Under the pieces are notes generated by a model. It was given only the letters and a program-made list of their open reading frames with translations, was not told where the DNA came from and did not search any database. A stretch of 64,000 nucleotides of DNA from a virus (taxonomy: Duplodnaviria > Heunggongvirae > Uroviricota > Caudoviricetes), in the IMG/VR virus record IMGVR_UViG_2778261161_000002. The stretch is one strand, 5' to 3'. The position numbers were made by a program, and so were the translations under genes. Shown here piece by piece: positions 1-64,000 of the stretch. Numbering within the stretch: position 1 is the first letter of the stretch; every line of letters begins with the position of its first letter.

Positions 1-60
1 GCGCGCACTCCATGTGTTAGCCGTACTCAACAGGGGGATCTTTTCACCGCTGGTACCGAG

Positions 61-86
61 TTCTCTTAAACCAAGGTTTAGGATTG
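61..86. other. cix/hix-like crossover site for the invertase (imperfect palindrome around AAACC-AA-GGTTT)
   Basis: TTCTCTTAAACCAAGGTTTAGGATTG resembles Hin/Gin/Cin recombination sites; overlaps the 3-prime end of cin. Confidence 0.45.
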
Positions 87-638
87 AAATGATGACGCCG
101 GAAACTTCTTATAAAGCGTGGAAACAGCCACATCATAGATGATTGCAACCTGCTTACGGGGGATGCCCTTCTCGAGCAATCGCCGCATTTGCTGCCATGT
201 TTCTTCTTGGTATTTAGGCCGACGCCCACCTATACGACCTTCTGCGCGAGCTGCATCAAGTCCAGCGCGTGTACGTTCAACGATAAGCTCACGTTCCATT
301 TCTGCCAGCGCCCCCATTACGTGAAAGAAAAAGCGCCCCATTGGTGTACTGGTGTCGATGGAGTCAGTGAGACTCCGGAAGTTAATGCCTCTGTCACGCA
401 GCTCTTCCACCAGCACAACTAAGTGACGCATGCTGCGCCCAAGACGATCTAACTTCCATACGACTAGGGTGTCACCTCTGGAAAGCATACGGAGAACCTT
501 TTTTAACCCTGGGCGTTCAGCCTTTTTGCCGCTCGCCTTATCCTCAAAAATTAGCTCACATCCTGCGCTTTCAAGGGCGTTTCGTTGTAAAGCGGTGTTT
601 TGGTCATTAGTTGATACGCGAATGTATCCAATAAGCAT
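78..638 (-). CDS. cin: serine DNA invertase, Cin/Gin/Hin/Pin family
   Basis: 186 aa; N-terminal GYIRVSTNDQ catalytic-serine motif and C-terminal HTH; near full-length match to P1 Cin as recalled. Confidence 0.9.
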   Translation of the reverse strand: MLIGYIRVSTNDQNTALQRNALESAGCELIFEDKASGKKAERPGLKKVLRMLSRGDTLVVWKLDRLGRSMRHLVVLVEELRDRGINFRSLTDSIDTSTPMGRFFFHVMGALAEMERELIVERTRAGLDAARAEGRIGGRRPKYQEETWQQMRRLLEKGIPRKQVAIIYDVAVSTLYKKFPASSFQS

Positions 639-642
639 ATGT

Positions 643-665
643 CCCCCCTTGTATGTTAAGGGGGG
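643..665. promoter_or_regulatory. GC hairpin in the cin leader that contains the cin Shine-Dalgarno
   Basis: CCCCCCTT-GTATGTT-AAGGGGGG; on the minus strand the 3-prime arm AAGGGGGG lies 5 nt before the cin ATG. Confidence 0.25.
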
Positions 666-743
666 AGATTTTAGAAGATGTCCTGTAAGGAAATAACAAA
701 CTGACTAAGTTAGTGGCGCATTAGATGTTATTTCTGGAGGGGT

Positions 744-1070
744 ATGTTTGCAGATTATGAAAATCTGGCTGTAGTAGTCATAACATCCCTACTAAGTGGA
801 ACCGGCGTATTCCTTCTCGGAGTTAGAGACGGGCGCATTTCTGCGTCCCTGCTCAATCTTGCGAGTGAATTGTTTACTGCGGTAACAGCCGGGCTTGCGG
901 GGTATGGGGTGGCGGTTAGCCAAGAATGGCCTGAAGGTATCATTTTCTGCGTTGTTCTGATTGCCAGTAACAACGGTAGTGAAATTTTACAGGGCTTGAA
1001 GTCCAGAGCTAGTAACGTCTTGAATCTCTTAAGCGTAATAGCGAATGGGGGAAAAGGTGGAGAGAAATAA
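744..1070 (+). CDS. holin-like small membrane protein (LydA-like)
   Basis: 108 aa, three hydrophobic segments; position beside cin as for P1 lydA; stop overlaps next start. Confidence 0.5.
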   Translation: MFADYENLAVVVITSLLSGTGVFLLGVRDGRISASLLNLASELFTAVTAGLAGYGVAVSQEWPEGIIFCVVLIASNNGSEILQGLKSRASNVLNLLSVIANGGKGGEK

Positions 1071-1516
1071 TGGGTAACTTTGGAAATTATTTCATTTTTA
1101 TCATGGCATTTGTTGCCATCATTGACCGTTTCATTTTTCGTCGCAAGAGTGTTGAGATTTTGAGTATTGGTGACGCTGTAGTGAAAGAATCCGCTATAGC
1201 ATTTCCTGTTTCGCTACGTGTTAAGCGAAGCTGGGTCAGCAATGCTCAAATCGAATATTGGTTGCAAGACCTGAAAAATCCATCTGTGGTTATTTCAGGG
1301 AAAACGCGACCAGTTGACGCCTCAAAACGCGGTGAGAGAGAAGAGTATTTGCTCATCGATACGAAATATCTTGAGCCAACGAAGTGGGATCTGAAAGTCA
1401 CATTGACTAACGGTAACTGCCGACTGAATCCGCTTTATCGCATTTTCCCTATCAATGACTGCATAGAGCGCCAGTTTACGATCGAAAAGCGTGAAGGAGA
1501 CTGGGATGTCAAATAA
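1070..1516 (+). CDS. LydB-like protein (possible antiholin)
   Basis: 148 aa, translationally coupled to the holin-like gene; call is positional. Confidence 0.4.
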   Translation: MGNFGNYFIFIMAFVAIIDRFIFRRKSVEILSIGDAVVKESAIAFPVSLRVKRSWVSNAQIEYWLQDLKNPSVVISGKTRPVDASKRGEREEYLLIDTKYLEPTKWDLKVTLTNGNCRLNPLYRIFPINDCIERQFTIEKREGDWDVK

Positions 1517-2126
1517 GAATAATTATGTTCTTCTTAATTATGCTGAATTAAACGAAAAGGGGCTGGCAAAACTCGTCAAAGAAATCAGCAAAGGTGGTTA
1601 CAAGATAGCGAGGGTGATCCCTGCAAGTAATGGCAGGAAGAAAGATGGGATCATGACGCGCACGTTTACCCTTATTGGTATTGATGAACAGACAATGGAA
1701 GTTCAGGTTAACGATACCGGCGATATATCTGGGATCAAACTGAATGGTAAAACAGTACCGTTCAAGCCAGTAAAAACAATGTCGGCTTTGGGGCAATCTC
1801 TTGCGGCTTTATTTAATCGCGGAGCAACTTCTTTCCAGAAGTCATTAGCTCGAAAACTTGCTCGTGCAGCAAAAAATATTGATGACGGAAATAAGAAGCG
1901 GCAGGGAGTTAAATCTAACGCTCAGAAATTAGCTGAAGCGAAAGAATCACGTGATGCACTCCGTGAAGATATCGCTAATGCTAACGACAAACTGTCTAAA
2001 CTCCAGAGCAAGTCAGACAAAGTAATGCAAGATACGGGTAACGTTAAAGCTGCCTTGTCTCAGGAAGTAGCTAAGACACGTGCTCTTAAAGAAGAAATCG
2101 CGCGTCTGGAGGATGAGCATGATTAA
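1506..2126 (+). CDS. hypothetical coiled-coil protein, dar-like operon
   Basis: ORF with GGAG 5 nt upstream of ATG at 1506; charged helical C-terminus. Confidence 0.5.
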   Translation: MSNKNNYVLLNYAELNEKGLAKLVKEISKGGYKIARVIPASNGRKKDGIMTRTFTLIGIDEQTMEVQVNDTGDISGIKLNGKTVPFKPVKTMSALGQSLAALFNRGATSFQKSLARKLARAAKNIDDGNKKRQGVKSNAQKLAEAKESRDALREDIANANDKLSKLQSKSDKVMQDTGNVKAALSQEVAKTRALKEEIARLEDEHD

Positions 2127-4062
2127 CAATCCTTTACGAATTAATATTCAGTCTACTTTTGCTGATACGATCCCCGGCTATATGCCAAGTCGCTGGTCTT
2201 CAGAAGAATTAAGCGAAGATGACCTGATTTTTGAGGCGGCGACCTTAGAAGATATTGAGCTTGCCTATATGGGCAATGAAATTCTGGTTGTGTCTGACGA
2301 AGCTATGTTTGAGTCCATAACTACAACCAGAATTCGGTTAGCTCAAACAATGCGAGCTTTCGTCCGTGCGCTGAATCGTGGCCTGAATGGTACGAATATT
2401 ATGGCAGGGACTGATGAAGCTGGGACCGATGAAAATGGACGTAATTGTATTGGTGGTGCGATTATCGGTCGTGTACGTCGGGTAGCTAATATCCCTGTTT
2501 TGACCGCGCAGATACCGCTTACTGACGGGCAGAGTACAAGCATAATTTTCCACTCTCCAACAGCTGACGGGGCAAAAATAAAGAGTAACGACGAGCTTGT
2601 TGCATTTCAGTTTTTACTTAATAAGCGTAACGTAACTCACGTTGTCGCCCCGATTGGTGGGAGAGATGTTTCTTTAAGCCAGGTATGCCAGGCGCTATCT
2701 AATTTGATTGAGCGTAACAGCGAAAAATTTAAGAAAGCAAAAGAGCGCCAGGACAAAATGAAGGCAGATATTGAGAGTTATCTCAATGAAGCAGATAAAC
2801 TGGCAGAAGAACGGTCAATAATGATTGATCAGGTGGACGTTGCGCAACGTGGGCTGACTGAAAAGCGTGCTGCTCTTACGGAGATGCAAAAAAAACTTGA
2901 TGCCCAGAAAGCTATCAATGAGGAATTACAAGCAAAACGCGATAAATTGTTGTCTGCTAAAGGTGAAAAAACGAAAGAACGAGCGTTTAGTGACCAGCTG
3001 CGACATGTAAAACATAATCTTGCCATTGACGGAAAAACAGTGCTTGATAATGGCGCTGAAGTTAATTATGTCACGTCCGGCAGTGACAATTTCGTTACGA
3101 TAGTAGCACCTGAAGGTAAATTCAGTATTGATGCCAGTGCTGTCAAAGGAGGCAGTTTGGCAGATGCTGCAACCAAATTACTTAAAGCCTACCGAGAGCA
3201 TAACGCAGATAAATATAAAGTTGATGTGTTACCAGGCCAGTTGGAAGACTCCGAACCACCACAGACAGACCCCGAAACGAACCCAGTATTACAACCAGAG
3301 AGCCAAGATGTAGGTGAATACCACTATGCACTTCAATCTCGCCCGGCTGGTGTTGGTGCTGTTCCGGATGGAAATAAAGCCGTGCTTGATCGTCCTGACC
3401 AGGCTGATCAGTATTACGAATATGCTCGTCACGGTATCATTACGTATGACCGTAAACTGACAGATGAAGAAGTCAGCCAGTACGAGTTGCTTTATCTTCC
3501 TGATGAAGATGAGCTGAAAGATTTTGCAGGCCAATTGGTTGCGTCCAGCATGTCGAAACATATTGATGGCTATGTGGACCTGTTTGGCAGTGACCTGAAA
3601 ACATTCAAGGCGCAAGTGAAAATTCTTTTCCGCAAAGCGTTTCCAAACGTGGCGTATCCACTTAGTGATGGGGAGAACCTTTTCATTATGGACGTGTATA
3701 ACGCCCTTCAAAATCATTCAAGCGAAGTAAAAACAGAGCATGTGGTTGAGCCAGAATCACAACCACAACCACAACCACAACCACAACCAGCACCAGAACA
3801 GGAGTCGGAGCCAGAAGAAGCGGGTGAATCAGCAAGTGAAGCTGATCAGGAAGCAGATAAAGCGCTGGAGTACCTGAAATCCGTGCCGGAGCAGTTTACA
3901 TCCCGCGATCTGACGGTCATCAGTGCTGAACTTGATCATGTGCAGGAAGCAGCAAACGCTCTAATCAGTGCAGGTCGATACGACGAGAACGAAGCCACTG
4001 TGGGTGCAGCAGTTGACTACCTGATCAATATTCTGGCTGAAATTCAGCAGGGAGGTGTTTAA
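2119..4062 (+). CDS. large virion-associated protein (DarA-like by position), with PQ repeat linker
   Basis: about 647 aa ORF, GGAGGA before ATG 2119; coiled-coil centre, (PQ)5 linker, acidic tail; no motif proves DarA identity. Confidence 0.45.
   Translation: MINNPLRINIQSTFADTIPGYMPSRWSSEELSEDDLIFEAATLEDIELAYMGNEILVVSDEAMFESITTTRIRLAQTMRAFVRALNRGLNGTNIMAGTDEAGTDENGRNCIGGAIIGRVRRVANIPVLTAQIPLTDGQSTSIIFHSPTADGAKIKSNDELVAFQFLLNKRNVTHVVAPIGGRDVSLSQVCQALSNLIERNSEKFKKAKERQDKMKADIESYLNEADKLAEERSIMIDQVDVAQRGLTEKRAALTEMQKKLDAQKAINEELQAKRDKLLSAKGEKTKERAFSDQLRHVKHNLAIDGKTVLDNGAEVNYVTSGSDNFVTIVAPEGKFSIDASAVKGGSLADAATKLLKAYREHNADKYKVDVLPGQLEDSEPPQTDPETNPVLQPESQDVGEYHYALQSRPAGVGAVPDGNKAVLDRPDQADQYYEYARHGIITYDRKLTDEEVSQYELLYLPDEDELKDFAGQLVASSMSKHIDGYVDLFGSDLKTFKAQVKILFRKAFPNVAYPLSDGENLFIMDVYNALQNHSSEVKTEHVVEPESQPQPQPQPQPAPEQESEPEEAGESASEADQEADKALEYLKSVPEQFTSRDLTVISAELDHVQEAANALISAGRYDENEATVGAAVDYLINILAEIQQGGV
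3758..3788 (+). repeat. (CACAAC)x5 tandem hexanucleotide repeat encoding PQPQPQPQPQ
   Basis: perfect tandem repeat read directly in the sequence inside the 2119..4062 CDS. Confidence 0.85.
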
Positions 4063-4430
4063 TGACCATCTCTGTTTTAGACCGCCTGAAATTAGGTAAA
4101 GAGCTATCAGATCTAATGCAGGCGCAGAAAACTGCGCCAGTATTGCAACGCGTCACCATTGGTAAGCAGATTGTTGATGTGATGCTGAAATTGGGCCTGG
4201 GGACTGCCGCGCAACCGGCAGCGGAACCGCAACAACAGGCTGATCCTGTTGTAGATGAAGTCCCTAAGATAGTGACTGACTTCCTGGGCGGTGTGTTCAC
4301 AAAGTCCACACAAATGGAATTTATTGATGCGCTGCGTGGGATCTCAAACTATGTTGGCGAGTTCCTTACGTTGGAGCAGGCTAAAGAGCAGACCATAAGC
4401 TGGGTGAAAGCTAACGGTTATGCCGGGTAA
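4062..4430 (+). CDS. hypothetical protein
   Basis: 122 aa ORF, TAATG overlap with upstream gene. Confidence 0.5.
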   Translation: MTISVLDRLKLGKELSDLMQAQKTAPVLQRVTIGKQIVDVMLKLGLGTAAQPAAEPQQQADPVVDEVPKIVTDFLGGVFTKSTQMEFIDALRGISNYVGEFLTLEQAKEQTISWVKANGYAG

Positions 4431-4432
4431 TC

Positions 4433-4456
4433 AAAAGGGGCTGAAATGCCCCTTTC
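4433..4456 (+). terminator. intrinsic terminator-like hairpin
   Basis: AAAAGGGGC-TGAAAT-GCCCCTTT followed by T-rich tract. Confidence 0.55.
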
Positions 4457-4512
4457 ACTTATCTGTTCTCACATAAATCACACACTTTTTACACTCACAG
4501 CTTTCTCTATAG

Positions 4513-5910
4513 TTGGAGTGTATTTTGAACAAATCAGTTACTTCTGCGCTTTCCGAGGCCGCAGATATTAACAGCGTCATTGCTCTGGTTTCTTCATTAG
4601 AGAGGAAAGAAACACACCTGGGGCGAAGTAGCTACGTAGTCACCAGCAAAGGTGCAGAGGTAAAGACGGCTTTTAAGGTCGTTGATGCCAGCAGTCTGAT
4701 CATTTCGAACAACCTTGACGGTACGATTAACCCGGCCTTCCCGGAAGAACTCCAACCACGAGATCGTACCCGGCTATCCAGCAAACTCCAGGTTAACCGT
4801 ATTGCCTCCAATTTACGCCCGGCACAATTAACGGATTCCGGTATGAGCAGCCACGGAGCGCCTATAGTTGGTCCGGACAACGTTGTTGAATCCGGCAACG
4901 GAAGGAGTATGGGTATCTGGCGTGCCTATGAGCAAGGACAGGCGGATGAGTATCGCCAGTACCTGATCGACCATGCGAAAGAGTTTGGTCTGAATCCTGA
5001 CGAAATTTCGCAAATGTCTATGCCCGTACTGGTGCGAGAAAGACTCACAGATGTAGACCGCGCTCAATTTGCCCGCGATTCAAACATTAGCGATCTGCAA
5101 GAGATGGCAGCAAGTGAAAAAGCGTATGCGGATGCGCAATTTCTCACTGAGAGCGTCATGGCGCTATTTAATCCTTCAGATGATGGAAATCTGCTGGCGC
5201 GGTCCAATGATGCGTTTATTCGTGCGTTTTTGCGCGAAATTGGCGATACAGCGACGGCAGGCTTGCTTACTGCCGATGGGCGTCCCACGAAACAGCTTAT
5301 CGATCGCATCCAGAATGCAATTTTTGCCAAAGCGTACAAGGATGAAAGGCTTGTTCGGCTGGTGTCGGAAGAGCCAGATCCGGAAATGCGTAATATCCTG
5401 ACCGCATTAAATACGGCAGCCAGCGATTTTGCGCAAATGCAGTCGCTGTCTGGCGACGCTCACCATGACGCAGTAACAGGCTTAGTGGACGGTATAGAGC
5501 AGGTTAATGGCCTGGATACACAGGCGATAGCAGCACTCCAGGAAGCAATTAATCTTGTACGTGAAGCCAAAGACAACGGTCAGGCCGTTGAAGAAGTGAT
5601 CGCCCAAAGGGGGTTATTCGGCGACAGTACACCGGAAGCTGAGGCATTGGCGCTATTCATCGTAGCAAATAATCGCAGTGCGAAGCGTATGGGGGCAGCA
5701 TTCAAAAAAATGGCGCAAAAAATCAACGACGAGCTGACTCATAAACAACAGGCATTGGGCGATATGTTCGGCGGTGGCGATGTTGATCTGCGTCGTATTT
5801 TGTCTGCTGTATCTGATGAAATTGAGGGTGAATTTGGCGAAGGGAAAGGTCTGAACTTTGCTATGTTTGAAAATTCTACGGATCTAAATAATTGCCGTAC
5901 GGAAAACTAA
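4513..5910 (+). CDS. hypothetical protein (possible virion internal protein)
   Basis: 465 aa ORF with uncertain TTG start; no recognisable catalytic motif. Confidence 0.45.
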   Translation: MECILNKSVTSALSEAADINSVIALVSSLERKETHLGRSSYVVTSKGAEVKTAFKVVDASSLIISNNLDGTINPAFPEELQPRDRTRLSSKLQVNRIASNLRPAQLTDSGMSSHGAPIVGPDNVVESGNGRSMGIWRAYEQGQADEYRQYLIDHAKEFGLNPDEISQMSMPVLVRERLTDVDRAQFARDSNISDLQEMAASEKAYADAQFLTESVMALFNPSDDGNLLARSNDAFIRAFLREIGDTATAGLLTADGRPTKQLIDRIQNAIFAKAYKDERLVRLVSEEPDPEMRNILTALNTAASDFAQMQSLSGDAHHDAVTGLVDGIEQVNGLDTQAIAALQEAINLVREAKDNGQAVEEVIAQRGLFGDSTPEAEALALFIVANNRSAKRMGAAFKKMAQKINDELTHKQQALGDMFGGGDVDLRRILSAVSDEIEGEFGEGKGLNFAMFENSTDLNNCRTEN

Positions 5911-5974
5911 ACCAACCGCTGAAATCACATACTGATTATGCTGCCGCAAAACTGGAAACGATTTGCGGTGATTC

Positions 5975-7657
5975 ATGGCAACGAAAGACAAAAACAAAGG
6001 CTTTCTGTCAGCATTGAAGAAAGCCTTCAACGGTGGTGATGTTACGCCCGCCGATCCGGTCGTTTTTACGAGCGGACATAGTGTCGTTGCTCGTTCCGGC
6101 CTGTCTGCTTTACGTCCAGGCATCCTGGGGAGCAATAGCGATGGCATGACGAGTGAGGCAGATTCAATTTCTTTATCCGCTGAACTGCCCGGCGAGCGCC
6201 TGCAAAAGTACAACATCCTGGAAACGATGGCTAAAAGCCCGACTATCTCGACGGCTTTAAACATTCACATTGCACATGCGCTTGCGCCTTCAAAAAAAAC
6301 CGGACAGGCATTCATCCTTTCGCCAAAGGATGGTTCCGATGCCGAGGCAGTAAGTAGATGTGAAGAGTTAACCGCTGATTTGGGGGCGATGATTAATGAC
6401 GGACTTCCTTCATGGGCCATGATCATGGCGATCTTTGGGGTGTCTTATGTCCGACCTTATGCTGAACAGGGCAGGGGGATAACAGGCATTGAGTCCAGTT
6501 ATTACACTCTGCCACATTTCGTCCAGGAATTTTATCGCGGTAGCCAGCTGGTTGGATTCAGTGGTGATTACATCCTGGATACGCATAGTTTGCGCAGAGT
6601 AATAACCGAACCGTGGAATCTGGTTTCCATGAAAAATCCCTATTGGACGCCACAGCATAAAGTTATTCCGGTTAGCTACGGCACAAAAGGGTACTCACTG
6701 TTAAGTGAGCAGGCTGATAAGCCGTTAATGGAGACGCAGAATTACGGAACTTCATTCCTGGAATACAGCTATGAACCTTACCTTAATTTATGTGCTTCGC
6801 TCGCCGCGCTGAAATCAACGCGAAATAATGCAGCCAAAATTGACCGCCTGATTGCTCTTACGACGAACACACTGGACCCGGTTAATGCGGCGAACTATAC
6901 GCGTGGCGTCAGCCAGGCATTGAAGCGTCATAGTGACCTGGTGGCGCAAAGGTCGATTAATGCCAACGCTATTCCGACTGTGCTTAACCATCTGATACCT
7001 GTTATGGGAGACGGGAAGAACGGCATCACCATTGATACGCAATCCATACCCGCAGATATCAGTGGTATCGAAGACGTTATGTTTCACCTCCGGCAGCTTG
7101 CTGCAAGCCTCGGCATTGACGCAACAATGCTTGGCTGGGCTGATCAGATGAGCGGAGGGCTTGGAGAAGGCGGCTGGCAGCAAACTGCTATCCAGGCTGC
7201 ATTGCGTGCGAACTGGATCAGACAGGCCGCCCAGCGAACTATTTATCGGCTTCTGGACATTCACCTCGCTTATAAATACGGCAAGGTTTACACCGAAACA
7301 AACCGCCCTTATGACGTGCAATTCAACTCAATGAACACTGCTATCCAGGAAGAGGAAAACCGGGAACTGGATGCACGCGCCAACTTTGTTGCTGTCATCT
7401 CCCAAATTATGGACCAGATCCAGAACAACCCGAAACTGGCTGGTAGTGACGCGTTTATGCGTTATCTGTTCACTGAGCAGTTGCACATCGACGATGACAC
7501 TCTCAACACCATGATCAAAGAGTTTAAGGCGAATGAATCAGAGCAAAACAACGAGCATGGTATGTACGAATCCGCGCCGTTGTCGTCCGGTGACGATCCG
7601 GAAAACTGGACGCCAGAACAGTTAATAAACTTTGCAAAATTTGTGATGAGCAATTAA
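5975..7657 (+). CDS. putative portal protein (Prt-like)
   Basis: 560 aa; size and position directly upstream of a protease/scaffold-like gene; positional inference only. Confidence 0.35.
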   Translation: MATKDKNKGFLSALKKAFNGGDVTPADPVVFTSGHSVVARSGLSALRPGILGSNSDGMTSEADSISLSAELPGERLQKYNILETMAKSPTISTALNIHIAHALAPSKKTGQAFILSPKDGSDAEAVSRCEELTADLGAMINDGLPSWAMIMAIFGVSYVRPYAEQGRGITGIESSYYTLPHFVQEFYRGSQLVGFSGDYILDTHSLRRVITEPWNLVSMKNPYWTPQHKVIPVSYGTKGYSLLSEQADKPLMETQNYGTSFLEYSYEPYLNLCASLAALKSTRNNAAKIDRLIALTTNTLDPVNAANYTRGVSQALKRHSDLVAQRSINANAIPTVLNHLIPVMGDGKNGITIDTQSIPADISGIEDVMFHLRQLAASLGIDATMLGWADQMSGGLGEGGWQQTAIQAALRANWIRQAAQRTIYRLLDIHLAYKYGKVYTETNRPYDVQFNSMNTAIQEEENRELDARANFVAVISQIMDQIQNNPKLAGSDAFMRYLFTEQLHIDDDTLNTMIKEFKANESEQNNEHGMYESAPLSSGDDPENWTPEQLINFAKFVMSN

Positions 7658-7670
7658 CCGGAGGGAAATA

Positions 7671-8669
7671 ATGCAATCACTGAATACTGTTACGGATCGC
7701 TTCTCCCTGGTAGAGAAAATCCGCAAACACACACCGCAGAACAACCGAAATTATGTCATTCAGTCGGTACGAGACACATTCAACTCGCCAGAAACAAAAG
7801 AGCGTATCGCGCTGGGTGAGATGTATGGTTATTACGGTCATGGTCGCCGGGCGATGCACTATAACAAAACGAAAAGCCTGAACTTGCCGGAAGTCTCTGT
7901 TGTGATGGTAGATGGGAAGCCTGTTGTATTGGAGAACGTGCCGTCAAACAGGACTATCGACATTTCGATTGACGACAACGGCATTGTTACGCATACGCAG
8001 GAAATACTGGATACAGACACCGGGCGTATTGTTCAGGGCATGATTAATTCTGGTGCTGGTGGTTGGTCGTGGGCTACATCTGGTCCAGATTCATCGGTAT
8101 CCCTGGTAAAGTCTTTCCACGGCTTTGATTACGTAACTGTGCCTAACTATATCAGCCTCGACAAGAAAAGCCTGATGCTTGAATCAGCAGAAGAGCGCGA
8201 TGCGGCTATTCATGCAGCACTTATCGAACAAGGTTTTACCGATAACGCTGCTACGGATCTGGTTCACCACTTTTCAGCAATGAAAAATCAGCAAGCCATG
8301 CTCGAATCTGCACATCGTGAAGCCCTGGAATCAGAATTGATGCTCCTTGAAGTGGAAAACATACAGCTTCGAGATAAGCTGCGCGCTCAAACAGCGATGA
8401 TGGAAAGCCAGGGGGAAAATGCAAAGCAATGCCGCCGGATTTTGCGTGACGCTATCCAGGAAATGCCTGTTTTTATCAGCGCAGAACAGCGCCGGGCGCT
8501 CTGCCGTATGCAGTCTGAAGATGATGCCCGCATAGTGGCTGCGATGCTTGAATCTCTTGGGGCAAATGCTACTTATGGCTTACCGGTATCAGGCAAGAAA
8601 GAACCAGAGTTATCACCGAAGGAGAACAAAAACACCACCCCGTTACTCTTCGTTTCTAGAAGGGGGTAA
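7671..8669 (+). CDS. putative head maturation protease / scaffold (Pro-like)
   Basis: 332 aa with C-terminal coiled coil; follows the portal-like gene. Confidence 0.3.
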   Translation: MQSLNTVTDRFSLVEKIRKHTPQNNRNYVIQSVRDTFNSPETKERIALGEMYGYYGHGRRAMHYNKTKSLNLPEVSVVMVDGKPVVLENVPSNRTIDISIDDNGIVTHTQEILDTDTGRIVQGMINSGAGGWSWATSGPDSSVSLVKSFHGFDYVTVPNYISLDKKSLMLESAEERDAAIHAALIEQGFTDNAATDLVHHFSAMKNQQAMLESAHREALESELMLLEVENIQLRDKLRAQTAMMESQGENAKQCRRILRDAIQEMPVFISAEQRRALCRMQSEDDARIVAAMLESLGANATYGLPVSGKKEPELSPKENKNTTPLLFVSRRG

Positions 8670-8675
8670 TCGCCT

Positions 8676-8697
8676 TGTTAAGTTAAATTTCTAACAT
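8676..8697. promoter_or_regulatory. TGTTAAG...TTTCTAACA motif (operator-like site A)
   Basis: member of the dispersed TTTCTAACA/TGTTAGAAA family; upstream of the RepL-like gene. Confidence 0.4.
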
Positions 8698-8782
8698 AGT
8701 GTATTTATATACACTGTTGATCCTGGTGGATGGGATCGAGTAGGATCGCGGTCACTGCTCCGGTAGCGACTGCCAAAAAAGC

Positions 8783-8808
8783 AAAAGCCGCTGAGAAGCG
8801 GCTTTTTG
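8783..8808 (+). terminator. rho-independent terminator
   Basis: GCCGCT-GAGA-AGCGGC followed by TTTTT. Confidence 0.65.
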
Positions 8809-8869
8809 GGTGTATAAATCCACTGCCATAGATTTATACGGTAGATAGATTTTTTCACGGAACTATCTG

Positions 8870-9832
8870 GTGAGTATTTTAAATTCAGTTTCAGTAACTT
8901 TCAACACTTCTGAGTATAAAAACAACACTGAATACCACAAAAAAATCAAAGGTCATCAGTTGAGTTTTTTTGCTCGTCATAGCGGTCTTCTTTCCCCTTC
9001 ACATAGCGCCATTATTGCCGAGTTCGCCAACCTGGCAGGGTCTACCGATGAATACATGATCCGTCGCTCATATGCTGATATGTCCGAGATTACAGGACGC
9101 AGCATTTCTACTGTGCGCCGGGCATTTGCTGAAGCGACGAAGTGCGGAATGCTTGTTAAGCAACATCAGGTAGCGAATAACAATGCCCAGGTGTGTAACG
9201 TATATCGGTTTACGACACAATTTCTCCACTTCATTCATGTAGCAATGGAGATAGGGGGTAAGCAGGGCATCAAATTTGCCAACGCCACAAAGCTGGTTAA
9301 GCAATTGATTTCAAAGGTACGTTATTTTTTTGAAACTGGGAACCCCCTGTTCAAATTGAACAAGTCCCCCCATGTTCAAAATGAACAGCCAATAGAAAAT
9401 AAGAGTCACTCTATAGCCAAAAGAAGAGAAAGATCATGCGCGGTTCAGCCAAAGGCTTCACCAGCAGATAGTACTCAAGCGGATAATGGGGGACTGGATA
9501 AAAAAACAGTAATCAGGGAAGAACATACCAACCACTGCCTGGCGGCGGCAAAAGCGAGAGCTGCAAAGCGTCGTTCAGACGAGGGGCACGCAAAACGGCA
9601 GGCTCTGTATCGTACCGCTGAAAAGCTGGCAAAAAAATTTGCATGGATACGTAGTGCCGCTACCGCAGTGAATAAGCCTAAACAATCCAGTGCCCTGGAT
9701 TTCTCAATGGATTATTCTGGCTCCCAGGGGTGTGTAACCATTGGTGAAGCCTTTGACCTGATGAAACAACGTGGCTATCGGTCTGAATTTGACCGGGAGG
9801 ATTGGTCAATCCCTGCGGGATTTAGGGGATGA
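8870..9832 (+). CDS. putative replication / DNA-binding protein with winged-helix region (RepL-like)
   Basis: 320 aa; HTH-like segment ITGRSISTVRRAFAEATKCGMLVK; preceded by operator-like motif and a GATC cluster. Confidence 0.35.
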   Translation: MSILNSVSVTFNTSEYKNNTEYHKKIKGHQLSFFARHSGLLSPSHSAIIAEFANLAGSTDEYMIRRSYADMSEITGRSISTVRRAFAEATKCGMLVKQHQVANNNAQVCNVYRFTTQFLHFIHVAMEIGGKQGIKFANATKLVKQLISKVRYFFETGNPLFKLNKSPHVQNEQPIENKSHSIAKRRERSCAVQPKASPADSTQADNGGLDKKTVIREEHTNHCLAAAKARAAKRRSDEGHAKRQALYRTAEKLAKKFAWIRSAATAVNKPKQSSALDFSMDYSGSQGCVTIGEAFDLMKQRGYRSEFDREDWSIPAGFRG

Positions 9833-9886
9833 CCTGTGTGTCTACAAAGCATCCCAATGATCGGAAAATGCTCGCTCGATGATTTG

Positions 9887-9916
9887 TGTTAGAAAATTAA
9901 TTTGCTGTTTCTAAAT
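9887..9916. promoter_or_regulatory. paired TGTTAGAAAA / TTTCTAAAT motif (operator-like site B)
   Basis: motif family member ahead of the c4/icd/ant module. Confidence 0.4.
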
Positions 9917-10094
9917 CGGAATGTATGATCTGCATCATCGACTGAAGTCATCCATTGCTGAAATTTTTAGTTGATCTTCCATGTTTTCAGGCTTATATTC
10001 ATGCCGTCGTAGCAAATTCTGCGACCAGGTTTGACAGCCTGAATGTTAGTGCGGACAACCGCAGATTTCCGATATTGCGGTATTTTTGTGTCCG

Positions 10095-10215
10095 TAAACC
10101 GCGTTACGCCCGAATTATGGTGGGGCGTGATGGGGAGGCTTCGGCCTGCTGGTCTCACTAACGCCAGTCTGTCAACCCTGTCACGTCCTGCCACCTGTTT
10201 GACAGCGGGTAGCAG
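10095..10215 (+). ncRNA. c4-like antisense RNA region of an immI-type module
   Basis: GGTCTCACTAACGCC (10151-10165) is complementary to the direct repeats CCTGAATGTTAGTGCGG (10037-) and CCTGTTAGTGAGGCC (10224-); the latter overlaps the icd RBS; exact RNA ends unknown. Confidence 0.4.
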
Positions 10216-10245
10216 GTTGTTAAACCTGTTAGTGAGGCCGTAACT

Positions 10246-10470
10246 ATGGTTAATGCCAATCCTTGCTCACGTCCAGAATTCATCTGGCGTTTCCACTCCC
10301 TGCAAAAACACTGCGATCACTTCGCAATTGCCGCAACCGAAAAAGAAGCCCGTTCTCTGATCCCTGATCAGCATGGTGTTCTTACTGGTCGTTTCTCTAC
10401 TTCCCCACAACCAAACACTAATCCCTGGTATCGCAATATTACCAATCCCGGCATTGCGGAGGCACACTGA
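10246..10470 (+). CDS. icd: Icd-like small protein
   Basis: 74 aa ORF overlapping (ATGA) the antirepressor start; paralogue at 50240..50455. Confidence 0.45.
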   Translation: MVNANPCSRPEFIWRFHSLQKHCDHFAIAATEKEARSLIPDQHGVLTGRFSTSPQPNTNPWYRNITNPGIAEAH

Positions 10471-11177
10471 TGGATATCTGCATTCTTGAAAAGCCATCAA
10501 TGACCAGCATTGAGATCGCGGAGCTGGTGGGAAAACGTCATGACAATGTGAAGCGTACCATTGAAACATTAGCCGAATCCGGCGTTATTGTTCGTCCTCA
10601 AATTGAGGATGAACCAAAAATAGATGTAATGGGGCGTTCTCGATTAATTCAGGTGTTCCGATTTAGCGACGAGCAAGGCAAACGAGACAGTATCATTGTA
10701 GTCGCACAGCTTTGTCCTGAGTTTACTGCCCGGCTGGTGGACCGCTGGCGCGAACTGGAAGAACAAGTACGCCAGCCGTTGACCGAAATAGAGATGATCG
10801 CCGCAATGGCTGCAAATGCAGTTCAGCAGCAAAAGCGGCTTCATGCTGTTGAGTCAAAGGTTAGCCAGGTCGCTGAAACCGTCGAGCAAATCAAGAAGGG
10901 CAATATGCCAGATGGTTACATTGGCTACCGCCAGCTGGCGGCGAAATGCGGCCTGACTGAAGCCAAATGTCGCAACCTTGTCAACGCTTACCGGATTCCC
11001 ACCGATACACATGAGTTTTTAACTCCAGAGGGGGTATTGTCGCGTCGTTCCATCGTGGCCTTATCTCCCTTCATGAATGCTTTTAACCGGATGATGTCGG
11101 AGGCTGAACACCGAGGAAAACGCTGGTATCACCCCAAAATGGGGCAATTCCAGGTGATCGGTTGGGGAGGTGAGTGA
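10470..11177 (+). CDS. ant: Rha-family antirepressor-like regulator
   Basis: 235 aa; N-terminal SIEIAELVGKRHDNVKRTIETL matches the Rha domain signature as recalled; paralogue at 50455..51396. Confidence 0.55.
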   Translation: MDICILEKPSMTSIEIAELVGKRHDNVKRTIETLAESGVIVRPQIEDEPKIDVMGRSRLIQVFRFSDEQGKRDSIIVVAQLCPEFTARLVDRWRELEEQVRQPLTEIEMIAAMAANAVQQQKRLHAVESKVSQVAETVEQIKKGNMPDGYIGYRQLAAKCGLTEAKCRNLVNAYRIPTDTHEFLTPEGVLSRRSIVALSPFMNAFNRMMSEAEHRGKRWYHPKMGQFQVIGWGGE

Positions 11178-11382
11178 TGGACATCATGCAGGCGGTAAAA
11201 AAAATCAGGGAAGGACAGGCTGAAGTGTGCCGCCGTAAAGCATGGAGTGTTGGTGTATGGGCCTGGCCTGATAATTACTCTACTACCGGATGGTTTTGTA
11301 TTAATGGACTCCAGATCCGGGAAGTTGATTTATCGACGGCTGATATAGTCGGTAATGATTGGATCGTGACTTGAAGCGTGAT

Positions 11383-11407
11383 GCCCCGGCCTGGCCGGGG
11401 CTTTTTT
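11383..11407. terminator. bidirectional intrinsic terminator
   Basis: GCCCCGGCC-T-GGCCGGGGC followed by TTTTTT. Confidence 0.7.
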
Positions 11408-11892
11408 CATGCCTCATTAGTTGAGGTTGCTGCGTCTCCGACTGGTAACAGAGCGGTATTGTGTGGTTCGCCAGCAGGCCAGCGATAGCCAGACACTCTT
11501 GATGTTGGGAATGCGCGAATATTAACCGCATCCCCCTGGTTCCCACCCAAGACAAGCAGATCGCCATTGGCGCGGCGTCCGACAACGAAGCCTACGTGCC
11601 CACCGCCTACGCGGGTAAATACAACGATACATCCGTATGCCGGTGTATCTAATTTCTCGCCCCAATCCAGATAGGATTTTGCCGACTCAAATCTTGTTGA
11701 GCGGATGCCTACACGTTCCAGCATTGCACCGACAAATGCTGCGCACCACGGCGTTTCATCGTCTTTAATTCCGCCGCGCTTGATGTCGCGCCAGAACTGA
11801 ACGATTTCAGGGTTGTGTTTAGCGCCTTTTATTTCAGTCAGGCCAATGTGCTTACGGGCTTCAATTAGCCAGCGAGGTTCAATGTTTGCCAT
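11407..11892 (-). CDS. NlpC/P60-CHAP-like cysteine peptidase (phage-associated)
   Basis: 161 aa; Cys in PWCAAFVG and His in GGHVGFVVG spaced as in CHAP-type peptidases. Confidence 0.45.
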   Translation of the reverse strand: MANIEPRWLIEARKHIGLTEIKGAKHNPEIVQFWRDIKRGGIKDDETPWCAAFVGAMLERVGIRSTRFESAKSYLDWGEKLDTPAYGCIVVFTRVGGGHVGFVVGRRANGDLLVLGGNQGDAVNIRAFPTSRVSGYRWPAGEPHNTALLPVGDAATSTNEA

Positions 11893-12043
11893 ATTTTTCT
11901 CCCGGTCATGGGTTAATAAGTAGGCAAACTATGGGGAGTATGTGATTTTGACGGTAGTATCGTCCCCCTGAAAATAACATTCTCCATACCCTCTCAACCG
12001 TACCGCATAGCGGAATTTTTTACGGTTTAGAGGGGGAAATCCT

Positions 12044-15000
12044 TTGGACAAACTACTTCATTCAATCAGTGAAGCCTCCAGCTTAGGCGAACTGATTGAA
12101 ATTGTTAGTCGGTTGCATAAATTACGTGCTGTTGCGACCTTTGGCGTCAGGAAAGCCGATGGCGTCAGTATTCAGAAAACACGCCGGGCAGCAAACAATG
12201 CCGCAGTAAATCTTCTTAATTCCCTTCCGCCCGGCTTCGATGGGGCGAAATTAACTGACGAACAACGTCAGATTCTTGCTGGGTATACCGGTGAAGGCGG
12301 CCTGACAGATGGTGAGGGCAGCCAATACGAATACTACACGCCACAGTTTATGGCTGAAGGTATATGGGATCTGTTTGCTGACTACGGTATTGATGGCGGG
12401 CACGTACTGGAACCATCAGCGGGCACAGGTATTTTCCAGGAGACAAAACGGCAGGGCATGATAATGACCAGCGCCGAACTGTCTCCGATTTCTGGTCGAA
12501 TAAACCAGCTTTTGCACCCGGAAGACGATGTGAATATCGGGGCGTTTGAGGCGCTGGCGGCGAAAGATGCAATGTATGACCACGCTGTTGGTAACGTACC
12601 GTTTGGTGAAGGGCGTTCCGGCGTTGCCGGGCTTGATCCGGCATATGCAAACGAGAAGAACGTTGGCAATTACTTTGTGCTGCGCACGATCGACAAGGTT
12701 AAGCCTGGTGGGCTTATCGTATTGGTGGTGCCAAATGGCATGACCGATGGTACGAAATATAAAAAATTGCGCGATAAAGTCAGCCGTAAAGCGGAATTTT
12801 TGGGCGCGCATCGTATGCCTTCCGGTACGTTCAGTGAATCAGGTACAGATACCGTGGTGGACGTATGGGTATTGCGTAAACACCCGGAAGCCTTCCTGGA
12901 GATGATCCCCGATACGGATGATTCGACGCTCAAATCGGCAAACGTCCTTTGGGATACCTTCCTCAAAGGAAAATGGTTTACAACCGAAGGGAAGCGATTT
13001 GTTTACGGCGACATGGAACGTACCAGCTTCCGCAATACCCTGGTGGTGAAAAAAGACGGTCGTGTATCCAATGAGTCGATGAAAACCGCGCTATCTCGTC
13101 GCTTTGATAGTCGCATCAATTGGGATTTGCTCGGCGTAACTACTCAGGCATGGCAGGGCGCGAAAGTGGGCGATAAACGCCTTGTAGGCGGTATCTGGCA
13201 TGAGTTTGATGGTCTGAAATGGGTTAAGGACACGACAACCAAATCCTCCGCGCTTGATGTAAGTCGATATGGTGTTTCGACGTTTGGCGATCTGCAGATC
13301 GCGTTCCAGTCAACAAACGGGATTCTGGCTTTGTCATGGGACCAGATATCGGCGATCGCGTCCGACTATCCATCGGTTGTCAGTGATGAAGTGGCAGCAA
13401 TGATTCGCTTTGCTGGCAAGCAGCGAGAAAAAGACAGGGAGCGCGTTATGCGCGGTGCACTGATAGGTCAGTTGATCAACAAGGCACTTGATTTGCGTAA
13501 CCTGGGGGTGAACGTTGATGACAAACTGGCAGATGCATCCCGCCTGGCGGCAGCAGAAGTTGCGAAGTATGGACCACCGCACGCGATTAAGCTGAATGGG
13601 CTTGCTGAAGCTGGCGCTAAAAACTGGATGACGTTCACTGGCAATGTGAAACAGGATGGTTCCACTTCTGACCTTCTGGCAGGGCGACTTGATGTAACGG
13701 ATGGTGCTGCCGGTATTGACTTTACGCGTCCTGAACAAGTGATAGCACATCTTTTTAGTGATGTAGCCCTTAATCCTATAACGCTGGGCGACTTTCGTGA
13801 GGCGTTTGCTGGTGAACTGCCAGAGGACGACGACGCGGCCCTTGAATACCTGGCGAAATTTGATGATATCGCTATTGATGGGTATGGCTGTCTGCTGCCG
13901 ATGGACCGCGCCACCAGCGGCGATGTTGCAACCAAAACAGCACTGCTGGTGGGTTGGCGTGATGCGTCAACAGGTGAGCAGAAAGCGAACTTTGAGCGTC
14001 AGTTGGCGAAAATCGAAGAGAAACGCATTTTCACGCCACTAAATAAAGTCACCGTTAATCTGAACGCCCGCTGGCTGGATCGCCGCTTGATAAAAGAGTT
14101 CCTGGCAGAGCAGGGCTATGACGAGTTTAAGTACACTGAACCTGATCTGAAGGTCGTCGATGGCATTCTGGTATCTCCGGACGATTACGAAGGTAAGGAC
14201 GGGGTATTTACCGGCTATCAGCTACGAACCGTAAACGGCAAAAACGGGAATGAGTTCAAGAAGGCCAACAATAAAGACGGCTTCCTGAACCAGTTAGAAA
14301 ACTACCTGAACGGTGTTAAACCGCGTGGGCAGAACGCTAACGAGTACCTGGATAAAATTGCTCAACTGGAAGTTAGCTTTAACGACTGGTTACGCACTCA
14401 CCCGCAGGCTGATCAGATAGCCCGCGAGTATAACGACGCATTCAATGGTTTCATTCCGTTCACGCATTCTGACGCACCGCTTGGCCTGGAAGGGATTAGT
14501 GGAAAGCGCATTCCTCTGACTTATCAGAATGAAGAAGTTCGGCGCTTGTCAGAAGATGGGCGCGGCATCATGGGATTTGGTACCGGGCTGGGTAAAACCA
14601 CGACCGCGCTTGCGCTTGAGGCGTATAACTTCGAAACAGGTCGCACTAAACGCACGTGTATTGTTGTTCCGAAGGCGGTTTATCAGAACTGGTATCACGA
14701 GGCACAGAGTTTCTACAGTGCTGATGCCTTCGCCAATATGATGTTTATCGGTTTGGATGAAGTTCGTGATGACAGCGGAAATATTCTGACCGCGCCGGTG
14801 CTTGATGAAAATGGCGAACCACGCCTCGACAGTAACGGGCAGCCTCTTACCAGAAATGTTGTGAAAGAGTCCGCCAGCGCCGTTATCGTTCAGCGCATGA
14901 ACATGATCCCGTCGTCAAATTGGCGAACGGTCATCATGACAAAAGAACAATTCGCGTCTATCCCGCTACGAGAAAAAACCATCGAGGAGAACTCACAGCA

Positions 15001-18000
15001 AGCTGTCTTTAATGCTGTGGAAATGGGGCGTCTTGACCTGGCGTCTGGCAAACACCGTGATGCACAGAAGAAGAACAAGATTAAGGATCAGGCCGCGAAT
15101 ACCGGTACAACGAAGAAGCAGAATATCCCGTACTTTGAGGATATGAACTTCGATAGCGTGATTGCCGACGAGGGGCATAACTACCGCAACTCCTTTAATG
15201 CCGGGCGTGAAGCGGGACAACTGGCATATTTGCCTAACCCGGCAGTATCCAAGATGGCCCGCGACATGGCTGTAAAAGCTGCGTACATGATGAAACGCAA
15301 CAACGGACGTGGTGTAGTCATGCTGACGGCAACTCCGCTGGTGAACAGTCCGATTGATGCCTTCAACATGCTGTCTACTGTCATTCCGCAGGAAGAGTGG
15401 ATGCGCATGGGCATCATTACGCCTGATGATTTCGTTCGTGTGTTTGGCAAAACAGCCACAGTTCAGGTCCAGAAAATTTCCGGGGAAGTGGAAGAGAAGC
15501 AGGGGCTGGTGGGCTTCCAGAACCTTGATGGCCTGCGTGGTATTTTCCATCGTTGGACCACTCTGAAGACTGCCGCAGATGTCGGAGCGACGGTTAAAAT
15601 TCCCGACATCATCGAGAACACCTTGCAGATCCCGATGACAGGGGAGCAGGAGTCTGCTTATGAAGAACTTCGTAAGCGTGCTCAGGAGTTAAGTCGCAAT
15701 GATGAGCTGACAGTCGATGAAAACGGGCATATCACTAACGACAAACCGGATGATTTCATCTTCTCCATCATCCGTGACATGGACAAGGTTGCTATAGACC
15801 CGGATCTGTATGCCAGTGCGATTACATTCCAGTTCCCCGTTGAGCTTGCAGACCAGGTAAAAGCTATTGCTGATGCCTTGCCAAAAGTAGCTGGTGGTAA
15901 AGTGGCAGATGATGTTGATGAGGCCGAGGAAGACGGCGCTGGCGGGCTGGTCAGTACGCGTACCAGCAAGGTAGTGAAGACCGCTTTTAGTGAACATCCG
16001 ACGCATGTTGAAATACGTGCCAGCATTGAACTGGAAGCTGAAATACTGAAGGCCATTGCGGCTGCCGGTATTGATATGCAGCAGGTATCGCACCCCATCC
16101 CGCCGAAGTATGCCGCGCTGATCGAAAATCTTCGTGAAGGTCTGAAGAACGGTAAGCAGATCGTCTTTATTGATGAAAAAGCCCAGCACCAGAAGCTGCG
16201 CCGTATTATCGCCAGTGCACTGCAAATGCCGGAGCAGGAGATTGGCATTATCAATGCGACGACAGTTAGCCAGGCTGGCGGCATCAAGCTGAAGAAGGTG
16301 AATAAGCCGACCGAACCTACTCCAAACAAAAACGGTGAATACAAAGAAGGGGCATGGGAAACCTACTACAGCAAACTTGCCCAATATGAGGATTATCTCT
16401 CAGCTAAAAATGATGCTGGCCTTGAGGGCATGGAAGGTATTGCCGCCGACTATAACGAAGGTCGCACGCGCATCATAATCTGTAACAAGAAGGCTGAAGT
16501 AGGTATTAACCTGCACATCGGGACAACCGATATCCACCACCTGACACTACCCTGGACACCAGCCAGTATCGACCAACGAAATGGGCGCGGTGCGCGCATA
16601 GGTTCACCGCAAGAGAAGGTCAATGTTCACTACTATTGTGGCAAAGGCACATTCGACGACTTCCGTCTGGATACGCTGAAACGTAAGAAAGACTGGATCA
16701 AGATGGTGATGACCTCCGACATGTCAGAGATCGCCAATGGTGATGTGGATGATGCTGATGAACGCGCCATTATGCTGGCGGCAAACCCGGAAGAACGCCG
16801 CGCAATCATGGCTCGCCAGGCGCAAGAGCGTGAAGAACGTCTGAAACTGAAAGCACAGCGCGAGGCCAACAATGCTCTCGATATCTACCTGAAAGCGGCA
16901 AACGCCGCCGGAAAAGATATCGGCATGATGGAGACAGAACTGAAAAGCGCGATGGAACAGATAGAGTATTACCAGCGCAATCTTGACGACCTGATAAAAG
17001 CGGGTACGAACAGGAATGGGCAAAAATACGCGCTTGAGCAGTTGAGTAGCTACAGAAAACGTGCGCGGGTGCTGCGGTTTGCGATCACCAGGGCAAAAGA
17101 CGCGGATACCATAATGAAACGCTCTCGTGGTGATGTGGAGCGCGCTATTAAGTCTGGTGTGCTGGATATCAGTATCGATGTTATTCAGAACCCACAGGAA
17201 TATATGCGCACTGACAAGAATATCCTGTTGCATAAAGGTAGTTATTACCGTGCAGTCATTGATGATCGCGAAACAACAGCGATTGTCCGGGTGGAAAAAA
17301 TTGACGGTGAAAAAGCACAATACATCTGTCGTATCGCCTGGCTGGATAGAGCAAGTCGTTACGCTCGATCACCGGGGTCAATCGTTACATTGCCGTTTGA
17401 CTCTGTGATTGAAGCGGTAACTTTTGAAGAGGGGGTTGCTGAATCGCGCGCAACGGCTGCGCGTGGTGTTCAGTGCCACCAGCTATCAACAATACTTACT
17501 CGCGATCAGTTCTATGATGCTATTCGCAATGGGGTAATGAATGTTATTGCTGGTAAACCTGGTAATGCATGGGGCGGTGGATCAGCTATTAAATACTGGG
17601 CATATCGCACAGAAGATGGTCAGATCGCGCTGTCATCGGCCTATGATGGCGTGATAGGCCAAAAAATCGGGCGAGCATCGGATATAGCACCTGAACGATG
17701 GATATATCCTGATGGCAACGACGAGGCGCTGAAGCGTGAAGTGGCAAAAATACAAGCCAGTGATAACCCGCTGAATATCGTGGACGGAGAGGGATTCCTC
17801 CAGGCATTGTATGGGTATGATTACATCCAGGGAATGCAGGCATGGGGCGCACAGGCAACGATGGATGATGTTGCCAAGGAGTTCGAAAACTGGATGGCTG
17901 GGCGTGGTCTGTCAGGTCGTTCGCTTAATAAAGTCACTTCTGAAGATATTCTTAGCTTGTTCCGTAAACCGTCCGGAGAAGGTCTGGAATCATTCTGGAG

Positions 18001-18880
18001 GACCGTGCTGGCATACCGTTTATTCCAGGGCAGGATGAAAGCCTTTAGCAATATCGATGATATTGAACGGATGTTTAATCAGGTCAAGATCGCGAAAATT
18101 AAGGCGAAGATCGAAAAAACACGTTCTGCGCTGGTGGCCTGGCGCGATGCATTGTTTGAGCAATATAAATCACTCAGTGATGCAGATGGATGGGCGGCGC
18201 TGGAACAGTTGGCGAATAATGGGGTAGATGGGGCGAAACTCGCCATTGTCCAGGCTGATAACCCCCTGGAATCACCGGCAGCACAGTGGATTAAGGTGGG
18301 GGCTGTCATCAATGCATTTGATGAAAAACACATTAGTAAGGACGATTTTGCTGATGCTGTTTCTGTTAATCGCCTGGTAGAAATGGCTACCCGCCGCGCC
18401 CGTGAGTTGAAAGATGGCGACTATGTGAATGAGTTGCCGGATACGCTCAAATCGGCAACGTGGCAGGACTATGTATCGCTGAAAAACGGCGGGGCCACTG
18501 AATCAGAGATCGCGGAAAGGCTTGAGCAGGCTGAAAGCAAAAGAGAAGAGCAGGCGGCAGTGGCTGAAGCCAGAGCTGATGAAGCGGCAAATGATGACTA
18601 TATCATTGTGGTTAATGATAAGCCTATTCGCGCTAAGGCGCGTGTTCGCGGGCGCTGGTGGAGCGTCAGCGAGGACGTTGGCGCGGTTTATCTCATTGCC
18701 GACCAACCAGGTTCCTCGACAATACGGAACGCCAAAGACGCGATTAAGAAGATTGGCGGGCGTTTCTGGAATTTTGAAGTGAATCCGGTCGCGGATGTGG
18801 ACTTTGACCGTCCGGCGTGGATGGTATCTACGCGTTACTCGGTAGATGAACTGCGTAAAATAATCGCCGATGCGGCTTAA
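12044..18880 (+). CDS. darB: DarB-like methyltransferase-helicase giant protein
   Basis: 2278 aa; N6-adenine MTase motifs (LEPSAGTGIF, NVPFGEG) then SF2 helicase motifs (GTGLGKTTTALA, DEGHNYRN, TATPLVNSP, QRNGRGARIG). Confidence 0.8.
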   Translation: MDKLLHSISEASSLGELIEIVSRLHKLRAVATFGVRKADGVSIQKTRRAANNAAVNLLNSLPPGFDGAKLTDEQRQILAGYTGEGGLTDGEGSQYEYYTPQFMAEGIWDLFADYGIDGGHVLEPSAGTGIFQETKRQGMIMTSAELSPISGRINQLLHPEDDVNIGAFEALAAKDAMYDHAVGNVPFGEGRSGVAGLDPAYANEKNVGNYFVLRTIDKVKPGGLIVLVVPNGMTDGTKYKKLRDKVSRKAEFLGAHRMPSGTFSESGTDTVVDVWVLRKHPEAFLEMIPDTDDSTLKSANVLWDTFLKGKWFTTEGKRFVYGDMERTSFRNTLVVKKDGRVSNESMKTALSRRFDSRINWDLLGVTTQAWQGAKVGDKRLVGGIWHEFDGLKWVKDTTTKSSALDVSRYGVSTFGDLQIAFQSTNGILALSWDQISAIASDYPSVVSDEVAAMIRFAGKQREKDRERVMRGALIGQLINKALDLRNLGVNVDDKLADASRLAAAEVAKYGPPHAIKLNGLAEAGAKNWMTFTGNVKQDGSTSDLLAGRLDVTDGAAGIDFTRPEQVIAHLFSDVALNPITLGDFREAFAGELPEDDDAALEYLAKFDDIAIDGYGCLLPMDRATSGDVATKTALLVGWRDASTGEQKANFERQLAKIEEKRIFTPLNKVTVNLNARWLDRRLIKEFLAEQGYDEFKYTEPDLKVVDGILVSPDDYEGKDGVFTGYQLRTVNGKNGNEFKKANNKDGFLNQLENYLNGVKPRGQNANEYLDKIAQLEVSFNDWLRTHPQADQIAREYNDAFNGFIPFTHSDAPLGLEGISGKRIPLTYQNEEVRRLSEDGRGIMGFGTGLGKTTTALALEAYNFETGRTKRTCIVVPKAVYQNWYHEAQSFYSADAFANMMFIGLDEVRDDSGNILTAPVLDENGEPRLDSNGQPLTRNVVKESASAVIVQRMNMIPSSNWRTVIMTKEQFASIPLREKTIEENSQQAVFNAVEMGRLDLASGKHRDAQKKNKIKDQAANTGTTKKQNIPYFEDMNFDSVIADEGHNYRNSFNAGREAGQLAYLPNPAVSKMARDMAVKAAYMMKRNNGRGVVMLTATPLVNSPIDAFNMLSTVIPQEEWMRMGIITPDDFVRVFGKTATVQVQKISGEVEEKQGLVGFQNLDGLRGIFHRWTTLKTAADVGATVKIPDIIENTLQIPMTGEQESAYEELRKRAQELSRNDELTVDENGHITNDKPDDFIFSIIRDMDKVAIDPDLYASAITFQFPVELADQVKAIADALPKVAGGKVADDVDEAEEDGAGGLVSTRTSKVVKTAFSEHPTHVEIRASIELEAEILKAIAAAGIDMQQVSHPIPPKYAALIENLREGLKNGKQIVFIDEKAQHQKLRRIIASALQMPEQEIGIINATTVSQAGGIKLKKVNKPTEPTPNKNGEYKEGAWETYYSKLAQYEDYLSAKNDAGLEGMEGIAADYNEGRTRIIICNKKAEVGINLHIGTTDIHHLTLPWTPASIDQRNGRGARIGSPQEKVNVHYYCGKGTFDDFRLDTLKRKKDWIKMVMTSDMSEIANGDVDDADERAIMLAANPEERRAIMARQAQEREERLKLKAQREANNALDIYLKAANAAGKDIGMMETELKSAMEQIEYYQRNLDDLIKAGTNRNGQKYALEQLSSYRKRARVLRFAITRAKDADTIMKRSRGDVERAIKSGVLDISIDVIQNPQEYMRTDKNILLHKGSYYRAVIDDRETTAIVRVEKIDGEKAQYICRIAWLDRASRYARSPGSIVTLPFDSVIEAVTFEEGVAESRATAARGVQCHQLSTILTRDQFYDAIRNGVMNVIAGKPGNAWGGGSAIKYWAYRTEDGQIALSSAYDGVIGQKIGRASDIAPERWIYPDGNDEALKREVAKIQASDNPLNIVDGEGFLQALYGYDYIQGMQAWGAQATMDDVAKEFENWMAGRGLSGRSLNKVTSEDILSLFRKPSGEGLESFWRTVLAYRLFQGRMKAFSNIDDIERMFNQVKIAKIKAKIEKTRSALVAWRDALFEQYKSLSDADGWAALEQLANNGVDGAKLAIVQADNPLESPAAQWIKVGAVINAFDEKHISKDDFADAVSVNRLVEMATRRARELKDGDYVNELPDTLKSATWQDYVSLKNGGATESEIAERLEQAESKREEQAAVAEARADEAANDDYIIVVNDKPIRAKARVRGRWWSVSEDVGAVYLIADQPGSSTIRNAKDAIKKIGGRFWNFEVNPVADVDFDRPAWMVSTRYSVDELRKIIADAA

Positions 18881-18916
18881 CAGATAAGGAGCGGCCCCAA
18901 CCGGGGCCGAATTTGA

Positions 18917-19351
18917 ATGACGACACTAATTGACACTGTAAAACCGACGGAATCCTACCTTGAGGACATTTTGCCGCAGGCGCTCAATGGCAGGAGTGAA
19001 GAGGCGTTTCTGGATGCATATCTGAATGGCATGGTGGAAAGGCTGAAACGAGATCCACAGCTTTATCACCTTTATGGGCCGTGGTGGCCTGCGCTTAAAA
19101 CGTTATTGCTGGAGCGCGGCGACATATCATTTGGACAAGTTGTAGATAGTGATGTGGCAGAGATCTACAAAATGAGTCGCCCGGCGCTTACGGTTTTGGC
19201 TGGGCATCTGTATTCGAGCGATCGCCTGGAAAATGACGCGGTATACAATCCTGTTCATGCTCTGGAAGTCGCACCTTATGCCGATGATACAGAGCCATAC
19301 GTGTACACAAGTTACGACGAGTCTATAGAGAAATATCGAATCATGGGGTAG
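18917..19351 (+). CDS. hypothetical protein
   Basis: 144 aa ORF directly after darB. Confidence 0.45.
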   Translation: MTTLIDTVKPTESYLEDILPQALNGRSEEAFLDAYLNGMVERLKRDPQLYHLYGPWWPALKTLLLERGDISFGQVVDSDVAEIYKMSRPALTVLAGHLYSSDRLENDAVYNPVHALEVAPYADDTEPYVYTSYDESIEKYRIMG

Positions 19352-19353
19352 CC

Positions 19354-19614
19354 ATGCGAAAGAATCGTAGGTTTACGGTCGAAGACCTAAAGGAATATTC
19401 CATATCGAAGGGGTATGTCCTTGAGTTCCACCGATACAAGAAGGTTTTTACGCTGCGAAAAGCAGAAAACCCCGCGAACTGGAGCTGGGTATACTTTCCT
19501 CACACCGATGATAAGTTGGTAGAACTTGTTGATGATTTAACCTATGAAGGTTGGTTGATCGCAATCGACAAGACAATCAAAGAATTATCCGAACAGGATA
19601 AAATAACCCTTTAA
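19354..19614 (+). CDS. hypothetical protein
   Basis: 86 aa ORF, tightly spaced. Confidence 0.4.
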   Translation: MRKNRRFTVEDLKEYSISKGYVLEFHRYKKVFTLRKAENPANWSWVYFPHTDDKLVELVDDLTYEGWLIAIDKTIKELSEQDKITL

Positions 19615-19750
19615 AAATAACAGGTTGGGTAAATGCCATGCGATTTACCCTCCTTGTTGATTAAGGTCACTCTTTACTCTAAAAGCAAATCCGACCTGTT
19701 GCATATAGACCATCCTTGAGTAGTATCTCTCTTGTTTTATAAATCTAACG

Positions 19751-20245
19751 TTGTTGTTATTATTTCGCATATTTACTATCAATAGGTGTGTTAGAAAAAT
19801 AGCGCGAAAGAGAAGGCGTCGCAGTGAATATTCTGAAACATCCCCACATGCCGCAGCTCTTAGAGAACTGGAGAAAAACCCAGATCTAATCAAAAGGAAC
19901 CATGAGCATTACGAGCAGGTTCGCGTCCTGGACTGGTTGTATCGCAATATGCGTTATGTGTATGAGCATACTCACGCCACTCCAAACGGTGGCCTGCGAG
20001 GCATAAGGACGGCAATAAAAATGGTGGCAGAGGGCCAAAAGAAGGGATATCCCGATCTTTCTATAGACCTTGCTTGTGGGGGATACCACGGAATGCGCAT
20101 TGAGATGAAACATGGGAGAAATCGCCTGACTCCCGAACAACTCGTCTGGATGACCCGCCTCACTGAAGCCGGTTACTACTGCTTTGAGGCGCGCAGTGCC
20201 GCTGAAGCCATAAAAGCTATCACGGAGTATGTTTGTCTTGATTAA
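19751..20245 (+). CDS. VRR-NUC domain nuclease (start uncertain, probably near 19937-19949)
   Basis: C-terminal 100 aa carry the VRR-NUC pattern TPNGG...GYPDLSIDL...RIEMKHG...LTPEQLVWM; track start is TTG and an operator-like motif lies inside the 5-prime part. Confidence 0.5.
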   Translation: MLLLFRIFTINRCVRKIARKRRRRSEYSETSPHAAALRELEKNPDLIKRNHEHYEQVRVLDWLYRNMRYVYEHTHATPNGGLRGIRTAIKMVAEGQKKGYPDLSIDLACGGYHGMRIEMKHGRNRLTPEQLVWMTRLTEAGYYCFEARSAAEAIKAITEYVCLD

Positions 20246-20259
20246 ACGGAGAAATCGTT

Positions 20260-20460
20260 TTGCGTTTACTTAACGTGGCAGAACTTATCCCTGCAGGAAC
20301 TAATGCTATCGCTCGTCGTCGCTCATGGCAGCAGGCTCTATGTATTGAGATCTCGAAACGTATCAATGGAAGTTTTGAAGCTCGCAATATTGTTACTGGC
20401 GATAAGGTTCACATAACCCCGGAAAGTGCAAGCGCTGATGATTGGGAGTTTGTGCATTGA
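20260..20460 (+). CDS. small DUF2829-like protein (Tad2-like fold candidate)
   Basis: 66 aa; ARRRSW ... ADDWEFV fits the DUF2829 signature as recalled. Confidence 0.4.
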   Translation: MRLLNVAELIPAGTNAIARRRSWQQALCIEISKRINGSFEARNIVTGDKVHITPESASADDWEFVH

Positions 20461-20756
20461 GCAAAAAATATCATGTGAGTCTGGCGTTCGCTGACGATGC
20501 GGGGAGGACGCGGAGTATCACGTTGAGCACGCCGGTTAAGGCTGTGACAGCGCCGTTAATCCGTGAAGCTCTCAGAGAGCTGGAATTGGGGGAAAACTCG
20601 GCACTGTTGTCGGTTAGTTGGTTAGGGAAAATGTCAGAGAAACAATACGTGGATGGAGTTACCCCAATAACAGTAATGAGGCTACTTTCATTGCTGCAAT
20701 GGGCCATCGTACCTGTATTTATCGCGTATCTTATTTATCAGGCTGCAACACAGTAA
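20442..20756 (+). CDS. small C-terminally membrane-anchored protein
   Basis: about 100 aa, C-terminal hydrophobic helix LSLLQWAIVPVFIAYLIY; overlaps upstream gene; start uncertain. Confidence 0.35.
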   Translation: MGVCALSKKYHVSLAFADDAGRTRSITLSTPVKAVTAPLIREALRELELGENSALLSVSWLGKMSEKQYVDGVTPITVMRLLSLLQWAIVPVFIAYLIYQAATQ

Positions 20757-20763
20757 TTGCATA

Positions 20764-20790
20764 AAAACCCGCCAATTAGCGGGTTTTTTG
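20764..20790 (+). terminator. rho-independent terminator
   Basis: AAAACCCGC-CAATTA-GCGGGTTTTTTG. Confidence 0.75.
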
Positions 20791-20831
20791 TTTATTGCAT
20801 CTTCCGATACCGTCATCAAACTAATAAAATA

Positions 20832-20852
20832 TGTTAGAAAACTAATTTAACA
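20832..20852. promoter_or_regulatory. TGTTAGAAAACTAATTTAACA palindromic motif (operator-like site D)
   Basis: motif family member 18 nt before the ATG at 20870. Confidence 0.4.
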
Positions 20853-20869
20853 AAGTGACGGGAACAGCA

Positions 20870-21982
20870 ATGAGTCAACACACTGATACTTCTAATCTGG
20901 AAATTATCTCGACAGCAATTGAAACGCTGCGCACACAAATCGCTCTTATACAGAAACGGAATCCGGGTGATGACCTGTCAAAGCGACTGCACGAGAGTGT
21001 CATTGCCACTACAGATAACCTGGTGGCGGAAATCAACAAGCTGCTTGATGATGGGGCAGTTGATTACAATAAGCTGGTGGATCAGTTTGAGGAATACCAA
21101 CAAGCTGTTAATGATGGCTTGATCCGTTTTTCACAAGTCACAGGCGTATCAGCGACAGTTGAAAGCCTGGGTGATGCAGTTAATCAATTTGCCGCGAATA
21201 TGCGTAATGAGATCGGCAATCTGGAAGCGCGTCTTGAACAGGCAAATACACTGCGTAAATCTGCCGAAGCCGATTTGAACCGTTACAAAAAAGACTATCC
21301 GCCCAGCCTGACAAAGCGGCTGGATGTTGCGGAGAAGGATAACCGCGCGCTGAAAAGAGAGCGCCGGGAACTAAAAGAGCGTTTAACCAAGCTCAATCAG
21401 CAATGCATTGATTATCAAGGCGAAGGCGTCACACTGCGTAAAAAGTTAGCTACAGCGCAGAGCATTATCGAAACATTAAAGCGAGAGTGCTCACAGCTTG
21501 GTCACGATCTGAACCGTGCTTGTGGCATGGGACAAAGACCAGAGACATTTCCACTCATGTATGATGGGCGGGATGCCATTGCCTACATCCATGAGTATCC
21601 GCACGGCCTGGTTGCGGAAACTGGGCAGCGTGGCGAAGCACTGCTGACGGCTAATTACCATCAACAAATCAGAACCAATCGCCTGTTAACGATGGATGTG
21701 ATCCCATCGGTATGGGGAACGCCGCTTTACTATCGCCTGCCGGGCTTCGAAAAGGACTGGAATACCGACATAGACGAATGTCTCGCAGATAAAATTATGG
21801 CGTACCTGGAGACGGATTTTCCGCGCTTATATCGCCGGATTATGGACTCTAAGGATGCGCCAATCGATGAATTAAAAATGCGTCCGGAGACGCTGGAGGC
21901 AATCAAGCAGACGGAGTTTGATACTGTATTCAGTGTGGCCTGCATTCCAAGCTGTTTCCATGAAAGCATCCCGTTCATGTAA
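20870..21982 (+). CDS. hypothetical coiled-coil protein
   Basis: 370 aa; long N-terminal coiled coil, Cys/His-containing C-terminus. Confidence 0.5.
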   Translation: MSQHTDTSNLEIISTAIETLRTQIALIQKRNPGDDLSKRLHESVIATTDNLVAEINKLLDDGAVDYNKLVDQFEEYQQAVNDGLIRFSQVTGVSATVESLGDAVNQFAANMRNEIGNLEARLEQANTLRKSAEADLNRYKKDYPPSLTKRLDVAEKDNRALKRERRELKERLTKLNQQCIDYQGEGVTLRKKLATAQSIIETLKRECSQLGHDLNRACGMGQRPETFPLMYDGRDAIAYIHEYPHGLVAETGQRGEALLTANYHQQIRTNRLLTMDVIPSVWGTPLYYRLPGFEKDWNTDIDECLADKIMAYLETDFPRLYRRIMDSKDAPIDELKMRPETLEAIKQTEFDTVFSVACIPSCFHESIPFM

Positions 21983-22078
21983 GGAGATCGTCGTCAGGAA
22001 ATCATTGACGCTTGCCGGGTATGGGCGAACGAATGGGATAAGAAGAATGGGGGGGTAGAAGATCTTTATGGGAAATAA

Positions 22079-22250
22079 TGTGTTAGAAATCTAAAATCAC
22101 AATTCGAATGTATTGATTGTGAAGATAACTTAACATAGAATTTTCCTTGCTGGTGGGCGGTACCCACGTTTCGCTTGCTGGGCTTGATAGTCACTTATTG
22201 GTTATTGTTCTCCCACCAGCATTTAACAAATTAAAGTGTTAGAAAAATAT
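22079..22250. promoter_or_regulatory. cluster of TGTTAGAAA-type motifs (sites E/F)
   Basis: TGTTAGAAATCTAAAATCACA at 22081 and TGTTAGAAAAA at 22238, plus TTAACATAGAA half-site. Confidence 0.35.
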
Positions 22251-23312
22251 GGTAATACAAGAGCACGCTTTGGCACCGTGCAGGCCAAAGTTCAGCAGGT
22301 TTAGTGCGGAAAGTGGTTTCAGAGAGAGCACTTTGCGGAGTAAACGACAATACATGTTGAGCCACGGAAGGTCTTTTTAAGGTGTTCATTGATGATGGTC
22401 CGGCAGAGAGTAACGGTACATGCTGTATCTAATCATCAATGCACATCTTCAACATTAAGGAGGCATAGGGATTTTTGTGGCGGTTACCTTTTGCCCTGAG
22501 TCTCCTTAATGTTGCGGTAATGCACCTATGCGGATGTGGCCTTGCATTGTGTCTTGAAAGAATGGGGTAAGGCCGGGGATATCCCCAGGGGGAGGCACCC
22601 CCGCTGCAACGAACAGCCACAGACGGCAGTCGAGTGATGGAAACGTGTAAAGACTTTAAACCTCGTTACGGCTGGCGTGGCAAACGCGACAACCGAGACA
22701 GAGCGGTGACGGGCGGAGAGAGTGCCGCATCAAGAAAGAAGCCGACTTGTGATCCCTTTCTGCGGGCATTTGAAAGTGAATCCAGCTCAGGCAGTCGGCT
22801 TCTTTCTTGTGTGAGATGTAGCGTATTTGCCCATCTTCGGGTGGGCTTTTTTAGGGTTTTCGTCATGGTTAGCGACTTTGCGGCGGTTTAGAAACCGACC
22901 ATTAAAGTAAATGCAAACGATGATCTGATGATGGTAGCGGCCTAAGAAGCCTGACGCCACGGGGTATGAGTCGTCCCCCGTCAAAAAATCGACCGCAGAG
23001 TGTCCCCGTCTGTGTATTAGGGAACGGGGAGGCATAACAGGCAAGGGCGCTGGTGTGATTAACCAGATGAATGAGAAGGGTCAGGTCTTTCTGGTCAGCG
23101 CCCTTACCTGTTACGTCCCTCCAGCGTAACAGCCATTGCTTGATGGCACCCTGGGAGAATTTCTTGTAACGGGTAAATCCCGTCATGCTGAAGGCGCTAA
23201 TCACGCTGGAAGCCAGGGTTATGCATCCCCTGTTACCGAATTGCAGCCAGGGCGCGATGCGCCGAAAAGCATACGGAGGTGGAAGCCCTCGCCGGAGACG
23301 TACCCGGCAAGT

Positions 23313-23389
23313 GATGGTGTAGCTCAGTAGGATAGAGCAGCAGCCTTCTAAGCTGTCGGTCGGTGGTTCGAATCCATCCACCATCGCCA
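23313..23389 (+). tRNA. tRNA-Arg (anticodon UCU)
   Basis: hand-folded cloverleaf: 7-bp acceptor GATGGTG/CACCATC, anticodon loop CTTCTAA, T-loop TTCGAAT, encoded CCA; resembles E. coli argU. Confidence 0.85.
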
Positions 23390-23391
23390 AT

Positions 23392-23464
23392 GCCGGTTTA
23401 GCTCAGTTGGTAGAGCGCCTGCCTTGTAAGCAGGATGTCAGCGGTTCGAGTCCGTTAACCGGCA
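23392..23464 (+). tRNA. tRNA-Thr (anticodon UGU)
   Basis: acceptor GCCGGTT/AACCGGC, anticodon loop CTTGTAA, T-loop TTCGAGT. Confidence 0.85.
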
Positions 23465-23476
23465 CCGACACAACAG

Positions 23477-23550
23477 GTAAGGGTATTTTGCGACGTCGGA
23501 GATCGCCGTGCTTGGCAGAGGGTTCGAATCCCTACGAAGTACCCTTACCG
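23477..23550 (+). other. tRNA-like remnant (non-canonical)
   Basis: GGTTCGAATCC T-loop motif inside a 10-bp stem GGTAAGGGTA/TACCCTTACC; no canonical cloverleaf. Confidence 0.3.
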
Positions 23551-23921
23551 TTGTGATGAAGTGCAGCTCTTTGAAGCAACCAGAAGATAAGCATCTGGCT
23601 TCACAACATAAACCGCATGAACGACCAATAAACGGTAGTCCGTATGGAGAACACCCCGTTGAGGAAGAGGCCTGGCCGGAACCGTAACCGGCACTACAAC
23701 GTTGAGAACACTGGCGTAACGGGGTCATATCCCAATCTATGAATAAATGTTGCGTTGCAGCGTGACAACCAGTGTTCTCAACATTGTGGTGAATGCGCAG
23801 GCTGATGCGCGAAAGACATTGCAGCTATTGCGGAAAAGAGCTGTTCGGCGGGGCAATTAAACGCCCGTGAGAGTCTGAAATAACCGCAAGCCGGAGATCA
23901 GCACCGGTCGCCACAATCAGC

Positions 23922-24008
23922 GGAGAGTAGGGGGCATGGTGCTCAAGCGGTCTTGAAAACCGTCCCATTGCGCAAGCGATGATGGTTCGATTCCATTACT
24001 CTCCGCCA
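23922..24008 (+). tRNA. tRNA-Ser (anticodon UGA), type II with long variable arm
   Basis: acceptor GGAGAGT/ACTCTCC, anticodon arm GGTCTTGAAAACC as in E. coli serT, T-loop TTCGATT, CCA encoded; D-arm atypical. Confidence 0.55.
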
Positions 24009-24168
24009 TCGCAACGTTAAGAGTATTTGGCTAATTAAGCGAATGCCGGAAGCAGAACCGGATCATCAAATGCGTACAGGCGTCATCGCCGCCCAGCCAG
24101 CCAAGTGCTCTTACCATTGCGGTGAATGCGGCTAAGCGCACGCGGAACAGTTAAAACAATCCTCCTTA

Positions 24169-24492
24169 GTGGTTAAGTCAAACATCCCGGCGTTAATTGT
24201 TAACTGGTTAACGTCACCTGGAGGCACCAGGCACCGCAATCTAATAAAGTTTCAAGCAATGGGGTTTTTGTTGTCAGACTTCAGATATAGATGGTTGTGG
24301 AAGGAGAGCCTGTACATAGTGCAGTTATTTCTTCCGCTATTTGTCTGCTTTGTCATGCTTCCTGAGCTGAAATACGCAATTTCAGACACTTTAAGCACTA
24401 TCGTTACTTTTGTGTTTTATCTTTACTTTGATTACTTATTGAGCACTAAAATCAATGAATTATCCGAGGAAATGCAAGGTGGCTGTAAGTGA
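24169..24492 (+). CDS. small hydrophobic protein in tRNA island (start uncertain, possibly 24259)
   Basis: AT-rich ORF with two hydrophobic helices. Confidence 0.3.
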   Translation: MVKSNIPALIVNWLTSPGGTRHRNLIKFQAMGFLLSDFRYRWLWKESLYIVQLFLPLFVCFVMLPELKYAISDTLSTIVTFVFYLYFDYLLSTKINELSEEMQGGCK

Positions 24493-24620
24493 TGGATTTT
24501 TGGGCGTTTGCCGATAAGAACCCTGGTTGGACATTTTTATTTTTGCTGGTGGTTGCATATGGGGTCGAGCAAGCGGCTAAAGCCTTACGCGGTTCTGGCA
24601 AAAAGCGTAAGCGGAATTAA
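24492..24620 (+). CDS. 42-aa membrane peptide with basic tail
   Basis: MDFWAFADKNPGWTFLFLLVVAYGVEQAAKALRGSGKKRKRN; TGATG overlap with upstream ORF; ends 10 nt before tRNA-Ile. Confidence 0.3.
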   Translation: MDFWAFADKNPGWTFLFLLVVAYGVEQAAKALRGSGKKRKRN

Positions 24621-24629
24621 CAGTAATCT

Positions 24630-24705
24630 GGCCCTTTAGCTCAGTGGTTAGAGCAGGCGACTCATAATCGCACGGTCACCGGTTCAAATCCGGTAGGGGC
24701 CACCA
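24630..24705 (+). tRNA. tRNA-Ile2 (anticodon CAU, ileX-like)
   Basis: near-identical to E. coli ileX over the D and anticodon arms; encoded CCA. Confidence 0.8.
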
Positions 24706-24759
24706 TATTTGGTTGTAACACGGCGTATGGCACATGCGTCGTTAGCGGTCTGGTGTAGC

Positions 24760-24779
24760 TGTTAGGTACCTTACTAACA
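24760..24779. promoter_or_regulatory. TGTTAGG...CTAACA palindromic motif (operator-like site G)
   Basis: TGTTAGGTACCTTACTAACA upstream of 25160 gene. Confidence 0.35.
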
Positions 24780-25159
24780 CTGCATGGGCACATCAGGTAG
24801 CCGGAATGTGCAAGTCACCGCTGGAGGGATAGCGGACTCAGGGACTCACCATCCTGGCGATTCGGTGTGACAGCCGGAATAGCACGGCGCACAACAGGAA
24901 AAGGCGTTTAATTAACGCGAGCGCCGTTTCCGTTGTGGTAATTGCGGCTATGCGCTCGTGACGAAGCCATTTTCATTCACTACGTTCTGATAAGTGACGT
25001 CGCCGGGAGTGGCTAACCTGGCAGGTGGAGGCACCACCGCCACAACTCCTCTCAATTCATCATATAGCCGCTCAGGCTGTACCTCTTAATTAATACGAAG
25101 TTACGACATCACTACCGGTACTTCCGGGGGATAGTCGCGCGTGTAAAAAAGGAGACGTT

Positions 25160-25735
25160 ATGTTAATGGCGAACGATAACGCATATGCAGAAGAAGATCT
25201 CATTTTGAGTGACTTCATAGGGAAGCGGGAACGCTGGACCCAAAAGCGAGAGGAACTTTACGCCTCATTAGTTCGCAAAGGCGTCAATATCGAAACCGCA
25301 CAGAGCGGCGATATGACAGTGGTAAGCGTTGGATTGCACGGTGTAAGCGTGTCAGCAATCAATCATGAGCCATACGTTGCGTTATCCGAGTCAATGGTAA
25401 GGTTAGTTAAGTTCCTGAAGTACACAGAAGCGAATAATGTAATCATTGGCAAAAAGAATATCCCTTTTTCCTCGGCTTTTTACTGGATGATGAAAGGGCT
25501 TGATGCCCGGCGGACATCATGGCCTAAAGGGAGCTATATATCGATGTTCCGTGGCAGCATTGGCAGCAAAGAAAAGCTCTTCGAATTCTTGCCGGAAGAG
25601 GCATTCGATATTGTGGAAGGGTGCGATGTGATGGTGATGCCTCGCCTGGTAATGATGAATGGGGATTTACAGGCGCAGACAGACTGGTTTGCAACTGGTG
25701 TGGATATTATCGCGACTGACTGGGAGGCTTTCTGA
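25160..25735 (+). CDS. protein with C-terminal DUF2829 (Tad2-like) domain
   Basis: 191 aa; C-terminus FSSAFYWMMKGLDARRTSWPKGSYISMF ... DIIATDWEAF parallels the 33382..34083 C-terminus. Confidence 0.5.
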   Translation: MLMANDNAYAEEDLILSDFIGKRERWTQKREELYASLVRKGVNIETAQSGDMTVVSVGLHGVSVSAINHEPYVALSESMVRLVKFLKYTEANNVIIGKKNIPFSSAFYWMMKGLDARRTSWPKGSYISMFRGSIGSKEKLFEFLPEEAFDIVEGCDVMVMPRLVMMNGDLQAQTDWFATGVDIIATDWEAF

Positions 25736-26127
25736 TGTACGGGACTACCAAATTAAGCACTCAACAGGCCACCAATATGGAGTGGTCTATCGCTAACTGT
25801 AAGATCGTGTCATGCAATGTCACGCGTACTGATGTGGGCCATAAAAGCACTATAACAGGCTATCTAGTAATGACCACCAGGGGGATGAGGGTTAGATTTC
25901 GCTGGAAAGCAGAGCAAGTAACGCCATTCAGAGAGCCATCAATGCCGCTGCAGGTTGAGCAGGATTATCTATGTTTACCAGAAATAGATGGAGGAATGCT
26001 GGTGGAGTCTGATGGTAGTAAGGCTGATTTTGAAGCCAATTTGAAGCTGGCACAGGCCGTAATCAATAGTTATCGCGGAAAGTGGATCGCAAAAGTGAAA
26101 CATGTTGTTCGTTTGTCTCGCTGGTAG
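25735..26127 (+). CDS. hypothetical protein
   Basis: 130 aa, ATGA overlap with upstream gene. Confidence 0.45.
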   Translation: MYGTTKLSTQQATNMEWSIANCKIVSCNVTRTDVGHKSTITGYLVMTTRGMRVRFRWKAEQVTPFREPSMPLQVEQDYLCLPEIDGGMLVESDGSKADFEANLKLAQAVINSYRGKWIAKVKHVVRLSRW

Positions 26128-26128
26128 C

Positions 26129-26162
26129 GTTAGATATTTAATATTAATTTTCTAATATAATC
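26129..26162. promoter_or_regulatory. GTTAGATA ... TTTTCTAATATAAT motif (operator-like site H)
   Basis: motif family member about 75 nt upstream of the lpa-like gene. Confidence 0.4.
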
Positions 26163-26235
26163 ATCTTTTTACCAGTCTATACAGTTTTAACATTCTCATT
26201 ATCATCCCCTCGGTCATTTCCTGCCCGGGGGATTA

Positions 26236-26628
26236 ATGGAACAAATCAGCAGCGCAGAAATTGCGGATATCATGATCAGGGCTGACTGCTATCTGACAGT
26301 CACTGAAATTACCACTCTCGCCAAAGAAAAATACCCTCATCTCCATGTTTCACGAGTAAGTGTAACTAACATCATTCGTCATTTTGTTCGTTCAAGCAGG
26401 GCAATCTGTGAGCTGGATGATCGTGTGTATCCACGAAAATACTGGCTACATGGTCTGAACGGATATCAGTTCAAGGTGCGCGGGCGCACGCCTGAATACG
26501 GTAGCTTACTGGTTAAAAACTGTAGCAGGAAATCAGTCGAACAGGCGCGAAAAGAGCAACGAGAGCTGGTGGACATGGCGAATAAGCTGTGGAATGCCGC
26601 CGTTAAAAAGCGTGGTGTTGCTTTATGA
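26236..26628 (+). CDS. lpa: Lpa-like late promoter activator (positional)
   Basis: 130 aa basic protein overlapping the start of pacA, as gene 10/lpa does in P1. Confidence 0.45.
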   Translation: MEQISSAEIADIMIRADCYLTVTEITTLAKEKYPHLHVSRVSVTNIIRHFVRSSRAICELDDRVYPRKYWLHGLNGYQFKVRGRTPEYGSLLVKNCSRKSVEQARKEQRELVDMANKLWNAAVKKRGVAL

Positions 26629-27989
26629 GTCTGGTTAATTGGGAGGAGCACCGCGCCCGCTTTATAGCGTTGCGTGAAGAAAAAGGGATCACTGTAAAGG
26701 AATACTGTGAGGAGCATGGCCTTAGCTTCAATACAGCCAGAAAGCATCTCAATATGAAAAAAAATGAGGTGCGGTCGCAGGTAAAGACAACAAAAAAAAG
26801 CACCAAATCACCTGAAAAAAAACGGGCGGGAAGAGCAACAAAAAAGCTGGAAGAGGGCGCAGAAAAAACAAAATTTACAGAAATTGACAATTCGCAGGGT
26901 GCAGGTTCTTTCCGAAGTATGCCAAGAAAGAAAACTCCGGATCATGAAAGTAATACCAATAATAACAATGAGATAAAAGAATCTGTCAGGAGATCATTGC
27001 GCGAAAAAATGGCGAAAATGATCCCCGAAGAAGATAAAAGCGCCCCAAAAATTGAGGGATCTTCAGCAATGATCCCTGGCGGTGCTGTGCAACGTGCCAC
27101 ATTGCCCACTACGAATGTGGCTCGCGACATGATGAAGAACGGCGCAGAAGAACACCTGCGGTTAGCAATTCAAATGGCGCAAGAGCGCGCACTTCAGTAT
27201 CAAAGCATTGTTGATCAGGAGGCCGAACGTCTACAGGCGGAAATAGACGCCTTGGGCGATAAAGAGCCAGAAGGAATGCACCCTGGGCAGCGCCTTCTCG
27301 GTCTAATCAGTGACGCGGCCTACTACATGAATGATTTTATCAGTAGGTTGGCAGCTATATATCAGTCCGAACAAAAGCTGCGACAGGGGGATGAAAAGCT
27401 TCGTCAGAGCGCTCGCCAGCAAGCATTCAAAGAGGCTGAGGCCAGAGAAAAACTCGAATTAGCACGCCTACAGGCCGAACAGCGTGGCAAAGAGATTGAA
27501 TATCGCATTGGCGCTGACGCACGCGCAGCCAGAGTTATCGCCGCCGCTATACGTATGCGTGAGCGCGAGGAACTGGATGATATCGGTGTTGCTGAATACA
27601 TCGAGCGCCAGGGGGTCAGCGTCCCGGCTATCCTCGCGGCGCGCGCGGCGAAAGCTATCACTCTTCTCGAACCACCTGTTTCTGACGTCAATGATGTTGA
27701 TGATGAACAGCTGGACAAAGAGGCAAGGGAGTTTGCGACGCTTCAGGCTAACCATCCGCAATGGCTGGCAGAGCGCCGGGCGGATGTGGCAACCATTGTT
27801 GAAGAATTGGGGTGCGGAGATTACGACCGCAATGGCGAGCGTAAAGCTGGAGAATTCGAGGCCAACGACGAAGAGCTGGATATTGACCCTTCGGCAACGG
27901 CTGAAATTTACGGTGATTATGATGCATCTGATGCAGGGTATGACGCCGGAGATGATGATATCGCGATAGAACCGCCGGAGGATGATTAA
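26625..27989 (+). CDS. pacA: terminase small subunit-like (PacA-like)
   Basis: 454 aa, N-terminal HTH-like region, charged centre, acidic tail; immediately precedes the large terminase. Confidence 0.55.
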   Translation: MSLVNWEEHRARFIALREEKGITVKEYCEEHGLSFNTARKHLNMKKNEVRSQVKTTKKSTKSPEKKRAGRATKKLEEGAEKTKFTEIDNSQGAGSFRSMPRKKTPDHESNTNNNNEIKESVRRSLREKMAKMIPEEDKSAPKIEGSSAMIPGGAVQRATLPTTNVARDMMKNGAEEHLRLAIQMAQERALQYQSIVDQEAERLQAEIDALGDKEPEGMHPGQRLLGLISDAAYYMNDFISRLAAIYQSEQKLRQGDEKLRQSARQQAFKEAEAREKLELARLQAEQRGKEIEYRIGADARAARVIAAAIRMREREELDDIGVAEYIERQGVSVPAILAARAAKAITLLEPPVSDVNDVDDEQLDKEAREFATLQANHPQWLAERRADVATIVEELGCGDYDRNGERKAGEFEANDEELDIDPSATAEIYGDYDASDAGYDAGDDDIAIEPPEDD

Positions 27990-29497
27990 TGGCTGGAGGG
28001 CGCAAGATTAAATGCGTCACCAGCGATCCACGCTGGCGCGATATGGTAATCAAATACCGCTACAACTTTACCCAGGCTGTTGTCGATATTTTTGGGATGT
28101 TCCCCTCCCACCAGCAGCAGCAGATCATTCAGTCCGTGCAGGAAACGGGGAGTAGGACGACCGTCACGTCCGGACACGGAACGGGGAAGTCGTCCCTTAC
28201 CGCGATGTTGCTGTTGATTTTCATGATCCTGTTCCCCGATGCCCGTGTCATCATTGTTGCTAACAAGATAGGCCAGGTAAAAACAGGCGTATTCAAATAC
28301 GTTAAACAGTATTGGGCGAATGCAGTTAAGCGTCATGGGTGGTTGCAGACCTATTTTGTCCTCTCTGACACCATGTTTTATGAGCGCTCCCGTAAGGGGA
28401 TTTGGGAAGTTCTCTGCAAAGGTTATCGACTCGGCAACGAAGAAGCGCTGGCGGGGGAACACGCGGCACATTTGCTTCTAATTCTGGATGAAGCATCTGG
28501 TATATCTGATAAGGCGATCGGCGTAATGACCGGTGCTCTTACTGAAGAAGATAACCGGATGTTGATGCTATCCCAGCCAACAAGGCCAAGTGGTTATTTT
28601 TACGATTCGCACCATTCTCAAGCAAAAACCCCAGACAACCCGAAAGGGATCTGGACAGCAATTGTTCTTAACTCGGAAGAATCACCGTTCGTCACACCAC
28701 AATTCATCAAGCAGAAGCTTCTGGAATATGGGGGGCGCGATTCTATTGAGTACATGGTCAAGGTGCTTGGTCAGTTCCCACGAGAAATTAACGGCTATTT
28801 GCTTGGTCGTGATGAATGCGATCGCGCTGCTCGCCGCAAGGTGCTGTTGGAGAAAAACTGGGGATGGGTGGCAACGGCTGACGTTGGTAATGGGCGAGAT
28901 AAGTCGGTCCTCAACATCTGCAAGGTATCTGGTCACAGGGATAAGCGGCGCGTTGTTAACTTTAAGGTAATGGAGATGCCTGGCACTATGGACCCATTGG
29001 CCTTTGCTGACTTCATATATAACGAATGTACGCCGGAAAAATACCCGAATATAACAATCGCGGTTGATGCTGATGGTTTTGGTTCTGATACGTGTGCGCA
29101 GTTGGTGCGTCGTGGTGCGAACCCGGTACGTATTCGGTGGGGAAAACCCATGTTTGCGAACAAAGACAGGGAGCGATTTGTTAATCAGCGTGCCTACGCA
29201 AATATTATGGCGCGAGATGCCATAAAGTCAGGGCGTATGCGGATAGACAGTGACCCTAAAACGGCAGAGCAAGCGTCAAAAATCCCCTTTTTACTGAATG
29301 AAGAAGGGAAAATGGCGATGATGCGCAAAGAGCACATGCGGCAAAAGCTAAACATCAAATCGCCTGACCGATGGGATACCTACTGCTTCACTATGCTGGT
29401 GGACTATGTGCCTGCTAATGAAGATATTGGTGCCGAAATGGCAACTTTCCGAGATCAGGTTCTGGCGGATATCGAAATGCCGGATCTGGATATATAA
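27989..29497 (+). CDS. pacB: terminase large subunit (PacB-like)
   Basis: 502 aa; Walker A SGHGTGKS, Walker B LLLILDEASG, C-terminal nuclease-like region with VDADGFG. Confidence 0.8.
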   Translation: MAGGRKIKCVTSDPRWRDMVIKYRYNFTQAVVDIFGMFPSHQQQQIIQSVQETGSRTTVTSGHGTGKSSLTAMLLLIFMILFPDARVIIVANKIGQVKTGVFKYVKQYWANAVKRHGWLQTYFVLSDTMFYERSRKGIWEVLCKGYRLGNEEALAGEHAAHLLLILDEASGISDKAIGVMTGALTEEDNRMLMLSQPTRPSGYFYDSHHSQAKTPDNPKGIWTAIVLNSEESPFVTPQFIKQKLLEYGGRDSIEYMVKVLGQFPREINGYLLGRDECDRAARRKVLLEKNWGWVATADVGNGRDKSVLNICKVSGHRDKRRVVNFKVMEMPGTMDPLAFADFIYNECTPEKYPNITIAVDADGFGSDTCAQLVRRGANPVRIRWGKPMFANKDRERFVNQRAYANIMARDAIKSGRMRIDSDPKTAEQASKIPFLLNEEGKMAMMRKEHMRQKLNIKSPDRWDTYCFTMLVDYVPANEDIGAEMATFRDQVLADIEMPDLDI

Positions 29498-29524
29498 AGC
29501 CCCGCGATGCGGGGCCGGTTGTGA

Positions 29525-30562
29525 TTACCAGAGCTTCGCGGCGTACTGCGTTTGGGGGAATGTGTATCCGTAACGTTCTTCGATTGCTTTGCCGTATTTT
29601 TTACGAGCTTCATTCAGTTTAATGCCGGTCAGGTCGTCTCCAGAGGCCATCATTACGTCTAACAATTCCAGATCCATTTTATCCAGCCTTGCCATTGCTT
29701 CACGTGATGTACGTATCTTACGTTCAATGATATGGCGAATAGCCGGATCGGCATCCTCCAGCATCTTAGCGGATTTCTGCTTAAGGCTTTCATTGCGAAT
29801 ATCGATGTTCCTTAAGATGTACGACTTCGCAACGTAGCTTGGCTGGTGTTTTTCCAGGTCACGAACACGATATAAGTTAAAATCGCCGAGAAGGCTGCAA
29901 GGTACCGATTCGACGCCAGAATAAATTGTAATGCTCCGGCGTTCACCAACATTATTGACAACGGGGATCGTTGTCTTCGGTAGTCTTGCGAAAACCAATG
30001 CGCCATGTGCGCCAACTCTAAAGCGAGAAAGGGCATTGCTGCCTTCGATGTTTGTTGTCAGCACAACATCTGTATATGCCTCTTTACGCGCCCGGTAGAT
30101 CTCGCCTTCAGGCTCAGCTTCAAAGAAGCGCTGTTCTTCTTCAAGAGCACCTACGATTTGAGAAAAAACCCTATTTTTCAGGCTTTTCTTTATGATTTTG
30201 TCGTATTTTTTTAGCAATTGTTCACGTGTAAATGTACGTGTTGTTGTAGCGCTTTGCACAACGACATGCGTGCTTTGATTGGTGTCCTCAATGATGAATG
30301 GGATCGGAGAATATACAGACTCAACAATGTTCGACGCTTTGCCGTCGGCATCGCGGCACATGTCAACGAAGGCTTTCCATTCAGCAAGACATTTTTCAGC
30401 TTCTTCTAATATGTTTTGGTCATGCGTTAATGCAACATGGCGGAATTCCTCGCCAGCATAACTGGTATCATGGAAAACAGAGTTTGCGACCACCAGCTCT
30501 TTCCACCGTTCAGCGGTTTGCAGGAACCGTTTGTACTCTTTCTCGATCGACTTCTTACTCAT
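29525..30562 (-). CDS. hypothetical protein at immunity-region position
   Basis: 345 aa, transcribed from the rox side toward pacB; operator-like motif at its 5-prime end; no recognisable domain. Confidence 0.45.
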   Translation of the reverse strand: MSKKSIEKEYKRFLQTAERWKELVVANSVFHDTSYAGEEFRHVALTHDQNILEEAEKCLAEWKAFVDMCRDADGKASNIVESVYSPIPFIIEDTNQSTHVVVQSATTTRTFTREQLLKKYDKIIKKSLKNRVFSQIVGALEEEQRFFEAEPEGEIYRARKEAYTDVVLTTNIEGSNALSRFRVGAHGALVFARLPKTTIPVVNNVGERRSITIYSGVESVPCSLLGDFNLYRVRDLEKHQPSYVAKSYILRNIDIRNESLKQKSAKMLEDADPAIRHIIERKIRTSREAMARLDKMDLELLDVMMASGDDLTGIKLNEARKKYGKAIEERYGYTFPQTQYAAKLW

Positions 30563-30577
30563 TATTCCTACTCGATT

Positions 30578-30598
30578 TAGTTTTCTAACATAAAATTA
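30578..30598. promoter_or_regulatory. TTTTCTAACATAAAAT motif (operator-like site I)
   Basis: reads TGTTAGAAAACTAA on the minus strand about 20 nt before the 29525..30562 start; TTTTAGAAAA at 30664. Confidence 0.4.
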
Positions 30599-30771
30599 CT
30601 ATGACAAATTTATGTCGAATAACAGAGTGAGTAAAGGATCGAACTGTGATTTTTTGTCATCAATTTTAGAAAACCAACCGTAGAAACCACACTTCGCAAA
30701 TTAAAGACCATGAAGGCAACGTGTTACTGGTCATCATCAATCTATGATGGATTTAAAAAAATCGGCATTTT

Positions 30772-30805
30772 ATAACTTTAAATAATTGGCATTATTTAAA
30801 GTTAG
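30772..30805. other. rox-type recombination target site
   Basis: TAACTTTAAATAAT-TGGC-ATTATTTAAAGTTA; arms and (reverse-complemented) spacer match the rox site of phage D6 as recalled. Confidence 0.8.
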
Positions 30806-30956
30806 GCTATAATCATGTGTAGATGAACAGTGTTGACATCACTGAAAATACGTGCCTCGAATCAAAGGCTTGTATTTTGAAAATTAACTTATAGCTACCC
30901 TGTCATTTTTATATTTTTCGCGTAGCGTCATCTGTATATAGAGGTGTAATAGTTTC

Positions 30957-31985
30957 ATGAGTGAATTAATTATCTCTGGCAGTTCCGGTGGTTTTCTGCG
31001 CAACATTGGCAAAGAGTACCAGGAAGCCGCAGAAAACTTTATGCGGTTCATGAATGACCAGGGGGCTTATGCGCCGAATACTCTGCGCGACCTCCGGTTG
31101 GTGTTTCATTCCTGGGCGCGCTGGTGTCACGCTCGCCAGCTTGCCTGGTTTCCGATCTCACCAGAAATGGCCCGCGAGTATTTTCTTCAGCTGCATGATG
31201 CCGATCTGGCTTCGACCACCATTGATAAGCACTACGCCATGCTGAACATGCTGCTTTCGCATTGTGGCCTTCCGCCACTTTCGGATGATAAAAGTGTTTC
31301 TCTGGCTATGCGGCGCATCCGGCGCGAAGCGGCAACTGAAAAAGGCGAACGAACAGGCCAGGCTATACCGCTTCGGTGGGACGATCTGAAACTGCTCGAC
31401 GTCCTGTTGTCCAGGTCAGAACGGCTGGTGGACCTGCGCAACCTGGCTTTTCTCTTTGTTGCATACAATACGCTGATGCGTATGTCGGAAATATCGCGTA
31501 TTCGTGTAGGTGATCTGGACCAAACAGGTGACACTGTCACGCTACATATTTCACACACGAAGACAATAACGACCGCCGCCGGGCTTGATAAGGTGCTTTC
31601 CCGTCGCACTACCGCTGTGCTGAATGACTGGCTGGATGTTTCCGGGCTTCGCGAGCATCCTGACGCTGTGCTGTTCCCGCCGATACACCGTAGCAATAAG
31701 GCCAGGATCACGATAACGCCCCTTACTGCACCTGCAATGGAGAAAATATTCAGCGACGCCTGGGTGTTGCTGAATAAAAGAGATGCTACGCCAAACAAAG
31801 GAAGATACCGGACGTGGACCGGGCATAGTGCACGCGTCGGGGCCGCTATTGATATGGCTGAAAAGCAGGTGTCTATGGTGGAGATCATGCAGGAAGGAAC
31901 CTGGAAGAAACCGGAAACACTTATGCGGTATCTTCGCCGTGGCGGCGTGTCTGTGGGGGCTAATAGCCGCCTGATGGATTTGTAA
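30957..31985 (+). CDS. dre: Cre-family tyrosine recombinase (Dre-like)
   Basis: 342 aa; colinear with P1 Cre (WFP..PE, NLAFL..AYNTL.R..EI.RIRV.D, HSARVGAA.DMA); rox site 150 bp upstream. Confidence 0.9.
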   Translation: MSELIISGSSGGFLRNIGKEYQEAAENFMRFMNDQGAYAPNTLRDLRLVFHSWARWCHARQLAWFPISPEMAREYFLQLHDADLASTTIDKHYAMLNMLLSHCGLPPLSDDKSVSLAMRRIRREAATEKGERTGQAIPLRWDDLKLLDVLLSRSERLVDLRNLAFLFVAYNTLMRMSEISRIRVGDLDQTGDTVTLHISHTKTITTAAGLDKVLSRRTTAVLNDWLDVSGLREHPDAVLFPPIHRSNKARITITPLTAPAMEKIFSDAWVLLNKRDATPNKGRYRTWTGHSARVGAAIDMAEKQVSMVEIMQEGTWKKPETLMRYLRRGGVSVGANSRLMDL

Positions 31986-31989
31986 ATTA

Positions 31990-32020
31990 AATTTCTAACA
32001 CATCTTTTTAGATTAACATC
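31990..32020. promoter_or_regulatory. TTTCTAACA ... TTAACAT motif (operator-like site J)
   Basis: motif family member before the 32059..35983 operon. Confidence 0.4.
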
Positions 32021-32058
32021 TTTGCTGTAAAGTACCCTCGCCTATTTAGGAGGGTGCT

Positions 32059-32403
32059 TTGCAGAGTCAAATCACGGAATCAAGACGCTTCAAGGTGGAT
32101 GGTTACACCGTAACCTTCGCCGCTGGTGTTAAGAACAGTCATGCTGTCGTTGTGTTCGGCATCATGACCGGGCTTGAGGCCGTCCCTGTGTTTACCCTCG
32201 AAAAAAACTGGCGAAATCTGGAGGAAGCAGAAAGCTACGTCCGGAAAGTAACCATCATTGCCGCCGAAAAACTCCTGGCCCACTATCAGGAAAATTATCG
32301 CACTATGGTCGAGAAGATTAATCTCGCTTTCACTCGCCCCACTACCGGCTTTATTGCACCGGATACTAATGCAGGTCGATATCCTGCAAGGGGGCGTCGG
32401 TGA
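32059..32403 (+). CDS. hypothetical protein
   Basis: 114 aa ORF, first gene of operon. Confidence 0.45.
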   Translation: MQSQITESRRFKVDGYTVTFAAGVKNSHAVVVFGIMTGLEAVPVFTLEKNWRNLEEAESYVRKVTIIAAEKLLAHYQENYRTMVEKINLAFTRPTTGFIAPDTNAGRYPARGRR

Positions 32404-32876
32404 AAACTTATTACCCATCTCTGAATTGTTACCCGTCTTCCTATCCAGAATTATCCGGGAAGCTGTTAGCTCTATTAGCTAAAGCACCTACGGAATGGTT
32501 TAAGCCAGTCGTTATCAATCCACACTTCCTGGATTACGGAACTGTTCGCACTCGTAACGAACTCAAAAACCTACTGGCGCATGGATTCATTCGACACCGT
32601 GCCGGGAAAGGCTATCAGTTAGCGATTGCGCCAGAAGAGGCCGTGCGGCTATTCGCATATCGTGACAGCCAGACAAAAGCTCGGGTAATAGCTCAAATAC
32701 TTCATAACGGCAGCACCTATGCCCGCCAGTTTGGCGGCGACACGTCGCAGTTCTTGCGGGCGGTGCGATCGCTGGAGGAGCAAGGAGTTATTGAAAGTTC
32801 CTGTCTTCCTGTTCCTACCGTTCCACATATCAAACGTCGGGTTTACACCTTCACGCAGAGAGCTAAAAAACAATGA
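32400..32876 (+). CDS. hypothetical protein, possible winged-helix
   Basis: 158 aa; overlapping start/stop. Confidence 0.4.
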   Translation: MKTYYPSLNCYPSSYPELSGKLLALLAKAPTEWFKPVVINPHFLDYGTVRTRNELKNLLAHGFIRHRAGKGYQLAIAPEEAVRLFAYRDSQTKARVIAQILHNGSTYARQFGGDTSQFLRAVRSLEEQGVIESSCLPVPTVPHIKRRVYTFTQRAKKQ

Positions 32877-33367
32877 TTTACGTAAAAGTGAAACGCCTAC
32901 ATCCGGCAGCAAAACTTCCAGCTTATGCCACCTCCGGATCGGCGGCGATGGATTTTGAGGCTGTTGAAATAAAACCATGCGTCGATAGCAATGGTGCAAT
33001 TTCCTCAAGCTGGTGGGTGTACACCGGACTGGCTATGGAGATCCCGCCCGGCTGGTGTCTGAAACTCTATCCGCGCTCCGGATTGGGCTGCAAAAAACAT
33101 ACTCGCCTGGCTAACTGCGTAGGAATTATCGACTCCGATTATCGCGGTGAAATCATGGCAAAACTGATTACTGATCCCGGCGGGGAAGGCGTTTGTCTCA
33201 AGCCTGGAATGGCTGTCATGCAAGGCATTTTTGAGCGTGTTGAACAAGTCTCACTAGTCGAGGTTGAGGAACTCAACGAAACGGAACGTGGTGCTGGTGG
33301 CTTTGGTAGCACATCGGAAGACCACTTTGAAATCAAGCGCACACCGCTTCAGTACGCAAAGTTTTAA
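32873..33367 (+). CDS. dut: dUTPase
   Basis: 164 aa; GIIDSDYRGE and other dUTPase motifs. Confidence 0.8.
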   Translation: MIYVKVKRLHPAAKLPAYATSGSAAMDFEAVEIKPCVDSNGAISSSWWVYTGLAMEIPPGWCLKLYPRSGLGCKKHTRLANCVGIIDSDYRGEIMAKLITDPGGEGVCLKPGMAVMQGIFERVEQVSLVEVEELNETERGAGGFGSTSEDHFEIKRTPLQYAKF

Positions 33368-33381
33368 GCAGAGGAAAGGCT

Positions 33382-34083
33382 ATGAATTACATGACAACGA
33401 AAGAGCTTTTTAAGTTCCTTCCCAAATACAAAGCTCACAAAAACGTTAGTGCATCGAAAATCAAAAATGTTGTTATTTTCGGAGTAACTGCTTCCCCACT
33501 TTGGGGCTGCATCGAACTCGTTGAACCAAAAGGGGCAACAGTTTGTGTTGACGCAATTTTTTTACAAAAACACCGACCAAAAACTGGCGGGTATCTGATC
33601 GTTTATGAAAACGGTTATCTGTTCTATGCCCCGGAGAAACCATTTGAGCAATGCTATGGCCTGGTTAACGACGCCTCCGAAAATGGGGTATCGCTCAGCA
33701 TTGAAGGTCACAATGGGGTGACATTCATTACAGCCAGGGACGTAACTATTTCTGCTGGCGGTATCGCTACTCTACAAGAAGAAATCGACCTTGAAGCAGC
33801 CGACTTTTCTGACGCGCTGATGTGGCTGAAGGATGGCAAGAAAGTTGCTCGACGCGGGTGGAACGGCGAAAACCAATTCTGCTGGCTGGTTCCTGACAAA
33901 CAGGGTGCTTCAAGACTAACCCCTATAAAACATGCCGCAAACGGAGAGCTTGAAATCAATTTCGACTCTCCTCTTGCTCCTTATGGTGCGCATTTCGTTT
34001 TGAAAAATGCACAAGGTGTAGTTGTTCCATGGATGCCTTCTGTAGGTGACCTGCTGGCATGTGACTGGTTTGTAGTGGAGTGA
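33382..34083 (+). CDS. protein with C-terminal DUF2829 (Tad2-like) domain
   Basis: 233 aa; FSDALMWLKDGKKVARRGWNG ... VVPWMPSVGDLLACDWFVVE fits DUF2829 as recalled. Confidence 0.55.
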   Translation: MNYMTTKELFKFLPKYKAHKNVSASKIKNVVIFGVTASPLWGCIELVEPKGATVCVDAIFLQKHRPKTGGYLIVYENGYLFYAPEKPFEQCYGLVNDASENGVSLSIEGHNGVTFITARDVTISAGGIATLQEEIDLEAADFSDALMWLKDGKKVARRGWNGENQFCWLVPDKQGASRLTPIKHAANGELEINFDSPLAPYGAHFVLKNAQGVVVPWMPSVGDLLACDWFVVE

Positions 34084-34089
34084 TTTAAC

Positions 34090-34896
34090 GTGGAAAATAC
34101 TAAAGCAATTCAATACCGCTTGCGTAATGGCCTGCTGGTGGCTGTTAACGCCGACATGTCACTGCCGTTTGACACGATTGAACGCACCATAATGACGTAT
34201 CTCGGCTTTAATGAAGAACTGAATGAAGAGCATGGCGTAGCTATATGGAGTGATGCAGACAGCGGCGTTCGTCGTTACATCACCGCCAGGGGCAAAGACT
34301 ACTCTCTGGAAGAACTGTTTGCCCTTGCGCAGTCTTTCGAATGTGTAGCATTAGACCTGTTTAATGATCCTGCTATAGCGCAACGACTTATACGCGAGCT
34401 TGGGCTATCCGTTACACCAATTATCTTTAAAAATGGCAGCCTGACTGGCACATGGCGCGTAGAACGCATATCAAACTACCTTCCATATAACCGACAGTTA
34501 AATGGAGTAATCTCCGGCGTTAATCAGCCCGTAGCATGTGAAAATGTAAACCTGGTTGTCGCTGTTTTGGCAACCGCATGTCGTGTTATCGGTTTGGCTA
34601 AACAGGCATTTATTCATTTCCCAAATGGTGCAGAAGGTAGCGCAGAGATTATCGCGTGTGATTTCGAATTTACCTGGATGCTACGCGAATATCTGGACCA
34701 AACAGTATTCCGTGCCGAAGAACTGGATATGTATATCACGTCAACGATTCCAGACGATGTGCGAGCTGAAGCAATCGCTACAGCCAGGGCGAAATGCCGT
34801 GCGGCGATTGCAGAACAGGCCAAAGAAGAACAGTCCGATGAAGTCGCGGCAGATGTGGAGGCAGAGGTAGCGGAGGATGCTGATGCTGACGCCTAA
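34090..34896 (+). CDS. hypothetical protein with acidic C-terminal tail
   Basis: 268 aa; C-terminus EEQSDEVAADVEAEVAEDADADA; overlaps downstream terminase-like gene. Confidence 0.45.
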   Translation: MENTKAIQYRLRNGLLVAVNADMSLPFDTIERTIMTYLGFNEELNEEHGVAIWSDADSGVRRYITARGKDYSLEELFALAQSFECVALDLFNDPAIAQRLIRELGLSVTPIIFKNGSLTGTWRVERISNYLPYNRQLNGVISGVNQPVACENVNLVVAVLATACRVIGLAKQAFIHFPNGAEGSAEIIACDFEFTWMLREYLDQTVFRAEELDMYITSTIPDDVRAEAIATARAKCRAAIAEQAKEEQSDEVAADVEAEVAEDADADA

Positions 34897-35983
34897 AAAC
34901 ATCACCGAATTACCAGAGTGGAGAGAGCTGGTAAGCAAATATAGCCATGACTGGGCATTAGCAGCAGAAGAGTTGATGGGTGTTAAGTTAACCCACCAGC
35001 AAAAGCTAATTGTTGAGGCGATTCAACAAAAAGGTTCAGCAGTCAGCGTCACCACTCCTGAAGGGATAGGCCAAAAGACGGTTATCGCTATAATTAGTAT
35101 TCTTTATACAATCCTGATGCCTGAGTCTAAAACGGTTATTGTTTCCCCAAAGTTCTATAATTGTCGCAGGCAAGTTATCCAATACATAAGTACGTATTGG
35201 GATAGAGTCAGTAACAGAATCCCATTGCTGGGAGAATATTTTAAAGTCGATGGAAACGGCATCAATCATCGTTACCGGGAATATTGGGGCTGCGAAATTA
35301 AGCCATATCACCGAAATTATGAGGAAGGTTTCGGTGGATATTATGCTGAACATCTTTTAATCATTGTTACGGAGGCGGCTCTTGCTGGCGATCGGCTATT
35401 CAGCATGTTAAGAGCATCGTTAGTAAGTGACGATTCACGTATACTTTTAATGTCCGCTCCTTCAGAGGAGGAGCATGGACACTTTTACGATTCCCATCAT
35501 GGTCGTGCTAAATCAGAAGAAAATCCATGTGGTATTTATACAGCCATCAAGCTGAACGCAGAAGATACCCCCATTATTTCTCAAGGTTATCTTGATAACA
35601 TTGCAGAAATATATGGTGGTAAAAACAGCGATTACTACCGTCGTATGATTCTTGGTGAGTTTCCTGGTATTAGGGAGGCTGTTCTTGAATCAGATATGCC
35701 GAAGACAATGCGCTTTTCGATGCCTGATGGTAGTGAATGGATAATGCCATTACGAGTGATAGCCCGGCATCATGCACAGCACCACGCCAAAAAACATGGC
35801 GTTACAACATTGGAGTGGTTGAAATCGCACACCATTCCACTCTTCACTGCAGATCACAATGCTATCGTTGAGTGGGCAAAAACAATTCCGTGGGAGAATG
35901 TTGCTGAATACGCCCACATGCTAAAACCGCCGAAAGACAGGCAAGAAATTAGCTGGCTGACAGCAGAAAAAATCATTGAGTGA
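34877..35983 (+). CDS. terminase large-subunit ATPase-domain paralogue lacking the nuclease domain
   Basis: 368 aa; aligns with PacB ATPase region (GIGQKT vs GTGKSS; shared FYDSHH); Walker B reads LLIIVTEA (D to T); C-terminal 100 aa unrelated to PacB nuclease. Confidence 0.6.
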   Translation: MLMLTPKNITELPEWRELVSKYSHDWALAAEELMGVKLTHQQKLIVEAIQQKGSAVSVTTPEGIGQKTVIAIISILYTILMPESKTVIVSPKFYNCRRQVIQYISTYWDRVSNRIPLLGEYFKVDGNGINHRYREYWGCEIKPYHRNYEEGFGGYYAEHLLIIVTEAALAGDRLFSMLRASLVSDDSRILLMSAPSEEEHGHFYDSHHGRAKSEENPCGIYTAIKLNAEDTPIISQGYLDNIAEIYGGKNSDYYRRMILGEFPGIREAVLESDMPKTMRFSMPDGSEWIMPLRVIARHHAQHHAKKHGVTTLEWLKSHTIPLFTADHNAIVEWAKTIPWENVAEYAHMLKPPKDRQEISWLTAEKIIE

Positions 35984-36018
35984 TAGTAGGAAGCCCGCCT
36001 GGTTGAGCGGGCTTCTTT

Positions 36019-36399
36019 TCAAATATTGGAACCATATAGTTCACGTAGTTTTTCCGCTACTGAAGATACGGGGATTTCACCAGTTGCAGCCCCCACCGCA
36101 AGTTCCACCAGCACGGGAGAATCATATACCTGTATACCGTTACGGCGTAGAAATAGCAGCGCACTGTTTAGCGCGGTACGCTTATTGGCATCATTGAATA
36201 TATGCCCTCTCGCAGTAGCCACCAGGTAGGTTGCGGAGACTTCGAAAAGGTCGGTGATCTCTTCGTAGGCAACTCTGGCCTGAACTCTCCCGATAATGGC
36301 CTCTGCCCTACCCGGATCTGACATTCCCGGCAGGCCGCCGTAGCGGCTTATATTCGCATCATGAAGCGCAATAAGTTCTTCCGGTGATATATGCCTCAT
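36019..36399 (-). CDS. doc: Doc toxin (Fic-fold kinase)
   Basis: 126 aa nearly identical to P1 Doc as recalled. Confidence 0.9.
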
Positions 36400-36620
36400 T
36401 ATCGGTTAACCAGTTCCTTGTTGGTGGAGTCCAGGGTGTCAAACAGGGATGCAAATTCAGCATCCAGCGCCGCCTTTTTGTAGGCTTCGAAAGTAGCCTT
36501 GCTGACAATTACTGCTGGTTCACGGCCTCTGCGGGTGATTTCAACCTCTTCCCCGGCTTCAACATTGTTGAGCAATTCAGAAAGGTTGCCGCGCGCGGTA
36601 CGGAAGTTAATGGACTGCAT
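36399..36620 (-). CDS. phd: Phd antitoxin
   Basis: [15 protein letters not shown]... matches P1 Phd; overlaps doc. Confidence 0.9.
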
Positions 36621-36628
36621 AAACACCT

Positions 36629-36650
36629 CGTGTACTCGTTATGTGTACAC
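36629..36650. promoter_or_regulatory. phd-doc operator-like palindromes
   Basis: GTGTAC-N7-GTGTACAC directly upstream of phd. Confidence 0.45.
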
Positions 36651-36692
36651 AATCATAAACTTCACAGGCATAAAGCACCAGCACTTTGCAGC

Positions 36693-37082
36693 TTAAATGA
36701 CCGGACAATCATCAAACTCCCCACTTCGGGCATCATTGATGACATGAGTGATCACACCAAAAACAGCATTACTACCCGTGTAACCATCGTCATCTACTGG
36801 TAACGCCTCTTTCTTCCCGGTGCTTAAATCCTCCAGGTGCTGGCGCGGATACTTTCGGTATCTCTTTATGCGATATTCACCCTCCATAGCGCACACAAGC
36901 AGCGAACCATCAACTGGAGTAAGCGAAGAATCAACCACCAGCAAAGCACCCTGCAATATTCCCTCACGGTGATGGCTGTCTGCCGCCCGCATGAAGTATG
37001 TCGCTGATGGATGCCTGATTAGTTGCTGATCAAGAGAAATTCTGCTTTCAACATAGTCCGCCGCAGGAGAAGGGAAGCCCAT
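36693..37082 (-). CDS. humD: UmuD-like S24 peptidase (HumD)
   Basis: 129 aa LexA/UmuD-type fold; LexA box upstream. Confidence 0.75.
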   Translation of the reverse strand: MGFPSPAADYVESRISLDQQLIRHPSATYFMRAADSHHREGILQGALLVVDSSLTPVDGSLLVCAMEGEYRIKRYRKYPRQHLEDLSTGKKEALPVDDDGYTGSNAVFGVITHVINDARSGEFDDCPVI

Positions 37083-37102
37083 AGCGTTTTCACCTCAATA
37101 AT

Positions 37103-37122
37103 ACTGTTCATTTATACAGTAT
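37103..37122. promoter_or_regulatory. LexA (SOS) box
   Basis: TACTGTTCATTTATACAGTA = CTGT-N8-ACAG consensus. Confidence 0.75.
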
Positions 37123-37169
37123 ACATTAAAGAGACACCTTTGGTGCAAACGCGTTATCGCCGGTCATCA

Positions 37170-37454
37170 TTAACTCCTACATTCAGGGCAAGAGTTCCCT
37201 TCCGCAAAATAGGGGAAACTGCTATCAAGCTCATCACACCATCTGCGATGGTCGTAGCACCAAAACGCCTCCCACGGTGCACGGAAATACTTCATCCACC
37301 AGGACACTCGATCAGGTATATCTGCTGGTGGCAGCTCTTCTGGCAATAATTTGCCTGATAATTCCCTTTCCGCCCGCGCCAGCATTCCTTTTAGACTCGC
37401 ATTCTCTTTTTCAAGAATCTCTATGCGCGCCTGTAACTCAGCTTTCGTTGGCAT
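37170..37454 (-). CDS. hypothetical protein with coiled coil and Cys-rich C-terminus
   Basis: start set to internal Met to avoid long overlap with upstream gene. Confidence 0.35.
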   Translation of the reverse strand: MPTKAELQARIEILEKENASLKGMLARAERELSGKLLPEELPPADIPDRVSWWMKYFRAPWEAFWCYDHRRWCDELDSSFPYFAEGNSCPECRS

Positions 37455-38205
37455 GGTCCGCCTCATGTTTATCAGCCACCAGCGGCAATAAAGCCTTCGC
37501 CATTTCATGAACCAACATGGCATCAATGACGCCTAGCGTATGGCCCGGCTTAATCTTTAATGCGGCCTCAAGATAGCCTCTTTCCAGAGTGGTTTTTACG
37601 CTTTTCCTGGGCGCTTGTTGGGAACTATCCGGAAAATCCGGATGGTTCCCAGCCTCATAAGCTACCCGCAACCAGTGCATGAATGTTTCCGCAGACACAC
37701 AACCGCAGTCCACATCGATTTTCCCGCGTTGCTGTTCCAGCCATTGCTCAAAATCTAACTTGTAAGCCTTACTTTCAGACTTAACTTTCTGAGACGCTAT
37801 GCGAGCTGCTTCATACTGTTCACGAGTGACAACCGATGTAAACGCACTGCGATCAAGGTCACTGATATCGCAAATAATGCCATCAATGGAATAATTCTTT
37901 GATGATTGGTAATTTTTATGGCGCGTACCAAAAAGAACCGTAGCGCGACTACTACCTGGCATCGTAATGGATAGATGGCAAAAATCTTTTCCATCAGGCC
38001 ATCCACGCCCCTTAGATAATTCCTTCACTAACAAGTCAATCAGTGTCATAGCTTTACCATCCTTGCAAGGCGCTAAAGCTATTTTGGCAAGCTCCAATAC
38101 TTCATCTGCTGTGTATCCAGCACCGTGACCATACATTTCGATACGGGAAATAATATCTGAAATACGCTCTTTAGTGATTCTTGTCATAGTTTTATTTCCT
38201 TGCAT
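37438..38205 (-). CDS. hypothetical protein
   Basis: 255 aa; N-terminal about 40 aa paralogous to the N-terminus of 39254..40174. Confidence 0.45.
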   Translation of the reverse strand: MQGNKTMTRITKERISDIISRIEMYGHGAGYTADEVLELAKIALAPCKDGKAMTLIDLLVKELSKGRGWPDGKDFCHLSITMPGSSRATVLFGTRHKNYQSSKNYSIDGIICDISDLDRSAFTSVVTREQYEAARIASQKVKSESKAYKLDFEQWLEQQRGKIDVDCGCVSAETFMHWLRVAYEAGNHPDFPDSSQQAPRKSVKTTLERGYLEAALKIKPGHTLGVIDAMLVHEMAKALLPLVADKHEADHANES

Positions 38206-38393
38206 GGTTCGCCTTTACGGCAAACAGCTACACGGTCATTTCTTACATTAACCACAGTCACCGTTCCGTCATCGCATTGAATAACGATGAAAGGGTGTTC
38301 ATTCTCTTTTGTGCAATGTTGCTGTTCCCCTGCTGTAACAGTGAGGGGAATTAATAAAATAATAATTACTGCGAATTTACTAAATGTTGCCAT
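38184..38393 (-). CDS. small secreted protein
   Basis: 69 aa; signal-peptide-like N-terminus, four Cys. Confidence 0.35.
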   Translation of the reverse strand: MATFSKFAVIIILLIPLTVTAGEQQHCTKENEHPFIVIQCDDGTVTVVNVRNDRVAVCRKGEPCKEIKL

Positions 38394-38417
38394 AGCAATC
38401 TTTCTTTCTGTTTTTCA

Positions 38418-38711
38418 TTATGGTTGAATCCAGTTATCTTCAATAGCAATGCTCAATCTTTGTAACCATTCTGCTAATTTCAGCATTGCTTCTCTTTCGC
38501 TTAAACCACGAGGAAAATCATCAAGCGATATTGTTGGCTTGAAGTTTCCCAAATTATCCATTTCAACGGTCAGATTTTGCTCCAGCACGGTATTCCTTAC
38601 GCGGCTATTGTGCCGAAGCAAATATACTGAACGTGATTTATTGGTTTTGTGGTCGAACGTATATTCGGTAAGTATCATCTGGCTTCCGCCATGATTATTA
38701 CCGCGCCACAT
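38418..38711 (-). CDS. hypothetical protein
   Basis: 97 aa ORF. Confidence 0.35.
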   Translation of the reverse strand: MWRGNNHGGSQMILTEYTFDHKTNKSRSVYLLRHNSRVRNTVLEQNLTVEMDNLGNFKPTISLDDFPRGLSEREAMLKLAEWLQRLSIAIEDNWIQP

Positions 38712-38997
38712 AATTACTCCGTGTTAATTTTACCTTTATCGCGAACACCTTTACCGGTTTATCGCCGAAGTGCGGGTGTGTGATTATCTTGATTTCATAG
38801 CCGTCATACGGAACATCAATTCTGCGGCTGGAATCGTCGCGCTTCGGATATCCCTTTGTGATAATCAGGCGGTCATACTTACGGTTAACGAGGCGCTTAT
38901 TCCAGTAGTCATTACACAGGCGATACTCTTCCGTTTTCTCCCCGCGAATCATGGCATCGAAGTATTCACCTTTAACGGCAAGTTGCAGGTTAGCCAT
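38698..38997 (-). CDS. ASCH-like (DUF3850-type) small protein
   Basis: LQLAVKGEYFDAMIRGEKTEEYR resembles ASCH-domain N-terminus. Confidence 0.4.
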   Translation of the reverse strand: MANLQLAVKGEYFDAMIRGEKTEEYRLCNDYWNKRLVNRKYDRLIITKGYPKRDDSSRRIDVPYDGYEIKIITHPHFGDKPVKVFAIKVKLTRSNYVAR

Positions 38998-39257
38998 TAC
39001 CTCACCTCCAGTCTCCATACCGCCTGACCAATCCGGCTGGCATGGGTATCTTTGGATACTGTTCCGTCTTTAGCCAGCTCCATAAGAATTTTGCGCAAAT
39101 CTGCCGAACGCCATTCTTCATCAGGAAATTCCTTCTCCATTGCCAACCGCAGATTCCAGGTTGCCATCCTGAATGGATATTCCCCGCCGAGAGCTTTATC
39201 TTGCAGGGCAGCCCGGGAACGCATCACCTGCAAAACCTTCTCTTTTACATCCATCAT
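38997..39257 (-). CDS. hypothetical protein
   Basis: 86 aa ORF in operon. Confidence 0.35.
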   Translation of the reverse strand: MMDVKEKVLQVMRSRAALQDKALGGEYPFRMATWNLRLAMEKEFPDEEWRSADLRKILMELAKDGTVSKDTHASRIGQAVWRLEVR

Positions 39258-40174
39258 TCCGCCTCCTGCGGCGGTTCTGGTAGCGGCATCCAGTGAGTTA
39301 CTTTCGATGCCGGTTCTTCCCCATCGTCAGTAACTGCCCACCATTTGTTTCTCGACCAATCGTAATACCCTTCGAAGGTATTGCACTCAGTCCAGCCGTA
39401 AGACTTACCCCAACACCAAACATACTGTTTATCGTTCGGCATTCGCTCACTACAGCTTATCCAACTATCCGGAGTTCCCGGAGAGTTGCCATTTACATCG
39501 AAGTTTGGCTCTGCGTCCTGAACCAGGAGGATGTAACCATTCTTGGCCGTATCAAGTTCTAACGCCTCGGTGACGGTGCCGAAATAGCGATTACCTAAAT
39601 CAGCATCACAAGTGCTTACATCAATGGAAACTTCCATGCCTTCGATTAATTCTGGCAAGTTGTAAGTTTGGCTTACAGGTTGGCTACCCTGAAGCATGGC
39701 AGCGTGGCAGGCTTCATCAACCATAGCTTCTACGTTTTCGAGAAGTACGTAACTGTACTGCTGCCCACTAACCCATTCTTTTCTGCGAGGTAATGCGCGT
39801 GGGTCCGCTACAATGGTTCGCAAACGTTCCAGAACAGCAGGCACTACCGGCTCTACTGCCAACTGACTGGCATATTTGTTAATGGTAACGATAAGCTCTT
39901 GCTCGGCCTCATCCAGACAATCACCGATACCTCGCCTGTCACCGTCAAAATCATCGAAATCGGCACGAATCCTGGCAACCTCCCGGATTGCGGACAACAC
40001 TTCACCAGGAATAAGCGGAGAGTTGCCCGATAGTACATTCTGCTCCAGTGATGCCAGAGCAATTCGTGCCAGTTCTTCCGCTTCTTCTGCTGGCAGTACA
40101 ACGTTGCTACCAGGTCCGTATGTTTCGCGCCACTGCTTGATTGTCAGCAGTCGCTCTTTGGTAATAGTGGTCAT
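39254..40174 (-). CDS. DUF551-like C-terminal domain protein
   Basis: 306 aa; C-terminal WISC...W.W...HWMPLPEPP pattern. Confidence 0.45.
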   Translation of the reverse strand: MTTITKERLLTIKQWRETYGPGSNVVLPAEEAEELARIALASLEQNVLSGNSPLIPGEVLSAIREVARIRADFDDFDGDRRGIGDCLDEAEQELIVTINKYASQLAVEPVVPAVLERLRTIVADPRALPRRKEWVSGQQYSYVLLENVEAMVDEACHAAMLQGSQPVSQTYNLPELIEGMEVSIDVSTCDADLGNRYFGTVTEALELDTAKNGYILLVQDAEPNFDVNGNSPGTPDSWISCSERMPNDKQYVWCWGKSYGWTECNTFEGYYDWSRNKWWAVTDDGEEPASKVTHWMPLPEPPQEAE

Positions 40175-40180
40175 AGTTAG

Positions 40181-40561
40181 TTACTCTCCATAGTCTAATT
40201 TAACAAGTCGGCATTTGAGATATCCAAAATTCTCTGGCTTGGCATCTCTTAAATAAAATTCTTCAGGGAGTTTCCCCCTTATTTTTAATCTGCATAATTC
40301 TGTAAAAAACAACCCCCTATGATTTACAGGCTCACAACGCGGCATTATCACAAACAACCCAATCCTGCTACCTGATATCACAGGACATAACGCGGCATCG
40401 TTAATTGTCGACATTTGGCGCTCCTGCAAGTTAGCCAGCAAACCATGTAAAAATAGTTTCCATGATTTAAATGTTGGAATTTTTATCACGTAATGTCGCA
40501 AAACTATTACTACACGCGTTGCACCACGCCGGTTAATATAAGCTCGCCTGAAGTTTGTCAC
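40181..40561 (-). CDS. hypothetical protein
   Basis: 126 aa ORF; start uncertain. Confidence 0.3.
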   Translation of the reverse strand: MTNFRRAYINRRGATRVVIVLRHYVIKIPTFKSWKLFLHGLLANLQERQMSTINDAALCPVISGSRIGLFVIMPRCEPVNHRGLFFTELCRLKIRGKLPEEFYLRDAKPENFGYLKCRLVKLDYGE

Positions 40562-40615
40562 GGTCTAATCTCCACCCTCTGAATCTGACAGAGTTCGCGG
40601 TGTGTTAACGCCATA

Positions 40616-41113
40616 TCACTCTCCTTTGATGCGAATGCCAGTGGTACTCATTCTCCTGATTTCCCAGAGCACACGAGGAACACCACCGTTTCCGACCGGA
40701 TCGCGTTTACTCCGCAGGGCGACGCTTGATTCCGCCCAGCTTTTTCTTGGAGGAAGCTCTTTCACACGAACAAAACCAGCTGCGCGAAGAGATGCTCCTG
40801 ATTCATCTGCCTGGGTGTACGTAATACAACGTTGATAACCCATAGCTTTTGCTGCCCGCCAGATAGCACCATAAAGCGCGCTGTTAGCGTTGCGTTCTCC
40901 TGTGGTACATGTGCGATTTACTTCAAGCGTTAATCCATCGTCCAAATGTCGTGCAACAGGTCTACCGGCTGTCGCCACACCTATCAATTCTCCGGCATCA
41001 TTTCTCAGACCAATGCTGAATTTATGCCCCACCGGGGGTTTATTGTGTCGGTGATGTCTGGATATAAACGCCTTCGCAACACGAAGAGTAACCGGTGAAA
41101 TCTGCACTCTCAC
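40616..41113 (-). CDS. GNAT-fold-like phage protein
   Basis: 165 aa, GTG start overlapping upstream stop; C-terminus GIRIKGE shared with upstream gene. Confidence 0.35.
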   Translation of the reverse strand: MRVQISPVTLRVAKAFISRHHRHNKPPVGHKFSIGLRNDAGELIGVATAGRPVARHLDDGLTLEVNRTCTTGERNANSALYGAIWRAAKAMGYQRCITYTQADESGASLRAAGFVRVKELPPRKSWAESSVALRSKRDPVGNGGVPRVLWEIRRMSTTGIRIKGE

Positions 41114-41586
41114 TCTCCTTTGATGCGAATGCCAGCGGCGCGTGGCACATTAACTTCCACGATGCGCACTGTTGGTTTGTACATCTCAATTGCTGTCAGC
41201 CAGTCAGTTCCTGTCATGCGCTTTTCTGCATCGCCATTAGTCCACTGAACTGGTACACCAATAGCCTTCATCGCGATTTCTATTTCCCCGGCAATGGCGC
41301 TTTTTCCGCAACCAGTAAAACCAGATACAACGACAAGAACTTCGCCTTTTGCTGGTTTTATTTCCCGCGCCTCCACCTCTGCAATTCGGCACATAGCATC
41401 GATATTTGTGTCTTCCTGGCGTTTAACTTCATCCAATAATGCCAACGCGATATCTGGCGAAAAGTGCTTCATAAAATCGTTAAGCGCATTAATTCGCTGA
41501 TCGAAAGGCATTACAGGCGCTTCACCAGCAATTTTTGTTTTTTCAGCAATTTCACGAAGCTTTTGATAGTCAATTTTGTTTGTCAT
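41110..41586 (-). CDS. P-loop containing small phage protein
   Basis: 158 aa; Walker-A-like SGFTGCGKS; C-terminus GIRIKGE. Confidence 0.35.
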   Translation of the reverse strand: MTNKIDYQKLREIAEKTKIAGEAPVMPFDQRINALNDFMKHFSPDIALALLDEVKRQEDTNIDAMCRIAEVEAREIKPAKGEVLVVVSGFTGCGKSAIAGEIEIAMKAIGVPVQWTNGDAEKRMTGTDWLTAIEMYKPTVRIVEVNVPRAAGIRIKGE

Positions 41587-42461
41587 GCCACTACCTCTTC
41601 GAATTTCAACTCCAATTGGTCACCCCAGATTTCACATGATTCGGAACACGAACCAGTATCAAACCGCTTGGCCTGCACCATCGCCTGATACAAATTTCTG
41701 TAGTCGCTGTCGGCATACATTCTGGCAATCCCGTCAAGCGTCAGGTGACCACGGTACATAACGTCTTTACCTGTTCTGCGATGACCATCCCTGACGTGTT
41801 TGCCTGTAACCAGTTCATTAAAAACCCGCATCAGACCTGGTTCGTCTTTACATGCAAGCCCCAGCTTTTGCGTTGACTTTTTGATGCAAAAAACACAGTT
41901 CCCGAGGTGCTCCGGGATTTGCAAATCAAAAGGTTGTTTTCGCCACCACCGGATAACATCCGACTTATCAAAATCTGACAGCTCGGCAAGATACCGGACG
42001 CCCGGTTTCGGTTTCAGCCTACGGGGTTCGTCCGCACGAATACCCAGCCATGTGATGTAATTCCCTCGCCCAAAATGGTCATCGCAATATTTCGTGAAAG
42101 GGGTGAGTTTTAGCCTGTCAGTACAGAACGCGCCGCCGATGTATGGCGTACCGTACTTTTTAACCATGTCCATAAACGGTTTAAGCACCGGCATTCGCGT
42201 CTGAATATCCTTTGGTTCCCATTCCGTATAACCATTTGGCTGCCCAAGTTCTGGATTTATATCGACCTGCAACACCGTTAGCGGTACATTCCAGAACTTC
42301 ACAACCTCACGAATAAAGCGATACGTCAGAGGATGTTCACAGCCGGTATCCATAAAAATGAAATGGACGCTAGCGCCAGCTTTTCGCTGTGCTTCCATCA
42401 GATGAACGAGATAAGCCGATGTTCGTCCACCTGAAAAGCTGACGACTTGATGCATACTCAC
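41583..42461 (-). CDS. PAPS reductase-family ATP pyrophosphatase-like protein
   Basis: 292 aa; SFSGGRTS PP-loop motif. Confidence 0.65.
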   Translation of the reverse strand: MSMHQVVSFSGGRTSAYLVHLMEAQRKAGASVHFIFMDTGCEHPLTYRFIREVVKFWNVPLTVLQVDINPELGQPNGYTEWEPKDIQTRMPVLKPFMDMVKKYGTPYIGGAFCTDRLKLTPFTKYCDDHFGRGNYITWLGIRADEPRRLKPKPGVRYLAELSDFDKSDVIRWWRKQPFDLQIPEHLGNCVFCIKKSTQKLGLACKDEPGLMRVFNELVTGKHVRDGHRRTGKDVMYRGHLTLDGIARMYADSDYRNLYQAMVQAKRFDTGSCSESCEIWGDQLELKFEEVVA

Positions 42462-42464
42462 GGT

Positions 42465-43157
42465 TTATTCCTGAACGCGCTTAAACTCGATTACCCATAC
42501 CCACGGGTTAGATAGCCAGTTATCCTGCCCGTAAATACTGCGCCAGATATCACCAAAACCAACGCGATAAACAGCTTCCGGCGGCGTAATTTTGTACATC
42601 GCCGGAGATGCGCCTTCTGCTTTAGCATCTGCCTCGCTCATATCACGCAGCCGTTCCACACGCACGTCGGTAATTTCCAGCAAAATGCGCGATGCCCAGC
42701 GCGGCATGTGAATTGATGGACGCCACCCGCCATCAAATTTTTCATTCACAGTGTGAGGTTTCCAGTCGGCATCATCGGGTATCGACCACAAGCCGTAATC
42801 ACCCGGCTTTTGCTCACAACTGGCCCGATAAATCCTTGCTGCGTTCTTCTCATCGCCACGACAAAGGTTGTCGTTCCAGTCCACACTGCAACCATCCTCA
42901 TTGCCTAATATCGCCCACGCCTCACGGACCCATATGCGATCACCAACGTTACCGAACGGGCATAAACCATGTTCAGGTGCATCCATAACGTGGGTATAGA
43001 CACCATTGCGTTTCTTGGTCGGTTTACGGATAACCAGGCAGTTATCGGCCCTGACATTTTTTACAGGTCGGCGAGTCTGCGTCTTCCTTCCTTCGAGGAT
43101 GGCCCTGACCATCTCATCGTTAAAAATCATCCCGCGTTCTTTCATTTTTTGATCCAC
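42465..43157 (-). CDS. ASCH/PUA-like domain protein
   Basis: 230 aa; FNDEMVRAILEGRKTQTRRP N-terminus. Confidence 0.4.
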   Translation of the reverse strand: MDQKMKERGMIFNDEMVRAILEGRKTQTRRPVKNVRADNCLVIRKPTKKRNGVYTHVMDAPEHGLCPFGNVGDRIWVREAWAILGNEDGCSVDWNDNLCRGDEKNAARIYRASCEQKPGDYGLWSIPDDADWKPHTVNEKFDGGWRPSIHMPRWASRILLEITDVRVERLRDMSEADAKAEGASPAMYKITPPEAVYRVGFGDIWRSIYGQDNWLSNPWVWVIEFKRVQE

Positions 43158-43161
43158 CTCA

Positions 43162-44157
43162 TCAGTTATTGAACGTGATCACTCCGCGCTCGATGGCGAA
43201 GTCGAAAAGCTGGTTAGCTGCTACGTAAAGGCGTATGCCATGTGCTTTTTCCCATGCCCGGACATCGTTTTCTGCGCTTCTGGCGCAGTCATCGCAAAGA
43301 GGAACAGCCCAGCGGTCGTGTTCGTTTAACGAGCGGGCGCGGTACATGAATGGGTGATTAACCTTGCCGCCGCAGCCTACACACGGGCGAGACACCACAA
43401 ACCGGAGATAAGCCGGGCTTTTTCCGAGTAAGGTTTTTGGACGGCGCATATATAGGAGGCCAGAATCTTCATCGACGGACAGATTGACGATCTGCTCTGC
43501 GGAAATATCCACCAGCTCGCGGGTACTATGCTCCCAGGTAATATCCGACTCTTTCAGAGTGCCGGTAGGGATTTCAGTTTTTGGCTGACAAAATGCAATG
43601 CGACCAGCTTCATCAGGCAGTTCGTCTTTAAGATTCCGGCGAATGGCCCAAAAGGTGAGTTCAACCATGCTCAGATCGCGATCTGGCGGAAGTTTTAACT
43701 CGCTGGCAGCCCAGTTCATAATCCAGTTGGCGCGATTCAGTGACAGTTGGTCTTCCAGCTTGCCGTATCCCTTCATCATGTATTCCGCATCATGCTTCCA
43801 GCACAGGCGAACGGCAGAACCGTTATAGAAATGGGTGGTTAACTGGTGGCTGCAATCGCGCTTATCATGCGCCTGGCAATCGTGAATGTTGGTGCTAACC
43901 CAGTGAACGAGAGAATCCTCACCACCTAACGCGTTAAATACGCGCTCACTTTGAAAAAAGGGTGCCAGTGACTGGTTGGTAACCAGTGAATAATTCAGGT
44001 CAACGACACCATCAGGGGTGTTTTCAGCCTGTTCACGCGGCAATGGGGATATAAGAAAACGACGTCCTGCGCCGATGTAATTGCTGGTGGGCTTATCTAC
44101 AGGAAAGACAGCCACACCAGTTTCATTTACGACATATGGGGTGATTATTGCACTCAT
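43162..44157 (-). CDS. DUF968-like protein with C-terminal Cys-rich motif
   Basis: 331 aa; CVGCGG...H...CDDC cluster. Confidence 0.35.
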   Translation of the reverse strand: MSAIITPYVVNETGVAVFPVDKPTSNYIGAGRRFLISPLPREQAENTPDGVVDLNYSLVTNQSLAPFFQSERVFNALGGEDSLVHWVSTNIHDCQAHDKRDCSHQLTTHFYNGSAVRLCWKHDAEYMMKGYGKLEDQLSLNRANWIMNWAASELKLPPDRDLSMVELTFWAIRRNLKDELPDEAGRIAFCQPKTEIPTGTLKESDITWEHSTRELVDISAEQIVNLSVDEDSGLLYMRRPKTLLGKSPAYLRFVVSRPCVGCGGKVNHPFMYRARSLNEHDRWAVPLCDDCARSAENDVRAWEKAHGIRLYVAANQLFDFAIERGVITFNN

Positions 44158-44199
44158 AATGCATACCGACTCTGTTTTGTTCCGAGCGGTAAAATAATA

Positions 44200-44229
44200 T
44201 GTTAGAAAACTAAAATCAATGTTCTAACG
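44200..44229. promoter_or_regulatory. TGTTAGAAAAC ... TGTTCTAACG motif pair (operator-like site K)
   Basis: motif family member inside the leftward operon. Confidence 0.4.
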
Positions 44230-44255
44230 CATTTTTGAGTGCGTAAGTGATTTGA

Positions 44256-44948
44256 TCAGACTTTAAGCTGCCCTCCCTTCACCTGCATTAGCGTCAGATT
44301 TCCGCAAAAAACCGCGCCCGTGTCTATGTAGTGCTGATTCCAGTATGCTTTTGGTCTTCGTACCGGTGTGTGCCCAAAGATAAAGCGATCTGCGCCTGTA
44401 ATTTCTCCACCAATGCCATCTATCGAATCACCGACGCGACTGCGCGACCAGACAACATCAAAAAGCGACACATCCTTACCGAACTGGTACTCTCCACCTG
44501 GATAGTCGGCATGGGCTATAACGATAGTTTCATGCCCGGTGTTCAACTCAATGATATATGGCAGACGCTTTACCAGCTCCACCAGCGCCCTGGCTAATAT
44601 TTCCTGATCAGCGTCCAGCATGAAGAACCATTGTCCGCCATTCATTAGCCAGTTATTCACGTTGCCATCAGGACTTAACGCATCGATCATTAATCGCTCG
44701 TGGTTTCCCATAACCGACCGAAACCAGGGCATCTGCAATAGCTCCAGGCATTCAACATTTTCGGTGCCGCGATCGATAAGGTCGCCAACCGATATCAGTA
44801 AATCCTGCGCCGGGTCAAAATCCACACGATGGAGTTCGGACATCAGTCTGGTGTAGCAACCATGCAGATCACCAACAACCCATATGTTTCTGTAGCCAGA
44901 ACCATCAATACGGCTATATAAATTCACTTCATGCATAGCCTGTGTCAT
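44256..44948 (-). CDS. Ser/Thr protein phosphatase (lambda PPase-like)
   Basis: 230 aa; GDLHG, GDLIDRG, GNHE metallophosphatase motifs. Confidence 0.8.
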
Positions 44949-45256
44949 GCGGCAACCTTCTCACGCAGCCAGATACAAACCGGACCATCTTCAGTGTCAT
45001 GAATAGAGCCAACAAACCAGCCTTCACCCTCTGGTCGCTCCGGTTCCCAGGCGGCAATATCGGGACCAGCTGCGTCCAGATCAAAATCATCTTCATCCAT
45101 ACTGCGAATAGTCCACTGAAGATTATTTCCCTTCATCCAGGCGTCAAATTCCTCAGTGGAAATATATTCACGGCCTGCGCAAAACTTTTCATACTCCGGA
45201 TGTGTCCAGCAGCCATATTCATCACGTTCTACCGGCATTTCTTTAATTGTGCTCAC
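44945..45256 (-). CDS. hypothetical acidic protein
   Basis: 103 aa ORF. Confidence 0.35.
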
Positions 45257-45477
45257 TCTTCATCCTCCAAATCGGCAACGGCCTCCATCACATCAGAACC
45301 GCGAATAAACTCAAAAGCACGGCAAGCCATTTCAAACACCTGTTGTTCTTGCGGATGCGGTGACTCCCAATACTTAAAACCAGGTCGATGCTCGTAACCC
45401 ATCATGGAATAAAAATCGCCAGCAAGTTCAATCGCGGCATCAACAAGTTCGCGATTTGTCATCGTCTGTTCTGTCAT
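45253..45477 (-). CDS. hypothetical protein
   Basis: 74 aa ORF. Confidence 0.35.
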   Translation of the reverse strand: MTEQTMTNRELVDAAIELAGDFYSMMGYEHRPGFKYWESPHPQEQQVFEMACRAFEFIRGSDVMEAVADLEDEE

Positions 45478-45749
45478 TTTGTTTTCTCCTGTCTGAACAT
45501 CACTATCATCAGGTCGCCTTTTGTCGCTATCCTGGCTGTTGTGCCTGGTTCTATGCGGCTAAGTTCAAATGCGTCATAGAACGCTTCTAATGCCTTCTGG
45601 CGTAGTTCCTGTTTGCGCCGTTTTTTCCACTGTTTTAGGAAAATGGAACCCAGCCATCGCCATGTACTGGACATGATGTAAAGCCAACCGAGAAGTGCCA
45701 GTCCGGTATTTAGGGCCGTATCGATCGTTATCGTGGTGTCGATATTCAC
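45474..45749 (-). CDS. small membrane protein
   Basis: 91 aa, one TM helix, basic C-terminus. Confidence 0.35.
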   Translation of the reverse strand: MNIDTTITIDTALNTGLALLGWLYIMSSTWRWLGSIFLKQWKKRRKQELRQKALEAFYDAFELSRIEPGTTARIATKGDLMIVMFRQEKTK

Positions 45750-45994
45750 TGTGGAGGCTCCTGCTTTTCTGCCTTCAATACCATGCGAGAACCATCATCC
45801 AGCTCCCAATTAATTTCACCGCCTTCAGCCATGACTAGATGCCAAACGAGTTGTGCGGCCTCGTTGGTTACATCGCGACCGCGATCATTGCCGACACGAC
45901 GTTTTGTTCCATCCCCTAAGTCACGCATTTTTGCCAACACGATTGTTTTTGATAGCGGTGAAAAACCAAGCTGTAGTCGTGCTGAATTGCTCAC
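45746..45994 (-). CDS. hypothetical protein
   Basis: 82 aa ORF. Confidence 0.35.
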   Translation of the reverse strand: MSNSARLQLGFSPLSKTIVLAKMRDLGDGTKRRVGNDRGRDVTNEAAQLVWHLVMAEGGEINWELDDGSRMVLKAEKQEPPQ

Positions 45995-46755
45995 TGTTTG
46001 CCTCCTTTTCCAAGCTGGGCGGCGATATCTTCGAGAACGCCATCAGAGAATGAGCGGTCAAAATCACCTTCCGGCGCATTAGCCATAAACTCAGTAGAGG
46101 TAAGAATCATCCGGGCAATATCCGCGGCGTTCTTCGCAGTATCATCAATAAAACCAGCTTCCCAGGCAGCCAGCATTCTGTTCGCCACAAAGTAAGCGCC
46201 CTCCTTGCGTGCTTCAGTCTTCACTTCAGCCAGAAAAGCATCGGTGGCTGGTGTTTGCGGCATCCCTCCATCTGTTGCGCAGATATACGCATCAGATATT
46301 TCATCCTGCTCGCCATCAAACACGTAGCAACTCTGTGCGATAAATTTATTCAGCCCTGCATTCTCCGCCGCCAGCGCCGCGCGATTACCCTCCAGCTCTG
46401 CAATGCGCTGTTTTGCGGCATCAAGTTCAATCGATAATTTTTCCAACTGCTCTTTATGCTTCTTGTATTCCTGATATGCGTGCCAGGACTGACCTTTGCG
46501 CACACTATCAGTAATATCAGTAATCTGTTCTGGTGTTAGCGTGGTCAGTGGCTGTGCTGGGAAAATCAGCACTTTCCCGGAATCCCAATCAAAACCAGCG
46601 TGAATTGACTGAACCTCAACTGAGGGTGTTGAACCAATGCTGCCAGGCGAATGAACAACGATCGTTACATCCATATCGCGACGATGGCTGTGGTTATTGG
46701 ACAAAATACGATTCACCAACTCAGAAAATTTGGAGAATTTCATGCGGAGCCTCAA
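45991..46755 (-). CDS. early-operon coiled-coil protein (paralogue of 47159..47662)
   Basis: 254 aa; shares C-terminal domain TDAFLAE...A.R.LAA...GFI. Confidence 0.4.
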   Translation of the reverse strand: MRLRMKFSKFSELVNRILSNNHSHRRDMDVTIVVHSPGSIGSTPSVEVQSIHAGFDWDSGKVLIFPAQPLTTLTPEQITDITDSVRKGQSWHAYQEYKKHKEQLEKLSIELDAAKQRIAELEGNRAALAAENAGLNKFIAQSCYVFDGEQDEISDAYICATDGGMPQTPATDAFLAEVKTEARKEGAYFVANRMLAAWEAGFIDDTAKNAADIARMILTSTEFMANAPEGDFDRSFSDGVLEDIAAQLGKGGKQ

Positions 46756-47162
46756 TATGCAAAATAGACAGTTGCCACACCGTTATAGTGATCAAACGAT
46801 ACGGCGTTTACTTCATAGCTGGCAGGAAGCTTCGAGCCGAGAACGTATCCGGGCCACGTTTTCCATGGAATTTCTCTACTCTCACTATCCCCATATACCG
46901 TACATCCAAGTGAACCTACAGCCTCGTCATAACGTTTGCCGCATGTTATGAAACCTATATTTTTCTTGCCGGTCTTAATGGCGATTGGGTGAACACTAGC
47001 TGATGCATTGGCAGCACGCTGTGACTGTTGGTTTGCGATATTCGCAGAGTTCGCAGCAGCTACAGCAGCCGTGGTCGCGGCGGTAGATGCCACAATAACT
47101 GCTGAAGCCTGCGCCTGTTGGGTAATGGTCAGCAATGCCGCCACAAAAATCATCCTCTTCAC
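46752..47162 (-). CDS. secreted protein with Ala/Thr-rich N-terminal region
   Basis: 136 aa; signal-peptide-like N-terminus. Confidence 0.4.
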   Translation of the reverse strand: MKRMIFVAALLTITQQAQASAVIVASTAATTAAVAAANSANIANQQSQRAANASASVHPIAIKTGKKNIGFITCGKRYDEAVGSLGCTVYGDSESREIPWKTWPGYVLGSKLPASYEVNAVSFDHYNGVATVYFAY

Positions 47163-47662
47163 TTGTCAGCTCCTTTGCGAATCTGTTCCGCCCATTCTTC
47201 AAGGGATTTCTCCGCATATTCACCGGACAGGCCATCAATCGGGTGCGGTTCATTAGCCAACTCTTCTTTCGCTGACAGAATCATGCGCGTAACGTCGAAA
47301 ACTTCACGTAAAGACTTATTGATAAATCCGTGGTTGAAAGCAGCAGCAAGACGGCTTGCGGTATAGTTAATCCCCTCGTTGCGAGCCTCCGCACGAATTT
47401 CAGCCAGGAAAGCATCGGTGACTGGCATATTTCCTGTTGCCTTCATGGCCTCCAAAATAACCAGAACGCCATCTCTCCCTGCCACCTCGCAGATAACCTC
47501 GGTGTTGTCGCCAACAACATCGCAGAATGCCTGAACTGCTTTACGAGCAAGTGCATTCTCCGCCGCCAGCGCAGCACACGCTTTCTCAAGTCGGGAAATT
47601 TCCGTTACATACTCAGCGTTACGCTCTGCCAGTTGTGCGGGCGTTAAACCTTCAGACTTCAT
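47159..47662 (-). CDS. early-operon coiled-coil protein (paralogue of 45991..46755)
   Basis: 167 aa; shared C-terminal domain. Confidence 0.4.
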   Translation of the reverse strand: MKSEGLTPAQLAERNAEYVTEISRLEKACAALAAENALARKAVQAFCDVVGDNTEVICEVAGRDGVLVILEAMKATGNMPVTDAFLAEIRAEARNEGINYTASRLAAAFNHGFINKSLREVFDVTRMILSAKEELANEPHPIDGLSGEYAEKSLEEWAEQIRKGADK

Positions 47663-47969
47663 ACACTCTCCTTTCGAAATAAACGTACTGATTAATCATG
47701 CCCAGGGGCATTTCGAGTTTTTCCGCGATCTCACGGCGGGGAACACCACACTGATGAAGCTGCCGTGCCAGTTCTATATCGCTCTGCCGGTATTTGGCTG
47801 ACGGATGAAAGTCTCCTTTCAGAATCATGCTGATCCCCAACTCCCGCGCTTTAGTCCTGACGGCATCACCGGTACGACCGATCAGCTTCCCAATACTCTC
47901 GACCGTCATAGTTCCGGCGCACTGGCGGAGTATCATGATTTCTGCCCTTCCCCATCCCCGCCAGCTCAC
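47652..47969 (-). CDS. hypothetical protein, possible HTH
   Basis: 105 aa ORF. Confidence 0.35.
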   Translation of the reverse strand: MSWRGWGRAEIMILRQCAGTMTVESIGKLIGRTGDAVRTKARELGISMILKGDFHPSAKYRQSDIELARQLHQCGVPRREIAEKLEMPLGMINQYVYFERRVYEV

Positions 47970-48577
47970 GCAGAACTCCTTCTAACCAAAAGAACGCCAT
48001 CTTCAGAAACAACGTTGCAGGACTTCAGGTAATTCATTGCCTCTTTCGGTAATGGATTCTTTGGATCGGCGTTTGCCAGGGATTTCGATAACCTCATGAT
48101 AAATTTGATCATTACCTTCTGGCGGAGCTTGTGCTCATGAGATAAAGAAAGGTAATAGGAAATGGTATGGGCTAAACGCTCACGAAGCTGTTCTGTGCCG
48201 TGATATACAGCAGCGATATCACGCAGTGCATTGACCAGTTCCCGGTAAATATGCGGAGCAACCTGGCATTCAATGTTGGTTGGTGACTCATAAATTACAG
48301 TCAGCCCCAGCTTTTCAGCCAGCGCGTGCTCTGCACGAGCACCAACCGATTCTTCCCATCGATTGAGCAAATAAATCGCATCAGCAGAACGCACCATTGC
48401 CAGGCAAATATCCATGTATTCACTCTGGCAAAGGCCACCAGGTAACACCGCTGGATTCAGAACGATATGCCCTTCAGCCATCAGCTCGCTCGCTTTCGCA
48501 TTAAACGCCGCACGGTTGTAATCTGGATAACCAGTCATCGGCCCCGCGATGTAAATTTTCAAAACACGTTTCACCAT
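47966..48577 (-). CDS. DUF4406-like (nucleoside 2-deoxyribosyltransferase-like) protein
   Basis: IYIAGPMTG...NRAAF motif near N-terminus; start set to Met after the coupled small ORF. Confidence 0.5.
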   Translation of the reverse strand: MVKRVLKIYIAGPMTGYPDYNRAAFNAKASELMAEGHIVLNPAVLPGGLCQSEYMDICLAMVRSADAIYLLNRWEESVGARAEHALAEKLGLTVIYESPTNIECQVAPHIYRELVNALRDIAAVYHGTEQLRERLAHTISYYLSLSHEHKLRQKVMIKFIMRLSKSLANADPKNPLPKEAMNYLKSCNVVSEDGVLLVRRSSA

Positions 48578-48731
48578 CAAAATTTCCCCAAAATCGTGAC
48601 GCAAAACATAAGCACTGCGAAAAGCTCAATACCAAGTTCAAGTAGCGCCAACGCCCCGAAAAACAACACATAGAACAGGCCAATCTCATTCACAGATGGC
48701 TGGTGGATCGCACTTAAAGCTATAAGCATCA
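48576..48731 (-). CDS. 51-aa hydrophobic peptide, first gene of the leftward operon
   Basis: GGAGGA 4 nt before ATGATG; two hydrophobic helices; stop overlaps next start; below ORF-track size cut-off. Confidence 0.35.
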
Positions 48732-48770
48732 TGTCCTCCAAACAGTTATCAGGAATGATATTAATGTTTT

Positions 48771-48800
48771 GTGTTAGAAAATCAATTTTGAATATCTAAC
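48771..48800. promoter_or_regulatory. TGTTAGAAAA ... ATATCTAACT motif pair (operator-like site L)
   Basis: in divergent region between ref and the leftward operon. Confidence 0.45.
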
Positions 48801-48849
48801 TGTTTTGATCAATCATAGAAAAATAGCTGAAAAGTAAGAGGCAGCCATC

Positions 48850-49428
48850 ATGCAGAAACAGAGCTATTGGGAGAAACAGAGACAAAAAGCCATGCAAAAA
48901 TTGGCTGACCCAGCCTGGCGAGAGGAACAAAGGGCAAAGCGCCTTCAACAAGCTCAACGCCAGCAGCAGCGAGCGAGAGAAAAAGCCGCATCGCCTGAAT
49001 ATCGGCAAAAGAAAATTGAAAAAGCAAAGCAATATGAACAGCGGAGAAAAGATAAAGCTGTATCCGCTCCGCCCAAAAAAACACGCACGTCACGCGGCCT
49101 GAAGGGCAGATCACTCACAGCCGATGAACGCCGGATACAGACCGCTATCGGTACTCTCCCCTGCATTGCCTGCCATATTCACGGGCAACATAGCCCAGTG
49201 GTATCCCTGCACCATATCTTCGGGAGAACGGCAGAGAACGCACATAAATATGTCCTCCCTTTGTGTAAATGGCACCACCAGTACGCAGCGCCAGCCGAGG
49301 TCCGAGAACAATATCCCTGGCTGGTCCCTGTTCATGCTGATGGAAAAATAGGCGGAAAAGCAGATTTCATACGGCACAATGCCGATGAAATGGCGTTGTA
49401 TCAGATGGCGATTGAATTAATAAATTAG
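48850..49428 (+). CDS. ref: Ref-like HNH endonuclease (recombination enhancement function)
   Basis: 192 aa; basic N-terminus and C-terminal GLKGR...LPCIACHIHG...SLHHI...WHHQ.AAPAEVRE.YPWLVPVHADG matching P1 Ref as recalled. Confidence 0.8.
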   Translation: MQKQSYWEKQRQKAMQKLADPAWREEQRAKRLQQAQRQQQRAREKAASPEYRQKKIEKAKQYEQRRKDKAVSAPPKKTRTSRGLKGRSLTADERRIQTAIGTLPCIACHIHGQHSPVVSLHHIFGRTAENAHKYVLPLCKWHHQYAAPAEVREQYPWLVPVHADGKIGGKADFIRHNADEMALYQMAIELIN

Positions 49429-49446
49429 TTTTCTAACATTTTAAGT
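49427..49446. promoter_or_regulatory. TTTTCTAACATTTTAAG motif (operator-like site M)
   Basis: motif family member just after ref. Confidence 0.35.
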
Positions 49447-49759
49447 TGAATTGTAAATTTCTCCGATGTACATTCACTACCGATTGGCACACCGGTCAAC
49501 TTTTTGAGACAAACTGTTTAGTTTTTCGTATTATTGCCCCCGCCATACCTATGGCGGTGCAATATAGGTGGCTGAAAAGCCCCCGTTGACTCACGGTGTT
49601 CCAGCCTTTATTGCGCCGCCACCAGACCGTGGAACAGTCGATGGCGGCTCCGAAAGCAAGGAGTCACTACACTATGAACAACTACAGTCTTTTCCCATCA
49701 CTCGTCGTCCACCACTCACGCGATAATCTGCATTCTTTATTCGCGCTGGGGGAGTCAAA

Positions 49760-49927
49760 ATGACTGTTCGCTACCTCAACTTTCAAATCAAGAACATTAC
49801 TGGCGGTTGCTATGACTGGTTTGTCACTCTCGGAAAAGAAGTGATTACCGGGAAGCTGGATGAAGTGAAAGCTAAAGCAATGGCCTACGCCTGCAAGCAA
49901 GCCCGGAAGAAATCCGCCAAAGCATAA
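49760..49927 (+). CDS. 55-aa basic small protein
   Basis: GGGGGAG RBS then ATG; below ORF-track size cut-off. Confidence 0.3.
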   Translation: MTVRYLNFQIKNITGGCYDWFVTLGKEVITGKLDEVKAKAMAYACKQARKKSAKA

Positions 49928-50094
49928 AATACTGACTGTTGCGCCCTGGCATTATCGTGGGGTATATTTCTACGGCACCTTAGAAAAACGGGTGCCGGGA
50001 TTGGAACCCCGGATAATGCAAAAGGCGACACAGACGCCGAAAGCGTCTTTTCTTGTGTCATGCCATCGCACAGCCATACGTAGCGTTTAGCTCA

Positions 50095-50215
50095 GAGATC
50101 AATGGTAGTGCTGGCTGGGCTGCCGAAAGGCAGGCCGGTTCCCTTTTGCGCCGGTAGTTCCAACCCAGTCAGTGCTACCGCCATTGAGATTGGAACCTCA
50201 CGCGGTAGCTCCTTA
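50095..50215 (+). ncRNA. second c4-like antisense RNA region (distinct specificity)
   Basis: GGTAGTTCCAACC (50152-) complementary to repeated GATTGGAACC elements at 50000 and 50189; same layout as 10030-10240 with different sequence. Confidence 0.35.
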
Positions 50216-50239
50216 AATTAGCAAAAGGAGGCTGCCAAT

Positions 50240-50455
50240 ATGGCTACTATCCCTACCCCAACTCATTCTGAATTTATCTGGCGTTTCTATTCCTGCCAAA
50301 AACACCTGTATATCTGCGTCATGGCTGCAACCGAAGCAGAAGCTCGTTCATACCTTCCTGAAGAACCCTGCATTTTTGCCGCACGCTTCACTCTTGATGC
50401 GATGGAGATCCTCAATTACTGGAATCTGCCAATGAACTGCGTGGAGGTGCACTGA
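50240..50455 (+). CDS. icd: Icd-like small protein (copy 2)
   Basis: 71 aa; paralogue of 10246..10470. Confidence 0.45.
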   Translation: MATIPTPTHSEFIWRFYSCQKHLYICVMAATEAEARSYLPEEPCIFAARFTLDAMEILNYWNLPMNCVEVH

Positions 50456-51396
50456 TGAATCTGTCCATCTCTCAAAAAGCGACAATGACCAGCATTGAGA
50501 TCGCGGAACTGGTAGGAAGTCGCCAAGATAGTGTGAAGAGAACTATCGAAACACTGGCTAAAAAGAGTGTGATCCAATTTCCACAATCTGTGGAAATTGA
50601 AAATAAACAATCAGTTGGCCCTCGTCGATTTTCCAAGGCTTACATCTTTGAAGGCGAACAAGGCAAGCGCGATAGTATCATTGTCGTCGCACAGCTCTCT
50701 CCGGAATTCACCGCCCGGCTGGTGGACCGCTGGCGCGAACTGGAGAATGCCAGGGGACCGTTAAAATCAAAAGCCGAAATCCTGGCTGAAATGGCGCAAA
50801 TGCATCTTGAGCATGAACGCCGGATCAACGCCGTAAATGCCCAGGTAGCCGAGGTATCAGCACAAGTATCGATGGTCGCTGAAACACTCGAGCAAATAAA
50901 GAAAGGCAATATGCCGGAAGGCTACATTGGCTACCGCCAGCTGGCGGCGAAATGCGGCCTGACTGAAGCCAAATGTCGCAACCTGGTTAACGCTTACCGG
51001 ATACCCACTGATACGCATGAGTTTTTGACTCCCGACGGTTTGCTTGCGCGACGCTCAATTGTGGCCCTGGCCCCCTTCCGGAAAGCCTTTAAGCAGGTTA
51101 TGTCGGAGGCAGAACCACGCAACAAACGCTGGTATCATCCAAAGATGGGGATGTTTCAGGCAATCCACCATCCTGTGCCTGAAAGTCCAAAGGCAAACCT
51201 GTCGTTGCATACCGCCAGAGAGAGGATTAAAACAGGGTATGCAATCGTATGCCGTCGAGCATCTTGGCCTGAAGGTGTATGGGTATGGCCCGAAGGTGGA
51301 TCACGAAAGCACTGGCGCACTATCCGGGATGGGAAAATCCATGCGATTGATTTAGCTCCAGAGGATGTTGTTGCTACGGACTGGATTGTTAGTTAA
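50455..51396 (+). CDS. ant: Rha-family antirepressor-like regulator (copy 2)
   Basis: 313 aa; N-terminal and central regions nearly identical to 10470..11177, different C-terminus. Confidence 0.55.
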   Translation: MNLSISQKATMTSIEIAELVGSRQDSVKRTIETLAKKSVIQFPQSVEIENKQSVGPRRFSKAYIFEGEQGKRDSIIVVAQLSPEFTARLVDRWRELENARGPLKSKAEILAEMAQMHLEHERRINAVNAQVAEVSAQVSMVAETLEQIKKGNMPEGYIGYRQLAAKCGLTEAKCRNLVNAYRIPTDTHEFLTPDGLLARRSIVALAPFRKAFKQVMSEAEPRNKRWYHPKMGMFQAIHHPVPESPKANLSLHTARERIKTGYAIVCRRASWPEGVWVWPEGGSRKHWRTIRDGKIHAIDLAPEDVVATDWIVS

Positions 51397-51404
51397 TTAC
51401 TGTT

Positions 51405-51426
51405 GCCCCGGCCTGTCCGGGGCTTT
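51405..51426 (+). terminator. intrinsic terminator-like hairpin
   Basis: GCCCCGG-CCTGT-CCGGGGC then TTT; same design as 11383-11407. Confidence 0.5.
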
Positions 51427-51455
51427 AACTACTAAATAACCGGATTCTCCGCACG

Positions 51456-51740
51456 ATGAAGAAAATAGATTTCACTTACTCTGCTGCCACAATCCAGCGA
51501 CGTTTCAGTCTCATAAGGGAAGTGGAACTATCAAAAAACTGGTATCAAATTCTACTGGATGAAGAGTTTTCACTGATGGTTATAGCAGAAAAATTGGCTA
51601 TGCCGAATGACCGGCACAAGGTCATAGCCAGCCTGGATCTGGTGACAAACAGATACTGGGAATCCGAGGAACTACTTGAAGTTGGCTTGATACGCGAGAT
51701 GATAGAACAGGCTGTTCCCCTCCACTTACAGCAACCATAA
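51456..51740 (+). CDS. hypothetical protein
   Basis: 94 aa ORF. Confidence 0.4.
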   Translation: MKKIDFTYSAATIQRRFSLIREVELSKNWYQILLDEEFSLMVIAEKLAMPNDRHKVIASLDLVTNRYWESEELLEVGLIREMIEQAVPLHLQQP

Positions 51741-51876
51741 TTGAAAGGTCTTAACGATAGTCTGCCACGAATAGTTACTTTCACTGCCTAAAGTTATTTA
51801 ATTGCATTACAAAGTGTAAATTAGTAACATTAGAATCTCACACAGCACTATAACTATATGTTTTTTATGTAAAAGG

Positions 51877-52236
51877 ATGATAATCGTGGCTACTAAAATT
51901 AAACTTGAAAACCCTCAAACTGGCGAATCAATCACCGGTTTTTATGGTTTTTCCTGGACTACATTCTTGTTTGGTGCTTTTCCAGCTTTGTTCAGGAAAG
52001 ACTTTATAACTTTTATTGGGGTATTCGTAGTGATGCTGATACTGGCATTCCTCACAGCCGGAATTGGCCCGTGGATTGCCTCATTTATCTGGGCGTTCAT
52101 GTATAATAAATATTTCACCGTAAATAAGATAAAACAAGGCTTCATTTTTGCTGGTTCTCACACAGAAAATGAGTTGGCTGCTAGCAAGCTAGGATTGTCA
52201 TTAAATCAAAACAACTGCAAAACTATTACCGAGTAA
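51877..52236 (+). CDS. two-TM inner membrane protein (DUF2628-like)
   Basis: GFYGFSWTTFLFGAFPALFRKDF motif and two hydrophobic helices; AT-rich; start may be GTG 51886. Confidence 0.45.
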   Translation: MIIVATKIKLENPQTGESITGFYGFSWTTFLFGAFPALFRKDFITFIGVFVVMLILAFLTAGIGPWIASFIWAFMYNKYFTVNKIKQGFIFAGSHTENELAASKLGLSLNQNNCKTITE

Positions 52237-52276
52237 TAGCCAAAAAGCAGGCTTAATAGTAAGCCTGCTATGTCAA

Positions 52277-53098
52277 TCACGAATCTCTCTGACAATTCAG
52301 AAACATAAACGCCCGCTTGTCTGTTAAATCCGTAACATAATACTCTCTCATGCCTGTAGGTTTTATTCTACGAGCATATACAAACTTATGAACTGGTTGT
52401 TTTTCCCCATAACTTACATCAGTCCTAAATTCATCAACCACGCTACCATCTTTTTCGACTTCCTTCCTCACCAGCTTATTTTCTAATGCTGGCTTTAATT
52501 CGTCCATGCCACTAAAAGCATCCTGGCCTGTACTATTGCCTCGATTTCCGCGCGGCAAATCCCAGGAGAAATAAGTGCCATAGTCAGTAATCACACGATC
52601 CCAGACTCCGGTATCCCCCATATAGTTAGAGCGCTTTCCATTGTAGGTTACAGCCACTTTACAGGAGTACGTTTCTTCATTCCCTCCAGCCTTACTCGCT
52701 GTGGTTGCAGGGATATTTTGGATAGATGCGCTTACGTCATCTTGCGTTAATTCCTCAACTGGAGCAAATTCATATATGGGTGTGCCGAGGCTATTTAAAT
52801 ATAACTTATATCTAACCCTAAGCGCACTTCCATCTGAGAATTCATACGTTCCCAGGCATTGGAGCTTATTTTTTTCTCTTATCTCATTGATCTGATTATA
52901 AGCATCAATTACAGAGATTGCTTCCTGATCGTCCTTCAGCAGTTCATTATAATCATCAATTAACATCTGTCTGGTTTTAGGGGCATTGCAGTCAATTTTG
53001 CTAAAATCATAAGCAAAGGCAAATGTGGGAACAGAGAGAGCAACAACAGTAGCAAGTATTGTTGAGGAACATCTTTTTCCATTTTTTATAAAAAACAT
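52277..53098 (-). CDS. secreted protein of unknown function
   Basis: 273 aa from Met with GGAG RBS; signal peptide ending AFA; AT-rich. Confidence 0.45.
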   Translation of the reverse strand: MFFIKNGKRCSSTILATVVALSVPTFAFAYDFSKIDCNAPKTRQMLIDDYNELLKDDQEAISVIDAYNQINEIREKNKLQCLGTYEFSDGSALRVRYKLYLNSLGTPIYEFAPVEELTQDDVSASIQNIPATTASKAGGNEETYSCKVAVTYNGKRSNYMGDTGVWDRVITDYGTYFSWDLPRGNRGNSTGQDAFSGMDELKPALENKLVRKEVEKDGSVVDEFRTDVSYGEKQPVHKFVYARRIKPTGMREYYVTDLTDKRAFMFLNCQRDS

Positions 53099-53393
53099 TT
53101 CATTAACTCCATACTTTACCATCTTAGCCGCGAGCGCGGTCCCTAAAACCATTAACTTCACTGCACCGTTCCTTCATGCAATCAAAATGACTTTTATGTT
53201 ATAAAAATAATCAGCCAAATCAACATGATTTAGGCCAAATTTCTGTCAAAAAATAAAATCCACAAAAAGTGGTTGACACTATTTTGGAAATCACAAACTG
53301 CACATAATCCATCGCGCTAACGGCTCCCGTTGAAGGTTCTTTTGACGATTAACTTTCAGCCGAAGCGCGGTAGGGAGTCATAACGCCAAAGCA

Positions 53394-53417
53394 GGCCGCC
53401 ATGTGCGGCCTTTTTTT
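53394..53417 (+). terminator. plus-strand intrinsic terminator
   Basis: GGCCGC-CATGT-GCGGCC followed by TTTTTTT, 28 nt before the 53445 start. Confidence 0.65.
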
Positions 53418-53444
53418 GTATCCGTCATCCGTGGAGGAAGGACA

Positions 53445-54098
53445 ATGGAAAAGATCGCAATATTCAGCCTGACCACCAGCAAGCCTCAAATGCTCACTGC
53501 AATACTGAAAGACGGTGCTCTCATTATTAACGAAGTAAAACCCCTTCCCGCGTCAGCATTGGAGCAAAAGCAAAAAATTCCTCCAGCTATAGCAGCCCTG
53601 CGGAAAAGCAAATTTAAGGTACTGGTAGACGAAATTACGCCAACGATCTCCGCTGGCACCGGAGCAAGCCAGGTGACTCTCAAGACCCGTCATGCCGATG
53701 GCAGAGCAGCAATCATCGTCGGGATGGAGAGATACAGAGAGTTAAAACTCCAGAAGCTATTATCCCTGCCGCAAAATAACAAAGGTGCTTTCGAAATCCC
53801 CGACTCCATCGTTGACACCGAATACAACGGTAACGGAGAAGAAGTCTACCGGGTGAACTGGCAGGATATCAGGCCGGAACATATTCTGATGATCCTGTGT
53901 TGCTACGCGACCGTATACCACAACGTTGCCAGTGCAGATTACGTAGAGCAGATGACCGGTACAGTCGAGAAAGAGCAAAAAACAGGCATACTCGCTTCGT
54001 TCCTTTCCATTATTGGGCATGAAAAAGTTAAAGCAGGCACCTCCCAGCCAAAGTCACTGGCCGGGAAAGAAGTTGATGAAGATACCGTGATACTTTGA
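53445..54098 (+). CDS. hypothetical protein (tail-cluster position)
   Basis: 217 aa from Met with GGAGGAAGG RBS. Confidence 0.45.
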   Translation: MEKIAIFSLTTSKPQMLTAILKDGALIINEVKPLPASALEQKQKIPPAIAALRKSKFKVLVDEITPTISAGTGASQVTLKTRHADGRAAIIVGMERYRELKLQKLLSLPQNNKGAFEIPDSIVDTEYNGNGEEVYRVNWQDIRPEHILMILCCYATVYHNVASADYVEQMTGTVEKEQKTGILASFLSIIGHEKVKAGTSQPKSLAGKEVDEDTVIL

Positions 54099-54233
54099 TC
54101 ACATTAGTAGCTTTGTTAACTCCCTCAATACCAGGTAGAAGAGTAACAAAAATATTGACGCAAGTATTTGCGTGGTCAATGAGGCGTTCATAAACAGATC
54201 AATAAGCTTTAACAATTCTAGAATAACATCCAT
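54099..54233 (-). CDS. 44-aa hydrophobic peptide
   Basis: MDVILELLKLIDLFMNASLTTQILASIFLLLFYLVLRELTKLLM; GGAG 8 nt upstream; below ORF-track size cut-off. Confidence 0.3.
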   Translation of the reverse strand: MDVILELLKLIDLFMNASLTTQILASIFLLLFYLVLRELTKLLM

Positions 54234-54411
54234 GTCATTCACTCCGTTTAATTTTTAATCTAATGCCAGCAAATGAAGCTGGCCCCCGCATAAAGATTAA
54301 TGAAAGTCACTTGTCACCAGTGAGGGGATCCCTGAACTGGTGGCCTGTCTGTTTCTCGCATTTCACACCCTGCATACAGTTTCCCCCAGGTTATGACTGA
54401 GAGGCTTTGTT

Positions 54412-54741
54412 ATGGGCTATAGCAGACTCGACGATAGGTACATTGAAGACGATATTTTTCGTGCGCTGTTTCACCAGGAAATGATTAAGCGGGTATCGGA
54501 GTATCACTCTGATAATTTCCAGTACACGATAAAGATTGATGAAGTATATCGTTCAGACCTTGCAGCCTACAGGGCGTATGGCAATGCAGATTTGCGCTGG
54601 GTATTCCGGGTGCTGGTGGGCCATGAGTCAGAAATGGAAGAAATGCCCGCAGGGACCACGTTAACTCTTCCTGATGTGGCATGGCTGAGGAACAAGATCC
54701 GTGATTACGCAAGCGCGGAACCGGAGATAGAAAATGCCTGA
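54412..54741 (+). CDS. tail protein X-like (LysM-like) protein
   Basis: 109 aa; YRAYGNADLRWVFRVLVGHESEMEEMPAGTTLTLPDV resembles P2 gpX. Confidence 0.35.
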   Translation: MGYSRLDDRYIEDDIFRALFHQEMIKRVSEYHSDNFQYTIKIDEVYRSDLAAYRAYGNADLRWVFRVLVGHESEMEEMPAGTTLTLPDVAWLRNKIRDYASAEPEIENA

Positions 54742-55927
54742 TTTCCTGAAAAACCAGGACGGGCGCTATATCACTGACGGCCTGTCCTCTAAGGACTTCA
54801 CGCGTTTATTCGACCTTATCAGGAAAGAACAAACCCGTAAGCGCCGACAAGCTCACCGGACGCTGACGCCAGGTAGACTGAGGAACAAATCCGCCGAAGA
54901 TATTCTCAAGTTAGGGAAGAAAAAAGGCGGCACGTTCTTCACGCGAGACGACCTGAAAGGTTTCGAAAAGCTACGGAGTAAAACGCGCGAAAAATATGAC
55001 AGCAAGACGGCTGGCATCACATACGCCCAGCTGGTGGCATCCAGCCAGGCAATCGATATTAAGCGTGCAAATAACGCCGTGGATGACGGATCTGGTATCA
55101 AAAGAGCTACACCCGTATCTCTTCGCCACAATGTGATTAATATCCGCGTAGAAGCATCGGATATATCCGTCCACCAGCACCATATCGTCCGGATACGCTT
55201 TGAAGAATGGGAGCAGATGGTTGATGACATCGCAGAAGACGATAAATCAGCTCTCAAAATCACTAAATCACTGTGCGCCGGGCGAGTGTCTTTCGATTGT
55301 GACTGTGGTCGTCATCAATACTGGTATCGTTACATCGCCACTGCGGGTAACTTTGCCCTGGCACCGCCAAAAGAATACGCCTATCCAAAAGTTCGCAACC
55401 CGAAGCTGCAAGGCGTCGCCTGTAAACACGTGATCCACTCAATGACGCGGTTACAGTCCGCCAGTTGGCAAATGAGTATTGCTCGTGCGCTACAAAAGGC
55501 TGCAACGCAAATTGCATTTGGTGACGATCGCCGCCGTACAACCAAACACTTCTCAAAAGAAGACGAGAAGGAGTTTAATCGCAATCGTAGCAGTAAAACG
55601 AACGTTGAAGCCGCCAAACGCGAATGGAGGCTCTATCAGAAGCGCCAGGCAGCTTTAAGTACAAAACTGGCAAAGGACAACGGCAAGATCGACAAACTAC
55701 GTGACCAATTGACCAAGGCCAGAAAGTTGTCAGATGCACAGAAAAAACGGGCGGCAGCAAAAGAAGCGGCCTTGCAACGTGAGAAACAGAAAAACAAGGA
55801 GCTTCAGCAACGCCTTGCCGATCAGTTCGCACTGAAGAAGCAGGCGTTCATTGATGCGCTTGTCATGGCTGGAACACCACCAGCACAAGCTGAAAAAATG
55901 TTCATGGAGTATGTAAAAAAAGCATAA
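54734..55927 (+). CDS. SWIM zinc-finger protein with C-terminal coiled coil
   Basis: 397 aa; CxC...CxH arrangement (FDCDCGRHQ ... GVACKHVIH). Confidence 0.45.
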   Translation: MPDFLKNQDGRYITDGLSSKDFTRLFDLIRKEQTRKRRQAHRTLTPGRLRNKSAEDILKLGKKKGGTFFTRDDLKGFEKLRSKTREKYDSKTAGITYAQLVASSQAIDIKRANNAVDDGSGIKRATPVSLRHNVINIRVEASDISVHQHHIVRIRFEEWEQMVDDIAEDDKSALKITKSLCAGRVSFDCDCGRHQYWYRYIATAGNFALAPPKEYAYPKVRNPKLQGVACKHVIHSMTRLQSASWQMSIARALQKAATQIAFGDDRRRTTKHFSKEDEKEFNRNRSSKTNVEAAKREWRLYQKRQAALSTKLAKDNGKIDKLRDQLTKARKLSDAQKKRAAAKEAALQREKQKNKELQQRLADQFALKKQAFIDALVMAGTPPAQAEKMFMEYVKKA

Positions 55928-55960
55928 ACCACACATAGCCTAGCTGCCTAGGCTAGGCTT

Positions 55961-56689
55961 TCATCTTTTTGAAAAATCAATTTCCGTTTTATCAAATAAA
56001 TTTGAAATATCAGCAACCAATTTATTAAAATCATGATCGCCATTATAAAGCGAAGTCTTCTTTATTGCCATTACAAAATCATATAACTTTTCTGGGGAGT
56101 CAATACCAACCCCTCTACTTTTAAAAAGCTCAATGATAACTCCAACATCATCATATAATAACTTTATTGCCGCCATAATCTCTTTTTGCTGCCTAAGCAA
56201 TCTCTCAAGTTCATTTTTATTTTCATCCATAATTCTTTTGTTGAATTGTGTATCATTAATACTTTTTATTATTTCAGTCTCTTTTATTTGCAACGCCTTT
56301 CTTTTATTTTGATCCATGTCGGCATCCAAATACCTTATCTCTGTATATATTTTACTTGTTAGCTTTGATACGCAAAGAGTGACAATCGGAGCTGCAATTG
56401 ATGCAATAATTCCAAAAATAAATGGCAAGCAAAAATGATAAAGCCAAGGAGACAAAACGCCTTCATAAACTAGAGGAATCTTACCTCCAACAAATGTTAC
56501 AGATAAAGTATATAGGATATCATCCTTTGACTTCATCAATATTAGTATATCTTTCCAATTAATAATTAGAAAAGAAATTAATATATATGCAAACACTTTA
56601 TTAAAAAGCTTGTCTTTTATGGCATCTCCAAAAGATACTTTTATTAGATCATTTTCAGTCAATTTTTCTGTTGATGAATCTGTATTCAT
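55961..56689 (-). CDS. AT-rich two-TM membrane protein with long helical C-terminal domain
   Basis: 242 aa; TM helices about residues 33-53 and 80-105; very low GC; no family recognised. Confidence 0.6.
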   Translation of the reverse strand: MNTDSSTEKLTENDLIKVSFGDAIKDKLFNKVFAYILISFLIINWKDILILMKSKDDILYTLSVTFVGGKIPLVYEGVLSPWLYHFCLPFIFGIIASIAAPIVTLCVSKLTSKIYTEIRYLDADMDQNKRKALQIKETEIIKSINDTQFNKRIMDENKNELERLLRQQKEIMAAIKLLYDDVGVIIELFKSRGVGIDSPEKLYDFVMAIKKTSLYNGDHDFNKLVADISNLFDKTEIDFSKR

Positions 56690-56751
56690 ATAAACTACCG
56701 TGATTTCTAATATCTATTTTATGAAAATAGCGGTCATCCAGACCGCCAAAC

Positions 56752-57111
56752 TCAAATACCAACCAAGCTTTCAAGAGGAATGCCAAACTGGGAATGTAAA
56801 CGGCGAATCATAGGTAACGTCAAATTTCGTGTCCCATTTAGCACTTCGTAAACACGATTTGACTTACCAATCGCCGGTTCCAGATCCTTCACGGTCAGCC
56901 CTTGCTGTTCCATACGGAATTTAATGGCCTCAATAGGTGATGGTGGCTCAATTGGGTAATGTTTTTTCTCGTACTCCTCAATGAGAAGACTCATAACCTC
57001 AAAGAAATCACCTTCCGGAGTATTCATTTCCGGTTCGTTATCGAACATCGGTTCGACCGCACGCAGTGCGGCCTCATAATCTTGTTCTGTACGGATAGGT
57101 TTAATGTTCAT
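56752..57111 (-). CDS. HigA-family (COG5499-type) HTH antitoxin-like regulator
   Basis: 119 aa; C-terminal GLTVKDLEPAIGKSNRVYEVLNGTRNLTLPMIRRLHSQFGIPLESL parallels E. coli HigA. Confidence 0.6.
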   Translation of the reverse strand: MNIKPIRTEQDYEAALRAVEPMFDNEPEMNTPEGDFFEVMSLLIEEYEKKHYPIEPPSPIEAIKFRMEQQGLTVKDLEPAIGKSNRVYEVLNGTRNLTLPMIRRLHSQFGIPLESLVGI

Positions 57112-57123
57112 TAATTACAAAGG

Positions 57124-57150
57124 AAAGCCCACTTGCTAAGTGGGCTTTTT
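57124..57150. terminator. intrinsic terminator hairpin (bidirectional)
   Basis: AAGCCCACTT-GCTA-AAGTGGGCTT with flanking T/A runs. Confidence 0.6.
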
Positions 57151-57167
57151 GTATGTGTTTTACTATA

Positions 57168-57506
57168 TCAGGCTGCTTTTTTATTCAGGTTCCGCTGAGA
57201 AATAAATTTTTCAGCAGTATTGATACGACTTAACTCTTCCTGAACGCGCATATCATTTTCGACTTCCCACAGATCTACTGCGGTCTGAAGATTAATCCAA
57301 AAATCTACAGAAGTATCGAATGCTTTTGCCAGGCGATATGCCATATCCATCGTTAGCTTACGATTATTATTAACAAGAGCACTTACGGTGTTACGATGAA
57401 CATGAAGTATTTCTGCTAACTCGTTGATCTTCAGCTCTAACGGCTCCAGGTATTCGTACAGCAGGATATCACCTACGGTCGTCGGTTTTCTGGTTGCCTG
57501 TTTCAT
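57168..57506 (-). CDS. higA: HigA antitoxin (XRE-family HTH)
   Basis: 112 aa; canonical HigA HTH pattern. Confidence 0.8.
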   Translation of the reverse strand: MKQATRKPTTVGDILLYEYLEPLELKINELAEILHVHRNTVSALVNNNRKLTMDMAYRLAKAFDTSVDFWINLQTAVDLWEVENDMRVQEELSRINTAEKFISQRNLNKKAA

Positions 57507-57576
57507 TTTTTGCCCTTACTAGCGTGCGTATTAAGTGGACTCTGGTCAGAACCCGGTCCGTAACCGGGTATCTGTT

Positions 57577-57879
57577 TTAGTATTTGTGAGGGTCGAGATA
57601 CAAGTCCTCGGCCTTTCCGTTAACCCACTTAAAAATTAACCTATATTGCTTATTCACCCTTACTGATGAATAGCCATTTAGCTTCCCTGACAGTTCCTCA
57701 TACCGATTACCTGGTGGTGATCTTAAATCCTTACAGGTAGTTGCGGCATTGATAATGTCCAACTTCCGTGACAATGTCATATGAATATCAGGAGGTATCT
57801 TTCTATGTGGTGTTGAAAATTCAAAAAAATCATCAAGCCACGCATCCCTGAAATCCTTTATGTTAATTTTTTTGGTCAT
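57577..57879 (-). CDS. higB: HigB toxin (RelE/ParE superfamily killer protein)
   Basis: 100 aa; F.D.WL..FFE ... GNRYEELSGKL ... QYRLIF killer-protein signature. Confidence 0.8.
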   Translation of the reverse strand: MTKKINIKDFRDAWLDDFFEFSTPHRKIPPDIHMTLSRKLDIINAATTCKDLRSPPGNRYEELSGKLNGYSSVRVNKQYRLIFKWVNGKAEDLYLDPHKY

Positions 57880-58041
57880 TAGTCATTTGATCCTCCGTGA
57901 TGATTACCGAATGCCATAACTATAGCGCACCGTTGCACTGTGCGCAAGTGCATTTTATGAATTCCCCCTCCTTCATCCAAAATCACAATCTCCCGAAAAT
58001 CTTCCTTTCGATACCTGACAGATCGACCTTTGAGGATGCTT

Positions 58042-58833
58042 ATGGGCCGTTTTGACGAATGGTTTGCTGACGATGTAAACCTGGCAAGTAAGGAGTCAGA
58101 ACATGACTGCACGCAGAGAGAAACGCCAGCGCCGATTGAAGCGAATGCAGGAGGCGCGCCGGAACATGGCAATACCAGTTCGGATTCATTCAGCATTCTG
58201 GAAGAGCAACCCGCCGCCAAAGCTGATAGCCATGATAATTTTGCTGATAGCAACGGTGGCCTTACTCCGGACGCTGGCGAATCAAATATAGCCACACTTC
58301 CACCTTCCCTGGCTGGCAGAGAACCGACTCCACAGCTAAAAGCACGCTATAACGGGCATAAAGCCTTTAACGACCAAATCCGCGCAGACTGGATGCTGAT
58401 TATTGAATCCAGCCCAGACGCGTTTCAGGCTCTCTTATATCGACCAGATGTTGGCACATATGGGGTAGTCAGCGACGAAACAGGAGAAGAGTCATTCACT
58501 GAACTGGATAACAACCAGCGCGAACTGACTTACCAGGAACCTGAAATCGTTTATGTGCTGGATAACCCGGACGGGCGTGACTCTCTCCATGCGATTGACG
58601 CAGACGGTGAGCAGGATGGCTTAACCGATGATGTTCTGATTCTGCGTATTGCAGCAAATAACGTCCCCGTCGGATCAATTCTTGAATGGAATGAAGAGAT
58701 GGTAAACGGCGTAGCCCGCCGCTGGTGGTACGTGCACCGTATTTTTAGCTACGGCACACAGCATGTTGGTTCGCTTTACTACTGCATACCGGCCAGGAAT
58801 TTTGATACGACTCAAAACGGAGTGATCGAATGA
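58042..58833 (+). CDS. putative tail/baseplate protein
   Basis: 263 aa from Met with GAGGA RBS; in cluster ending with spike gene. Confidence 0.4.
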   Translation: MGRFDEWFADDVNLASKESEHDCTQRETPAPIEANAGGAPEHGNTSSDSFSILEEQPAAKADSHDNFADSNGGLTPDAGESNIATLPPSLAGREPTPQLKARYNGHKAFNDQIRADWMLIIESSPDAFQALLYRPDVGTYGVVSDETGEESFTELDNNQRELTYQEPEIVYVLDNPDGRDSLHAIDADGEQDGLTDDVLILRIAANNVPVGSILEWNEEMVNGVARRWWYVHRIFSYGTQHVGSLYYCIPARNFDTTQNGVIE

Positions 58834-59597
58834 CTTCAAATAAAACCCTCCTGGCGCGAACAGGTGAATGGCAAACCTCACGCACAGGAAAATTCCAGAC
58901 CACGGGCTTTGAAAGCGTGGATAACGCGTTTGCTACGCTAATCAGCAATATCTTTTCTGATATCTTACTGGTGGCCCCCGCGCCGGAAGAAAAACGCTTT
59001 GCGTCATTCCTGAATCGTCCACCAGCAGAGCGTGTCTATGTGGCCCGTTTCGACAATGCGATCGAGTTTCTTAAAGCAGTTCGTCGCGCAAATGCCGGGC
59101 AAGGGAGAAAACCTGAAAACCAGAACATTAACCGGGATGCTCTCCCCCTGGTCAATATCTCACGCACTATGGATATCAATTATATCAACGATGATCAGCA
59201 GATTGACCGCAAAAAAGTAGCCAGTTTTTGCGAACCGGATACCGGAATGCCTTTAGCAGAACTGGAATACACCCAGGCCATTCTGACGTATGACGTTACG
59301 TTAATGGCAACTGATAAAGCGACCATGAGTCTGATGTGTAATTCGCTGGGCGCACGGCTTCGCCTGATGACAGGTACACAATTTGAAGCAACCACTCACC
59401 TTGTTCGTGTCCCGGTCCCGCTGATTTGCTCGATACAGGATGCCAAAGAAGTCGGATTTACGGATGTTTCGGCACCAATTGGAGAAGAGCGTATTTATGC
59501 CACACAAGCGCCGATAAGTGTGATTGCAGACGTGATCACAGCATGGGAGTTGGACGCAAAACGTATTATTACCGAAACCTCGATATCTATGGGGTGA
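58830..59597 (+). CDS. putative tail/baseplate protein
   Basis: 255 aa; overlapping start/stop. Confidence 0.4.
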   Translation: MTSNKTLLARTGEWQTSRTGKFQTTGFESVDNAFATLISNIFSDILLVAPAPEEKRFASFLNRPPAERVYVARFDNAIEFLKAVRRANAGQGRKPENQNINRDALPLVNISRTMDINYINDDQQIDRKKVASFCEPDTGMPLAELEYTQAILTYDVTLMATDKATMSLMCNSLGARLRLMTGTQFEATTHLVRVPVPLICSIQDAKEVGFTDVSAPIGEERIYATQAPISVIADVITAWELDAKRIITETSISMG

Positions 59598-59600
59598 TAA

Positions 59601-60581
59601 GTGGCCCAGGAGTTACAACAATATTTTCTACAGTCAGTGCTCATTAACGATAACAAAGTGCCACGAGACTGGATTTTTACCGCAGTATATGTAGAAAAAA
59701 CCAGCCTCAAAGCCCCTTTGCTAAAACTGGAAATTCATGACGCTACCGGCACCGTAATTGATGACTGGAAAGCCAAATACGGTGCATCGCTGGTGGCTGA
59801 AATGGGCGATCCAAACGGTAATGTAGGCACTTTTAAAACAGATTTCTTTGTTACGTCTGCAATGCTGGCTGGTGATGTTGTTACCGTTATTGCTGTCAGT
59901 GAAGACGTGCGCAGGTTTAAGATCCCCTCCCCGCGCACAAATTTACATACCAACAAAACACCAGACGCTATATTCAAGGCATATTCCGGCAAGCTTAAAA
60001 TTACCAGCAGCGTGCTAAAACGCGCAGTTACATATCATCTGAATGCTGGTGACAAACCGTCAAAAATGCTTTCGGAGATAGCGCGAGACAAAGGTGCATT
60101 GTGTTGGGTATGTCGGGGGGAATTTAACTTTTACACCCTGGCTGATCTGATGAAGCAAACGCCATCATTTACCTACGAGGGGAATAACCCTAAAGCAGAA
60201 TACACTTTGTCAAAAATGCGCCTACTCCAACAGGAACATGCGTCAACAGCAAAGAATCAATATCGTTTTGTTGGGTATTCCATGACCGATGGCTACGTCG
60301 AATATGGCGATAGCTCACTCCCAGTGCGTTATATATCCGACTCTGATATGGAAACTCTTCGCAATATGCAGCTGTCTCTCGTCCCCAAAATGGATATAGA
60401 AGTCGCAGGCAATCCTGATATAAAACCGGGGATGGTAATAGAGATTATCGTATACCGCTATGACCAGGAAAACCGCATTGATGAATCAATGCCCCGTAAG
60501 CTGATAGTAAAAAATGTTGCGCACTTTGAGGACCGCGTAGGCTACACAACACGAATGATATTGGGAGTGCCGAACAAATGA
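59601..60581 (+). CDS. putative baseplate hub protein
   Basis: 326 aa directly upstream of, and overlapping, the spike gene. Confidence 0.35.
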   Translation: MAQELQQYFLQSVLINDNKVPRDWIFTAVYVEKTSLKAPLLKLEIHDATGTVIDDWKAKYGASLVAEMGDPNGNVGTFKTDFFVTSAMLAGDVVTVIAVSEDVRRFKIPSPRTNLHTNKTPDAIFKAYSGKLKITSSVLKRAVTYHLNAGDKPSKMLSEIARDKGALCWVCRGEFNFYTLADLMKQTPSFTYEGNNPKAEYTLSKMRLLQQEHASTAKNQYRFVGYSMTDGYVEYGDSSLPVRYISDSDMETLRNMQLSLVPKMDIEVAGNPDIKPGMVIEIIVYRYDQENRIDESMPRKLIVKNVAHFEDRVGYTTRMILGVPNK

Positions 60582-61231
60582 AGCGTAGAGCGCAAATTGT
60601 TGGAACTGTGCACCCGGCAGGGCTTATGCGTGCTCAAGTCCGTGTTTTACCTGACTGGAATGGCGTTCCTGATGACGATCTACCCTGGGCGGAATACCAG
60701 TTACCCATCGGGAACGCTTTTGTACCTACAGTCAAAGGTGACCTGGTCTGGGTAGAGTTTCCTTATTTAGATGTTAACGGTCGAATAGACACCAGACGCC
60801 CAATGATAGTTGGTGCCGCTCAGGATGCACCGGGAGGAATTCCAAACGTTGCACCAGAAGCATCTGGCAAAGGCAACGGCTGGACGCCGCCGGAAGTAGA
60901 TGGAGCACCTCCCCGCCCCCAAATCTCAGCAACGAAAGACTTCGTTATTCACCGCAACAATATTCTTGAAGTACGAACTGCTGGTGGCGGCTATGAAATT
61001 GCCAATACGGCAGCTGGCTCAAGGATTGGCATGAATGAGTCCGGGCAGATATATATCATTGGTCCGGCTGATGTAATCGTGAATGCAGGAGGGAGTGTTA
61101 ACGTCAAATCAGCCAACAACATCAATGTTAATGGGGAAAATATAGCTGTCACCGCTAACGGGGACATAGCTTTCAAGGCAGGAGGAACCTTTCAGGCCAC
61201 TGCTGGCAACTTCGATTTCAAGAAAGGATAG
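60578..61231 (+). CDS. baseplate spike protein (gpV-like)
   Basis: 217 aa; N-terminal OB-fold pattern (GDLVWVEF) and Gly-rich beta-helical C-terminus. Confidence 0.55.
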   Translation: MKRRAQIVGTVHPAGLMRAQVRVLPDWNGVPDDDLPWAEYQLPIGNAFVPTVKGDLVWVEFPYLDVNGRIDTRRPMIVGAAQDAPGGIPNVAPEASGKGNGWTPPEVDGAPPRPQISATKDFVIHRNNILEVRTAGGGYEIANTAAGSRIGMNESGQIYIIGPADVIVNAGGSVNVKSANNINVNGENIAVTANGDIAFKAGGTFQATAGNFDFKKG

Positions 61232-61247
61232 AAAATGCACCCATTTA

Positions 61248-61282
61248 TGTTAGATAATTAACATGCATTTTCTAACATAAAT
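61248..61282. promoter_or_regulatory. TGTTAGATAATTAACA palindrome plus TTTTCTAACATAAAT (operator-like site N)
   Basis: motif family member immediately upstream of the rdgC homologue. Confidence 0.45.
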
Positions 61283-61290
61283 GGTGAGAC

Positions 61291-62196
61291 ATGAGATCAG
61301 TCGCTTTCAAAAATATCTTCATCTATCGTCTTTCACGCGAAGTTAACTGGGATACCGCAGAAGTAAATGCTGCCCTTAGCAAGTTTGTGTTTACCCCATG
61401 CGGTTCTCAGGATATTGCTAAAGCTGGTTGGACCCCCGTCCTTGGCGACAACCTCACCCATGAATACAAGGGTTTTCTTCTGATACAGCATAAACGAGAG
61501 GAAAAAATCCTACCTTCTCAAGTGCTCAAAGAAGAGCTACAGAAAAAAATCCTGAAACTTGAAGAAGAACAAGACAGAAAGCTGAAGAAGACCGAAAAAG
61601 ATTCGCTGAAGGATGAAGTGCTTCACTCTCTTCTTCCTCGTGCTTTCACGAGAAAATCAGTCGCTAAAATCCTGATAGACCGAAGCAATCATCTGGTTTT
61701 TGTCGAGGCGAGCAGTGCTAAAAAAGCAGAGGATCAGCTGGCTTTGTTACGGAAATCTCTTGGCAGCTTGCCCGTTGTCCCCTTCTCTCCGAAAGACCCA
61801 TTAGAACTGACCATCACTGGCTGGATTAAAAATGGCTTCCCGAACGGTTTCCGTGCCGGTGAGGAAGCGACCTTAAAAGCATTGCTTGATGATGGCGGCG
61901 CGGTCCGCTGCAAAAAAGTGGACCTGCTATCCGACGAGATCATGAGTCATATAGAAGCTGGTAAGGTTGCAACCACAGTTGCGGTTAACTGGCAAGACCG
62001 TGCATTTTTCAGACTGAATGACGATATGAGTATCAAGGCTTTGTCGTTCAGCGACGAATTGTACGACCAGAACGACGATATTGATCGAGGGGATGTTGCT
62101 CAACGATTTGACGCTGACTTTATCCTGTTTACTGCTGAATTATCAGCGATGTTCACTTCGCTGGTGGAGGCCGTTGGTGGTGAAGCAGAACGTTAA
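61291..62196 (+). CDS. hrdC: RdgC homologue (recombination-associated protein)
   Basis: 301 aa colinear with E. coli RdgC ([50 protein letters not shown]). Confidence 0.85.
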
Positions 62197-62209
62197 CAAT
62201 AGACCTCTT

Positions 62210-62860
62210 ATGGTGAGTCTTTGTGATTTCACGGGGAAAATGGTCGCCCCCTGGCTGGAGCATGGTATAGATGCTGTTATCGTCGATCCACAACACGCAA
62301 AGACCACAGATGAGCTGATGCAATCAGGCGCAGTTCTGACACGTATCAGTGCGATTATCGATAGTGATGAAGTTTATGCTTTTCTCCGAAATAATTTACA
62401 ACGTATTGTGTTTTTAGCTGGTTTTCCGCCGTGCACGGACCTTGCTGTTTCCGGTGCGCGCTGGTTTGCACATAAGGCTGACAAAGATCCGGTTTTCCAG
62501 TTCAAAGCGATGCAAGTCGTCTGGCAGTGTTACGACATTGCAAAGATGATTGGTTTCCCGTACATGATTGAAAACCCGGTCAGCCAAATATCGACATTCT
62601 GGCGTAAACCTGATCACATCTTCCATCCTTACCACTTCACTGCATATTGCAAGGAAGACAATTACACCAAAAAAACATGCCTCTGGAGCGGGCAGGGCTT
62701 TGTCATGCCTGATGCCCTAATGGACGAATCATTAGGCAAGCCAGATAACAGAATCCATACCGCGCCACCTGGGCCTGAAAGGGCTAATTTTCGAAGTGCT
62801 ACTCCGAATGGATTCGCAAAAGCAGTTTTCGAAGCAAATAAGGGGGTGCTCTATGAGTAA
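62210..62860 (+). CDS. compact C5-cytosine methyltransferase-like protein
   Basis: 216 aa; FPPC (motif IV-like) and IENP (motif VI-like); no separate target-recognition domain. Confidence 0.5.
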   Translation: MVSLCDFTGKMVAPWLEHGIDAVIVDPQHAKTTDELMQSGAVLTRISAIIDSDEVYAFLRNNLQRIVFLAGFPPCTDLAVSGARWFAHKADKDPVFQFKAMQVVWQCYDIAKMIGFPYMIENPVSQISTFWRKPDHIFHPYHFTAYCKEDNYTKKTCLWSGQGFVMPDALMDESLGKPDNRIHTAPPGPERANFRSATPNGFAKAVFEANKGVLYE

Positions 62861-63758
62861 ATCTCTAGTAAGCACAGCCATAGAAAGACATGATTCGATG
62901 GCGGAAATTAGCTATATGCGCACCATTCGGACTCCGGATGAATACGAGCGTCCGATCTTCAAATGGGTAGGCGGTAAATTTTCAGAGTTGCCTATAGTGC
63001 TTGAGCATCTACCACACGGTAAGCGGTTAATAGAACCATTCGTTGGTGGCGGTTCCGTATTTACGAATGCAGGATTTCGCCACAACCTGCTTAATGATAT
63101 TAACGGTGACTTGATTAACTTCTATCAGACATTGCAGCGAGAAAGACATTCTCTAGTCACGCTGTCATATAGTTTTTTCCAAAATTACAACAACGCTGAC
63201 GCTTACCTCGAAGTGCGTGAGGCATTTAACAGAGGAAAGTATGACCAACTACATCATGCTGCTGCCTTTTTGTACCTTAATCGGCACTGTTTTAATGGCG
63301 TAACACGGTACAACCAAAATGGCGAGTTCAACGTAGGGTATGGTAAATACAAAGCGCCCTACTTCCCACATGCAGAGATGGAGGCATTTTTGGCTGATGA
63401 CGTACTCAAAAACACTTCCTTTGTATCAGGTGACTTTGCTGGCGTCATCGAGGCGGCTGGTGAAGGCGATGTGATTTTTTGCGATCCGCCGTATGAACCG
63501 CTGCCGGATACAGAAGGGTTTACCAGTTATTCAGGAAATAGCTTCCGTTTCGACGAACAGAAACGGCTGGTATCTCTATTGGTGGAAGCCCACCAGCGCG
63601 GCGCTAAGGTAGTGATTACAAATAGTGGTGCGCCAAACATCCGTGAACTATATGAAGGAAACGGGTTTAAAGTACATCATATGGCAGCCAGACGGTCGGT
63701 TTCCTGCAAGGCGTCAACACGTGTAGTTGCTAACGATATAATTGCAATAATGAAGTAA
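62853..63758 (+). CDS. Dam-like N6-adenine DNA methyltransferase
   Basis: 301 aa; FKWVGGK, EPFVGGGS, DPPY motifs; start overlaps upstream stop (ATGAGTAA). Confidence 0.8.
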   Translation: MSKSLVSTAIERHDSMAEISYMRTIRTPDEYERPIFKWVGGKFSELPIVLEHLPHGKRLIEPFVGGGSVFTNAGFRHNLLNDINGDLINFYQTLQRERHSLVTLSYSFFQNYNNADAYLEVREAFNRGKYDQLHHAAAFLYLNRHCFNGVTRYNQNGEFNVGYGKYKAPYFPHAEMEAFLADDVLKNTSFVSGDFAGVIEAAGEGDVIFCDPPYEPLPDTEGFTSYSGNSFRFDEQKRLVSLLVEAHQRGAKVVITNSGAPNIRELYEGNGFKVHHMAARRSVSCKASTRVVANDIIAIMK

Positions 63759-63761
63759 AAA

Positions 63762-63787
63762 ACGCCGCAGTAGCGGCGTTTACTTTT
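63762..63787. terminator. bidirectional intrinsic terminator between convergent genes
   Basis: ACGCCGC-AGTA-GCGGCGT with A-run before and T-run after. Confidence 0.7.
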
Positions 63788-63806
63788 TCATGTGGCGAAA
63801 TACCTA

Positions 63807-64000
63807 TTAACCTAACTTCGCCCAGGTATCACGCAGCCCAACGGTGCGGTTAAATACCGGTTTTTCCGCCGTAGAATGGCGGCTGTCGAGGCAGAAATAA
63901 CCTTCACGCTCAAACTGGAATGCTTTACCCGCTACCGCTTCTTTCAGCGACGGTTCAGCAAAGCCTTGTTTGATCACCAGCGATTCCGGGTTAATCACCG
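63807..64000 (-). CDS. glnS: glutaminyl-tRNA synthetase, 3-prime end (partial, continues beyond window)
   Basis: minus-strand translation [18 protein letters not shown]...[35 protein letters not shown] matches E. coli GlnRS C-terminus as recalled. Confidence 0.8.

What the first reader, a model, noticed from the sequence alone, without database searches (positions are those of the whole stretch)
9990..11407. immI-type antisense-RNA / Icd / antirepressor module (copy 1)
Direct repeats CCTGAATGTTAGTGCGG and CCTGTTAGTGAGGCC flank a complementary element GGTCTCACTAACGCC. The second repeat overlaps the icd RBS, and icd overlaps a Rha-type antirepressor. This is the architecture of P1 c4 RNA control (processed antisense RNA acting in cis on its own transcript).
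Basis: partly seen in the sequence, partly recalled or inferred. Interest (0 to 1): 0.45.

Follow-up and report, generated by a model that had tools for sequence, protein, structure and literature searches.

The report
P1-type c4 antisense-RNA immunity operon
This is an ordinary copy of the well-known phage P1 "immI" switch, in which a small processed antisense RNA (C4) blocks translation of a cell-division inhibitor and a putative antirepressor; it sits in a D6-like plasmid prophage of E. coli where it has already been described.

Summary
Rfam places a C4 antisense RNA at 10113-10198 (66.3 bits, threshold 45). It places the a1/b1 target motif at 9993-10045 (54.4 bits, threshold 46.7). Positions 9986-10357 are 93% identical to the P1 c4-icd region. 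The 77-nt C4 (10119-10195) differs from P1 C4 by one base.

A second set is also present: a1 10031-37, a' 10169-75 and a2 10199-205. In 54 distinct related sequences, seven b' variants and two a' variants co-vary with both target sets. All cells pair, against 27-45% in slid controls.

b2 covers the icd Shine-Dalgarno sequence. icd, a Rha-domain protein and a 65-aa ORF are linked by TGATG overlaps and end at a strong terminator.

Differences from P1:
- The antirepressor is Rha-type and lacks the KilAC domain of Ant1/2.
- No P1 C1 operator is present.
- repL lies upstream.

The window is 99.9% identical here to plasmid pE2863-2 and 93.6% identical to phage D6. A 2019 paper already notes two c4/icd regions in D6-like prophages. 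Verdict: already known, low interest. The only open point is the IsrK-like leader that carries a1/b1.

The parts
9887..9897 (-). Candidate operator of the D6-type C1 repressor (ATTTTCTAACA). Its membership of the module is tentative.
   Evidence: The motif WTTTTCTAACA (up to 1 mismatch) occurs 15 times in the window against 3.2 expected, and 0 of 100 shuffles reach 15. The P1 operator consensus is absent from the window. The role is inferred, not tested.
9971..9999 (+). Sigma-70 promoter TTGATC-17-TATATT, equivalent to P1 P1c4 (former P51b). The inferred transcription start is near G10006.
   Evidence: Found by the promoter scan. It aligns with the annotated P1 P1c4 -35 and -10 hexamers.
9993..10045 (+). 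c4-a1b1 leader motif. It has hairpin 1 (10006-10025) and hairpin 2 (10026-10041), with a1 in the loop of hairpin 2.
   Evidence: Rfam RF03163, 54.4 bits against a gathering score of 46.7. The fold is shown.
10031..10037 (+). a1 target (UUGACAG), complementary to a'.
   Evidence: Mapped from the P1 annotation. It co-varies with a' (GC/AU at two positions, 29 against 25 sequences) and all cells pair.
10045..10052 (+). b1 target (GUUAGUGC), complementary to b'.
   Evidence: Mapped from the P1 annotation. Six of 7 pairs carry double-sided changes and all cells pair.
10059..10087 (+). Leader intrinsic-terminator-like hairpin (CCGCAG 10059-10064 pairs with UUGCGG 10075-10080) followed by a U tract (10083-10087). 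This is the IsrK-like 3' end.
   Evidence: The isrK model RF01394 aligns to 10006-10087 including its terminator stem and U run, at 43.5 bits, below the gathering score of 50. The centroid fold contains the hairpin. One compensatory change (CCGCT/AGCGG) appears in the most divergent relative, L104. Function has not been tested.
10119..10195 (+). C4 antisense RNA, 77 nt, defined by homology to the mature P1 species.
   Evidence: Rfam RF01695 at 10113-10198, 66.3 bits against 45. It is 76/77 identical to the annotated P1 misc_RNA c4. The minimum free energy is -42 kcal/mol with z = -4.17, and the fold places b' in a hairpin loop and a' in a single-stranded bulge.
10154..10162 (+). b' recognition loop (CUCACUAAC). 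C10154 is a substitution private to this window.
   Evidence: Pairs with b2 and b1. C10154 is T in all other 122 copies and in the nearest plasmid. No exact 55-mer exists in PLSDB or in 5,426 E. coli genomes.
10169..10175 (+). a' recognition element (CUGUCAA) in the internal bulge of C4.
10199..10205 (+). a2 target (UUGACAG).
   Evidence: Mapped from the P1 annotation. It co-varies with a' and all cells pair.
10228..10237 (+). b2 target (GUUAGUGAG, 10228-10236) overlapping the icd Shine-Dalgarno GAGG (10234-10237).
   Evidence: Mapped from the P1 annotation. Six of 9 pairs carry double-sided changes and all cells pair. The predicted b'/b2 duplex is -20.1 kcal/mol.
10246..10470 (+). icd, encoding a 74-aa Icd-like cell-division inhibitor.
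   Evidence: NCBIfam NF033153, 40.3 bits against 25. phrog_1426, E 6.5e-39. The 5' half is 93% identical to P1 icd at the DNA level.
10470..11177 (+). Putative antirepressor of 235 aa with an N-terminal Rha domain. Its start overlaps the icd stop (TGATG).
   Evidence: Pfam PF09669, 37.2 bits against 29.9. phrog_63 'anti-repressor Ant', E 6e-47. It is 67% identical to the copy-2 paralogue. Function is inferred.
11177..11374 (+). 65-aa ORF whose start overlaps the ant stop (TGATG). It is homologous to the C-terminal 65 residues of the copy-2 Ant.
   Evidence: BLASTP gives 40% identity, E 1e-17, to residues 249-313 of the 313-aa copy-2 protein. phrog_7385, E 1.7e-49.
11383..11407 (+). Intrinsic terminator of the operon (8 G-C pairs followed by TTTTTT).
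   Evidence: Terminator scan and fold.

Best explanation
This is a P1-type immI operon carried by a D6-like plasmid prophage. The proposed mechanism runs as follows.

1. A constitutive sigma-70 promoter (9971-9999) transcribes a single RNA. It holds a structured leader with target sites a1 and b1, the C4 precursor, target sites a2 and b2, and then icd, a Rha-domain putative antirepressor and a 65-aa ORF. It ends at the terminator at 11383-11407.
2. The precursor is processed to a 77-nt C4 RNA (10119-10195). In P1 the 5' cut is made by RNase P.
3. The hairpin loop b' (10154-10162) and the bulge a' (10169-10175) of C4 pair with b2 (10228-10236) and a2 (10199-10205). The targets can lie on C4's own transcript or on transcripts from a superinfecting phage of the same specificity.
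4. This pairing occludes the icd Shine-Dalgarno sequence.
5. Without icd translation the downstream genes are not expressed. They are coupled to icd through the TGATG overlaps, and in P1 the loss is reinforced by Rho-dependent termination.
6. The prophage repressor is therefore left unopposed and lysogeny and immunity are maintained.

The recognition sequences are P1-type in both a and b. This copy is therefore predicted to share immI specificity with P1. It should be orthogonal to P7, to the D6 reference phage and to the second module in the same window (C4 at 50098-50185).

Shown here: homology, RNA structure, complementarity and its co-variation, gene order and gene overlaps. Inferred from P1 work and not tested here: processing, translational block, polarity and the antirepressor activity of the Rha-type protein.
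For: - Rfam C4 and c4-a1b1 hits exceed their gathering scores.
- Positions 9986-10357 are 93% identical to the P1 c4-icd region, which carries experimentally based annotation of c4, a1, b1, a2, b2 and the promoters.
- The C4 fold is stable (-42 kcal/mol, z = -4.17) and presents b' in a loop and a' in a bulge.
- Seven b' variants and two a' variants occur among 123 copies, each with exactly matching b1/b2 and a1/a2.
- All cells pair and 8 pairs in each set show double-sided changes, against 27-45% pairing in slid controls.
- b2 overlaps the SD GAGG, whose last base lies 8 nt before the icd ATG.
- The Rha domain and PHROG 63 'anti-repressor Ant' hits are.
- Both gene junctions are TGATG overlaps.
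- The promoter and the terminator were both found by the scans.
- Cross-pairing with copy 2 is predicted to be weak, -5.5 and -10.0 kcal/mol against -15.0 and -20.1 for the cognate pairs.
- The literature describes C4 as the antisense repressor of ant and as the basis of P1/P7 heteroimmunity (PMC8198154, PMC12197685). It also records c4, icd and antirepressor homologues, present twice, in the D6-like plasmid pYU39_89 (PMC6799933).
Against: - No expression data exist for this element.
- The downstream protein lacks the KilAC (ANT) domain of P1 Ant1/2 and shows no pairwise similarity to it.
- Close full-length homologues (65% identity) sit directly after cro in a lambdoid prophage and are annotated only as DNA-binding proteins. 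The antirepressor function is therefore not secure.
- The P1 C1 operator and the C1-controlled promoter P51a are absent. The link to the main repressor circuit may differ from P1.
- A terminator-like hairpin lies between b1 and c4 (10059-10087). Transcripts must read through it for C4 to be made at all.
Confidence: 0.85

Rival explanations
1. Add-on or alternative role for the upstream sites. Part of the transcripts stop at the leader terminator (10059-10087) and give a short RNA of about 82 nt (about 10006-10087). This RNA displays a1 in a hairpin loop and b1 single-stranded. Like IsrK of Gifsy-1, it would act in trans as an anti-C4 decoy and so activate icd and ant translation. The switch would then be a three-RNA balance between leader, C4 and mRNA.
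For: The isrK model aligns end to end with 10006-10087, including the terminator and U run, at 43.5 bits. In copy 2 and at seven further isrK-C4 pairs in six divergent loci (Stx phage, phiP27, P4, RCS47, PPyecE with two, P7), an isrK hit lies directly upstream of every C4 hit; it exceeds the gathering score in all but P7, where it scores 43.7 bits. a1 and b1 co-vary with a' and b' as strictly as the downstream targets do, so pairing with C4 is under selection. Short IsrK was shown to activate translation of the downstream orf45-anrP in trans, and a processed RNA, STnc1160, arises just downstream of it (PMC4825925).
Against: The copy-1 leader scores below the isrK gathering threshold. The hairpin is modest (6 pairs including a G.U, with a 10-nt loop) and the simple terminator scan missed it. 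No short leader RNA has been reported for P1 to my knowledge. Co-variation of a1 and b1 is equally explained by autoregulation or by a role in folding or processing in cis.
Confidence: 0.3
2. P4-like mechanism. C4 pairing with the upstream (a1/b1) and downstream (a2/b2) sites acts mainly by causing premature transcription termination, as the CI RNA of P4 does with seqA and seqC, and not by blocking ribosome binding.
For: The C4 family model hits the P4 immunity region (74.9 bits), with an isrK/c4-a1b1-type leader upstream. The systems are therefore homologous. PMC4825925 summarises the P4 CI/seqA/seqC termination mechanism. P1 work, as I recall it (Biere, Citron and Schuster 1992, not re-read here), also found reduced ant transcription when C4 acts.
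Against: Here b2 sits exactly on the icd SD and this overlap is retained in all 54 relatives, which points to translational occlusion as the primary event. In P1 the transcriptional effect was attributed to polarity that follows the translational block. No intrinsic terminator lies between b2 and ant.
Confidence: 0.2
3. The RNA switch is as described, but the protein it controls is not an antirepressor. It is a Rha/Roi-type DNA-binding regulator with another role in lytic development, or a toxic effector.
For: It has only an N-terminal Rha/winged-helix domain and no KilAC domain. Homologues are annotated as Roi or DNA-binding proteins, and one occupies a post-cro position in a lambdoid prophage with no C4 RNA upstream of it; the C4 units in that locus lie downstream of the gene.
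Against: It belongs to PHROG 63 together with P1 Ant1. It occupies the ant position after icd in both modules of the window. The analogous Rha-type AnrP downstream of IsrK induces the Gifsy-1 prophage (PMC4825925).
Confidence: 0.25
4. The repeats are chance matches, or the region encodes a protein: the old 'c4 ORF', here the 66-aa ORF at 10043-10243.
For: A mechanical ORF spans the region. An early P1 record annotates c4 as a CDS (X15639).
Against: The Rfam structural hits are. Strict RNA-level compensatory changes occur at three separate sites. The ATG of the ORF lies inside b1 and is lost in the D6-type, CATTCGT and CACAAGT variants, where b1 begins AATAC. There is no SD upstream of it.
Confidence: 0.01

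Closest known systems
Bacteriophage P1/P7 immI operon (c4 antisense RNA - icd - ant1/ant2)
   Same: The promoter is homologous to P51b. The a1, b1, a', b', a2 and b2 elements are identical to P1 in position and sequence, and the C4 RNA is 76/77 identical. b2 lies over the icd SD, and the 5' half of icd is homologous. The next gene overlaps the icd stop. The specificity is P1-type (b' CACUAAC, a' CUGUCAA), not P7-type (CACAAUC, CUGCUAA).
   Different: The antirepressor gene is Rha-type, with no KilAC domain and no internal ant2 start. An extra coupled 65-aa ORF follows it. The C1 operator Op51 and promoter P51a are absent. repL lies upstream, whereas in P1 simABC lies upstream and kilA-repL downstream. 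One private base change (C10154) lengthens the b'/b2 pairing.
immI regions of phage D6 and D6-like plasmid prophages (MF356679; pYU39_89; pE2863-2)
   Same: The gene order is the same: repL, c4, icd, Rha-type ant, small ORF, then a convergent peptidoglycan hydrolase and darB. Identity is 93.6% to D6 and 99.9% to pE2863-2. Two c4/icd regions per genome are noted in PMC6799933.
   Different: The D6 reference carries a different b specificity (b' CGUAAGU, b1/b2 ACUUACG) on the same scaffold. The two phages are therefore predicted to be heteroimmune at immI. None of the records consulted annotates the c4 RNA gene.
IsrK sRNA / orf45-anrP locus of Salmonella prophage Gifsy-1 (Rfam RF01394)
   Same: The leader has two hairpins and a partial intrinsic terminator, followed by a processed RNA and a translationally coupled small ORF plus a Rha-type antirepressor-like gene. 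The isrK model aligns to the leaders of both modules in the window.
   Different: The copy-1 leader is below the isrK gathering score (43.5 against 50). The published IsrK mechanism is activation by the short RNA and does not invoke a C4-type repressor RNA (PMC4825925).
Satellite phage P4 immunity (CI RNA with seqA, seqB and seqC)
   Same: It has a processed antisense RNA flanked by upstream and downstream complementary sites on the same transcript. The Rfam C4 and isrK/c4-a1b1 models hit the P4 immunity region.
   Different: In P4 the outcome is premature transcription termination of the replication operon. There is no icd or ant. P4 is only distantly similar to copy 2 (about 70% over 187 nt) and less similar to copy 1.

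Membership tests
P1/P7 immI c4-icd-ant operon | C4 RNA homologue with the conserved three-helix fold (Rfam RF01695 at or above the gathering score) | tested here: met
   66.3 bits against 45 at 10113-10198. The minimum-free-energy fold matches the consensus, z = -4.17.
P1/P7 immI c4-icd-ant operon | a' and b' of C4 are complementary to a2 and b2 downstream, with b2 over the ribosome-binding site of the first ORF | tested here: met
   a' 10169-75 pairs with a2 10199-205. b' 10154-62 pairs with b2 10228-36, which overlaps GAGG 10234-37. All of 864 cells pair in 54 relatives and 8 pairs are compensatory.
P1/P7 immI c4-icd-ant operon | Upstream duplicate targets a1 and b1 in a structured leader (Rfam RF03163) | tested here: met
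   54.4 bits against 46.7 at 9993-10045. All of 756 cells pair with a' and b'.
P1/P7 immI c4-icd-ant operon | An icd-like ORF immediately downstream of b2 | tested here: met
   NF033153, 40.3 bits against 25. The DNA is 93% identical to P1 icd over the first half.
P1/P7 immI c4-icd-ant operon | The antirepressor gene is translationally coupled to icd | tested here: inconclusive
   The stop and start overlap as TGATG at 10468-10472. The overlap is shown; functional coupling is not testable with these tools.
P1/P7 immI c4-icd-ant operon | The antirepressor is homologous to P1 Ant1/Ant2 (KilAC/ANT domain, PF03374) | tested here: not met
   P1 Ant1 has PF03374 (106.5 bits). The window protein has only PF09669 Rha. 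BLASTP gives E 0.31. Both match the broad PHROG 63.
P1/P7 immI c4-icd-ant operon | A C1 operator (Op51) and a C1-controlled promoter (P51a) upstream of the constitutive P51b | tested here: not met
   The P51b equivalent is present. There is no P1 operator with up to 3 mismatches anywhere in the window. Sequence upstream of about 9986 is unrelated to P1. A different dispersed motif at 9887-9897 may take its place.
P1/P7 immI c4-icd-ant operon | Processing of the precursor to a 77-nt RNA (RNase P at the 5' end) and Rho-dependent polarity on ant | not testable with these tools
   This needs RNA mapping or in vitro cleavage. The flanks of the predicted mature RNA are identical to P1.
IsrK sRNA (Rfam RF01394) | Match to the family model at or above the gathering score (50 bits) | tested here: not met
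   The copy-1 leader 10006-10087 scores 43.5 bits. The copy-2 leader 49975-50053 scores 59.4 bits.
Phage regulatory protein Rha (Pfam PF09669) | An N-terminal Rha domain above the Pfam gathering score | tested here: met
   37.2 bits against 29.9, residues 11-98. The narrower TIGR02681 model is not met (18.1 against 45.95).

The most novel reading that the evidence does not exclude
The a1/b1 leader of P1-type immI operons may not be a passive duplicate target. It may be an IsrK-type small RNA, ending at the partial terminator at 10059-10087, that titrates C4 and so sets the threshold for antirepressor expression. On this reading P1 c4, P4 CI/seqA and Gifsy-1 IsrK/STnc1160 are one family of three-RNA switches (decoy leader, processed repressor RNA, target RBS). 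A phage carrying two orthogonal copies would have two independently tunable locks on induction.
Probability: 0.3. Interest if true: 0.5.

Novelty: already known. Interest (0 to 1): 0.15.

Why it matters
Its practical value is for annotation and prediction. The c4 RNA gene is not annotated in the D6 record or in the D6-like plasmid record consulted, and the recognition loops allow immI immunity groups to be read from sequence. This element should be co-immune with P1 at immI and heteroimmune to P7 and to the D6 reference.

The survey done here shows at least seven b and two a specificities. They are shuffled freely between P1-type and D6-type backbones. That pattern is a clean natural example of programmable RNA-RNA specificity evolving by three-site co-variation.

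The link between the a1/b1 leader and IsrK gives a concrete, testable idea for the long-unexplained upstream sites. Neither point changes the picture of how the system works.

Tried and rejected
1. The first IMG/VR pattern scan used one N too many in the loop and found nothing. The corrected pattern gave 120 loci.

2. A search for the P1 C1 operator consensus in the window gave no site with up to 3 mismatches. P1-type C1 control of this operon is therefore rejected. A different dispersed motif was found by k-mer comparison of intergenic regions but was not pursued to proof.

3. I considered whether the private C10154 substitution marks something special. Background divergence from the nearest plasmid is about 0.5% (70 differences in 13.5 kb), so one SNP is unremarkable. 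It does strengthen the b'/b2 pairing by about 2.5 kcal/mol.

4. I considered the 66-aa ORF across c4 (10043-10243) as a gene. It was rejected because its ATG lies in the hypervariable b1 element and is absent in several specificity types.

5. I looked for an antiterminator/terminator alternative (GCGG 10051-54 with CCGC 10059-62, against the 10059-10080 hairpin) that C4 binding at b1 might toggle. Folding gives no clear support and the idea remains speculation.

6. I tried to read the D6 genome paper (Gilcrease and Casjens 2018) and the P1 genome paper (Lobocka 2004). Neither is held. What those papers say about D6 immI could not be checked.

7. I tested whether a full-length Ant homologue in a lambdoid prophage also sits behind a C4. 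It does not: it follows cro, and two isrK-C4 units lie downstream of it. This weakens the functional inference for the protein.
Full report
**Observation**

Their cores, GTTAGTG at 10045 and 10228, are complementary to CACTAAC at 10156. A 7-mer match is not significant alone, since each 7-mer occurs four times in the window. The case rests on independent evidence.

- A whole-window Rfam scan places a C4 antisense RNA (RF01695) at 10113-10198 on the + strand, with 66.3 bits against a gathering score of 45.
- The same scan places the 'a1, b1 targets of C4' motif (RF03163) at 9993-10045, with 54.4 bits against 46.7.
- It also finds a second C4 at 50098-50185 (76.7 bits), preceded by an isrK hit at 49975-50053 (59.4 bits).

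**Identity of the element**

The 1.57-kb region is 93.6% identical to phage D6 (MF356679) over its full length. Positions 9986-10357 are 93% identical to the c4-icd region of phage P1 itself. In PLSDB it is 99.9% identical to E. coli plasmid pE2863-2 (NZ_AP018804.1), and 110 plasmid records carry at least 80% of it.

The surrounding genes are those of D6-like plasmid prophages: portal, protease, repL, then the module, then a convergent CHAP/TIGR02594 peptidoglycan hydrolase and darB.

**Anatomy, mapped from the experimentally based P1 annotation (with the sequence)**

| Feature | Coordinates | Note |
|---|---|---|
| Promoter | 9971-9999 | TTGATC-17-TATATT; equals P1 P1c4/P51b; also found by the scan |
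| Leader hairpin 1 | 10006-10025 | |
| Leader hairpin 2 | 10026-10041 | a1 (UUGACAG, 10031-10037) lies in its loop |
| b1 | 10045-10052 | Single-stranded |
| Terminator-like hairpin | 10059-10080 | U tract to 10087 |
| C4 RNA | 10119-10195 | 77 nt |
| a2 | 10199-10205 | |
| b2 | 10228-10236 | Overlaps the SD GAGG (10234-10237) |
| icd | 10246-10470 | 74 aa; NF033153, 40.3 bits against 25 |
| Rha-domain protein | 10470-11177 | 235 aa; PF09669, 37.2 bits against 29.9 |
| Small ORF | 11177-11374 | 65 aa |
| Terminator | 11383-11407 | 8 G-C pairs |

Both gene junctions are TGATG overlaps.

C4 folds into the family structure. It has a long closing stem and a GGCUUCGGCC hairpin. A second hairpin carries b' (10154-10162) in its loop, and a' (10169-10175) sits in a single-stranded bulge. 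The energy is -42 kcal/mol with z = -4.17.

**Is the complementarity conserved?**

A pattern scan of IMG/VR for the C4 scaffold with a free loop returned 120 loci. Together with P1, D6 and the window, this gives 123 copies. They carry seven other b' loops besides the window's own single-base variant. Each b' variant has exactly matching b1 and b2. Two a' variants (CUGUCAA, CUGCUAA) have exactly matching a1 and a2.

I then tested an alignment of the 54 distinct sequences (A2).

- The downstream pairing (b'-b2 and a'-a2, 16 pairs) forms standard pairs in all 864 cells, and 8 pairs show changes on both sides. Versions slid by 1-3 columns pair in 32-45% of cells.
- The upstream pairing (a1-a' and b1-b', 14 pairs) also forms standard pairs in all 756 cells, with 8 compensatory pairs. 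Slid versions pair in 27-40%.

The interaction is therefore under strong selection at all three sites.

P7 carries b' CACAAUC and a' CUGCUAA. D6 carries b' CGUAAGU. The window carries the P1 combination.

Typing of the flanks by tblastn shows that the specificity cassettes are shuffled between two backbones:

- P1-type, with simA upstream and KilAC-type Ant1 downstream.
- D6-type, with repL upstream and Rha-type Ant downstream.

**Mechanism**

By homology with P1/P7, C4 is cut out of the operon transcript. It pairs through a' and b' with a2 and b2 and hides the icd ribosome-binding site. This prevents expression of icd and of the coupled antirepressor. Because C4 is diffusible, it also confers immI immunity on superinfecting phages of the same specificity. 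PMC8198154 and PMC12197685 summarise Citron and Schuster 1990. RNase P processing and Rho-dependent polarity are from my own knowledge of Hartmann et al. 1995 and Biere et al. 1992, which I did not re-read here.

Shown here: homology, fold, complementarity, co-variation, overlap with the RBS, and gene overlaps. Not shown: processing, repression, polarity and protein function.

Predicted duplex energies indicate that the two modules in the window are orthogonal. Cognate pairs give -20.1 and -15.0 kcal/mol, and cross pairs give -5.5 and -10.0.

**Differences from P1**

1. The controlled protein is not a homologue of Ant1/2 by domain content. P1 Ant1 has the KilAC/ANT domain (PF03374), whereas the window protein has only a Rha/winged-helix N-terminus. 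BLASTP gives E 0.31. Both do fall in the broad PHROG 63, 'anti-repressor Ant'.
2. A 65%-identical full-length homologue sits directly after cro in a lambdoid prophage, with no C4 RNA upstream of it. The antirepressor role is therefore an inference.
3. The P1 C1 operator and promoter P51a are missing. Sequence upstream of about 9986 is unrelated to P1.
4. repL lies upstream, not downstream.
5. A third coupled ORF follows ant.

**The leader**

The isrK model (RF01394) aligns to 10006-10087, including its terminator stem and U run, at 43.5 bits, which is below the gathering score of 50.

In copy 2 and at seven further isrK-C4 pairs in six divergent loci, an isrK hit lies directly upstream of every C4 hit. 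It exceeds the gathering score in all but P7, where it scores 43.7 bits. The loci are an Stx phage, phiP27, P4, the second copy in RCS47, PPyecE_EH1910 (twice) and P7. IsrK is therefore the a1/b1 (P4 seqA) leader of C4-type units.

In Gifsy-1 the short IsrK RNA ends at a leaky terminator. It activates translation of the downstream orf45-anrP in trans. A processed RNA, STnc1160, arises just downstream of it. The authors compared the locus with P4 CI but did not mention P1 c4 in the sections I read (PMC4825925).

This suggests, but does not show, that the copy-1 leader could act as a decoy for C4. The strict co-variation of a1 and b1 is compatible with that role. It is equally compatible with autoregulation or with a role in folding in cis.

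**Novelty**

PMC6799933 states that the D6-like plasmid pYU39_89 has an ImmI-related region with homologues of the c4 antisense RNA, icd and an antirepressor. It also notes a second region with c4 and icd. Curated Rfam families cover the RNA parts. The additions made here are:

- the full map of parts;
- the three-way co-variation statistics;
- the assignment to P1 specificity;
- the catalogue of specificities;
- the link between the leader and IsrK.

Noticed in passing
window 49975-51396: There is a second, paralogous immI module. It has an isrK-type leader (49975-50053, 59.4 bits), a C4 (50098-50185, 76.7 bits), icd2 (50240-50455) and a 313-aa Rha-type Ant (50455-51396). Its recognition sequences differ from copy 1: a' GUUCCAA with a1/a2 UUGGAAC, and b' CCUUUUGC with b1/b2 GCAAAAGG. 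Ant is 67% and Icd 45% identical to copy 1.
   Followed up: partly
window 11177-11374 versus 51199-51393: The 65-aa ORF that follows ant in copy 1 is homologous (40% identity, E 1e-17) to the C-terminal 65 residues of the copy-2 Ant. The domain is therefore a separate coupled gene in one module and fused in the other.
   Followed up: yes
window 10154: C10154, in the 5' flank of the b' loop of C4, is private to this window. It is T in the nearest plasmid, where it is the only difference within 9850-11420. It is also T in all 122 other copies examined, and the exact 55-mer is absent from PLSDB and from 5,426 complete E. coli genomes. The change converts a U.G into a C-G pair opposite G10236 of the icd SD, worth about -2.5 kcal/mol.
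   Followed up: yes
window 5864, 8686, 9887, 19789, 20832, 22237, 26147, 30580, 31990, 44200, 48772, 49428, 53197, 61248, 61267: The dispersed motif WTTTTCTAACA (up to 1 mismatch) has 15 sites against 3.2 expected, and 0 of 100 shuffles reach 15. Sites lie upstream of repL, of c4 copy 1 and near copy 2. It is a candidate operator for the D6-type C1 repressor, since the P1 operator consensus is absent from the window.
   Followed up: partly
loci L124, L126, L127, L128, L129 and L125; window 9993-10087: The Rfam families isrK (RF01394) and c4-a1b1 (RF03163) hit overlapping sequence, and an isrK hit precedes every C4 hit examined, including the P4 CI region. Even so, the output shows no clan for isrK, while C4 and c4-a1b1 are listed under clan CL00128. 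Prophage PPyecE_EH1910 has two tandem isrK-C4 units.
   Followed up: partly
IMG/VR loci L003-L122: On one conserved C4 scaffold there are seven b' loops, apart from the window's own single-base variant (CACUAAC, CACAAUC, CGUAAGU, CAUUCGU, CAUGUAC, CACAAGU, CUUGAAC), and two a' variants. They are combined almost freely and are shared between P1-type and D6-type backbones.
   Followed up: yes
window 23313-23464 and 24630-24702: There are three tRNA genes on the + strand (Rfam tRNA, 68-75 bits), as expected for a P1/D6-like phage.
   Followed up: no

What the first reader, a model, noticed from the sequence alone, without database searches (positions are those of the whole stretch)
12044..18880. 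DarB-like 2278-aa methyltransferase-helicase next to a divergent CHAP-like peptidase
The giant protein carries N6-adenine MTase and helicase motifs like the P1 anti-restriction protein DarB, which is injected to protect DNA from type I restriction. Its neighbour is a divergently transcribed CHAP-like cysteine peptidase (11407..11892) rather than the P1 arrangement.
Basis: partly seen in the sequence, partly recalled or inferred. Interest (0 to 1): 0.4.

Follow-up and report, generated by a model that had tools for sequence, protein, structure and literature searches.

The report
Known DarB antirestriction gene, phage D6-type
The giant gene is the already-annotated darB antirestriction gene of a phage D6-like plasmid prophage (a relative of P1), and its neighbour is most likely the phage's cell-wall-cutting lysis enzyme, so the finding is correct but ordinary.

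Summary
Window 12044..18880 (+) is one 2278-codon ORF, and 11407..11892 (-) encodes a 161-aa CHAP/NlpC-P60 protein transcribed divergently from it.

The window is a phage D6-like plasmid prophage: 98.8% nt identity to Escherichia phage D6 and up to 99.7% to E. coli plasmids. The giant protein is 99% identical to D6 gp15, which GenBank already annotates as "defense against restriction, similar to P1 darB". It is collinear with P1 DarB (40-43% identity).

- All methyltransferase and SNF2-helicase motifs are invariant.
- ulx lies immediately downstream, as in P1.
- Homologs of hdf, darA, ddrA and ddrB lie 6-10 kb upstream.

So it is a genuine DarB ortholog. By homology it is packaged in the head, ejected with the DNA and protects that DNA in cis from type I restriction.

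The non-P1 neighbour is explained. The CHAP gene (TIGR02594 family) replaces P1's lysozyme Lyz, which is absent from D6. A Citrobacter P1-like plasmid has it in the lyz slot, and an inversion of the lysin...pro-prt block (plus loss of the ddrB 3' half and hxr) would give the D6 order.

Only the fast-evolving, fold-orphan C-terminal 680 residues remain unexplained. Already known; low interest.

The parts
12044..18880 (+). darB: 2278-aa DarB ortholog (N-terminal helical region, gamma-class N6-adenine methyltransferase, linker, SNF2-type helicase, DarB-specific C-terminal module)
   Evidence: ORF. 99% identical to D6 gp15. 40-43% identical to P1 DarB over the full length. End-to-end match to phrog_1685 at 3504 bits.
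12044..12133 (+). Residues 1-30, the position of the P1 DarB capsid-targeting sequence
   Evidence: In P1 the N-terminal 30 residues suffice to target a reporter to the capsid (PMC9024508). Here 8 of 30 residues are identical to P1, and residues 6-10 are not conserved (alignment). Function is inferred only.
12329..12943 (+). N6-adenine methyltransferase domain (about aa 96-300): TP cap YYTP97, motif I EPSAGTG123-129, motif IV NVPF184-187
   Evidence: Motifs are invariant in 7 DarB-like proteins. The family profile hits HsdM of EcoKI and StySJI at E 1e-6 to 1e-5.
14501..16723 (+). SNF2/SF2 helicase module (about aa 820-1560): Walker A GTGLGKT846, DEGH1042, TATP1095, QRNGRGAR1511
   Evidence: Pfam SNF2-rel_dom, ResIII and Helicase_C. 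Motif strings. Invariant across the family.
16844..18877 (+). C-terminal module (aa 1601-2278). Predicted as coiled coil, beta domain, helical domain, small beta domain. No known family or fold.
   Evidence: 18-26% identity to P1 per 100-residue block. No Pfam hit. Only 27 relatives among 1.84 billion representatives. AF2 pLDDT 84.6. No informative fold match.
18917..19351 (+). ulx homolog, 144 aa. In P1, Ulx aids DarB localisation to the head.
   Evidence: 46% identity to P1 Ulx, E 7e-45. D6 gene 14. Role in P1 from PMC9024508.
11407..11892 (-). TIGR02594/CHAP (NlpC/P60 superfamily) peptidoglycan hydrolase, 161 aa; probable endolysin. Candidate catalytic residues are Cys50 and His99.
   Evidence: C50, H99, N118 and Q119 are invariant in alignment A3. 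99.4% identical to D6 gp16.
11893..12043 (.). 151-bp divergent intergenic region between the lysin gene and darB. Promoters not identified.
   Evidence: Sequence. The sigma-70-like match and the P1 late-box-like match are at chance level.
11383..11401 (+). Strong hairpin (8 G-C pairs) plus T6. Terminator of the + strand ant-orf17 unit, abutting the 3' end of the lysin gene.
1491..2126 (+). hdf homolog (Dar system; head size and Dar incorporation). ORF limits are mechanical.
   Evidence: 39% identity to P1 Hdf. D6 gene 28.
2080..4062 (+). darA homolog
   Evidence: 38% identity to P1 DarA over 627 aa. D6 gene 27.
4062..4430 (+). ddrA homolog
   Evidence: 33% identity to P1 DdrA. D6 gene 26.
4513..5910 (+). 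Short ddrB homolog: 465 aa, equivalent to the N-terminal 442 aa of P1's 995-aa DdrB
   Evidence: 64% identity over P1 residues 2-442 only.
744..1516 (+). lydA holin and lydB antiholin homologs, the likely partners of the lysin
   Evidence: 43% and 34% identity to P1 LydA and LydB. D6 genes 30 and 29.

Best explanation
The window is a phage D6-like circular plasmid prophage, a distant relative of P1. The ORF at 12044..18880 is its darB gene.

Shown here:
- The protein is a full-length ortholog of P1 DarB.
- It has an intact EcoKI/TaqI-like N6-adenine methyltransferase domain and an intact SNF2-type ATPase.
- ulx follows it directly.
- hdf-darA-ddrA-ddrB homologs accompany it in the same window.

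Inferred from P1 work:
- The protein is made during lytic growth.
- It is recruited into the procapsid through its N-terminal signal, after Hdf/DarA, DdrA and DdrB.
- It is ejected with the DNA.
- It acts only in cis on that DNA to prevent cutting by EcoKI/EcoB-type type I restriction enzymes.

The biochemical step is unknown even for P1. The most likely model is ATP-driven translocation along the incoming DNA, coupled to adenine methylation or to blocking or displacing the translocating restriction complex.

The divergent neighbour is a TIGR02594/CHAP peptidoglycan hydrolase. It most likely serves as the phage's endolysin, with the LydA/LydB holin-antiholin pair, in place of P1's Lyz. It lies next to darB because the block carrying the lysin, pro and prt is inverted relative to the P1-type order. 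It is not a functional partner of DarB.
For: Identity of the element:
- 98.8% nt identity to phage D6 over 8.5 kb.
- 99.7% to E. coli plasmids, with 113 plasmid records covering at least 80% of the query.
- The D6-type darB is in 93 of 5426 complete E. coli genomes, almost always on plasmids.

Orthology:
- 99% identical to D6 gp15, annotated 'similar to P1 gene darB'.
- 40-43% identical to and collinear with P1 DarB.
- Motifs I and IV and helicase motifs I, II, III and VI are invariant in 7 family members.
- The MTase profile hits HsdM structures.

System context:
- Ulx 46%; Hdf 39%, DarA 38%, DdrA 33%, DdrB 64%.

P1 function:
- DarB and Ulx are in the virion proteome, the N-terminal 30 residues act as a capsid-targeting signal, and there are about 40 copies per virion (PMC9024508).
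- Incorporation is ordered (PMC12810830).
- Protection is in cis (PMC12707154; PMC5512222).

Lysin:
- TIGR02594 at 143 bits, with an invariant Cys and His.
- P1 Lyz has no tblastn hit in the window or anywhere in D6, nor in the Citrobacter plasmid.
- Free-standing homologs sit in holin-endolysin-spanin cassettes (PMC5418858).
- In Citrobacter plasmid NZ_CP099371 the 77%-identical gene lies between ddrB and pro on the darB strand, which is the lyz slot of P1, while darB is divergent from prt-pro. Inverting that block gives the window's gene order.
Against: - No experiment on D6-type DarB was found. Virion presence and antirestriction are extrapolated across 57-60% sequence divergence.
- The N-terminal 30 residues share only 8 identities with P1. 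Residues 6-10, implicated in P1 packaging, differ.
- DdrB is half-length here, so the assembly pathway may differ.
- The C-terminal 680 residues are only 18-26% identical to P1.
- Motif IV is NVPF rather than the canonical NPPF. This variant is shared with P1 DarB, and one relative has NPPF. No methyltransferase activity has been demonstrated for any DarB in the papers I read.
- Expression of cloned P1 darB gave only a DNA-mediated artefact, not protein-mediated EcoKI inhibition (PMC11109961).
- No promoter could be assigned.
- The simple inversion model does not account for the missing ddrB 3' half and hxr.
Confidence: 0.8

Rival explanations
1. The protein is a DarB homolog whose target range or role has shifted. 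The fast-evolving C-terminal module would redirect it against other defence systems (other type I families, BREX) or give it a mainly structural role in the head, so that it does not protect against EcoKI/EcoB as in P1.
For: - The C-terminal 680 residues are 18-26% identical to P1, against 40-68% elsewhere.
- That module has only 27 relatives among 1.84 billion representatives and no known fold.
- DdrB is truncated.
- The Dar system is reported to affect BREX as well as type I systems (PMC12707154).
Against: All catalytic motifs, ulx and the Dar scaffold genes are conserved. That argues for the same core activity. Nothing in the sequence points to a specific new target.
Confidence: 0.12
2. The giant protein is a lysogen-expressed defence or restriction-modification-like enzyme (type ISP/IIG-like, or DISARM/Zorya/BREX-like SNF2 component) that protects the host from other phages.
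For: Domain-level similarity of the helicase lobes to DrmD, ZorD, DpdE and BrxHII, and of the MTase to type II and type I methyltransferases.
Against: - All those scores are far below family cutoffs, for example DrmD 46 bits against a 610-bit cutoff.
- No nuclease domain was detected.
- No partner genes of those systems are adjacent.
- The protein is collinear end to end with a virion protein of P1 and sits with ulx among morphogenesis genes.
Confidence: 0.03
3. The CHAP-like neighbour is a virion-associated (tail or baseplate) lysin used for cell-wall penetration at infection, not the endolysin.
For: - The best PHROG is 'baseplate hub subunit and tail lysozyme' (phrog_1259).
- RefSeq names D6 gp16 that way.
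- In Kuttervirus phages the domain is part of a 541-aa protein encoded between baseplate hub and wedge genes.
Against: - Here it is a free-standing 161-aa protein matching only the C-terminal 160 positions of that 1179-position profile.
- D6 already has a Sit-like tail transglycosylase.
- D6 has holin and antiholin genes but no other endolysin candidate.
- Free-standing homologs lie in lysis cassettes.
- In a related plasmid the gene sits in the lyz slot.
Confidence: 0.15

Closest known systems
Escherichia phage D6 gp15 (GenBank MF356679, ASR76325.1, 'defense against restriction; similar to P1 gene darB')
   Same: Same length (2278 aa), 2258 of 2278 residues identical, same flanking genes (gp16 hydrolase upstream and divergent, ulx-like gp14 downstream).
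   Different: 20 substitutions. The window lacks about 1 kb (D6 orf23 and orf24) between ddrB and prt. It is essentially the same gene.
Phage P1 DarB (AAQ13985.1, 2255 aa)
   Same: - Collinear over the full length.
- Same TP cap, motif I (EPSAGTG), motif IV (NVPF) and SNF2 motifs.
- ulx immediately downstream.
- hdf-darA-ddrA-ddrB in the same genome.
- P1-like head genes.
   Different: - 40-43% identity overall, falling to 18-26% in the C-terminal 680 residues.
- The N-terminal targeting region is poorly conserved.
- The upstream neighbour is the lysin gene rather than prt-pro.
- The partner DdrB is half-length.
- The start codon is TTG rather than ATG.
Methylase-SNF2 helicase dyad of 'polyvalent proteins' of phages and conjugative elements (Iyer et al. 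2017, PMC5512222), including giant 'DarB-like' proteins of Bcep22-like and PEp14-like podophages (phrog_10089)
   Same: N-terminal helical region with a GxG[GAS] motif (GEGG83), then an EcoKI/TaqI-like adenine MTase, then a SWI2/SNF2 ATPase. phrog_10089 matches at E 4e-82.
   Different: Those proteins carry many further effector domains and are up to 3,700-12,000 aa. Here the dyad is followed only by a DarB-specific C-terminal module.
HsdM methyltransferase subunits of type I R-M systems (EcoKI, StySJI, EcoR124II)
   Same: Same gamma-class fold family, with TP cap, motif I and N-x-P-F-G motif IV. Profile E-values are 1e-6 to 3e-3.
   Different: No HsdS or HsdR partners. Fused to an SNF2 ATPase. 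These are the very systems that P1 DarB counteracts. The similarity is at domain level only.
TIGR02594-family endolysins of Pseudomonas/Stenotrophomonas siphophages (e.g. ZC01 gp75, UF_RH5 ORF50), and P1 Lyz as the functional counterpart
   Same: Free-standing proteins of 160-180 aa, 43-47% identical to the window protein, with the same invariant Cys/His, encoded next to holin and spanin genes.
   Different: Here the gene is 10 kb from the lydA/lydB holin genes. P1 Lyz is an unrelated lysozyme with no detectable similarity. No member of the family that I found has been assayed biochemically.

Membership tests
P1 DarB family (capsid-borne antirestriction methyltransferase-helicase) | Full-length collinear sequence homology to P1 DarB | tested here: met
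   BLASTP 1516 bits, 40% identity over 2370 columns. 43.4% over residues 1-1935. Weaker but alignable to the C-terminus.
P1 DarB family (capsid-borne antirestriction methyltransferase-helicase) | EcoKI/TaqI-like N6-adenine MTase domain with TP cap, motif I and NPP(Y/F)-type motif IV | tested here: met
   YYTP97, EPSAGTG123 and NVPF184 are identical to P1. The motif IV variant N-V-P-F is family-typical, and one member has NPPF. Profile hits to HsdM structures reach E 1e-6. Pfam N6_Mtase is 0.2 bits under its cutoff.
P1 DarB family (capsid-borne antirestriction methyltransferase-helicase) | SWI2/SNF2-type SF2 ATPase C-terminal to the MTase, with intact motifs I, II, III and VI | tested here: met
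   Pfam SNF2-rel_dom, ResIII and Helicase_C are above cutoffs. GTGLGKT, DEGH, TATP and QRNGRGAR are conserved and invariant in the family.
P1 DarB family (capsid-borne antirestriction methyltransferase-helicase) | Genomic context: ulx immediately downstream, hdf-darA-ddrA-ddrB operon in the same P1-like genome | tested here: met
   Ulx 46%. Hdf, DarA, DdrA and DdrB are 33-64% identical. P1-like portal, protease, terminase and capsid genes are present. DdrB is half-length.
P1 DarB family (capsid-borne antirestriction methyltransferase-helicase) | N-terminal capsid-targeting sequence (first 30 residues in P1) | tested here: inconclusive
   Only 8 of 30 residues are identical. P1 residues 6-10 (MGVFR) correspond to HSISE here (requirement from PMC9024508). 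It may have co-evolved with D6's own head proteins.
P1 DarB family (capsid-borne antirestriction methyltransferase-helicase) | Physically present in the virion head and ejected with the DNA | not testable with these tools
   Known for P1 only. No D6 proteomics found.
P1 DarB family (capsid-borne antirestriction methyltransferase-helicase) | Protects incoming DNA in cis against EcoK/EcoB-type type I restriction | not testable with these tools
   Genetic phenotype in P1. It needs plating assays with a D6 darB deletion.
CHAP / NlpC-P60 peptidoglycan hydrolases, TIGR02594 subfamily | Score above the curated family thresholds | tested here: met
   TIGR02594 143.3 bits against 70.55, covering 131 of 132 profile positions. 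Pfam CHAP 31.4 bits against 26.
CHAP / NlpC-P60 peptidoglycan hydrolases, TIGR02594 subfamily | Conserved catalytic Cys and His | tested here: met
   C50 (PWC) and H99 (GGGHVGF) are invariant in 5 diverse homologs, as are N118 and Q119. Their assignment as catalytic residues is by analogy with NlpC/P60 enzymes. The structure model was unusable (pLDDT 41).
Phage endolysin (functional class) | The only free-standing muralytic enzyme of the phage, acting with a holin at the end of the lytic cycle | tested here: inconclusive
   Supporting: no P1 Lyz homolog in the window or D6; holin and antiholin present; homologs in lysis cassettes; lyz-slot position in a related plasmid. Not adjacent to the holin here. 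No activity data.
Anti-phage defence SNF2 proteins (DISARM DrmD, Zorya ZorD, Dpd DpdE, BREX BrxHII) | Score at or above the family cutoff, with the system's partner genes adjacent | tested here: not met
   Best is DrmD at 46 bits against a 610-bit cutoff. Others score 15-42 bits against cutoffs of 500-1500. PADLOC hits are local only. No partner genes are nearby.

The most novel reading that the evidence does not exclude
The C-terminal ~680-residue module (aa 1601-2278) is a rapidly evolving specificity or adaptor module. It has no Pfam family and no informative fold match, has only 27 relatives among 1.84 billion representatives, and is 18-26% identical to P1. Under this reading, D6-type and P1-type DarB proteins neutralise different sets of host defence systems, or dock to different head scaffolds, while sharing one methyltransferase-translocase engine.
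Probability: 0.15. Interest if true: 0.45.

Novelty: already known. Interest (0 to 1): 0.13.

Why it matters
It matters little as a discovery. The gene, its homology to P1 darB and its neighbours are already recorded in the GenBank entry of phage D6. Near-identical copies sit on about 100 sequenced E. coli plasmids.

Its value is as a natural variant for an open problem. The biochemical mechanism of DarB is still undefined even in P1. A second, 57-60% diverged ortholog with all catalytic motifs intact marks which parts are indispensable: the MTase, the SNF2 module, and the linker residues listed. It also marks which parts are free to vary: the N-terminal targeting region and the C-terminal module.

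The side result is a small, testable clarification of D6 biology. D6-type elements use a TIGR02594 cysteine peptidase instead of a lysozyme in the lysin slot, and an inversion (plus loss of the ddrB 3' half and hxr) accounts for the non-P1 gene order.

Tried and rejected
1. Single-sequence AlphaFold of the CHAP protein gave pLDDT 41 and was unusable. I drew no conclusions from it.
2. PDB sequence search with the CHAP protein gave only a chance hit to GAPDH, E 0.19.
3. Word-index homolog search with the DarB C-terminal region returned only near-identical fragments.
4. Fold searches with the confident C-terminal model were uninformative:
   - BFVD and PDB Foldseek gave nothing at E <= 1e-3. The only local resemblance was a ~65-residue beta-barrel to Tudor/KOW-like domains at E 0.2-1.
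   - The afdb50 library was unavailable.
5. P1-type late promoter box (AAGTGAYTT-N4-TANNNT). The box-like ATGTGATTT at 11940 upstream of darB has the wrong spacing, and such matches occur 3.9 +/- 1.8 times in shuffles. It is not evidence.
6. The sigma-70 scan of the intergenic region was at chance level.
7. P1 C1 operator consensus gave 0 matches at up to 3 mismatches in the window.
8. Membership in defence-system SNF2 families is rejected on score and context.
9. Pfam scans of the N-terminal 120 aa, the 290-830 linker, residues 1201-1450 and the C-terminal 748 aa found nothing credible.
10. Piya et al. 2017 (PMC6011833) is not held in the library. Its results are cited only through papers that summarise it.
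11. The Gilcrease & Casjens 2018 D6 paper did not appear in my two literature searches. I could not check what it says about gene 15 or 16 beyond the GenBank notes.

Full report
**1. The observation**

The window has a single 2278-codon ORF at 12044..18880 on the + strand. It starts at TTG, with a GAGGGGG Shine-Dalgarno sequence 7 nt upstream. By my arithmetic, a stop-free frame of that length has a chance probability of about e^-109.

Immediately upstream, across a 151-bp spacer and on the opposite strand, lies a 161-codon ORF at 11407..11892.

Pfam finds SNF2-rel_dom, ResIII and Helicase_C above threshold in the large protein. N6_Mtase scores 20.2 bits against a 20.4-bit cutoff. The small protein matches CHAP at 31.4 bits against a 26-bit cutoff.

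**2. What the window is**

An 8.5-kb stretch around the finding is 98.8% identical to Escherichia phage D6 (MF356679 / NC_050154). It is up to 99.7% identical to non-mobilizable E. coli plasmids of about 90 kb. Of the plasmid records, 113 cover at least 80% of the query.

The D6-type darB occurs in 93 of 5426 complete E. coli genomes, almost always on a plasmid. D6 is a circular plasmid prophage distantly related to P1.

Its GenBank record already annotates three genes here:
- gene 15 as 'defense against restriction; similar to P1 gene darB'
- gene 14 as ulx-like
- gene 16 as 'putative peptidoglycan hydrolase'

The window's proteins are 99% (2258/2278) and 99.4% identical to D6 gp15 and gp16.

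**3. Is it really a DarB?**

Direct comparison with P1 DarB gives 1516 bits and 40% identity over 2370 alignment columns, and 43.4% over residues 1-1935.

Identity per 100-residue block has three regimes:
- 50-55% in the N-terminal methyltransferase part
- 47-68% in the helicase lobes
- 18-26% from residue 1600 onwards

The signature strings are identical in both proteins:
- the TP cap (YYTP)
- motif I (EPSAGTG)
- motif IV (NVPF)
- Walker A (GTGLGKT)
- DEGH, TATP and QRNGRGAR

They are invariant in an alignment of seven DarB-sized relatives. Motif IV is N-V-P-F in six of these and the canonical N-P-P-F in one, so the valine is a family trait rather than a lesion.

A profile of the first 330 residues hits solved HsdM subunits of type I systems (StySJI, EcoKI, EcoR124II) and BsaXI at E 1e-6 to 3e-3. 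The alignment runs through the TP cap, motif I and motif IV. This agrees with the published classification of DarB's methyltransferase as EcoKI/TaqI-like, and of the helicase as SWI2/SNF2-like (PMC5512222).

**4. System context**

A Ulx homolog (46% identity) follows darB after 36 nt, exactly as in P1.

Homologs of the four other Dar proteins lie at 1491..5910:

| Protein | Identity to P1 |
|---|---|
| Hdf | 39% |
| DarA | 38% |
| DdrA | 33% |
| DdrB | 64% |

The DdrB homolog is only 465 aa. It corresponds to the N-terminal 442 residues of P1's 995-aa protein.

Hits to defence-system helicases (DrmD, ZorD, DpdE, BrxHII) are local and far below family cutoffs. No partner genes are nearby. The protein is not a defence-system component.

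**5. Mechanism**

What is known comes from P1:
- DarB (about 40 copies) and Ulx are in the virion.
- The first 30 residues of DarB suffice to send a reporter into the capsid (PMC9024508).
- Dar proteins load in order after Hdf/DarA (PMC12810830).
- They are ejected with the DNA and protect only the DNA they were packaged with, against EcoK/EcoB-type enzymes.

The biochemical mechanism is 'not defined'. Plasmid-expressed darB gave only a DNA-mediated restriction-alleviation artefact (PMC11109961). The favoured model couples SNF2-type translocation to adenine methylation of the entering DNA.

I transfer this model to the D6-type protein by orthology. The steps not shown for D6 are packaging, ejection, cis protection and any enzymatic activity. 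The N-terminal 30 residues share only 8 identities with P1. If the targeting signal is conserved, it is at the level of structure or has co-evolved with D6's own head proteins.

**6. The C-terminal module**

Residues 1601-2278 have no Pfam match. An exhaustive HMMER scan of 1.84 billion representatives found only 27 relatives, all DarB-sized proteins or fragments of them.

A 14-sequence alignment gave a confident AlphaFold model: mean pLDDT 84.6 and pTM 0.50. It shows a long coiled coil, a beta domain, a helical domain and a small terminal beta domain.

**7. The neighbour and the 'non-P1 arrangement'**

The 161-aa protein is a TIGR02594-family member (143 bits against a 70.55-bit cutoff) of the NlpC/P60-CHAP superfamily. 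Cys50, His99, Asn118 and Gln119 are invariant among five diverse homologs.

P1's lysozyme Lyz has no detectable homolog in the window or anywhere in D6. The LydA holin and LydB antiholin are present. D6's annotation lists no other free-standing muralytic enzyme.

Free-standing homologs in Pseudomonas phages UF_RH5 and ZC01 lie in holin-endolysin-spanin cassettes (PMC5418858). In Kuttervirus phages the domain is part of a baseplate-hub protein. That explains the misleading 'baseplate hub subunit and tail lysozyme' label from PHROGs.

A more distant P1-like plasmid, Citrobacter portucalensis NZ_CP099371, is informative:
- It has DarB 53%, Ulx 62% and the lysin 77% identical to the window, and no Lyz.
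- Its darB is divergent from prt-pro as in P1.
- Its lysin gene lies between ddrB and pro on the darB strand, which is precisely where P1 has lyz.

Inverting the block from the lysin gene to prt converts that order into the order seen in the window and in D6: ddrB, prt, pro, repL, icd, ant, orf17, then the lysin on the other strand, then darB.

The lysin is therefore next to darB through a rearrangement, not through a functional link. A pure inversion would also have carried the ddrB 3' half and hxr next to darB. These are absent, so at least one further deletion is implied (inference).

**8. Regulation**

I could not assign promoters in the 151-bp spacer:
- A sigma-70-like match and a P1 late-box-like sequence (ATGTGATTT at 11940) are at chance level.
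- P1-type C1 operators are absent from the whole window.
- A strong hairpin plus T-run at 11383..11401 ends the + strand unit that converges on the lysin gene.

**9. Verdict**

This is the known darB gene of a known phage type, present in near-identical form on many sequenced plasmids.

Novelty: already known. Interest is low.

The residual open points are the function of the divergent C-terminal module, the consequences of the half-length DdrB, and experimental confirmation that the TIGR02594 protein is the endolysin.

Noticed in passing
window 1-64000; within darB at 13911, 13945, 15505, 15890, 17476, 18130, 18654: Chi sites (GCTGGTGG) are strongly enriched: 28 on the + strand and 17 on the - strand in 64 kb, against about 2 expected from length. 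Seven lie in darB. P1 darB has 11, matching PMC11109961. No EcoKI, EcoBI or EcoAI recognition sites fall inside darB.
   Followed up: partly
window 4513-5910 (+): The DdrB homolog is only 465 aa. It is 64% identical to the N-terminal 442 residues of P1's 995-aa DdrB. The C-terminal half was not found in the window, nor annotated in D6. The Citrobacter relative has a full-length gene of 3039 bp.
   Followed up: partly
window about 5910-5975, compared with L001 5957-6891: The window lacks about 1 kb carrying D6 orf24 and orf23 between ddrB and the portal gene. This is the main indel between the window and D6 in this region.
   Followed up: no
window 23313-24705 (+): ARAGORN finds four tRNA genes on the + strand: Arg-TCT, Thr-TGT, Ser-TGA and Met/Ile-CAT. 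The D6 GenBank record, as displayed, lists only three at the corresponding places, on the opposite strand, and calls the first one Asn.
   Followed up: no
window 54290-54312 (-): This is the only perfect P1-type late promoter in the window (AAGTGACTT-N4-TAATCT). It lies downstream of, and antisense to, the mat homolog, in front of a tiny ORF (D6 orf77 region). P1-type late boxes are otherwise not recognisable, so D6 late promoters may use a different box.
   Followed up: no
window 18881-18916: The 36-nt darB-ulx spacer contains an AAGGAG about 25 nt before the ulx ATG, followed by a GGCCCC-AACC-GGGGCC hairpin. Folding would bring the Shine-Dalgarno sequence closer to the start codon. This could be a translational coupling or control element.
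   Followed up: no
window 56001-58000: A local G+C dip to 37%, against about 47-50% elsewhere. It coincides with the RelE/HigA-type toxin-antitoxin genes annotated in D6 (orf70-73), which suggests a horizontally acquired cassette.
   Followed up: no
window, whole: No match to the P1 C1 operator consensus (ATTGCTCTAATAAATTT, up to 3 mismatches), although a C1-like repressor gene is present (29525..30562). This is consistent with a different immunity specificity from P1.
   Followed up: partly

What the first reader, a model, noticed from the sequence alone, without database searches (positions are those of the whole stretch)
19751..20756. VRR-NUC nuclease / mini-DUF2829 / membrane-anchored protein operon with a problematic start
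A VRR-NUC nuclease domain is followed by a 66-aa DUF2829-like protein and an overlapping tail-anchored membrane protein, all ending at a strong terminator. The only in-frame upstream start for the nuclease is TTG at 19751, and an operator-like motif (19789-19798) lies inside that extension. The true start is probably near 19937-19949, or the gene is translated unusually.
Basis: partly seen in the sequence, partly recalled or inferred. Interest (0 to 1): 0.45.

Follow-up and report, generated by a model that had tools for sequence, protein, structure and literature searches.

The report
Phage nuclease operon, ambiguous start codon
This is an ordinary three-gene operon of a P1/D6-type phage-plasmid (junction-cutting nuclease, small unknown protein, head-completion protein); its only oddity is that the nuclease gene's annotated first 16 codons look like promoter and repressor-site DNA, which leaves the gene without a convincing normal start codon.

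Summary
The window is a D6-type P1-family phage-plasmid: 99.1% identical to Escherichia phage D6 over 19300-21100, and 100% to E. coli plasmid pE2863-2 over 19560-20300. The finding covers D6 orf12 (PmgM-like VRR-NUC nuclease), orf11 (66 aa) and orf10 (PmgR homologue with an extra C-terminal membrane segment). A hairpin lies upstream and a strong terminator downstream.

TTG 19751/19754 are the only canonical in-frame upstream starts. TGTTAGAAAA (19789-19798) is a real dispersed motif whose placement mirrors P1 C1 operators. The DUF2829 label for orf11 is not supported.

A start at 19937-19949 is refuted. Residues 29-62 are conserved, under purifying selection, and include helix 1 of the fold.

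The TTG extension (19751-19798) evolves like non-coding DNA, has no Shine-Dalgarno sequence and overlaps a conserved extended -10 promoter. It is out of frame in 12 of 99 related plasmids because of an A4/A5/A6 tract. Sister lineages start at different places: GTG at window 19790, TTG-ATG at 19799-19804, or ATG upstream.

The functional protein most likely begins near 19799. Initiation there would use near-cognate AUA; alternatively, weak initiation at the TTG adds a dispensable tail. Interest is modest, and this is mainly an annotation problem.

The parts
19619..19658 (+). Imperfect hairpin after orf13. It probably acts as a weak terminator at the end of the upstream darB-ulx-orf13 unit.
   Evidence: Inverted repeat with 16-nt arms, 81% complementary. 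The scan lists a terminator-like site at 19627-19650. The stem is kept in the L008-L010 lineages.
19699..19726 (+). Upstream sigma-70-like promoter candidate, TTGCAT-16-TAGTAT. A transcript from here would include the TTG codons.
   Evidence: Both hexamers are identical in four lineages that are 76-100% identical overall, while the 16-nt spacer between them diverges. It matches only 8 of 12 consensus positions, so the scanner missed it. The pattern is unique in the window. The promoter role is inferred.
19736..19763 (+). Best promoter candidate: -35 TTTATA (TTTACA in 18 of 19 close relatives), 16-nt spacer, extended -10 TGtTATTAT. The predicted transcription start is about 19769-19771.
   Evidence: It is the only site the scanner reports in 19300-21100. 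It has the highest score (9.4) of all motif-associated promoters under my own scoring matrix. The TGtTA(T/C/A)T block is conserved in the D6, L008, L009 and L010 lineages, and in L008 it lies upstream of an in-frame stop. Positions 19753-19765 are invariant in 19 D6-type sequences.
19751..19798 (+). Annotated N-terminal extension (codons 1-16 from TTG 19751/19754). It is most likely non-coding or dispensable: promoter spacer, -10 box, leader and operator.
   Evidence: Polymorphism is 6 non-synonymous (including TTG>TAG) against 2 synonymous changes, versus 3:31 downstream (Fisher p=3.9e-4). No pairing to the anti-Shine-Dalgarno sequence (dG +1.5, against -4.5 to -6.8 for neighbouring genes). 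It is out of frame in the A4 and A6 alleles.
19784..19788 (+). Shine-Dalgarno remnant AGGTG (GGGTG in most relatives), 10 nt upstream of ATA 19799.
   Evidence: Anti-Shine-Dalgarno duplex dG is -3.7 for ATA 19799. Relatives have GGTGA before their starts: L011 caGGTGAgcgATG, L113 ctGGTGAaaGTG, L115 GGTGA followed by 9 nt and TTG.
19787..19805 (+). Operator-like site with core TGTTAGAAAA at 19789-19798. It is probably the binding site of this phage's C1-type repressor.
   Evidence: The copy number far exceeds chance. Copies sit just upstream of c1, lpa, repL, icd/ant, ref, simB and hrdC. The core is conserved in lineages only 76-80% identical while its flanks diverge. The P1 operator consensus is absent from the window. 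Binding itself is inferred.
19795..19799 (+). A-run that varies in length between natural alleles: A5 here, A4 and A6 elsewhere.
   Evidence: A4 occurs in L042, L043 and L057, and A6 in L039. The A4 allele matches 12 of 99 PLSDB plasmids exactly.
19799..20245 (+). Constrained coding sequence of the PmgM-like VRR-NUC nuclease (148 codons counted from ATA 19799). The putative catalytic residues are D102, E118 and K120 in 164-aa numbering.
   Evidence: Pfam VRR_NUC. PDB 4QBL at E=3.8e-24. phrog_2363 at E=1e-48 and phrog_5702 'Holliday junction resolvase'. 31 synonymous against 3 non-synonymous polymorphisms. The L008 lineage has TTG-ATG at the positions of 19799-19804. PGAP starts the A4 allele at this ATA.
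20260..20460 (+). orf11: a 66-aa protein of unknown function, with a TTG start preceded by a GGAG Shine-Dalgarno sequence. The model is a small beta-barrel.
   Evidence: phrog_7206, unknown function. Only close relatives were found. AlphaFold2 mean pLDDT 83.6. No significant fold match. Shine-Dalgarno dG -6.6.
20457..20756 (+). PmgR homologue (99 aa) starting at TTG 20457, which overlaps the orf11 stop codon as TTGA.
   Evidence: hhalign against P1-type PmgR gives probability 96.2%, E=2.8e-9, aligning aa 2-64 with 6-68. phrog_3177 at E=1.6e-7. Shine-Dalgarno GGGAG, dG -6.8. The D6 annotation uses the same start.
20682..20738 (+). C-terminal hydrophobic (transmembrane-like) segment of the PmgR homologue. 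P1 PmgR lacks it.
   Evidence: Kyte-Doolittle 19-residue mean is 1.99 here and 1.75-1.97 in relatives, against a maximum of 0.88 in P1-type PmgR. See also the alignment.
20763..20788 (+). Intrinsic terminator that closes the operon.
   Evidence: 10-pair stem with 5 G-C pairs, a 6-nt loop and a T-run.
20832..20848 (+). Second copy of the operator-like motif, upstream of the pmgS homologue (probable start ATG 20870).
   Evidence: PGAP starts the gene at 20870. Shine-Dalgarno dG is -4.5 for ATG 20870 against +0.2 for GTG 20855.

Best explanation
What it is (shown): 19751-20756 is the pmgM-orf11-pmgR operon of a D6-type P1-family phage-plasmid.

The three products:
- PmgM is a stand-alone VRR-NUC (PD-(D/E)xK) nuclease. 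By homology to psNUC (4QBL) it most likely acts as a dimer that cuts four-way DNA junctions. This is inferred from homology; the P1 counterpart is non-essential.
- orf11 is a small beta-barrel protein of unknown role.
- The third protein is a PmgR homologue. [quoted passage not shown] Here it carries an added C-terminal membrane anchor.
- orf11 and pmgR have good Shine-Dalgarno sequences with TTG starts, and they are translationally coupled through a TTGA overlap.

Regulation (inferred):
- The operon has its own promoter region at 19699-19763.
- It probably falls under the prophage repressor through the dispersed operator TGTTAGAAAA at 19789-19798. This parallels the C1 operator upstream of pmgL-pmgM in P1-type phages.

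The 'problematic start' (inferred):
- The start region has turned over during evolution around that operator.
- A relative (L113) starts at a GTG that corresponds to window GTT 19790. That single G-to-T difference completes the operator core.
- Other lineages use new starts: TTG-ATG at the position of 19799-19804, or ATG/TTG a few codons upstream of the motif.
- In the D6 type, no canonical start lies between the operator and the conserved domain.

Conclusion:
- The first 16 annotated codons are regulatory or leader DNA, or at most a dispensable tail.
- The functional protein begins near 19799.
- It is made at a low level, either from near-cognate AUA 19799 (Shine-Dalgarno remnant GGTG 10 nt upstream) or, on longer transcripts, from the TTG codons that lack a Shine-Dalgarno sequence.
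For: Identity of the element:
- 99.1% to phage D6, with the matching annotation.
- 100% to pE2863-2 over 19560-20300.

Nuclease:
- Pfam VRR_NUC, 4QBL at E=3.8e-24 and PHROGs.
- D102, E118 and K120 are invariant.
- Stand-alone VRR-NUC proteins are dimeric junction-resolving enzymes (PMC4103454).
- P1 pmgM is non-essential and pmgR is essential (PMC10695390 and PMC9024508).

PmgR homology and transmembrane tail.

Operator:
- Motif statistics.
- Positions next to c1, lpa, repL, icd/ant and ref.
- P1 has 22 dispersed asymmetric 17-bp C1 operators (PMC8546580).
- A P1-type operator lies 58 nt upstream of pmgL in phage JL22, where 0.01 are expected by chance.

Start region:
- The extension shows 6 non-synonymous to 2 synonymous changes, including a stop, against 3:31 downstream (p=3.9e-4).
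- Substitution density in the extension matches the intergenic region, counted by hand from the list.
- A4 and A6 alleles exist, and 12 of 99 plasmids carry A4.
- The TTG codons have no Shine-Dalgarno sequence, while ATA has a moderate one.
- The TTG codons lie inside the best conserved promoter.
- The L008 lineage has an in-frame stop upstream and TTG-ATG after the motif.
- The L113 GTG corresponds to window 19790.
- PGAP uses ATA in an A4 plasmid.
- AUA initiates at about 0.1-3% of AUG in E. coli (bioRxiv 10.1101/063800).
Against: - There are no experimental data on the transcript 5' end or the protein N-terminus.
- AUA is a poor initiator, and no chromosomal E. coli gene is known to me to use it.
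- The TTG codons are in frame in about 85% of D6-type alleles. They could be reached from the upstream conserved promoter candidate (19699-19726) or by read-through of the weak hairpin.
- A4 alleles could simply be null alleles of a non-essential gene.
- In the L009/L010 lineage the start (TTG or ATG) lies upstream of the motif, so a motif inside the coding sequence is tolerated.
- The synonymous/non-synonymous contrast between codons 1-16 and codons 17-28 alone is not significant (p=0.22).
- N-terminal tails in this family are poorly conserved in any case.
- Assigning the motif to the repressor rests on position and analogy, not on binding data.
- I could not read the D6 genome paper.
Confidence: 0.6

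Rival explanations
1. The annotated start is right. Translation begins at TTG 19751 or 19754 and gives a 163-164-aa protein whose first 15 or so residues form an unconstrained tail. A4 alleles are loss-of-function variants of a dispensable gene. The operator simply lies inside the coding sequence.
For: These are the only canonical in-frame starts. Both the D6 authors and some PGAP runs use them. They are in frame in 15 of 19 close relatives. In the L010 lineage an ATG lies upstream of the motif. A conserved upstream promoter candidate would transcribe them. There is a faint resemblance to the P1 N-terminus, MLRFT against LFRIFT. P1 pmgM is non-essential.
Against: There is no Shine-Dalgarno sequence (dG +1.5), unlike every neighbouring gene. 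The codons sit in the spacer and TG of the best conserved promoter. The evolutionary pattern is neutral and includes a stop at codon 1. The tail is hydrophobic, unlike the basic tails of all relatives. The frame is broken in 12 of 99 plasmids although the gene is otherwise under strong purifying selection. The L008 lineage has an in-frame stop between the same block and the motif.
Confidence: 0.3
2. The true start is TTG 19937 or ATG 19949, giving a 98-102-aa protein.
For: PGAP annotates a 102-aa product from TTG 19937 in pE2863-2. ATG 19949 has a moderate Shine-Dalgarno sequence (dG -4.6). Three relatives have ATG at 19937.
Against: Residues 29-62 are conserved across the whole family, including P1 PmgM. 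Differences between lineages in this stretch fall almost entirely at third codon positions. Within the clade the ratio is 6 synonymous to 1 non-synonymous. Pfam and 4QBL alignments start at aa 46-48, so helix 1 would be lost.
Confidence: 0.03
3. Translation starts at GTG 19824, which has the best ribosome-binding site in the region but is in another frame (a 21-codon ORF). It then enters the nuclease frame by a -1 frameshift, for example at A-AAA-A near 19874-19879.
For: GTG 19824 has Shine-Dalgarno AGAAGG 7 nt upstream (dG -5.1). The GTG is also present in the L008 lineage.
Against: The GTG is absent from the L009, L010, L011, L113 and L115 lineages. There is no canonical X-XXY-YYZ slippery heptamer (read from the sequence). 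A shift at 19874 would skip the SPHAAAL motif, which is conserved in the nuclease frame. No stimulatory RNA structure was found (z=0.26).
Confidence: 0.02
4. In the D6 lineage the nuclease gene is a decaying pseudogene that lost its start codon.
For: There is no convincing canonical start. Frame-breaking A-run alleles circulate. The P1 homologue is dispensable.
Against: The core shows 28 synonymous against 2 non-synonymous polymorphisms within the D6 clade. It keeps 90-93% amino-acid identity to the L008 lineage at about 80% DNA identity. The catalytic residues are intact.
Confidence: 0.04

Closest known systems
Escherichia phage D6 orf12-orf11-orf10 (NC_050154 / MF356679)
   Same: 99.1% DNA identity over 19300-21100, with the same three genes, the same flanks (darB, ulx and orf13 upstream; the pmgS homologue downstream) and the same TTG annotation for orf12.
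   Different: The window differs at a few sites. It has -35 TTTATA where 18 of 19 relatives have TTTACA, and A instead of G at 19784. Over 19560-20300 it is identical to E. coli plasmid pE2863-2, where PGAP calls a 102-aa product instead.
Phage P1 PmgM (P1-type, 192 aa; phrog_2363)
   Same: 50-52% identity from residue about 29 to the end, the same VRR-NUC domain, and a basic stretch before the SPHA motif. The P1-type operon is also preceded by a C1 operator.
   Different: P1-type proteins carry a conserved N-terminus, M(L)RF(T/S)EE(W/F)(L/F), with an ATG coupled to pmgL, and a longer C-terminus. D6-type genes lack both, sit after ulx/orf13 instead of pmgL, and have a variable start.
psNUC, the stand-alone VRR-NUC of Psychrobacter (PDB 4QBL)
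   Same: Sequence match at E=3.8e-24 over the whole domain, with the GYPD...E-x-K motif aligned. psNUC is a dimer that cleaves Holliday junctions symmetrically (PMC4103454).
   Different: psNUC has no basic N-terminal tail. Activity and oligomeric state of the phage protein were not tested here.
[quoted passage not shown]
   Same: Profile match at probability 96.2%, E=2.8e-9, over residues 2-64 against 6-68, including the KYH, LAF and LGKM(T/S)E motifs. It also lies immediately upstream of pmgS.
   Different: D6-type proteins have about 35 extra C-terminal residues containing a transmembrane-like helix. tblastn alone does not detect P1 PmgR.
P1 C1 repressor operators (17-bp asymmetric consensus ATTGCTCTAATAAATTT; 22 copies in P1)
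   Same: Many dispersed copies, asymmetric, sometimes paired as imperfect palindromes, and placed at c1, lpa, repL, icd/ant and ref (PMC8546580).
   Different: The sequence is different: TGTTAGAAAA(c/t)TAAttt. The P1 consensus has no match in the window even with 3 mismatches allowed. Binding was not tested.
Tad2 / DUF2829 (PF11195) small phage proteins
   Same: orf11 shares two short signatures (ARRxSW near the N-terminus, ADDWE near the C-terminus) and its small size. The top BFVD fold hit is a 66-aa DUF2829 protein.
   Different: All tests are below significance. The model easily detects the window's real Tad2-like domain at 33382-34083.

Membership tests
VRR-NUC (Pfam PF08774), PD-(D/E)xK nuclease | Match to the family HMM above the curated cutoff | tested here: met
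   26.2 bits against a cutoff of 23.8, E=9e-6, aa 46-150. Precomputed PF08774 hits also appear on relatives.
VRR-NUC (Pfam PF08774), PD-(D/E)xK nuclease | Catalytic D ... E-x-K motif present | tested here: met
   GYPD102 and E118-M-K120 are invariant in 7 diverse homologues. They align with GYPD and E-I-K of 4QBL.
VRR-NUC (Pfam PF08774), PD-(D/E)xK nuclease | Complete fold, including the N-terminal helix | tested here: met
   The 4QBL alignment spans profile positions 41-156 against chain residues 3-132. This holds only if translation starts upstream of about 19890.
VRR-NUC (Pfam PF08774), PD-(D/E)xK nuclease | Dimeric, structure-specific (four-way junction) cleavage | not testable with these tools
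   Known for psNUC, stNUC and saNUC (PMC4103454). Inferred here by homology only.
P1 PmgM family (phrog_2363) | Profile match over most of the protein | tested here: met
   E=1.1e-48, protein residues 12-147 against profile positions 37-173 of 192. 50-52% identity to P1-type PmgM.
P1 PmgM family (phrog_2363) | Conserved N-terminus M(L)RF(T/S)EE(W/F)(L/F) with an ATG start | tested here: not met
   Present in P1-type loci L014-L027. Absent from D6-type lineages, whose tails are short, basic and variable.
DUF2829 / Tad2-like (PF11195), for orf11 | Match to the family HMM | tested here: not met
   No hit for the window protein at E<=10. 2 of 9 relatives hit at E=0.056. The positive control in the same window scores E=2.7e-21.
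DUF2829 / Tad2-like (PF11195), for orf11 | Fold similarity to Tad2/DUF2829 structures | tested here: inconclusive
   The model has pLDDT 83.6. There are no PDB hits below E=0.087 and no Tad2 among them. The top BFVD hit is a DUF2829 protein, but at E=0.015 and TM 0.36.
P1 PmgR (head completion factor) | Sequence or profile homology | tested here: met
   hhalign probability 96.2%, E=2.8e-9. phrog_3177 at E=1.6e-7.
P1 PmgR (head completion factor) | Small soluble protein of about 72 aa ending just before pmgS | tested here: not met
   D6-type proteins are 97-101 aa with a hydrophobic C-terminal segment, and a terminator plus operator separates them from pmgS.
P1 PmgR (head completion factor) | [quoted passage not shown] | not testable with these tools
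   Shown for P1 only (PMC9024508).
C1-type repressor operator of P1-like phages | Many dispersed copies of one asymmetric site, some paired | tested here: met
   9 exact 10-mers and 12 exact 9-mers; 0 of 100 shuffles reach the observed count. Paired copies occur at 9887, 26157, 44200, 48772 and 61248/61277.
C1-type repressor operator of P1-like phages | Located at the genes that C1 controls in P1 (c1, lpa, repL, icd/ant, ref) | tested here: met
   Coordinates were mapped onto the D6 annotation. For example, one copy lies 18 nt before the c1 ATG. Which P1 genes C1 controls is partly taken from my own knowledge of the P1 literature.
C1-type repressor operator of P1-like phages | Matches the P1 consensus ATTGCTCTAATAAATTT | tested here: not met
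   0 matches with up to 3 mismatches. This would be expected if D6 has a different immunity specificity (inference).
C1-type repressor operator of P1-like phages | Bound by the repressor | not testable with these tools
   Needs a gel-shift or footprinting experiment.
Genes initiated at a near-cognate (non-AUG/GUG/UUG) codon | Conserved near-cognate codon with a ribosome-binding site and no canonical alternative in frame | tested here: inconclusive
   ATA 19799 is invariant in 19 sequences, and GGTG lies 10 nt upstream (dG -3.7). In A5 alleles, however, the TTG codons remain in frame. In A4 alleles there is no canonical alternative.
Genes initiated at a near-cognate (non-AUG/GUG/UUG) codon | Experimentally mapped N-terminus | not testable with these tools
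   No data.

The most novel reading that the evidence does not exclude
D6-type phage-plasmids keep a junction-resolving nuclease under strong purifying selection although its gene has no usable canonical start codon. The ancestral GTG became GTT when the repressor operator core TGTTAGAAA formed over the ribosome-binding region. Sister lineages then recruited different replacement starts. The D6 lineage initiates at near-cognate AUA 19799, next to the operator. This keeps a potentially toxic nuclease at a very low level and makes the A4/A5/A6 tract harmless. If true, it would be a natural, conserved case of AUA initiation in an E. coli phage and an example of start-codon turnover driven by operator evolution.
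Probability: 0.35. Interest if true: 0.5.

Novelty: new member of a known kind. Interest (0 to 1): 0.3.

Why it matters
The main value is as an annotation correction.

- RefSeq and GenBank currently hold at least four incompatible starts for the same gene: TTG 19751, TTG 19754, ATA 19799 and TTG 19937. One of them, the 102-aa model, truncates the nuclease fold.
- The locus shows that an ORF extension can really be promoter-plus-operator DNA.
- It shows how the start codon of a non-essential phage gene can move between closely related lineages.
- If AUA initiation were confirmed, it would add a rare natural example of near-cognate initiation in enterobacteria.
- The motif catalogue gives a candidate operator set for D6-type immunity. 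This is useful for the many E. coli and Salmonella plasmids of this type.

Tried and rejected
- Start at 19937/19949: rejected on conservation, selection and fold coverage.
- A -1 frameshift from the well-placed GTG 19824 mini-ORF: rejected. The GTG is missing in several lineages, there is no slippery heptamer, and the shift would skip the conserved SPHAAAL motif.
- Leaderless mRNA starting at an in-frame codon: attractive for the L010 lineage, where ATG lies 7 nt after a -10-like box. It fails in the D6 type, where the matching codon is ATA or TTA and is polymorphic.
- A regulatory RNA structure in the leader: none found (z=0.26).
- The motif as a late (Lpa-type) promoter: P1 late promoters have a 9-bp inverted repeat close to a -10 box (PMC10695390). 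Here the paired copies are 11-13 nt apart and sit at early or immunity genes, so I favour an operator. My promoter scoring found no fixed distance between promoter and motif.
- The motif as the P1 operator itself: no match.
- Termination-reinitiation from the mini-ORF ATG 19782...TAG 19800-19802, present in 17 of 19 relatives: noted but not pursued, because this window has ATA at 19782-19784 instead of ATG.
- DUF2829 identity of orf11: tested four ways, and none was significant.
- Literature: the D6 genome paper and the P1 genome paper are not in the library. A search for 'pmgM' returned only unrelated glioma papers, and one search failed on a short term.
- The scan of reference genomes returned only P1-type relatives, not D6-type ones.
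Full report
**1. What the window is**

- Region 19300-21100 is 99.1% identical to Escherichia phage D6, a P1-like plasmid prophage.
- Region 19560-20300 is 100% identical to E. coli plasmid pE2863-2. 118 PLSDB plasmids carry related sequence, graded from 100% down to about 70% identity.
- In the D6 record the finding corresponds to three genes:
  - orf12, 'similar to P1 pmgM';
  - orf11, hypothetical;
  - orf10, 'similar to P1 pmgR'.
- These genes lie between darB-ulx-orf13 and a pmgS homologue.

**2. Checking the observation**

*The nuclease ORF*
- ORF 19751-20245 has a VRR_NUC domain above Pfam's cutoff.
- A profile of seven homologues matches the solved stand-alone VRR-NUC psNUC (4QBL) at E=3.8e-24 over the whole domain.
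- The GYPD...E-x-K residues are invariant.
- PHROGs places it in the P1 PmgM family, and partly in a 'Holliday junction resolvase' family.

*Start codons*
- Upstream of the domain, the only ATG/GTG/TTG codons in frame are TTG 19751 and TTG 19754. The next are TTG 19937 and ATG 19949.

*The other features*
- The 66-aa ORF and the overlapping ORF are present.
- The terminator at 20763-20788 is present.
- The C-terminal hydrophobic segment is present.

*The motif*
- TGTTAGAAAA has 9 exact copies in 64 kb.
- With one mismatch allowed there are 18 copies, against 5.5 expected. No shuffle reached that number.
- Its 9-mer core is the most frequent non-Chi 9-mer in the window.

*What fails: the DUF2829 label for the 66-aa protein*
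- Pfam gives no hit.
- hhalign against the window's own DUF2829 domain gives probability 0.5%.
- Foldseek against PDB finds nothing significant, and no Tad2.
- There is only a weak top hit in BFVD.
- As a control, the Tad2-like model detects the real domain at 33382-34083 at E=2.7e-21.

**3. The other two genes**

*The third ORF is a PmgR homologue*
- A six-sequence profile matches the 72-aa P1-type PmgR (found as an unannotated ORF in phage JL22) with probability 96.2% and E=2.8e-9.
- The alignment runs from residue 2, which supports the start at TTG 20457.
- That TTG has a GGGAG Shine-Dalgarno sequence 8 nt upstream (dG -6.8) and overlaps the orf11 stop as TTGA.
- D6-type proteins add about 35 residues containing a transmembrane-like helix that P1 PmgR lacks.
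- In P1, pmgM is non-essential (PMC10695390).

*orf11*
- It has a TTG start with a good Shine-Dalgarno sequence.
- Only close relatives were found.
- The model is confident and shows a small beta-barrel.

**4. What the motif is**

- I mapped the window onto the D6 annotation. Copies of the motif lie at these places:
  - 18 nt before the c1 repressor ATG;
  - about 80 nt before lpa;
  - on either side of repL, so also before icd/ant;
  - on both sides of ref;
  - before simB;
  - between gene 5 and hrdC;
  - after cre;
  - before pmgS, and twice after it.
- Several copies are paired as imperfect palindromes.
- P1 has 22 dispersed operators for its C1 repressor, with an asymmetric 17-bp consensus (PMC8546580).
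- That consensus is absent from the window.
- A P1-type operator with 2 mismatches, where 0.01 are expected by chance, sits 58 nt upstream of pmgL-pmgM in the P1-like phage JL22.
- I therefore read TGTTAGAAAA(c/t)TAAttt as the D6-type repressor operator. This is an inference from position and analogy, not from binding data.

**5. Where the nuclease gene starts**

- P1-type and other homologues align from residue about 28-31, with SPHAxAL..L..NPDL conserved.
- The fold begins at about aa 48.
- Positions 19835-19936 show 6 synonymous changes against 1 non-synonymous change within the D6 clade.

*(b) The TTG extension behaves like non-coding DNA.*

| Region | Non-synonymous | Synonymous | Note |
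|---|---|---|---|
| Codons 1-16 (19751-19798) | 6 | 2 | includes TTG>TAG at codon 1 |
| 19799-20245 | 3 | 31 | |

- These counts come from 19 close relatives. The difference is significant (Fisher p=3.9e-4).
- The invariant stretches inside the extension are the -10 box and the operator core.
- The TTG codons have no Shine-Dalgarno pairing at all, whereas every neighbouring gene has dG between -4.5 and -6.8.
- The TTG codons lie in the spacer of the best promoter candidate: TTTATA/TTTACA-16-TGtTATTAT at 19736-19763. The TG of TTG 19754 is the extended -10 TG.
- The -10 block of that promoter is conserved in four lineages. In the L008 lineage it lies upstream of an in-frame stop codon.

*(c) The A-run at 19795-19799 varies in length.*
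- It is A4 in three IMG/VR contigs, and A4 in 12 of 99 PLSDB plasmids from varied E. coli and Salmonella sources. It is A6 in one contig.
- In A4 alleles the nuclease frame opens at TAG|AAA ATA GCG, with no canonical start before 19937. PGAP starts that CDS at ATA.

*(d) Sister lineages start elsewhere.*

| Lineage | Start |
|---|---|
| L008 type | TTG-ATG at the positions of 19799-19804, with an in-frame stop upstream |
| L009/L010 type | TTG or ATG five to six codons before the motif |
| Enterobacter type (L011) | ATG preceded by GGTGA |
| Raoultella plasmid (L113) | ctGGTGAaaGTG-AGA-AAA-ATA-GCA |

- The L113 GTG corresponds to window GTT 19790-19792. One G-to-T change therefore both removes a start codon and completes the operator core.
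- The N-terminal tails are 13-29 residues long, basic and poorly conserved.

*(e) ATA 19799* is invariant and has the Shine-Dalgarno remnant GGTG 10 nt upstream (dG -3.7). AUA initiates at roughly 0.1-3% of AUG in E. coli (bioRxiv 10.1101/063800).

**6. Interpretation**

- The functional protein begins near 19799. The 16-codon extension is promoter, leader and operator DNA, or at most a dispensable tail.
- I cannot decide between two routes in this A5 allele:
  - initiation at AUA 19799, which I put at about 45%;
  - weak initiation at TTG 19751/19754 without a Shine-Dalgarno sequence, on transcripts from the upstream candidate promoter (19699-19726) or on read-through of the weak hairpin at 19619-19658. 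I put this at about 30-35%.
- Both routes may operate, and both imply low expression.
- Low expression fits the TTG starts of orf11 and pmgR, and fits a nuclease that could be harmful in excess. That last point is an inference.
- A decaying pseudogene is unlikely, because the core shows 28 synonymous against 2 non-synonymous polymorphisms.

**7. Comparison with what is known, and novelty**

- Every component belongs to a known kind:
  - the P1 PmgM/VRR-NUC family;
  - the P1 PmgR family, here with a new transmembrane tail;
  - a C1-type operator with a different sequence;
  - an intrinsic terminator.
- The genes are already annotated in phage D6 and in many plasmids.
- What appears unreported, as far as I could check without the D6 paper, is two things:
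  - the turnover of the start codon around the operator;
  - the absence of a convincing canonical start in the D6 type.
- The second point shows up as four incompatible database starts.

**8. Verdict**

- This is an ordinary operon with a genuine but modest annotation puzzle.

Noticed in passing
whole window, e.g. 407, 8054, 13944, 22148, 22213, 28108: The Chi sequence GCTGGTGG and its complement are strikingly over-represented. CCACCAGCA occurs 22 times and GCTGGTGGA 16 times; these are the two commonest 9-mers.
   Followed up: no
window 33382-34083 (+): A 233-aa protein whose C-terminal 92 residues are a strong Tad2-like / DUF2829 domain (PF11195, E=2.7e-21). It is a candidate anti-Thoeris sponge fused to an unknown N-terminal half. 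The window-to-D6 alignment breaks within this gene (33443-33737), and D6 annotates a shorter DUF2829 protein here (orf114).
   Followed up: partly
window 20855-20870: The D6 record starts the pmgS homologue at GTG 20855, which has no Shine-Dalgarno sequence (dG +0.2). ATG 20870 has one (dG -4.5), is the PGAP choice, and gives an 'MS...' N-terminus like P1 PmgS.
   Followed up: partly
window 9887, 26157, 44200, 48772, 61248-61277: At these sites the operator-like motif is paired with an inverted partner 11-13 nt away, for example TGTTAGATAattaacatgcatTTTCTAACA. Elsewhere it occurs as a single copy.
   Followed up: partly
window 19740 and 19784: This window carries minority alleles. It has -35 TTTATA where 18 of 19 relatives have the better TTTACA. 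It has A19784 where 17 of 19 have G; the G creates a 6-codon mini-ORF (ATG 19782 ... TAG 19800-19802) whose stop overlaps ATA 19799.
   Followed up: partly
window 20682-20738 and relatives L011, L113, L115: D6-type PmgR homologues all carry a C-terminal transmembrane-like helix that P1 PmgR lacks. This suggests a membrane-tethered head-completion factor.
   Followed up: partly
window 3758-3790: A short tandem hexamer array, (CACAAC)n, shows up among the repeated 11- and 12-mers.
   Followed up: no
window 10670-11144 and 50443-51150: Two related icd/antirepressor modules (about 76-87% identical pieces) are present. This matches the two Icd-like/Ant pairs annotated in D6.
   Followed up: no
L007 (Salmonella plasmid pSa1423-160k, NZ_MK356558): This relative differs from the others by many single-base insertions and deletions across the region. 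It looks like an error-rich assembly, so I left it out of the analysis.
   Followed up: no
L011 1051-1308 (Enterobacter plasmid): PLSDB labels the orf13 homologue as resistance gene 'farB, MFS efflux pump' at 100% identity. That is implausible for an 85-aa phage protein and is probably a database artefact.
   Followed up: no
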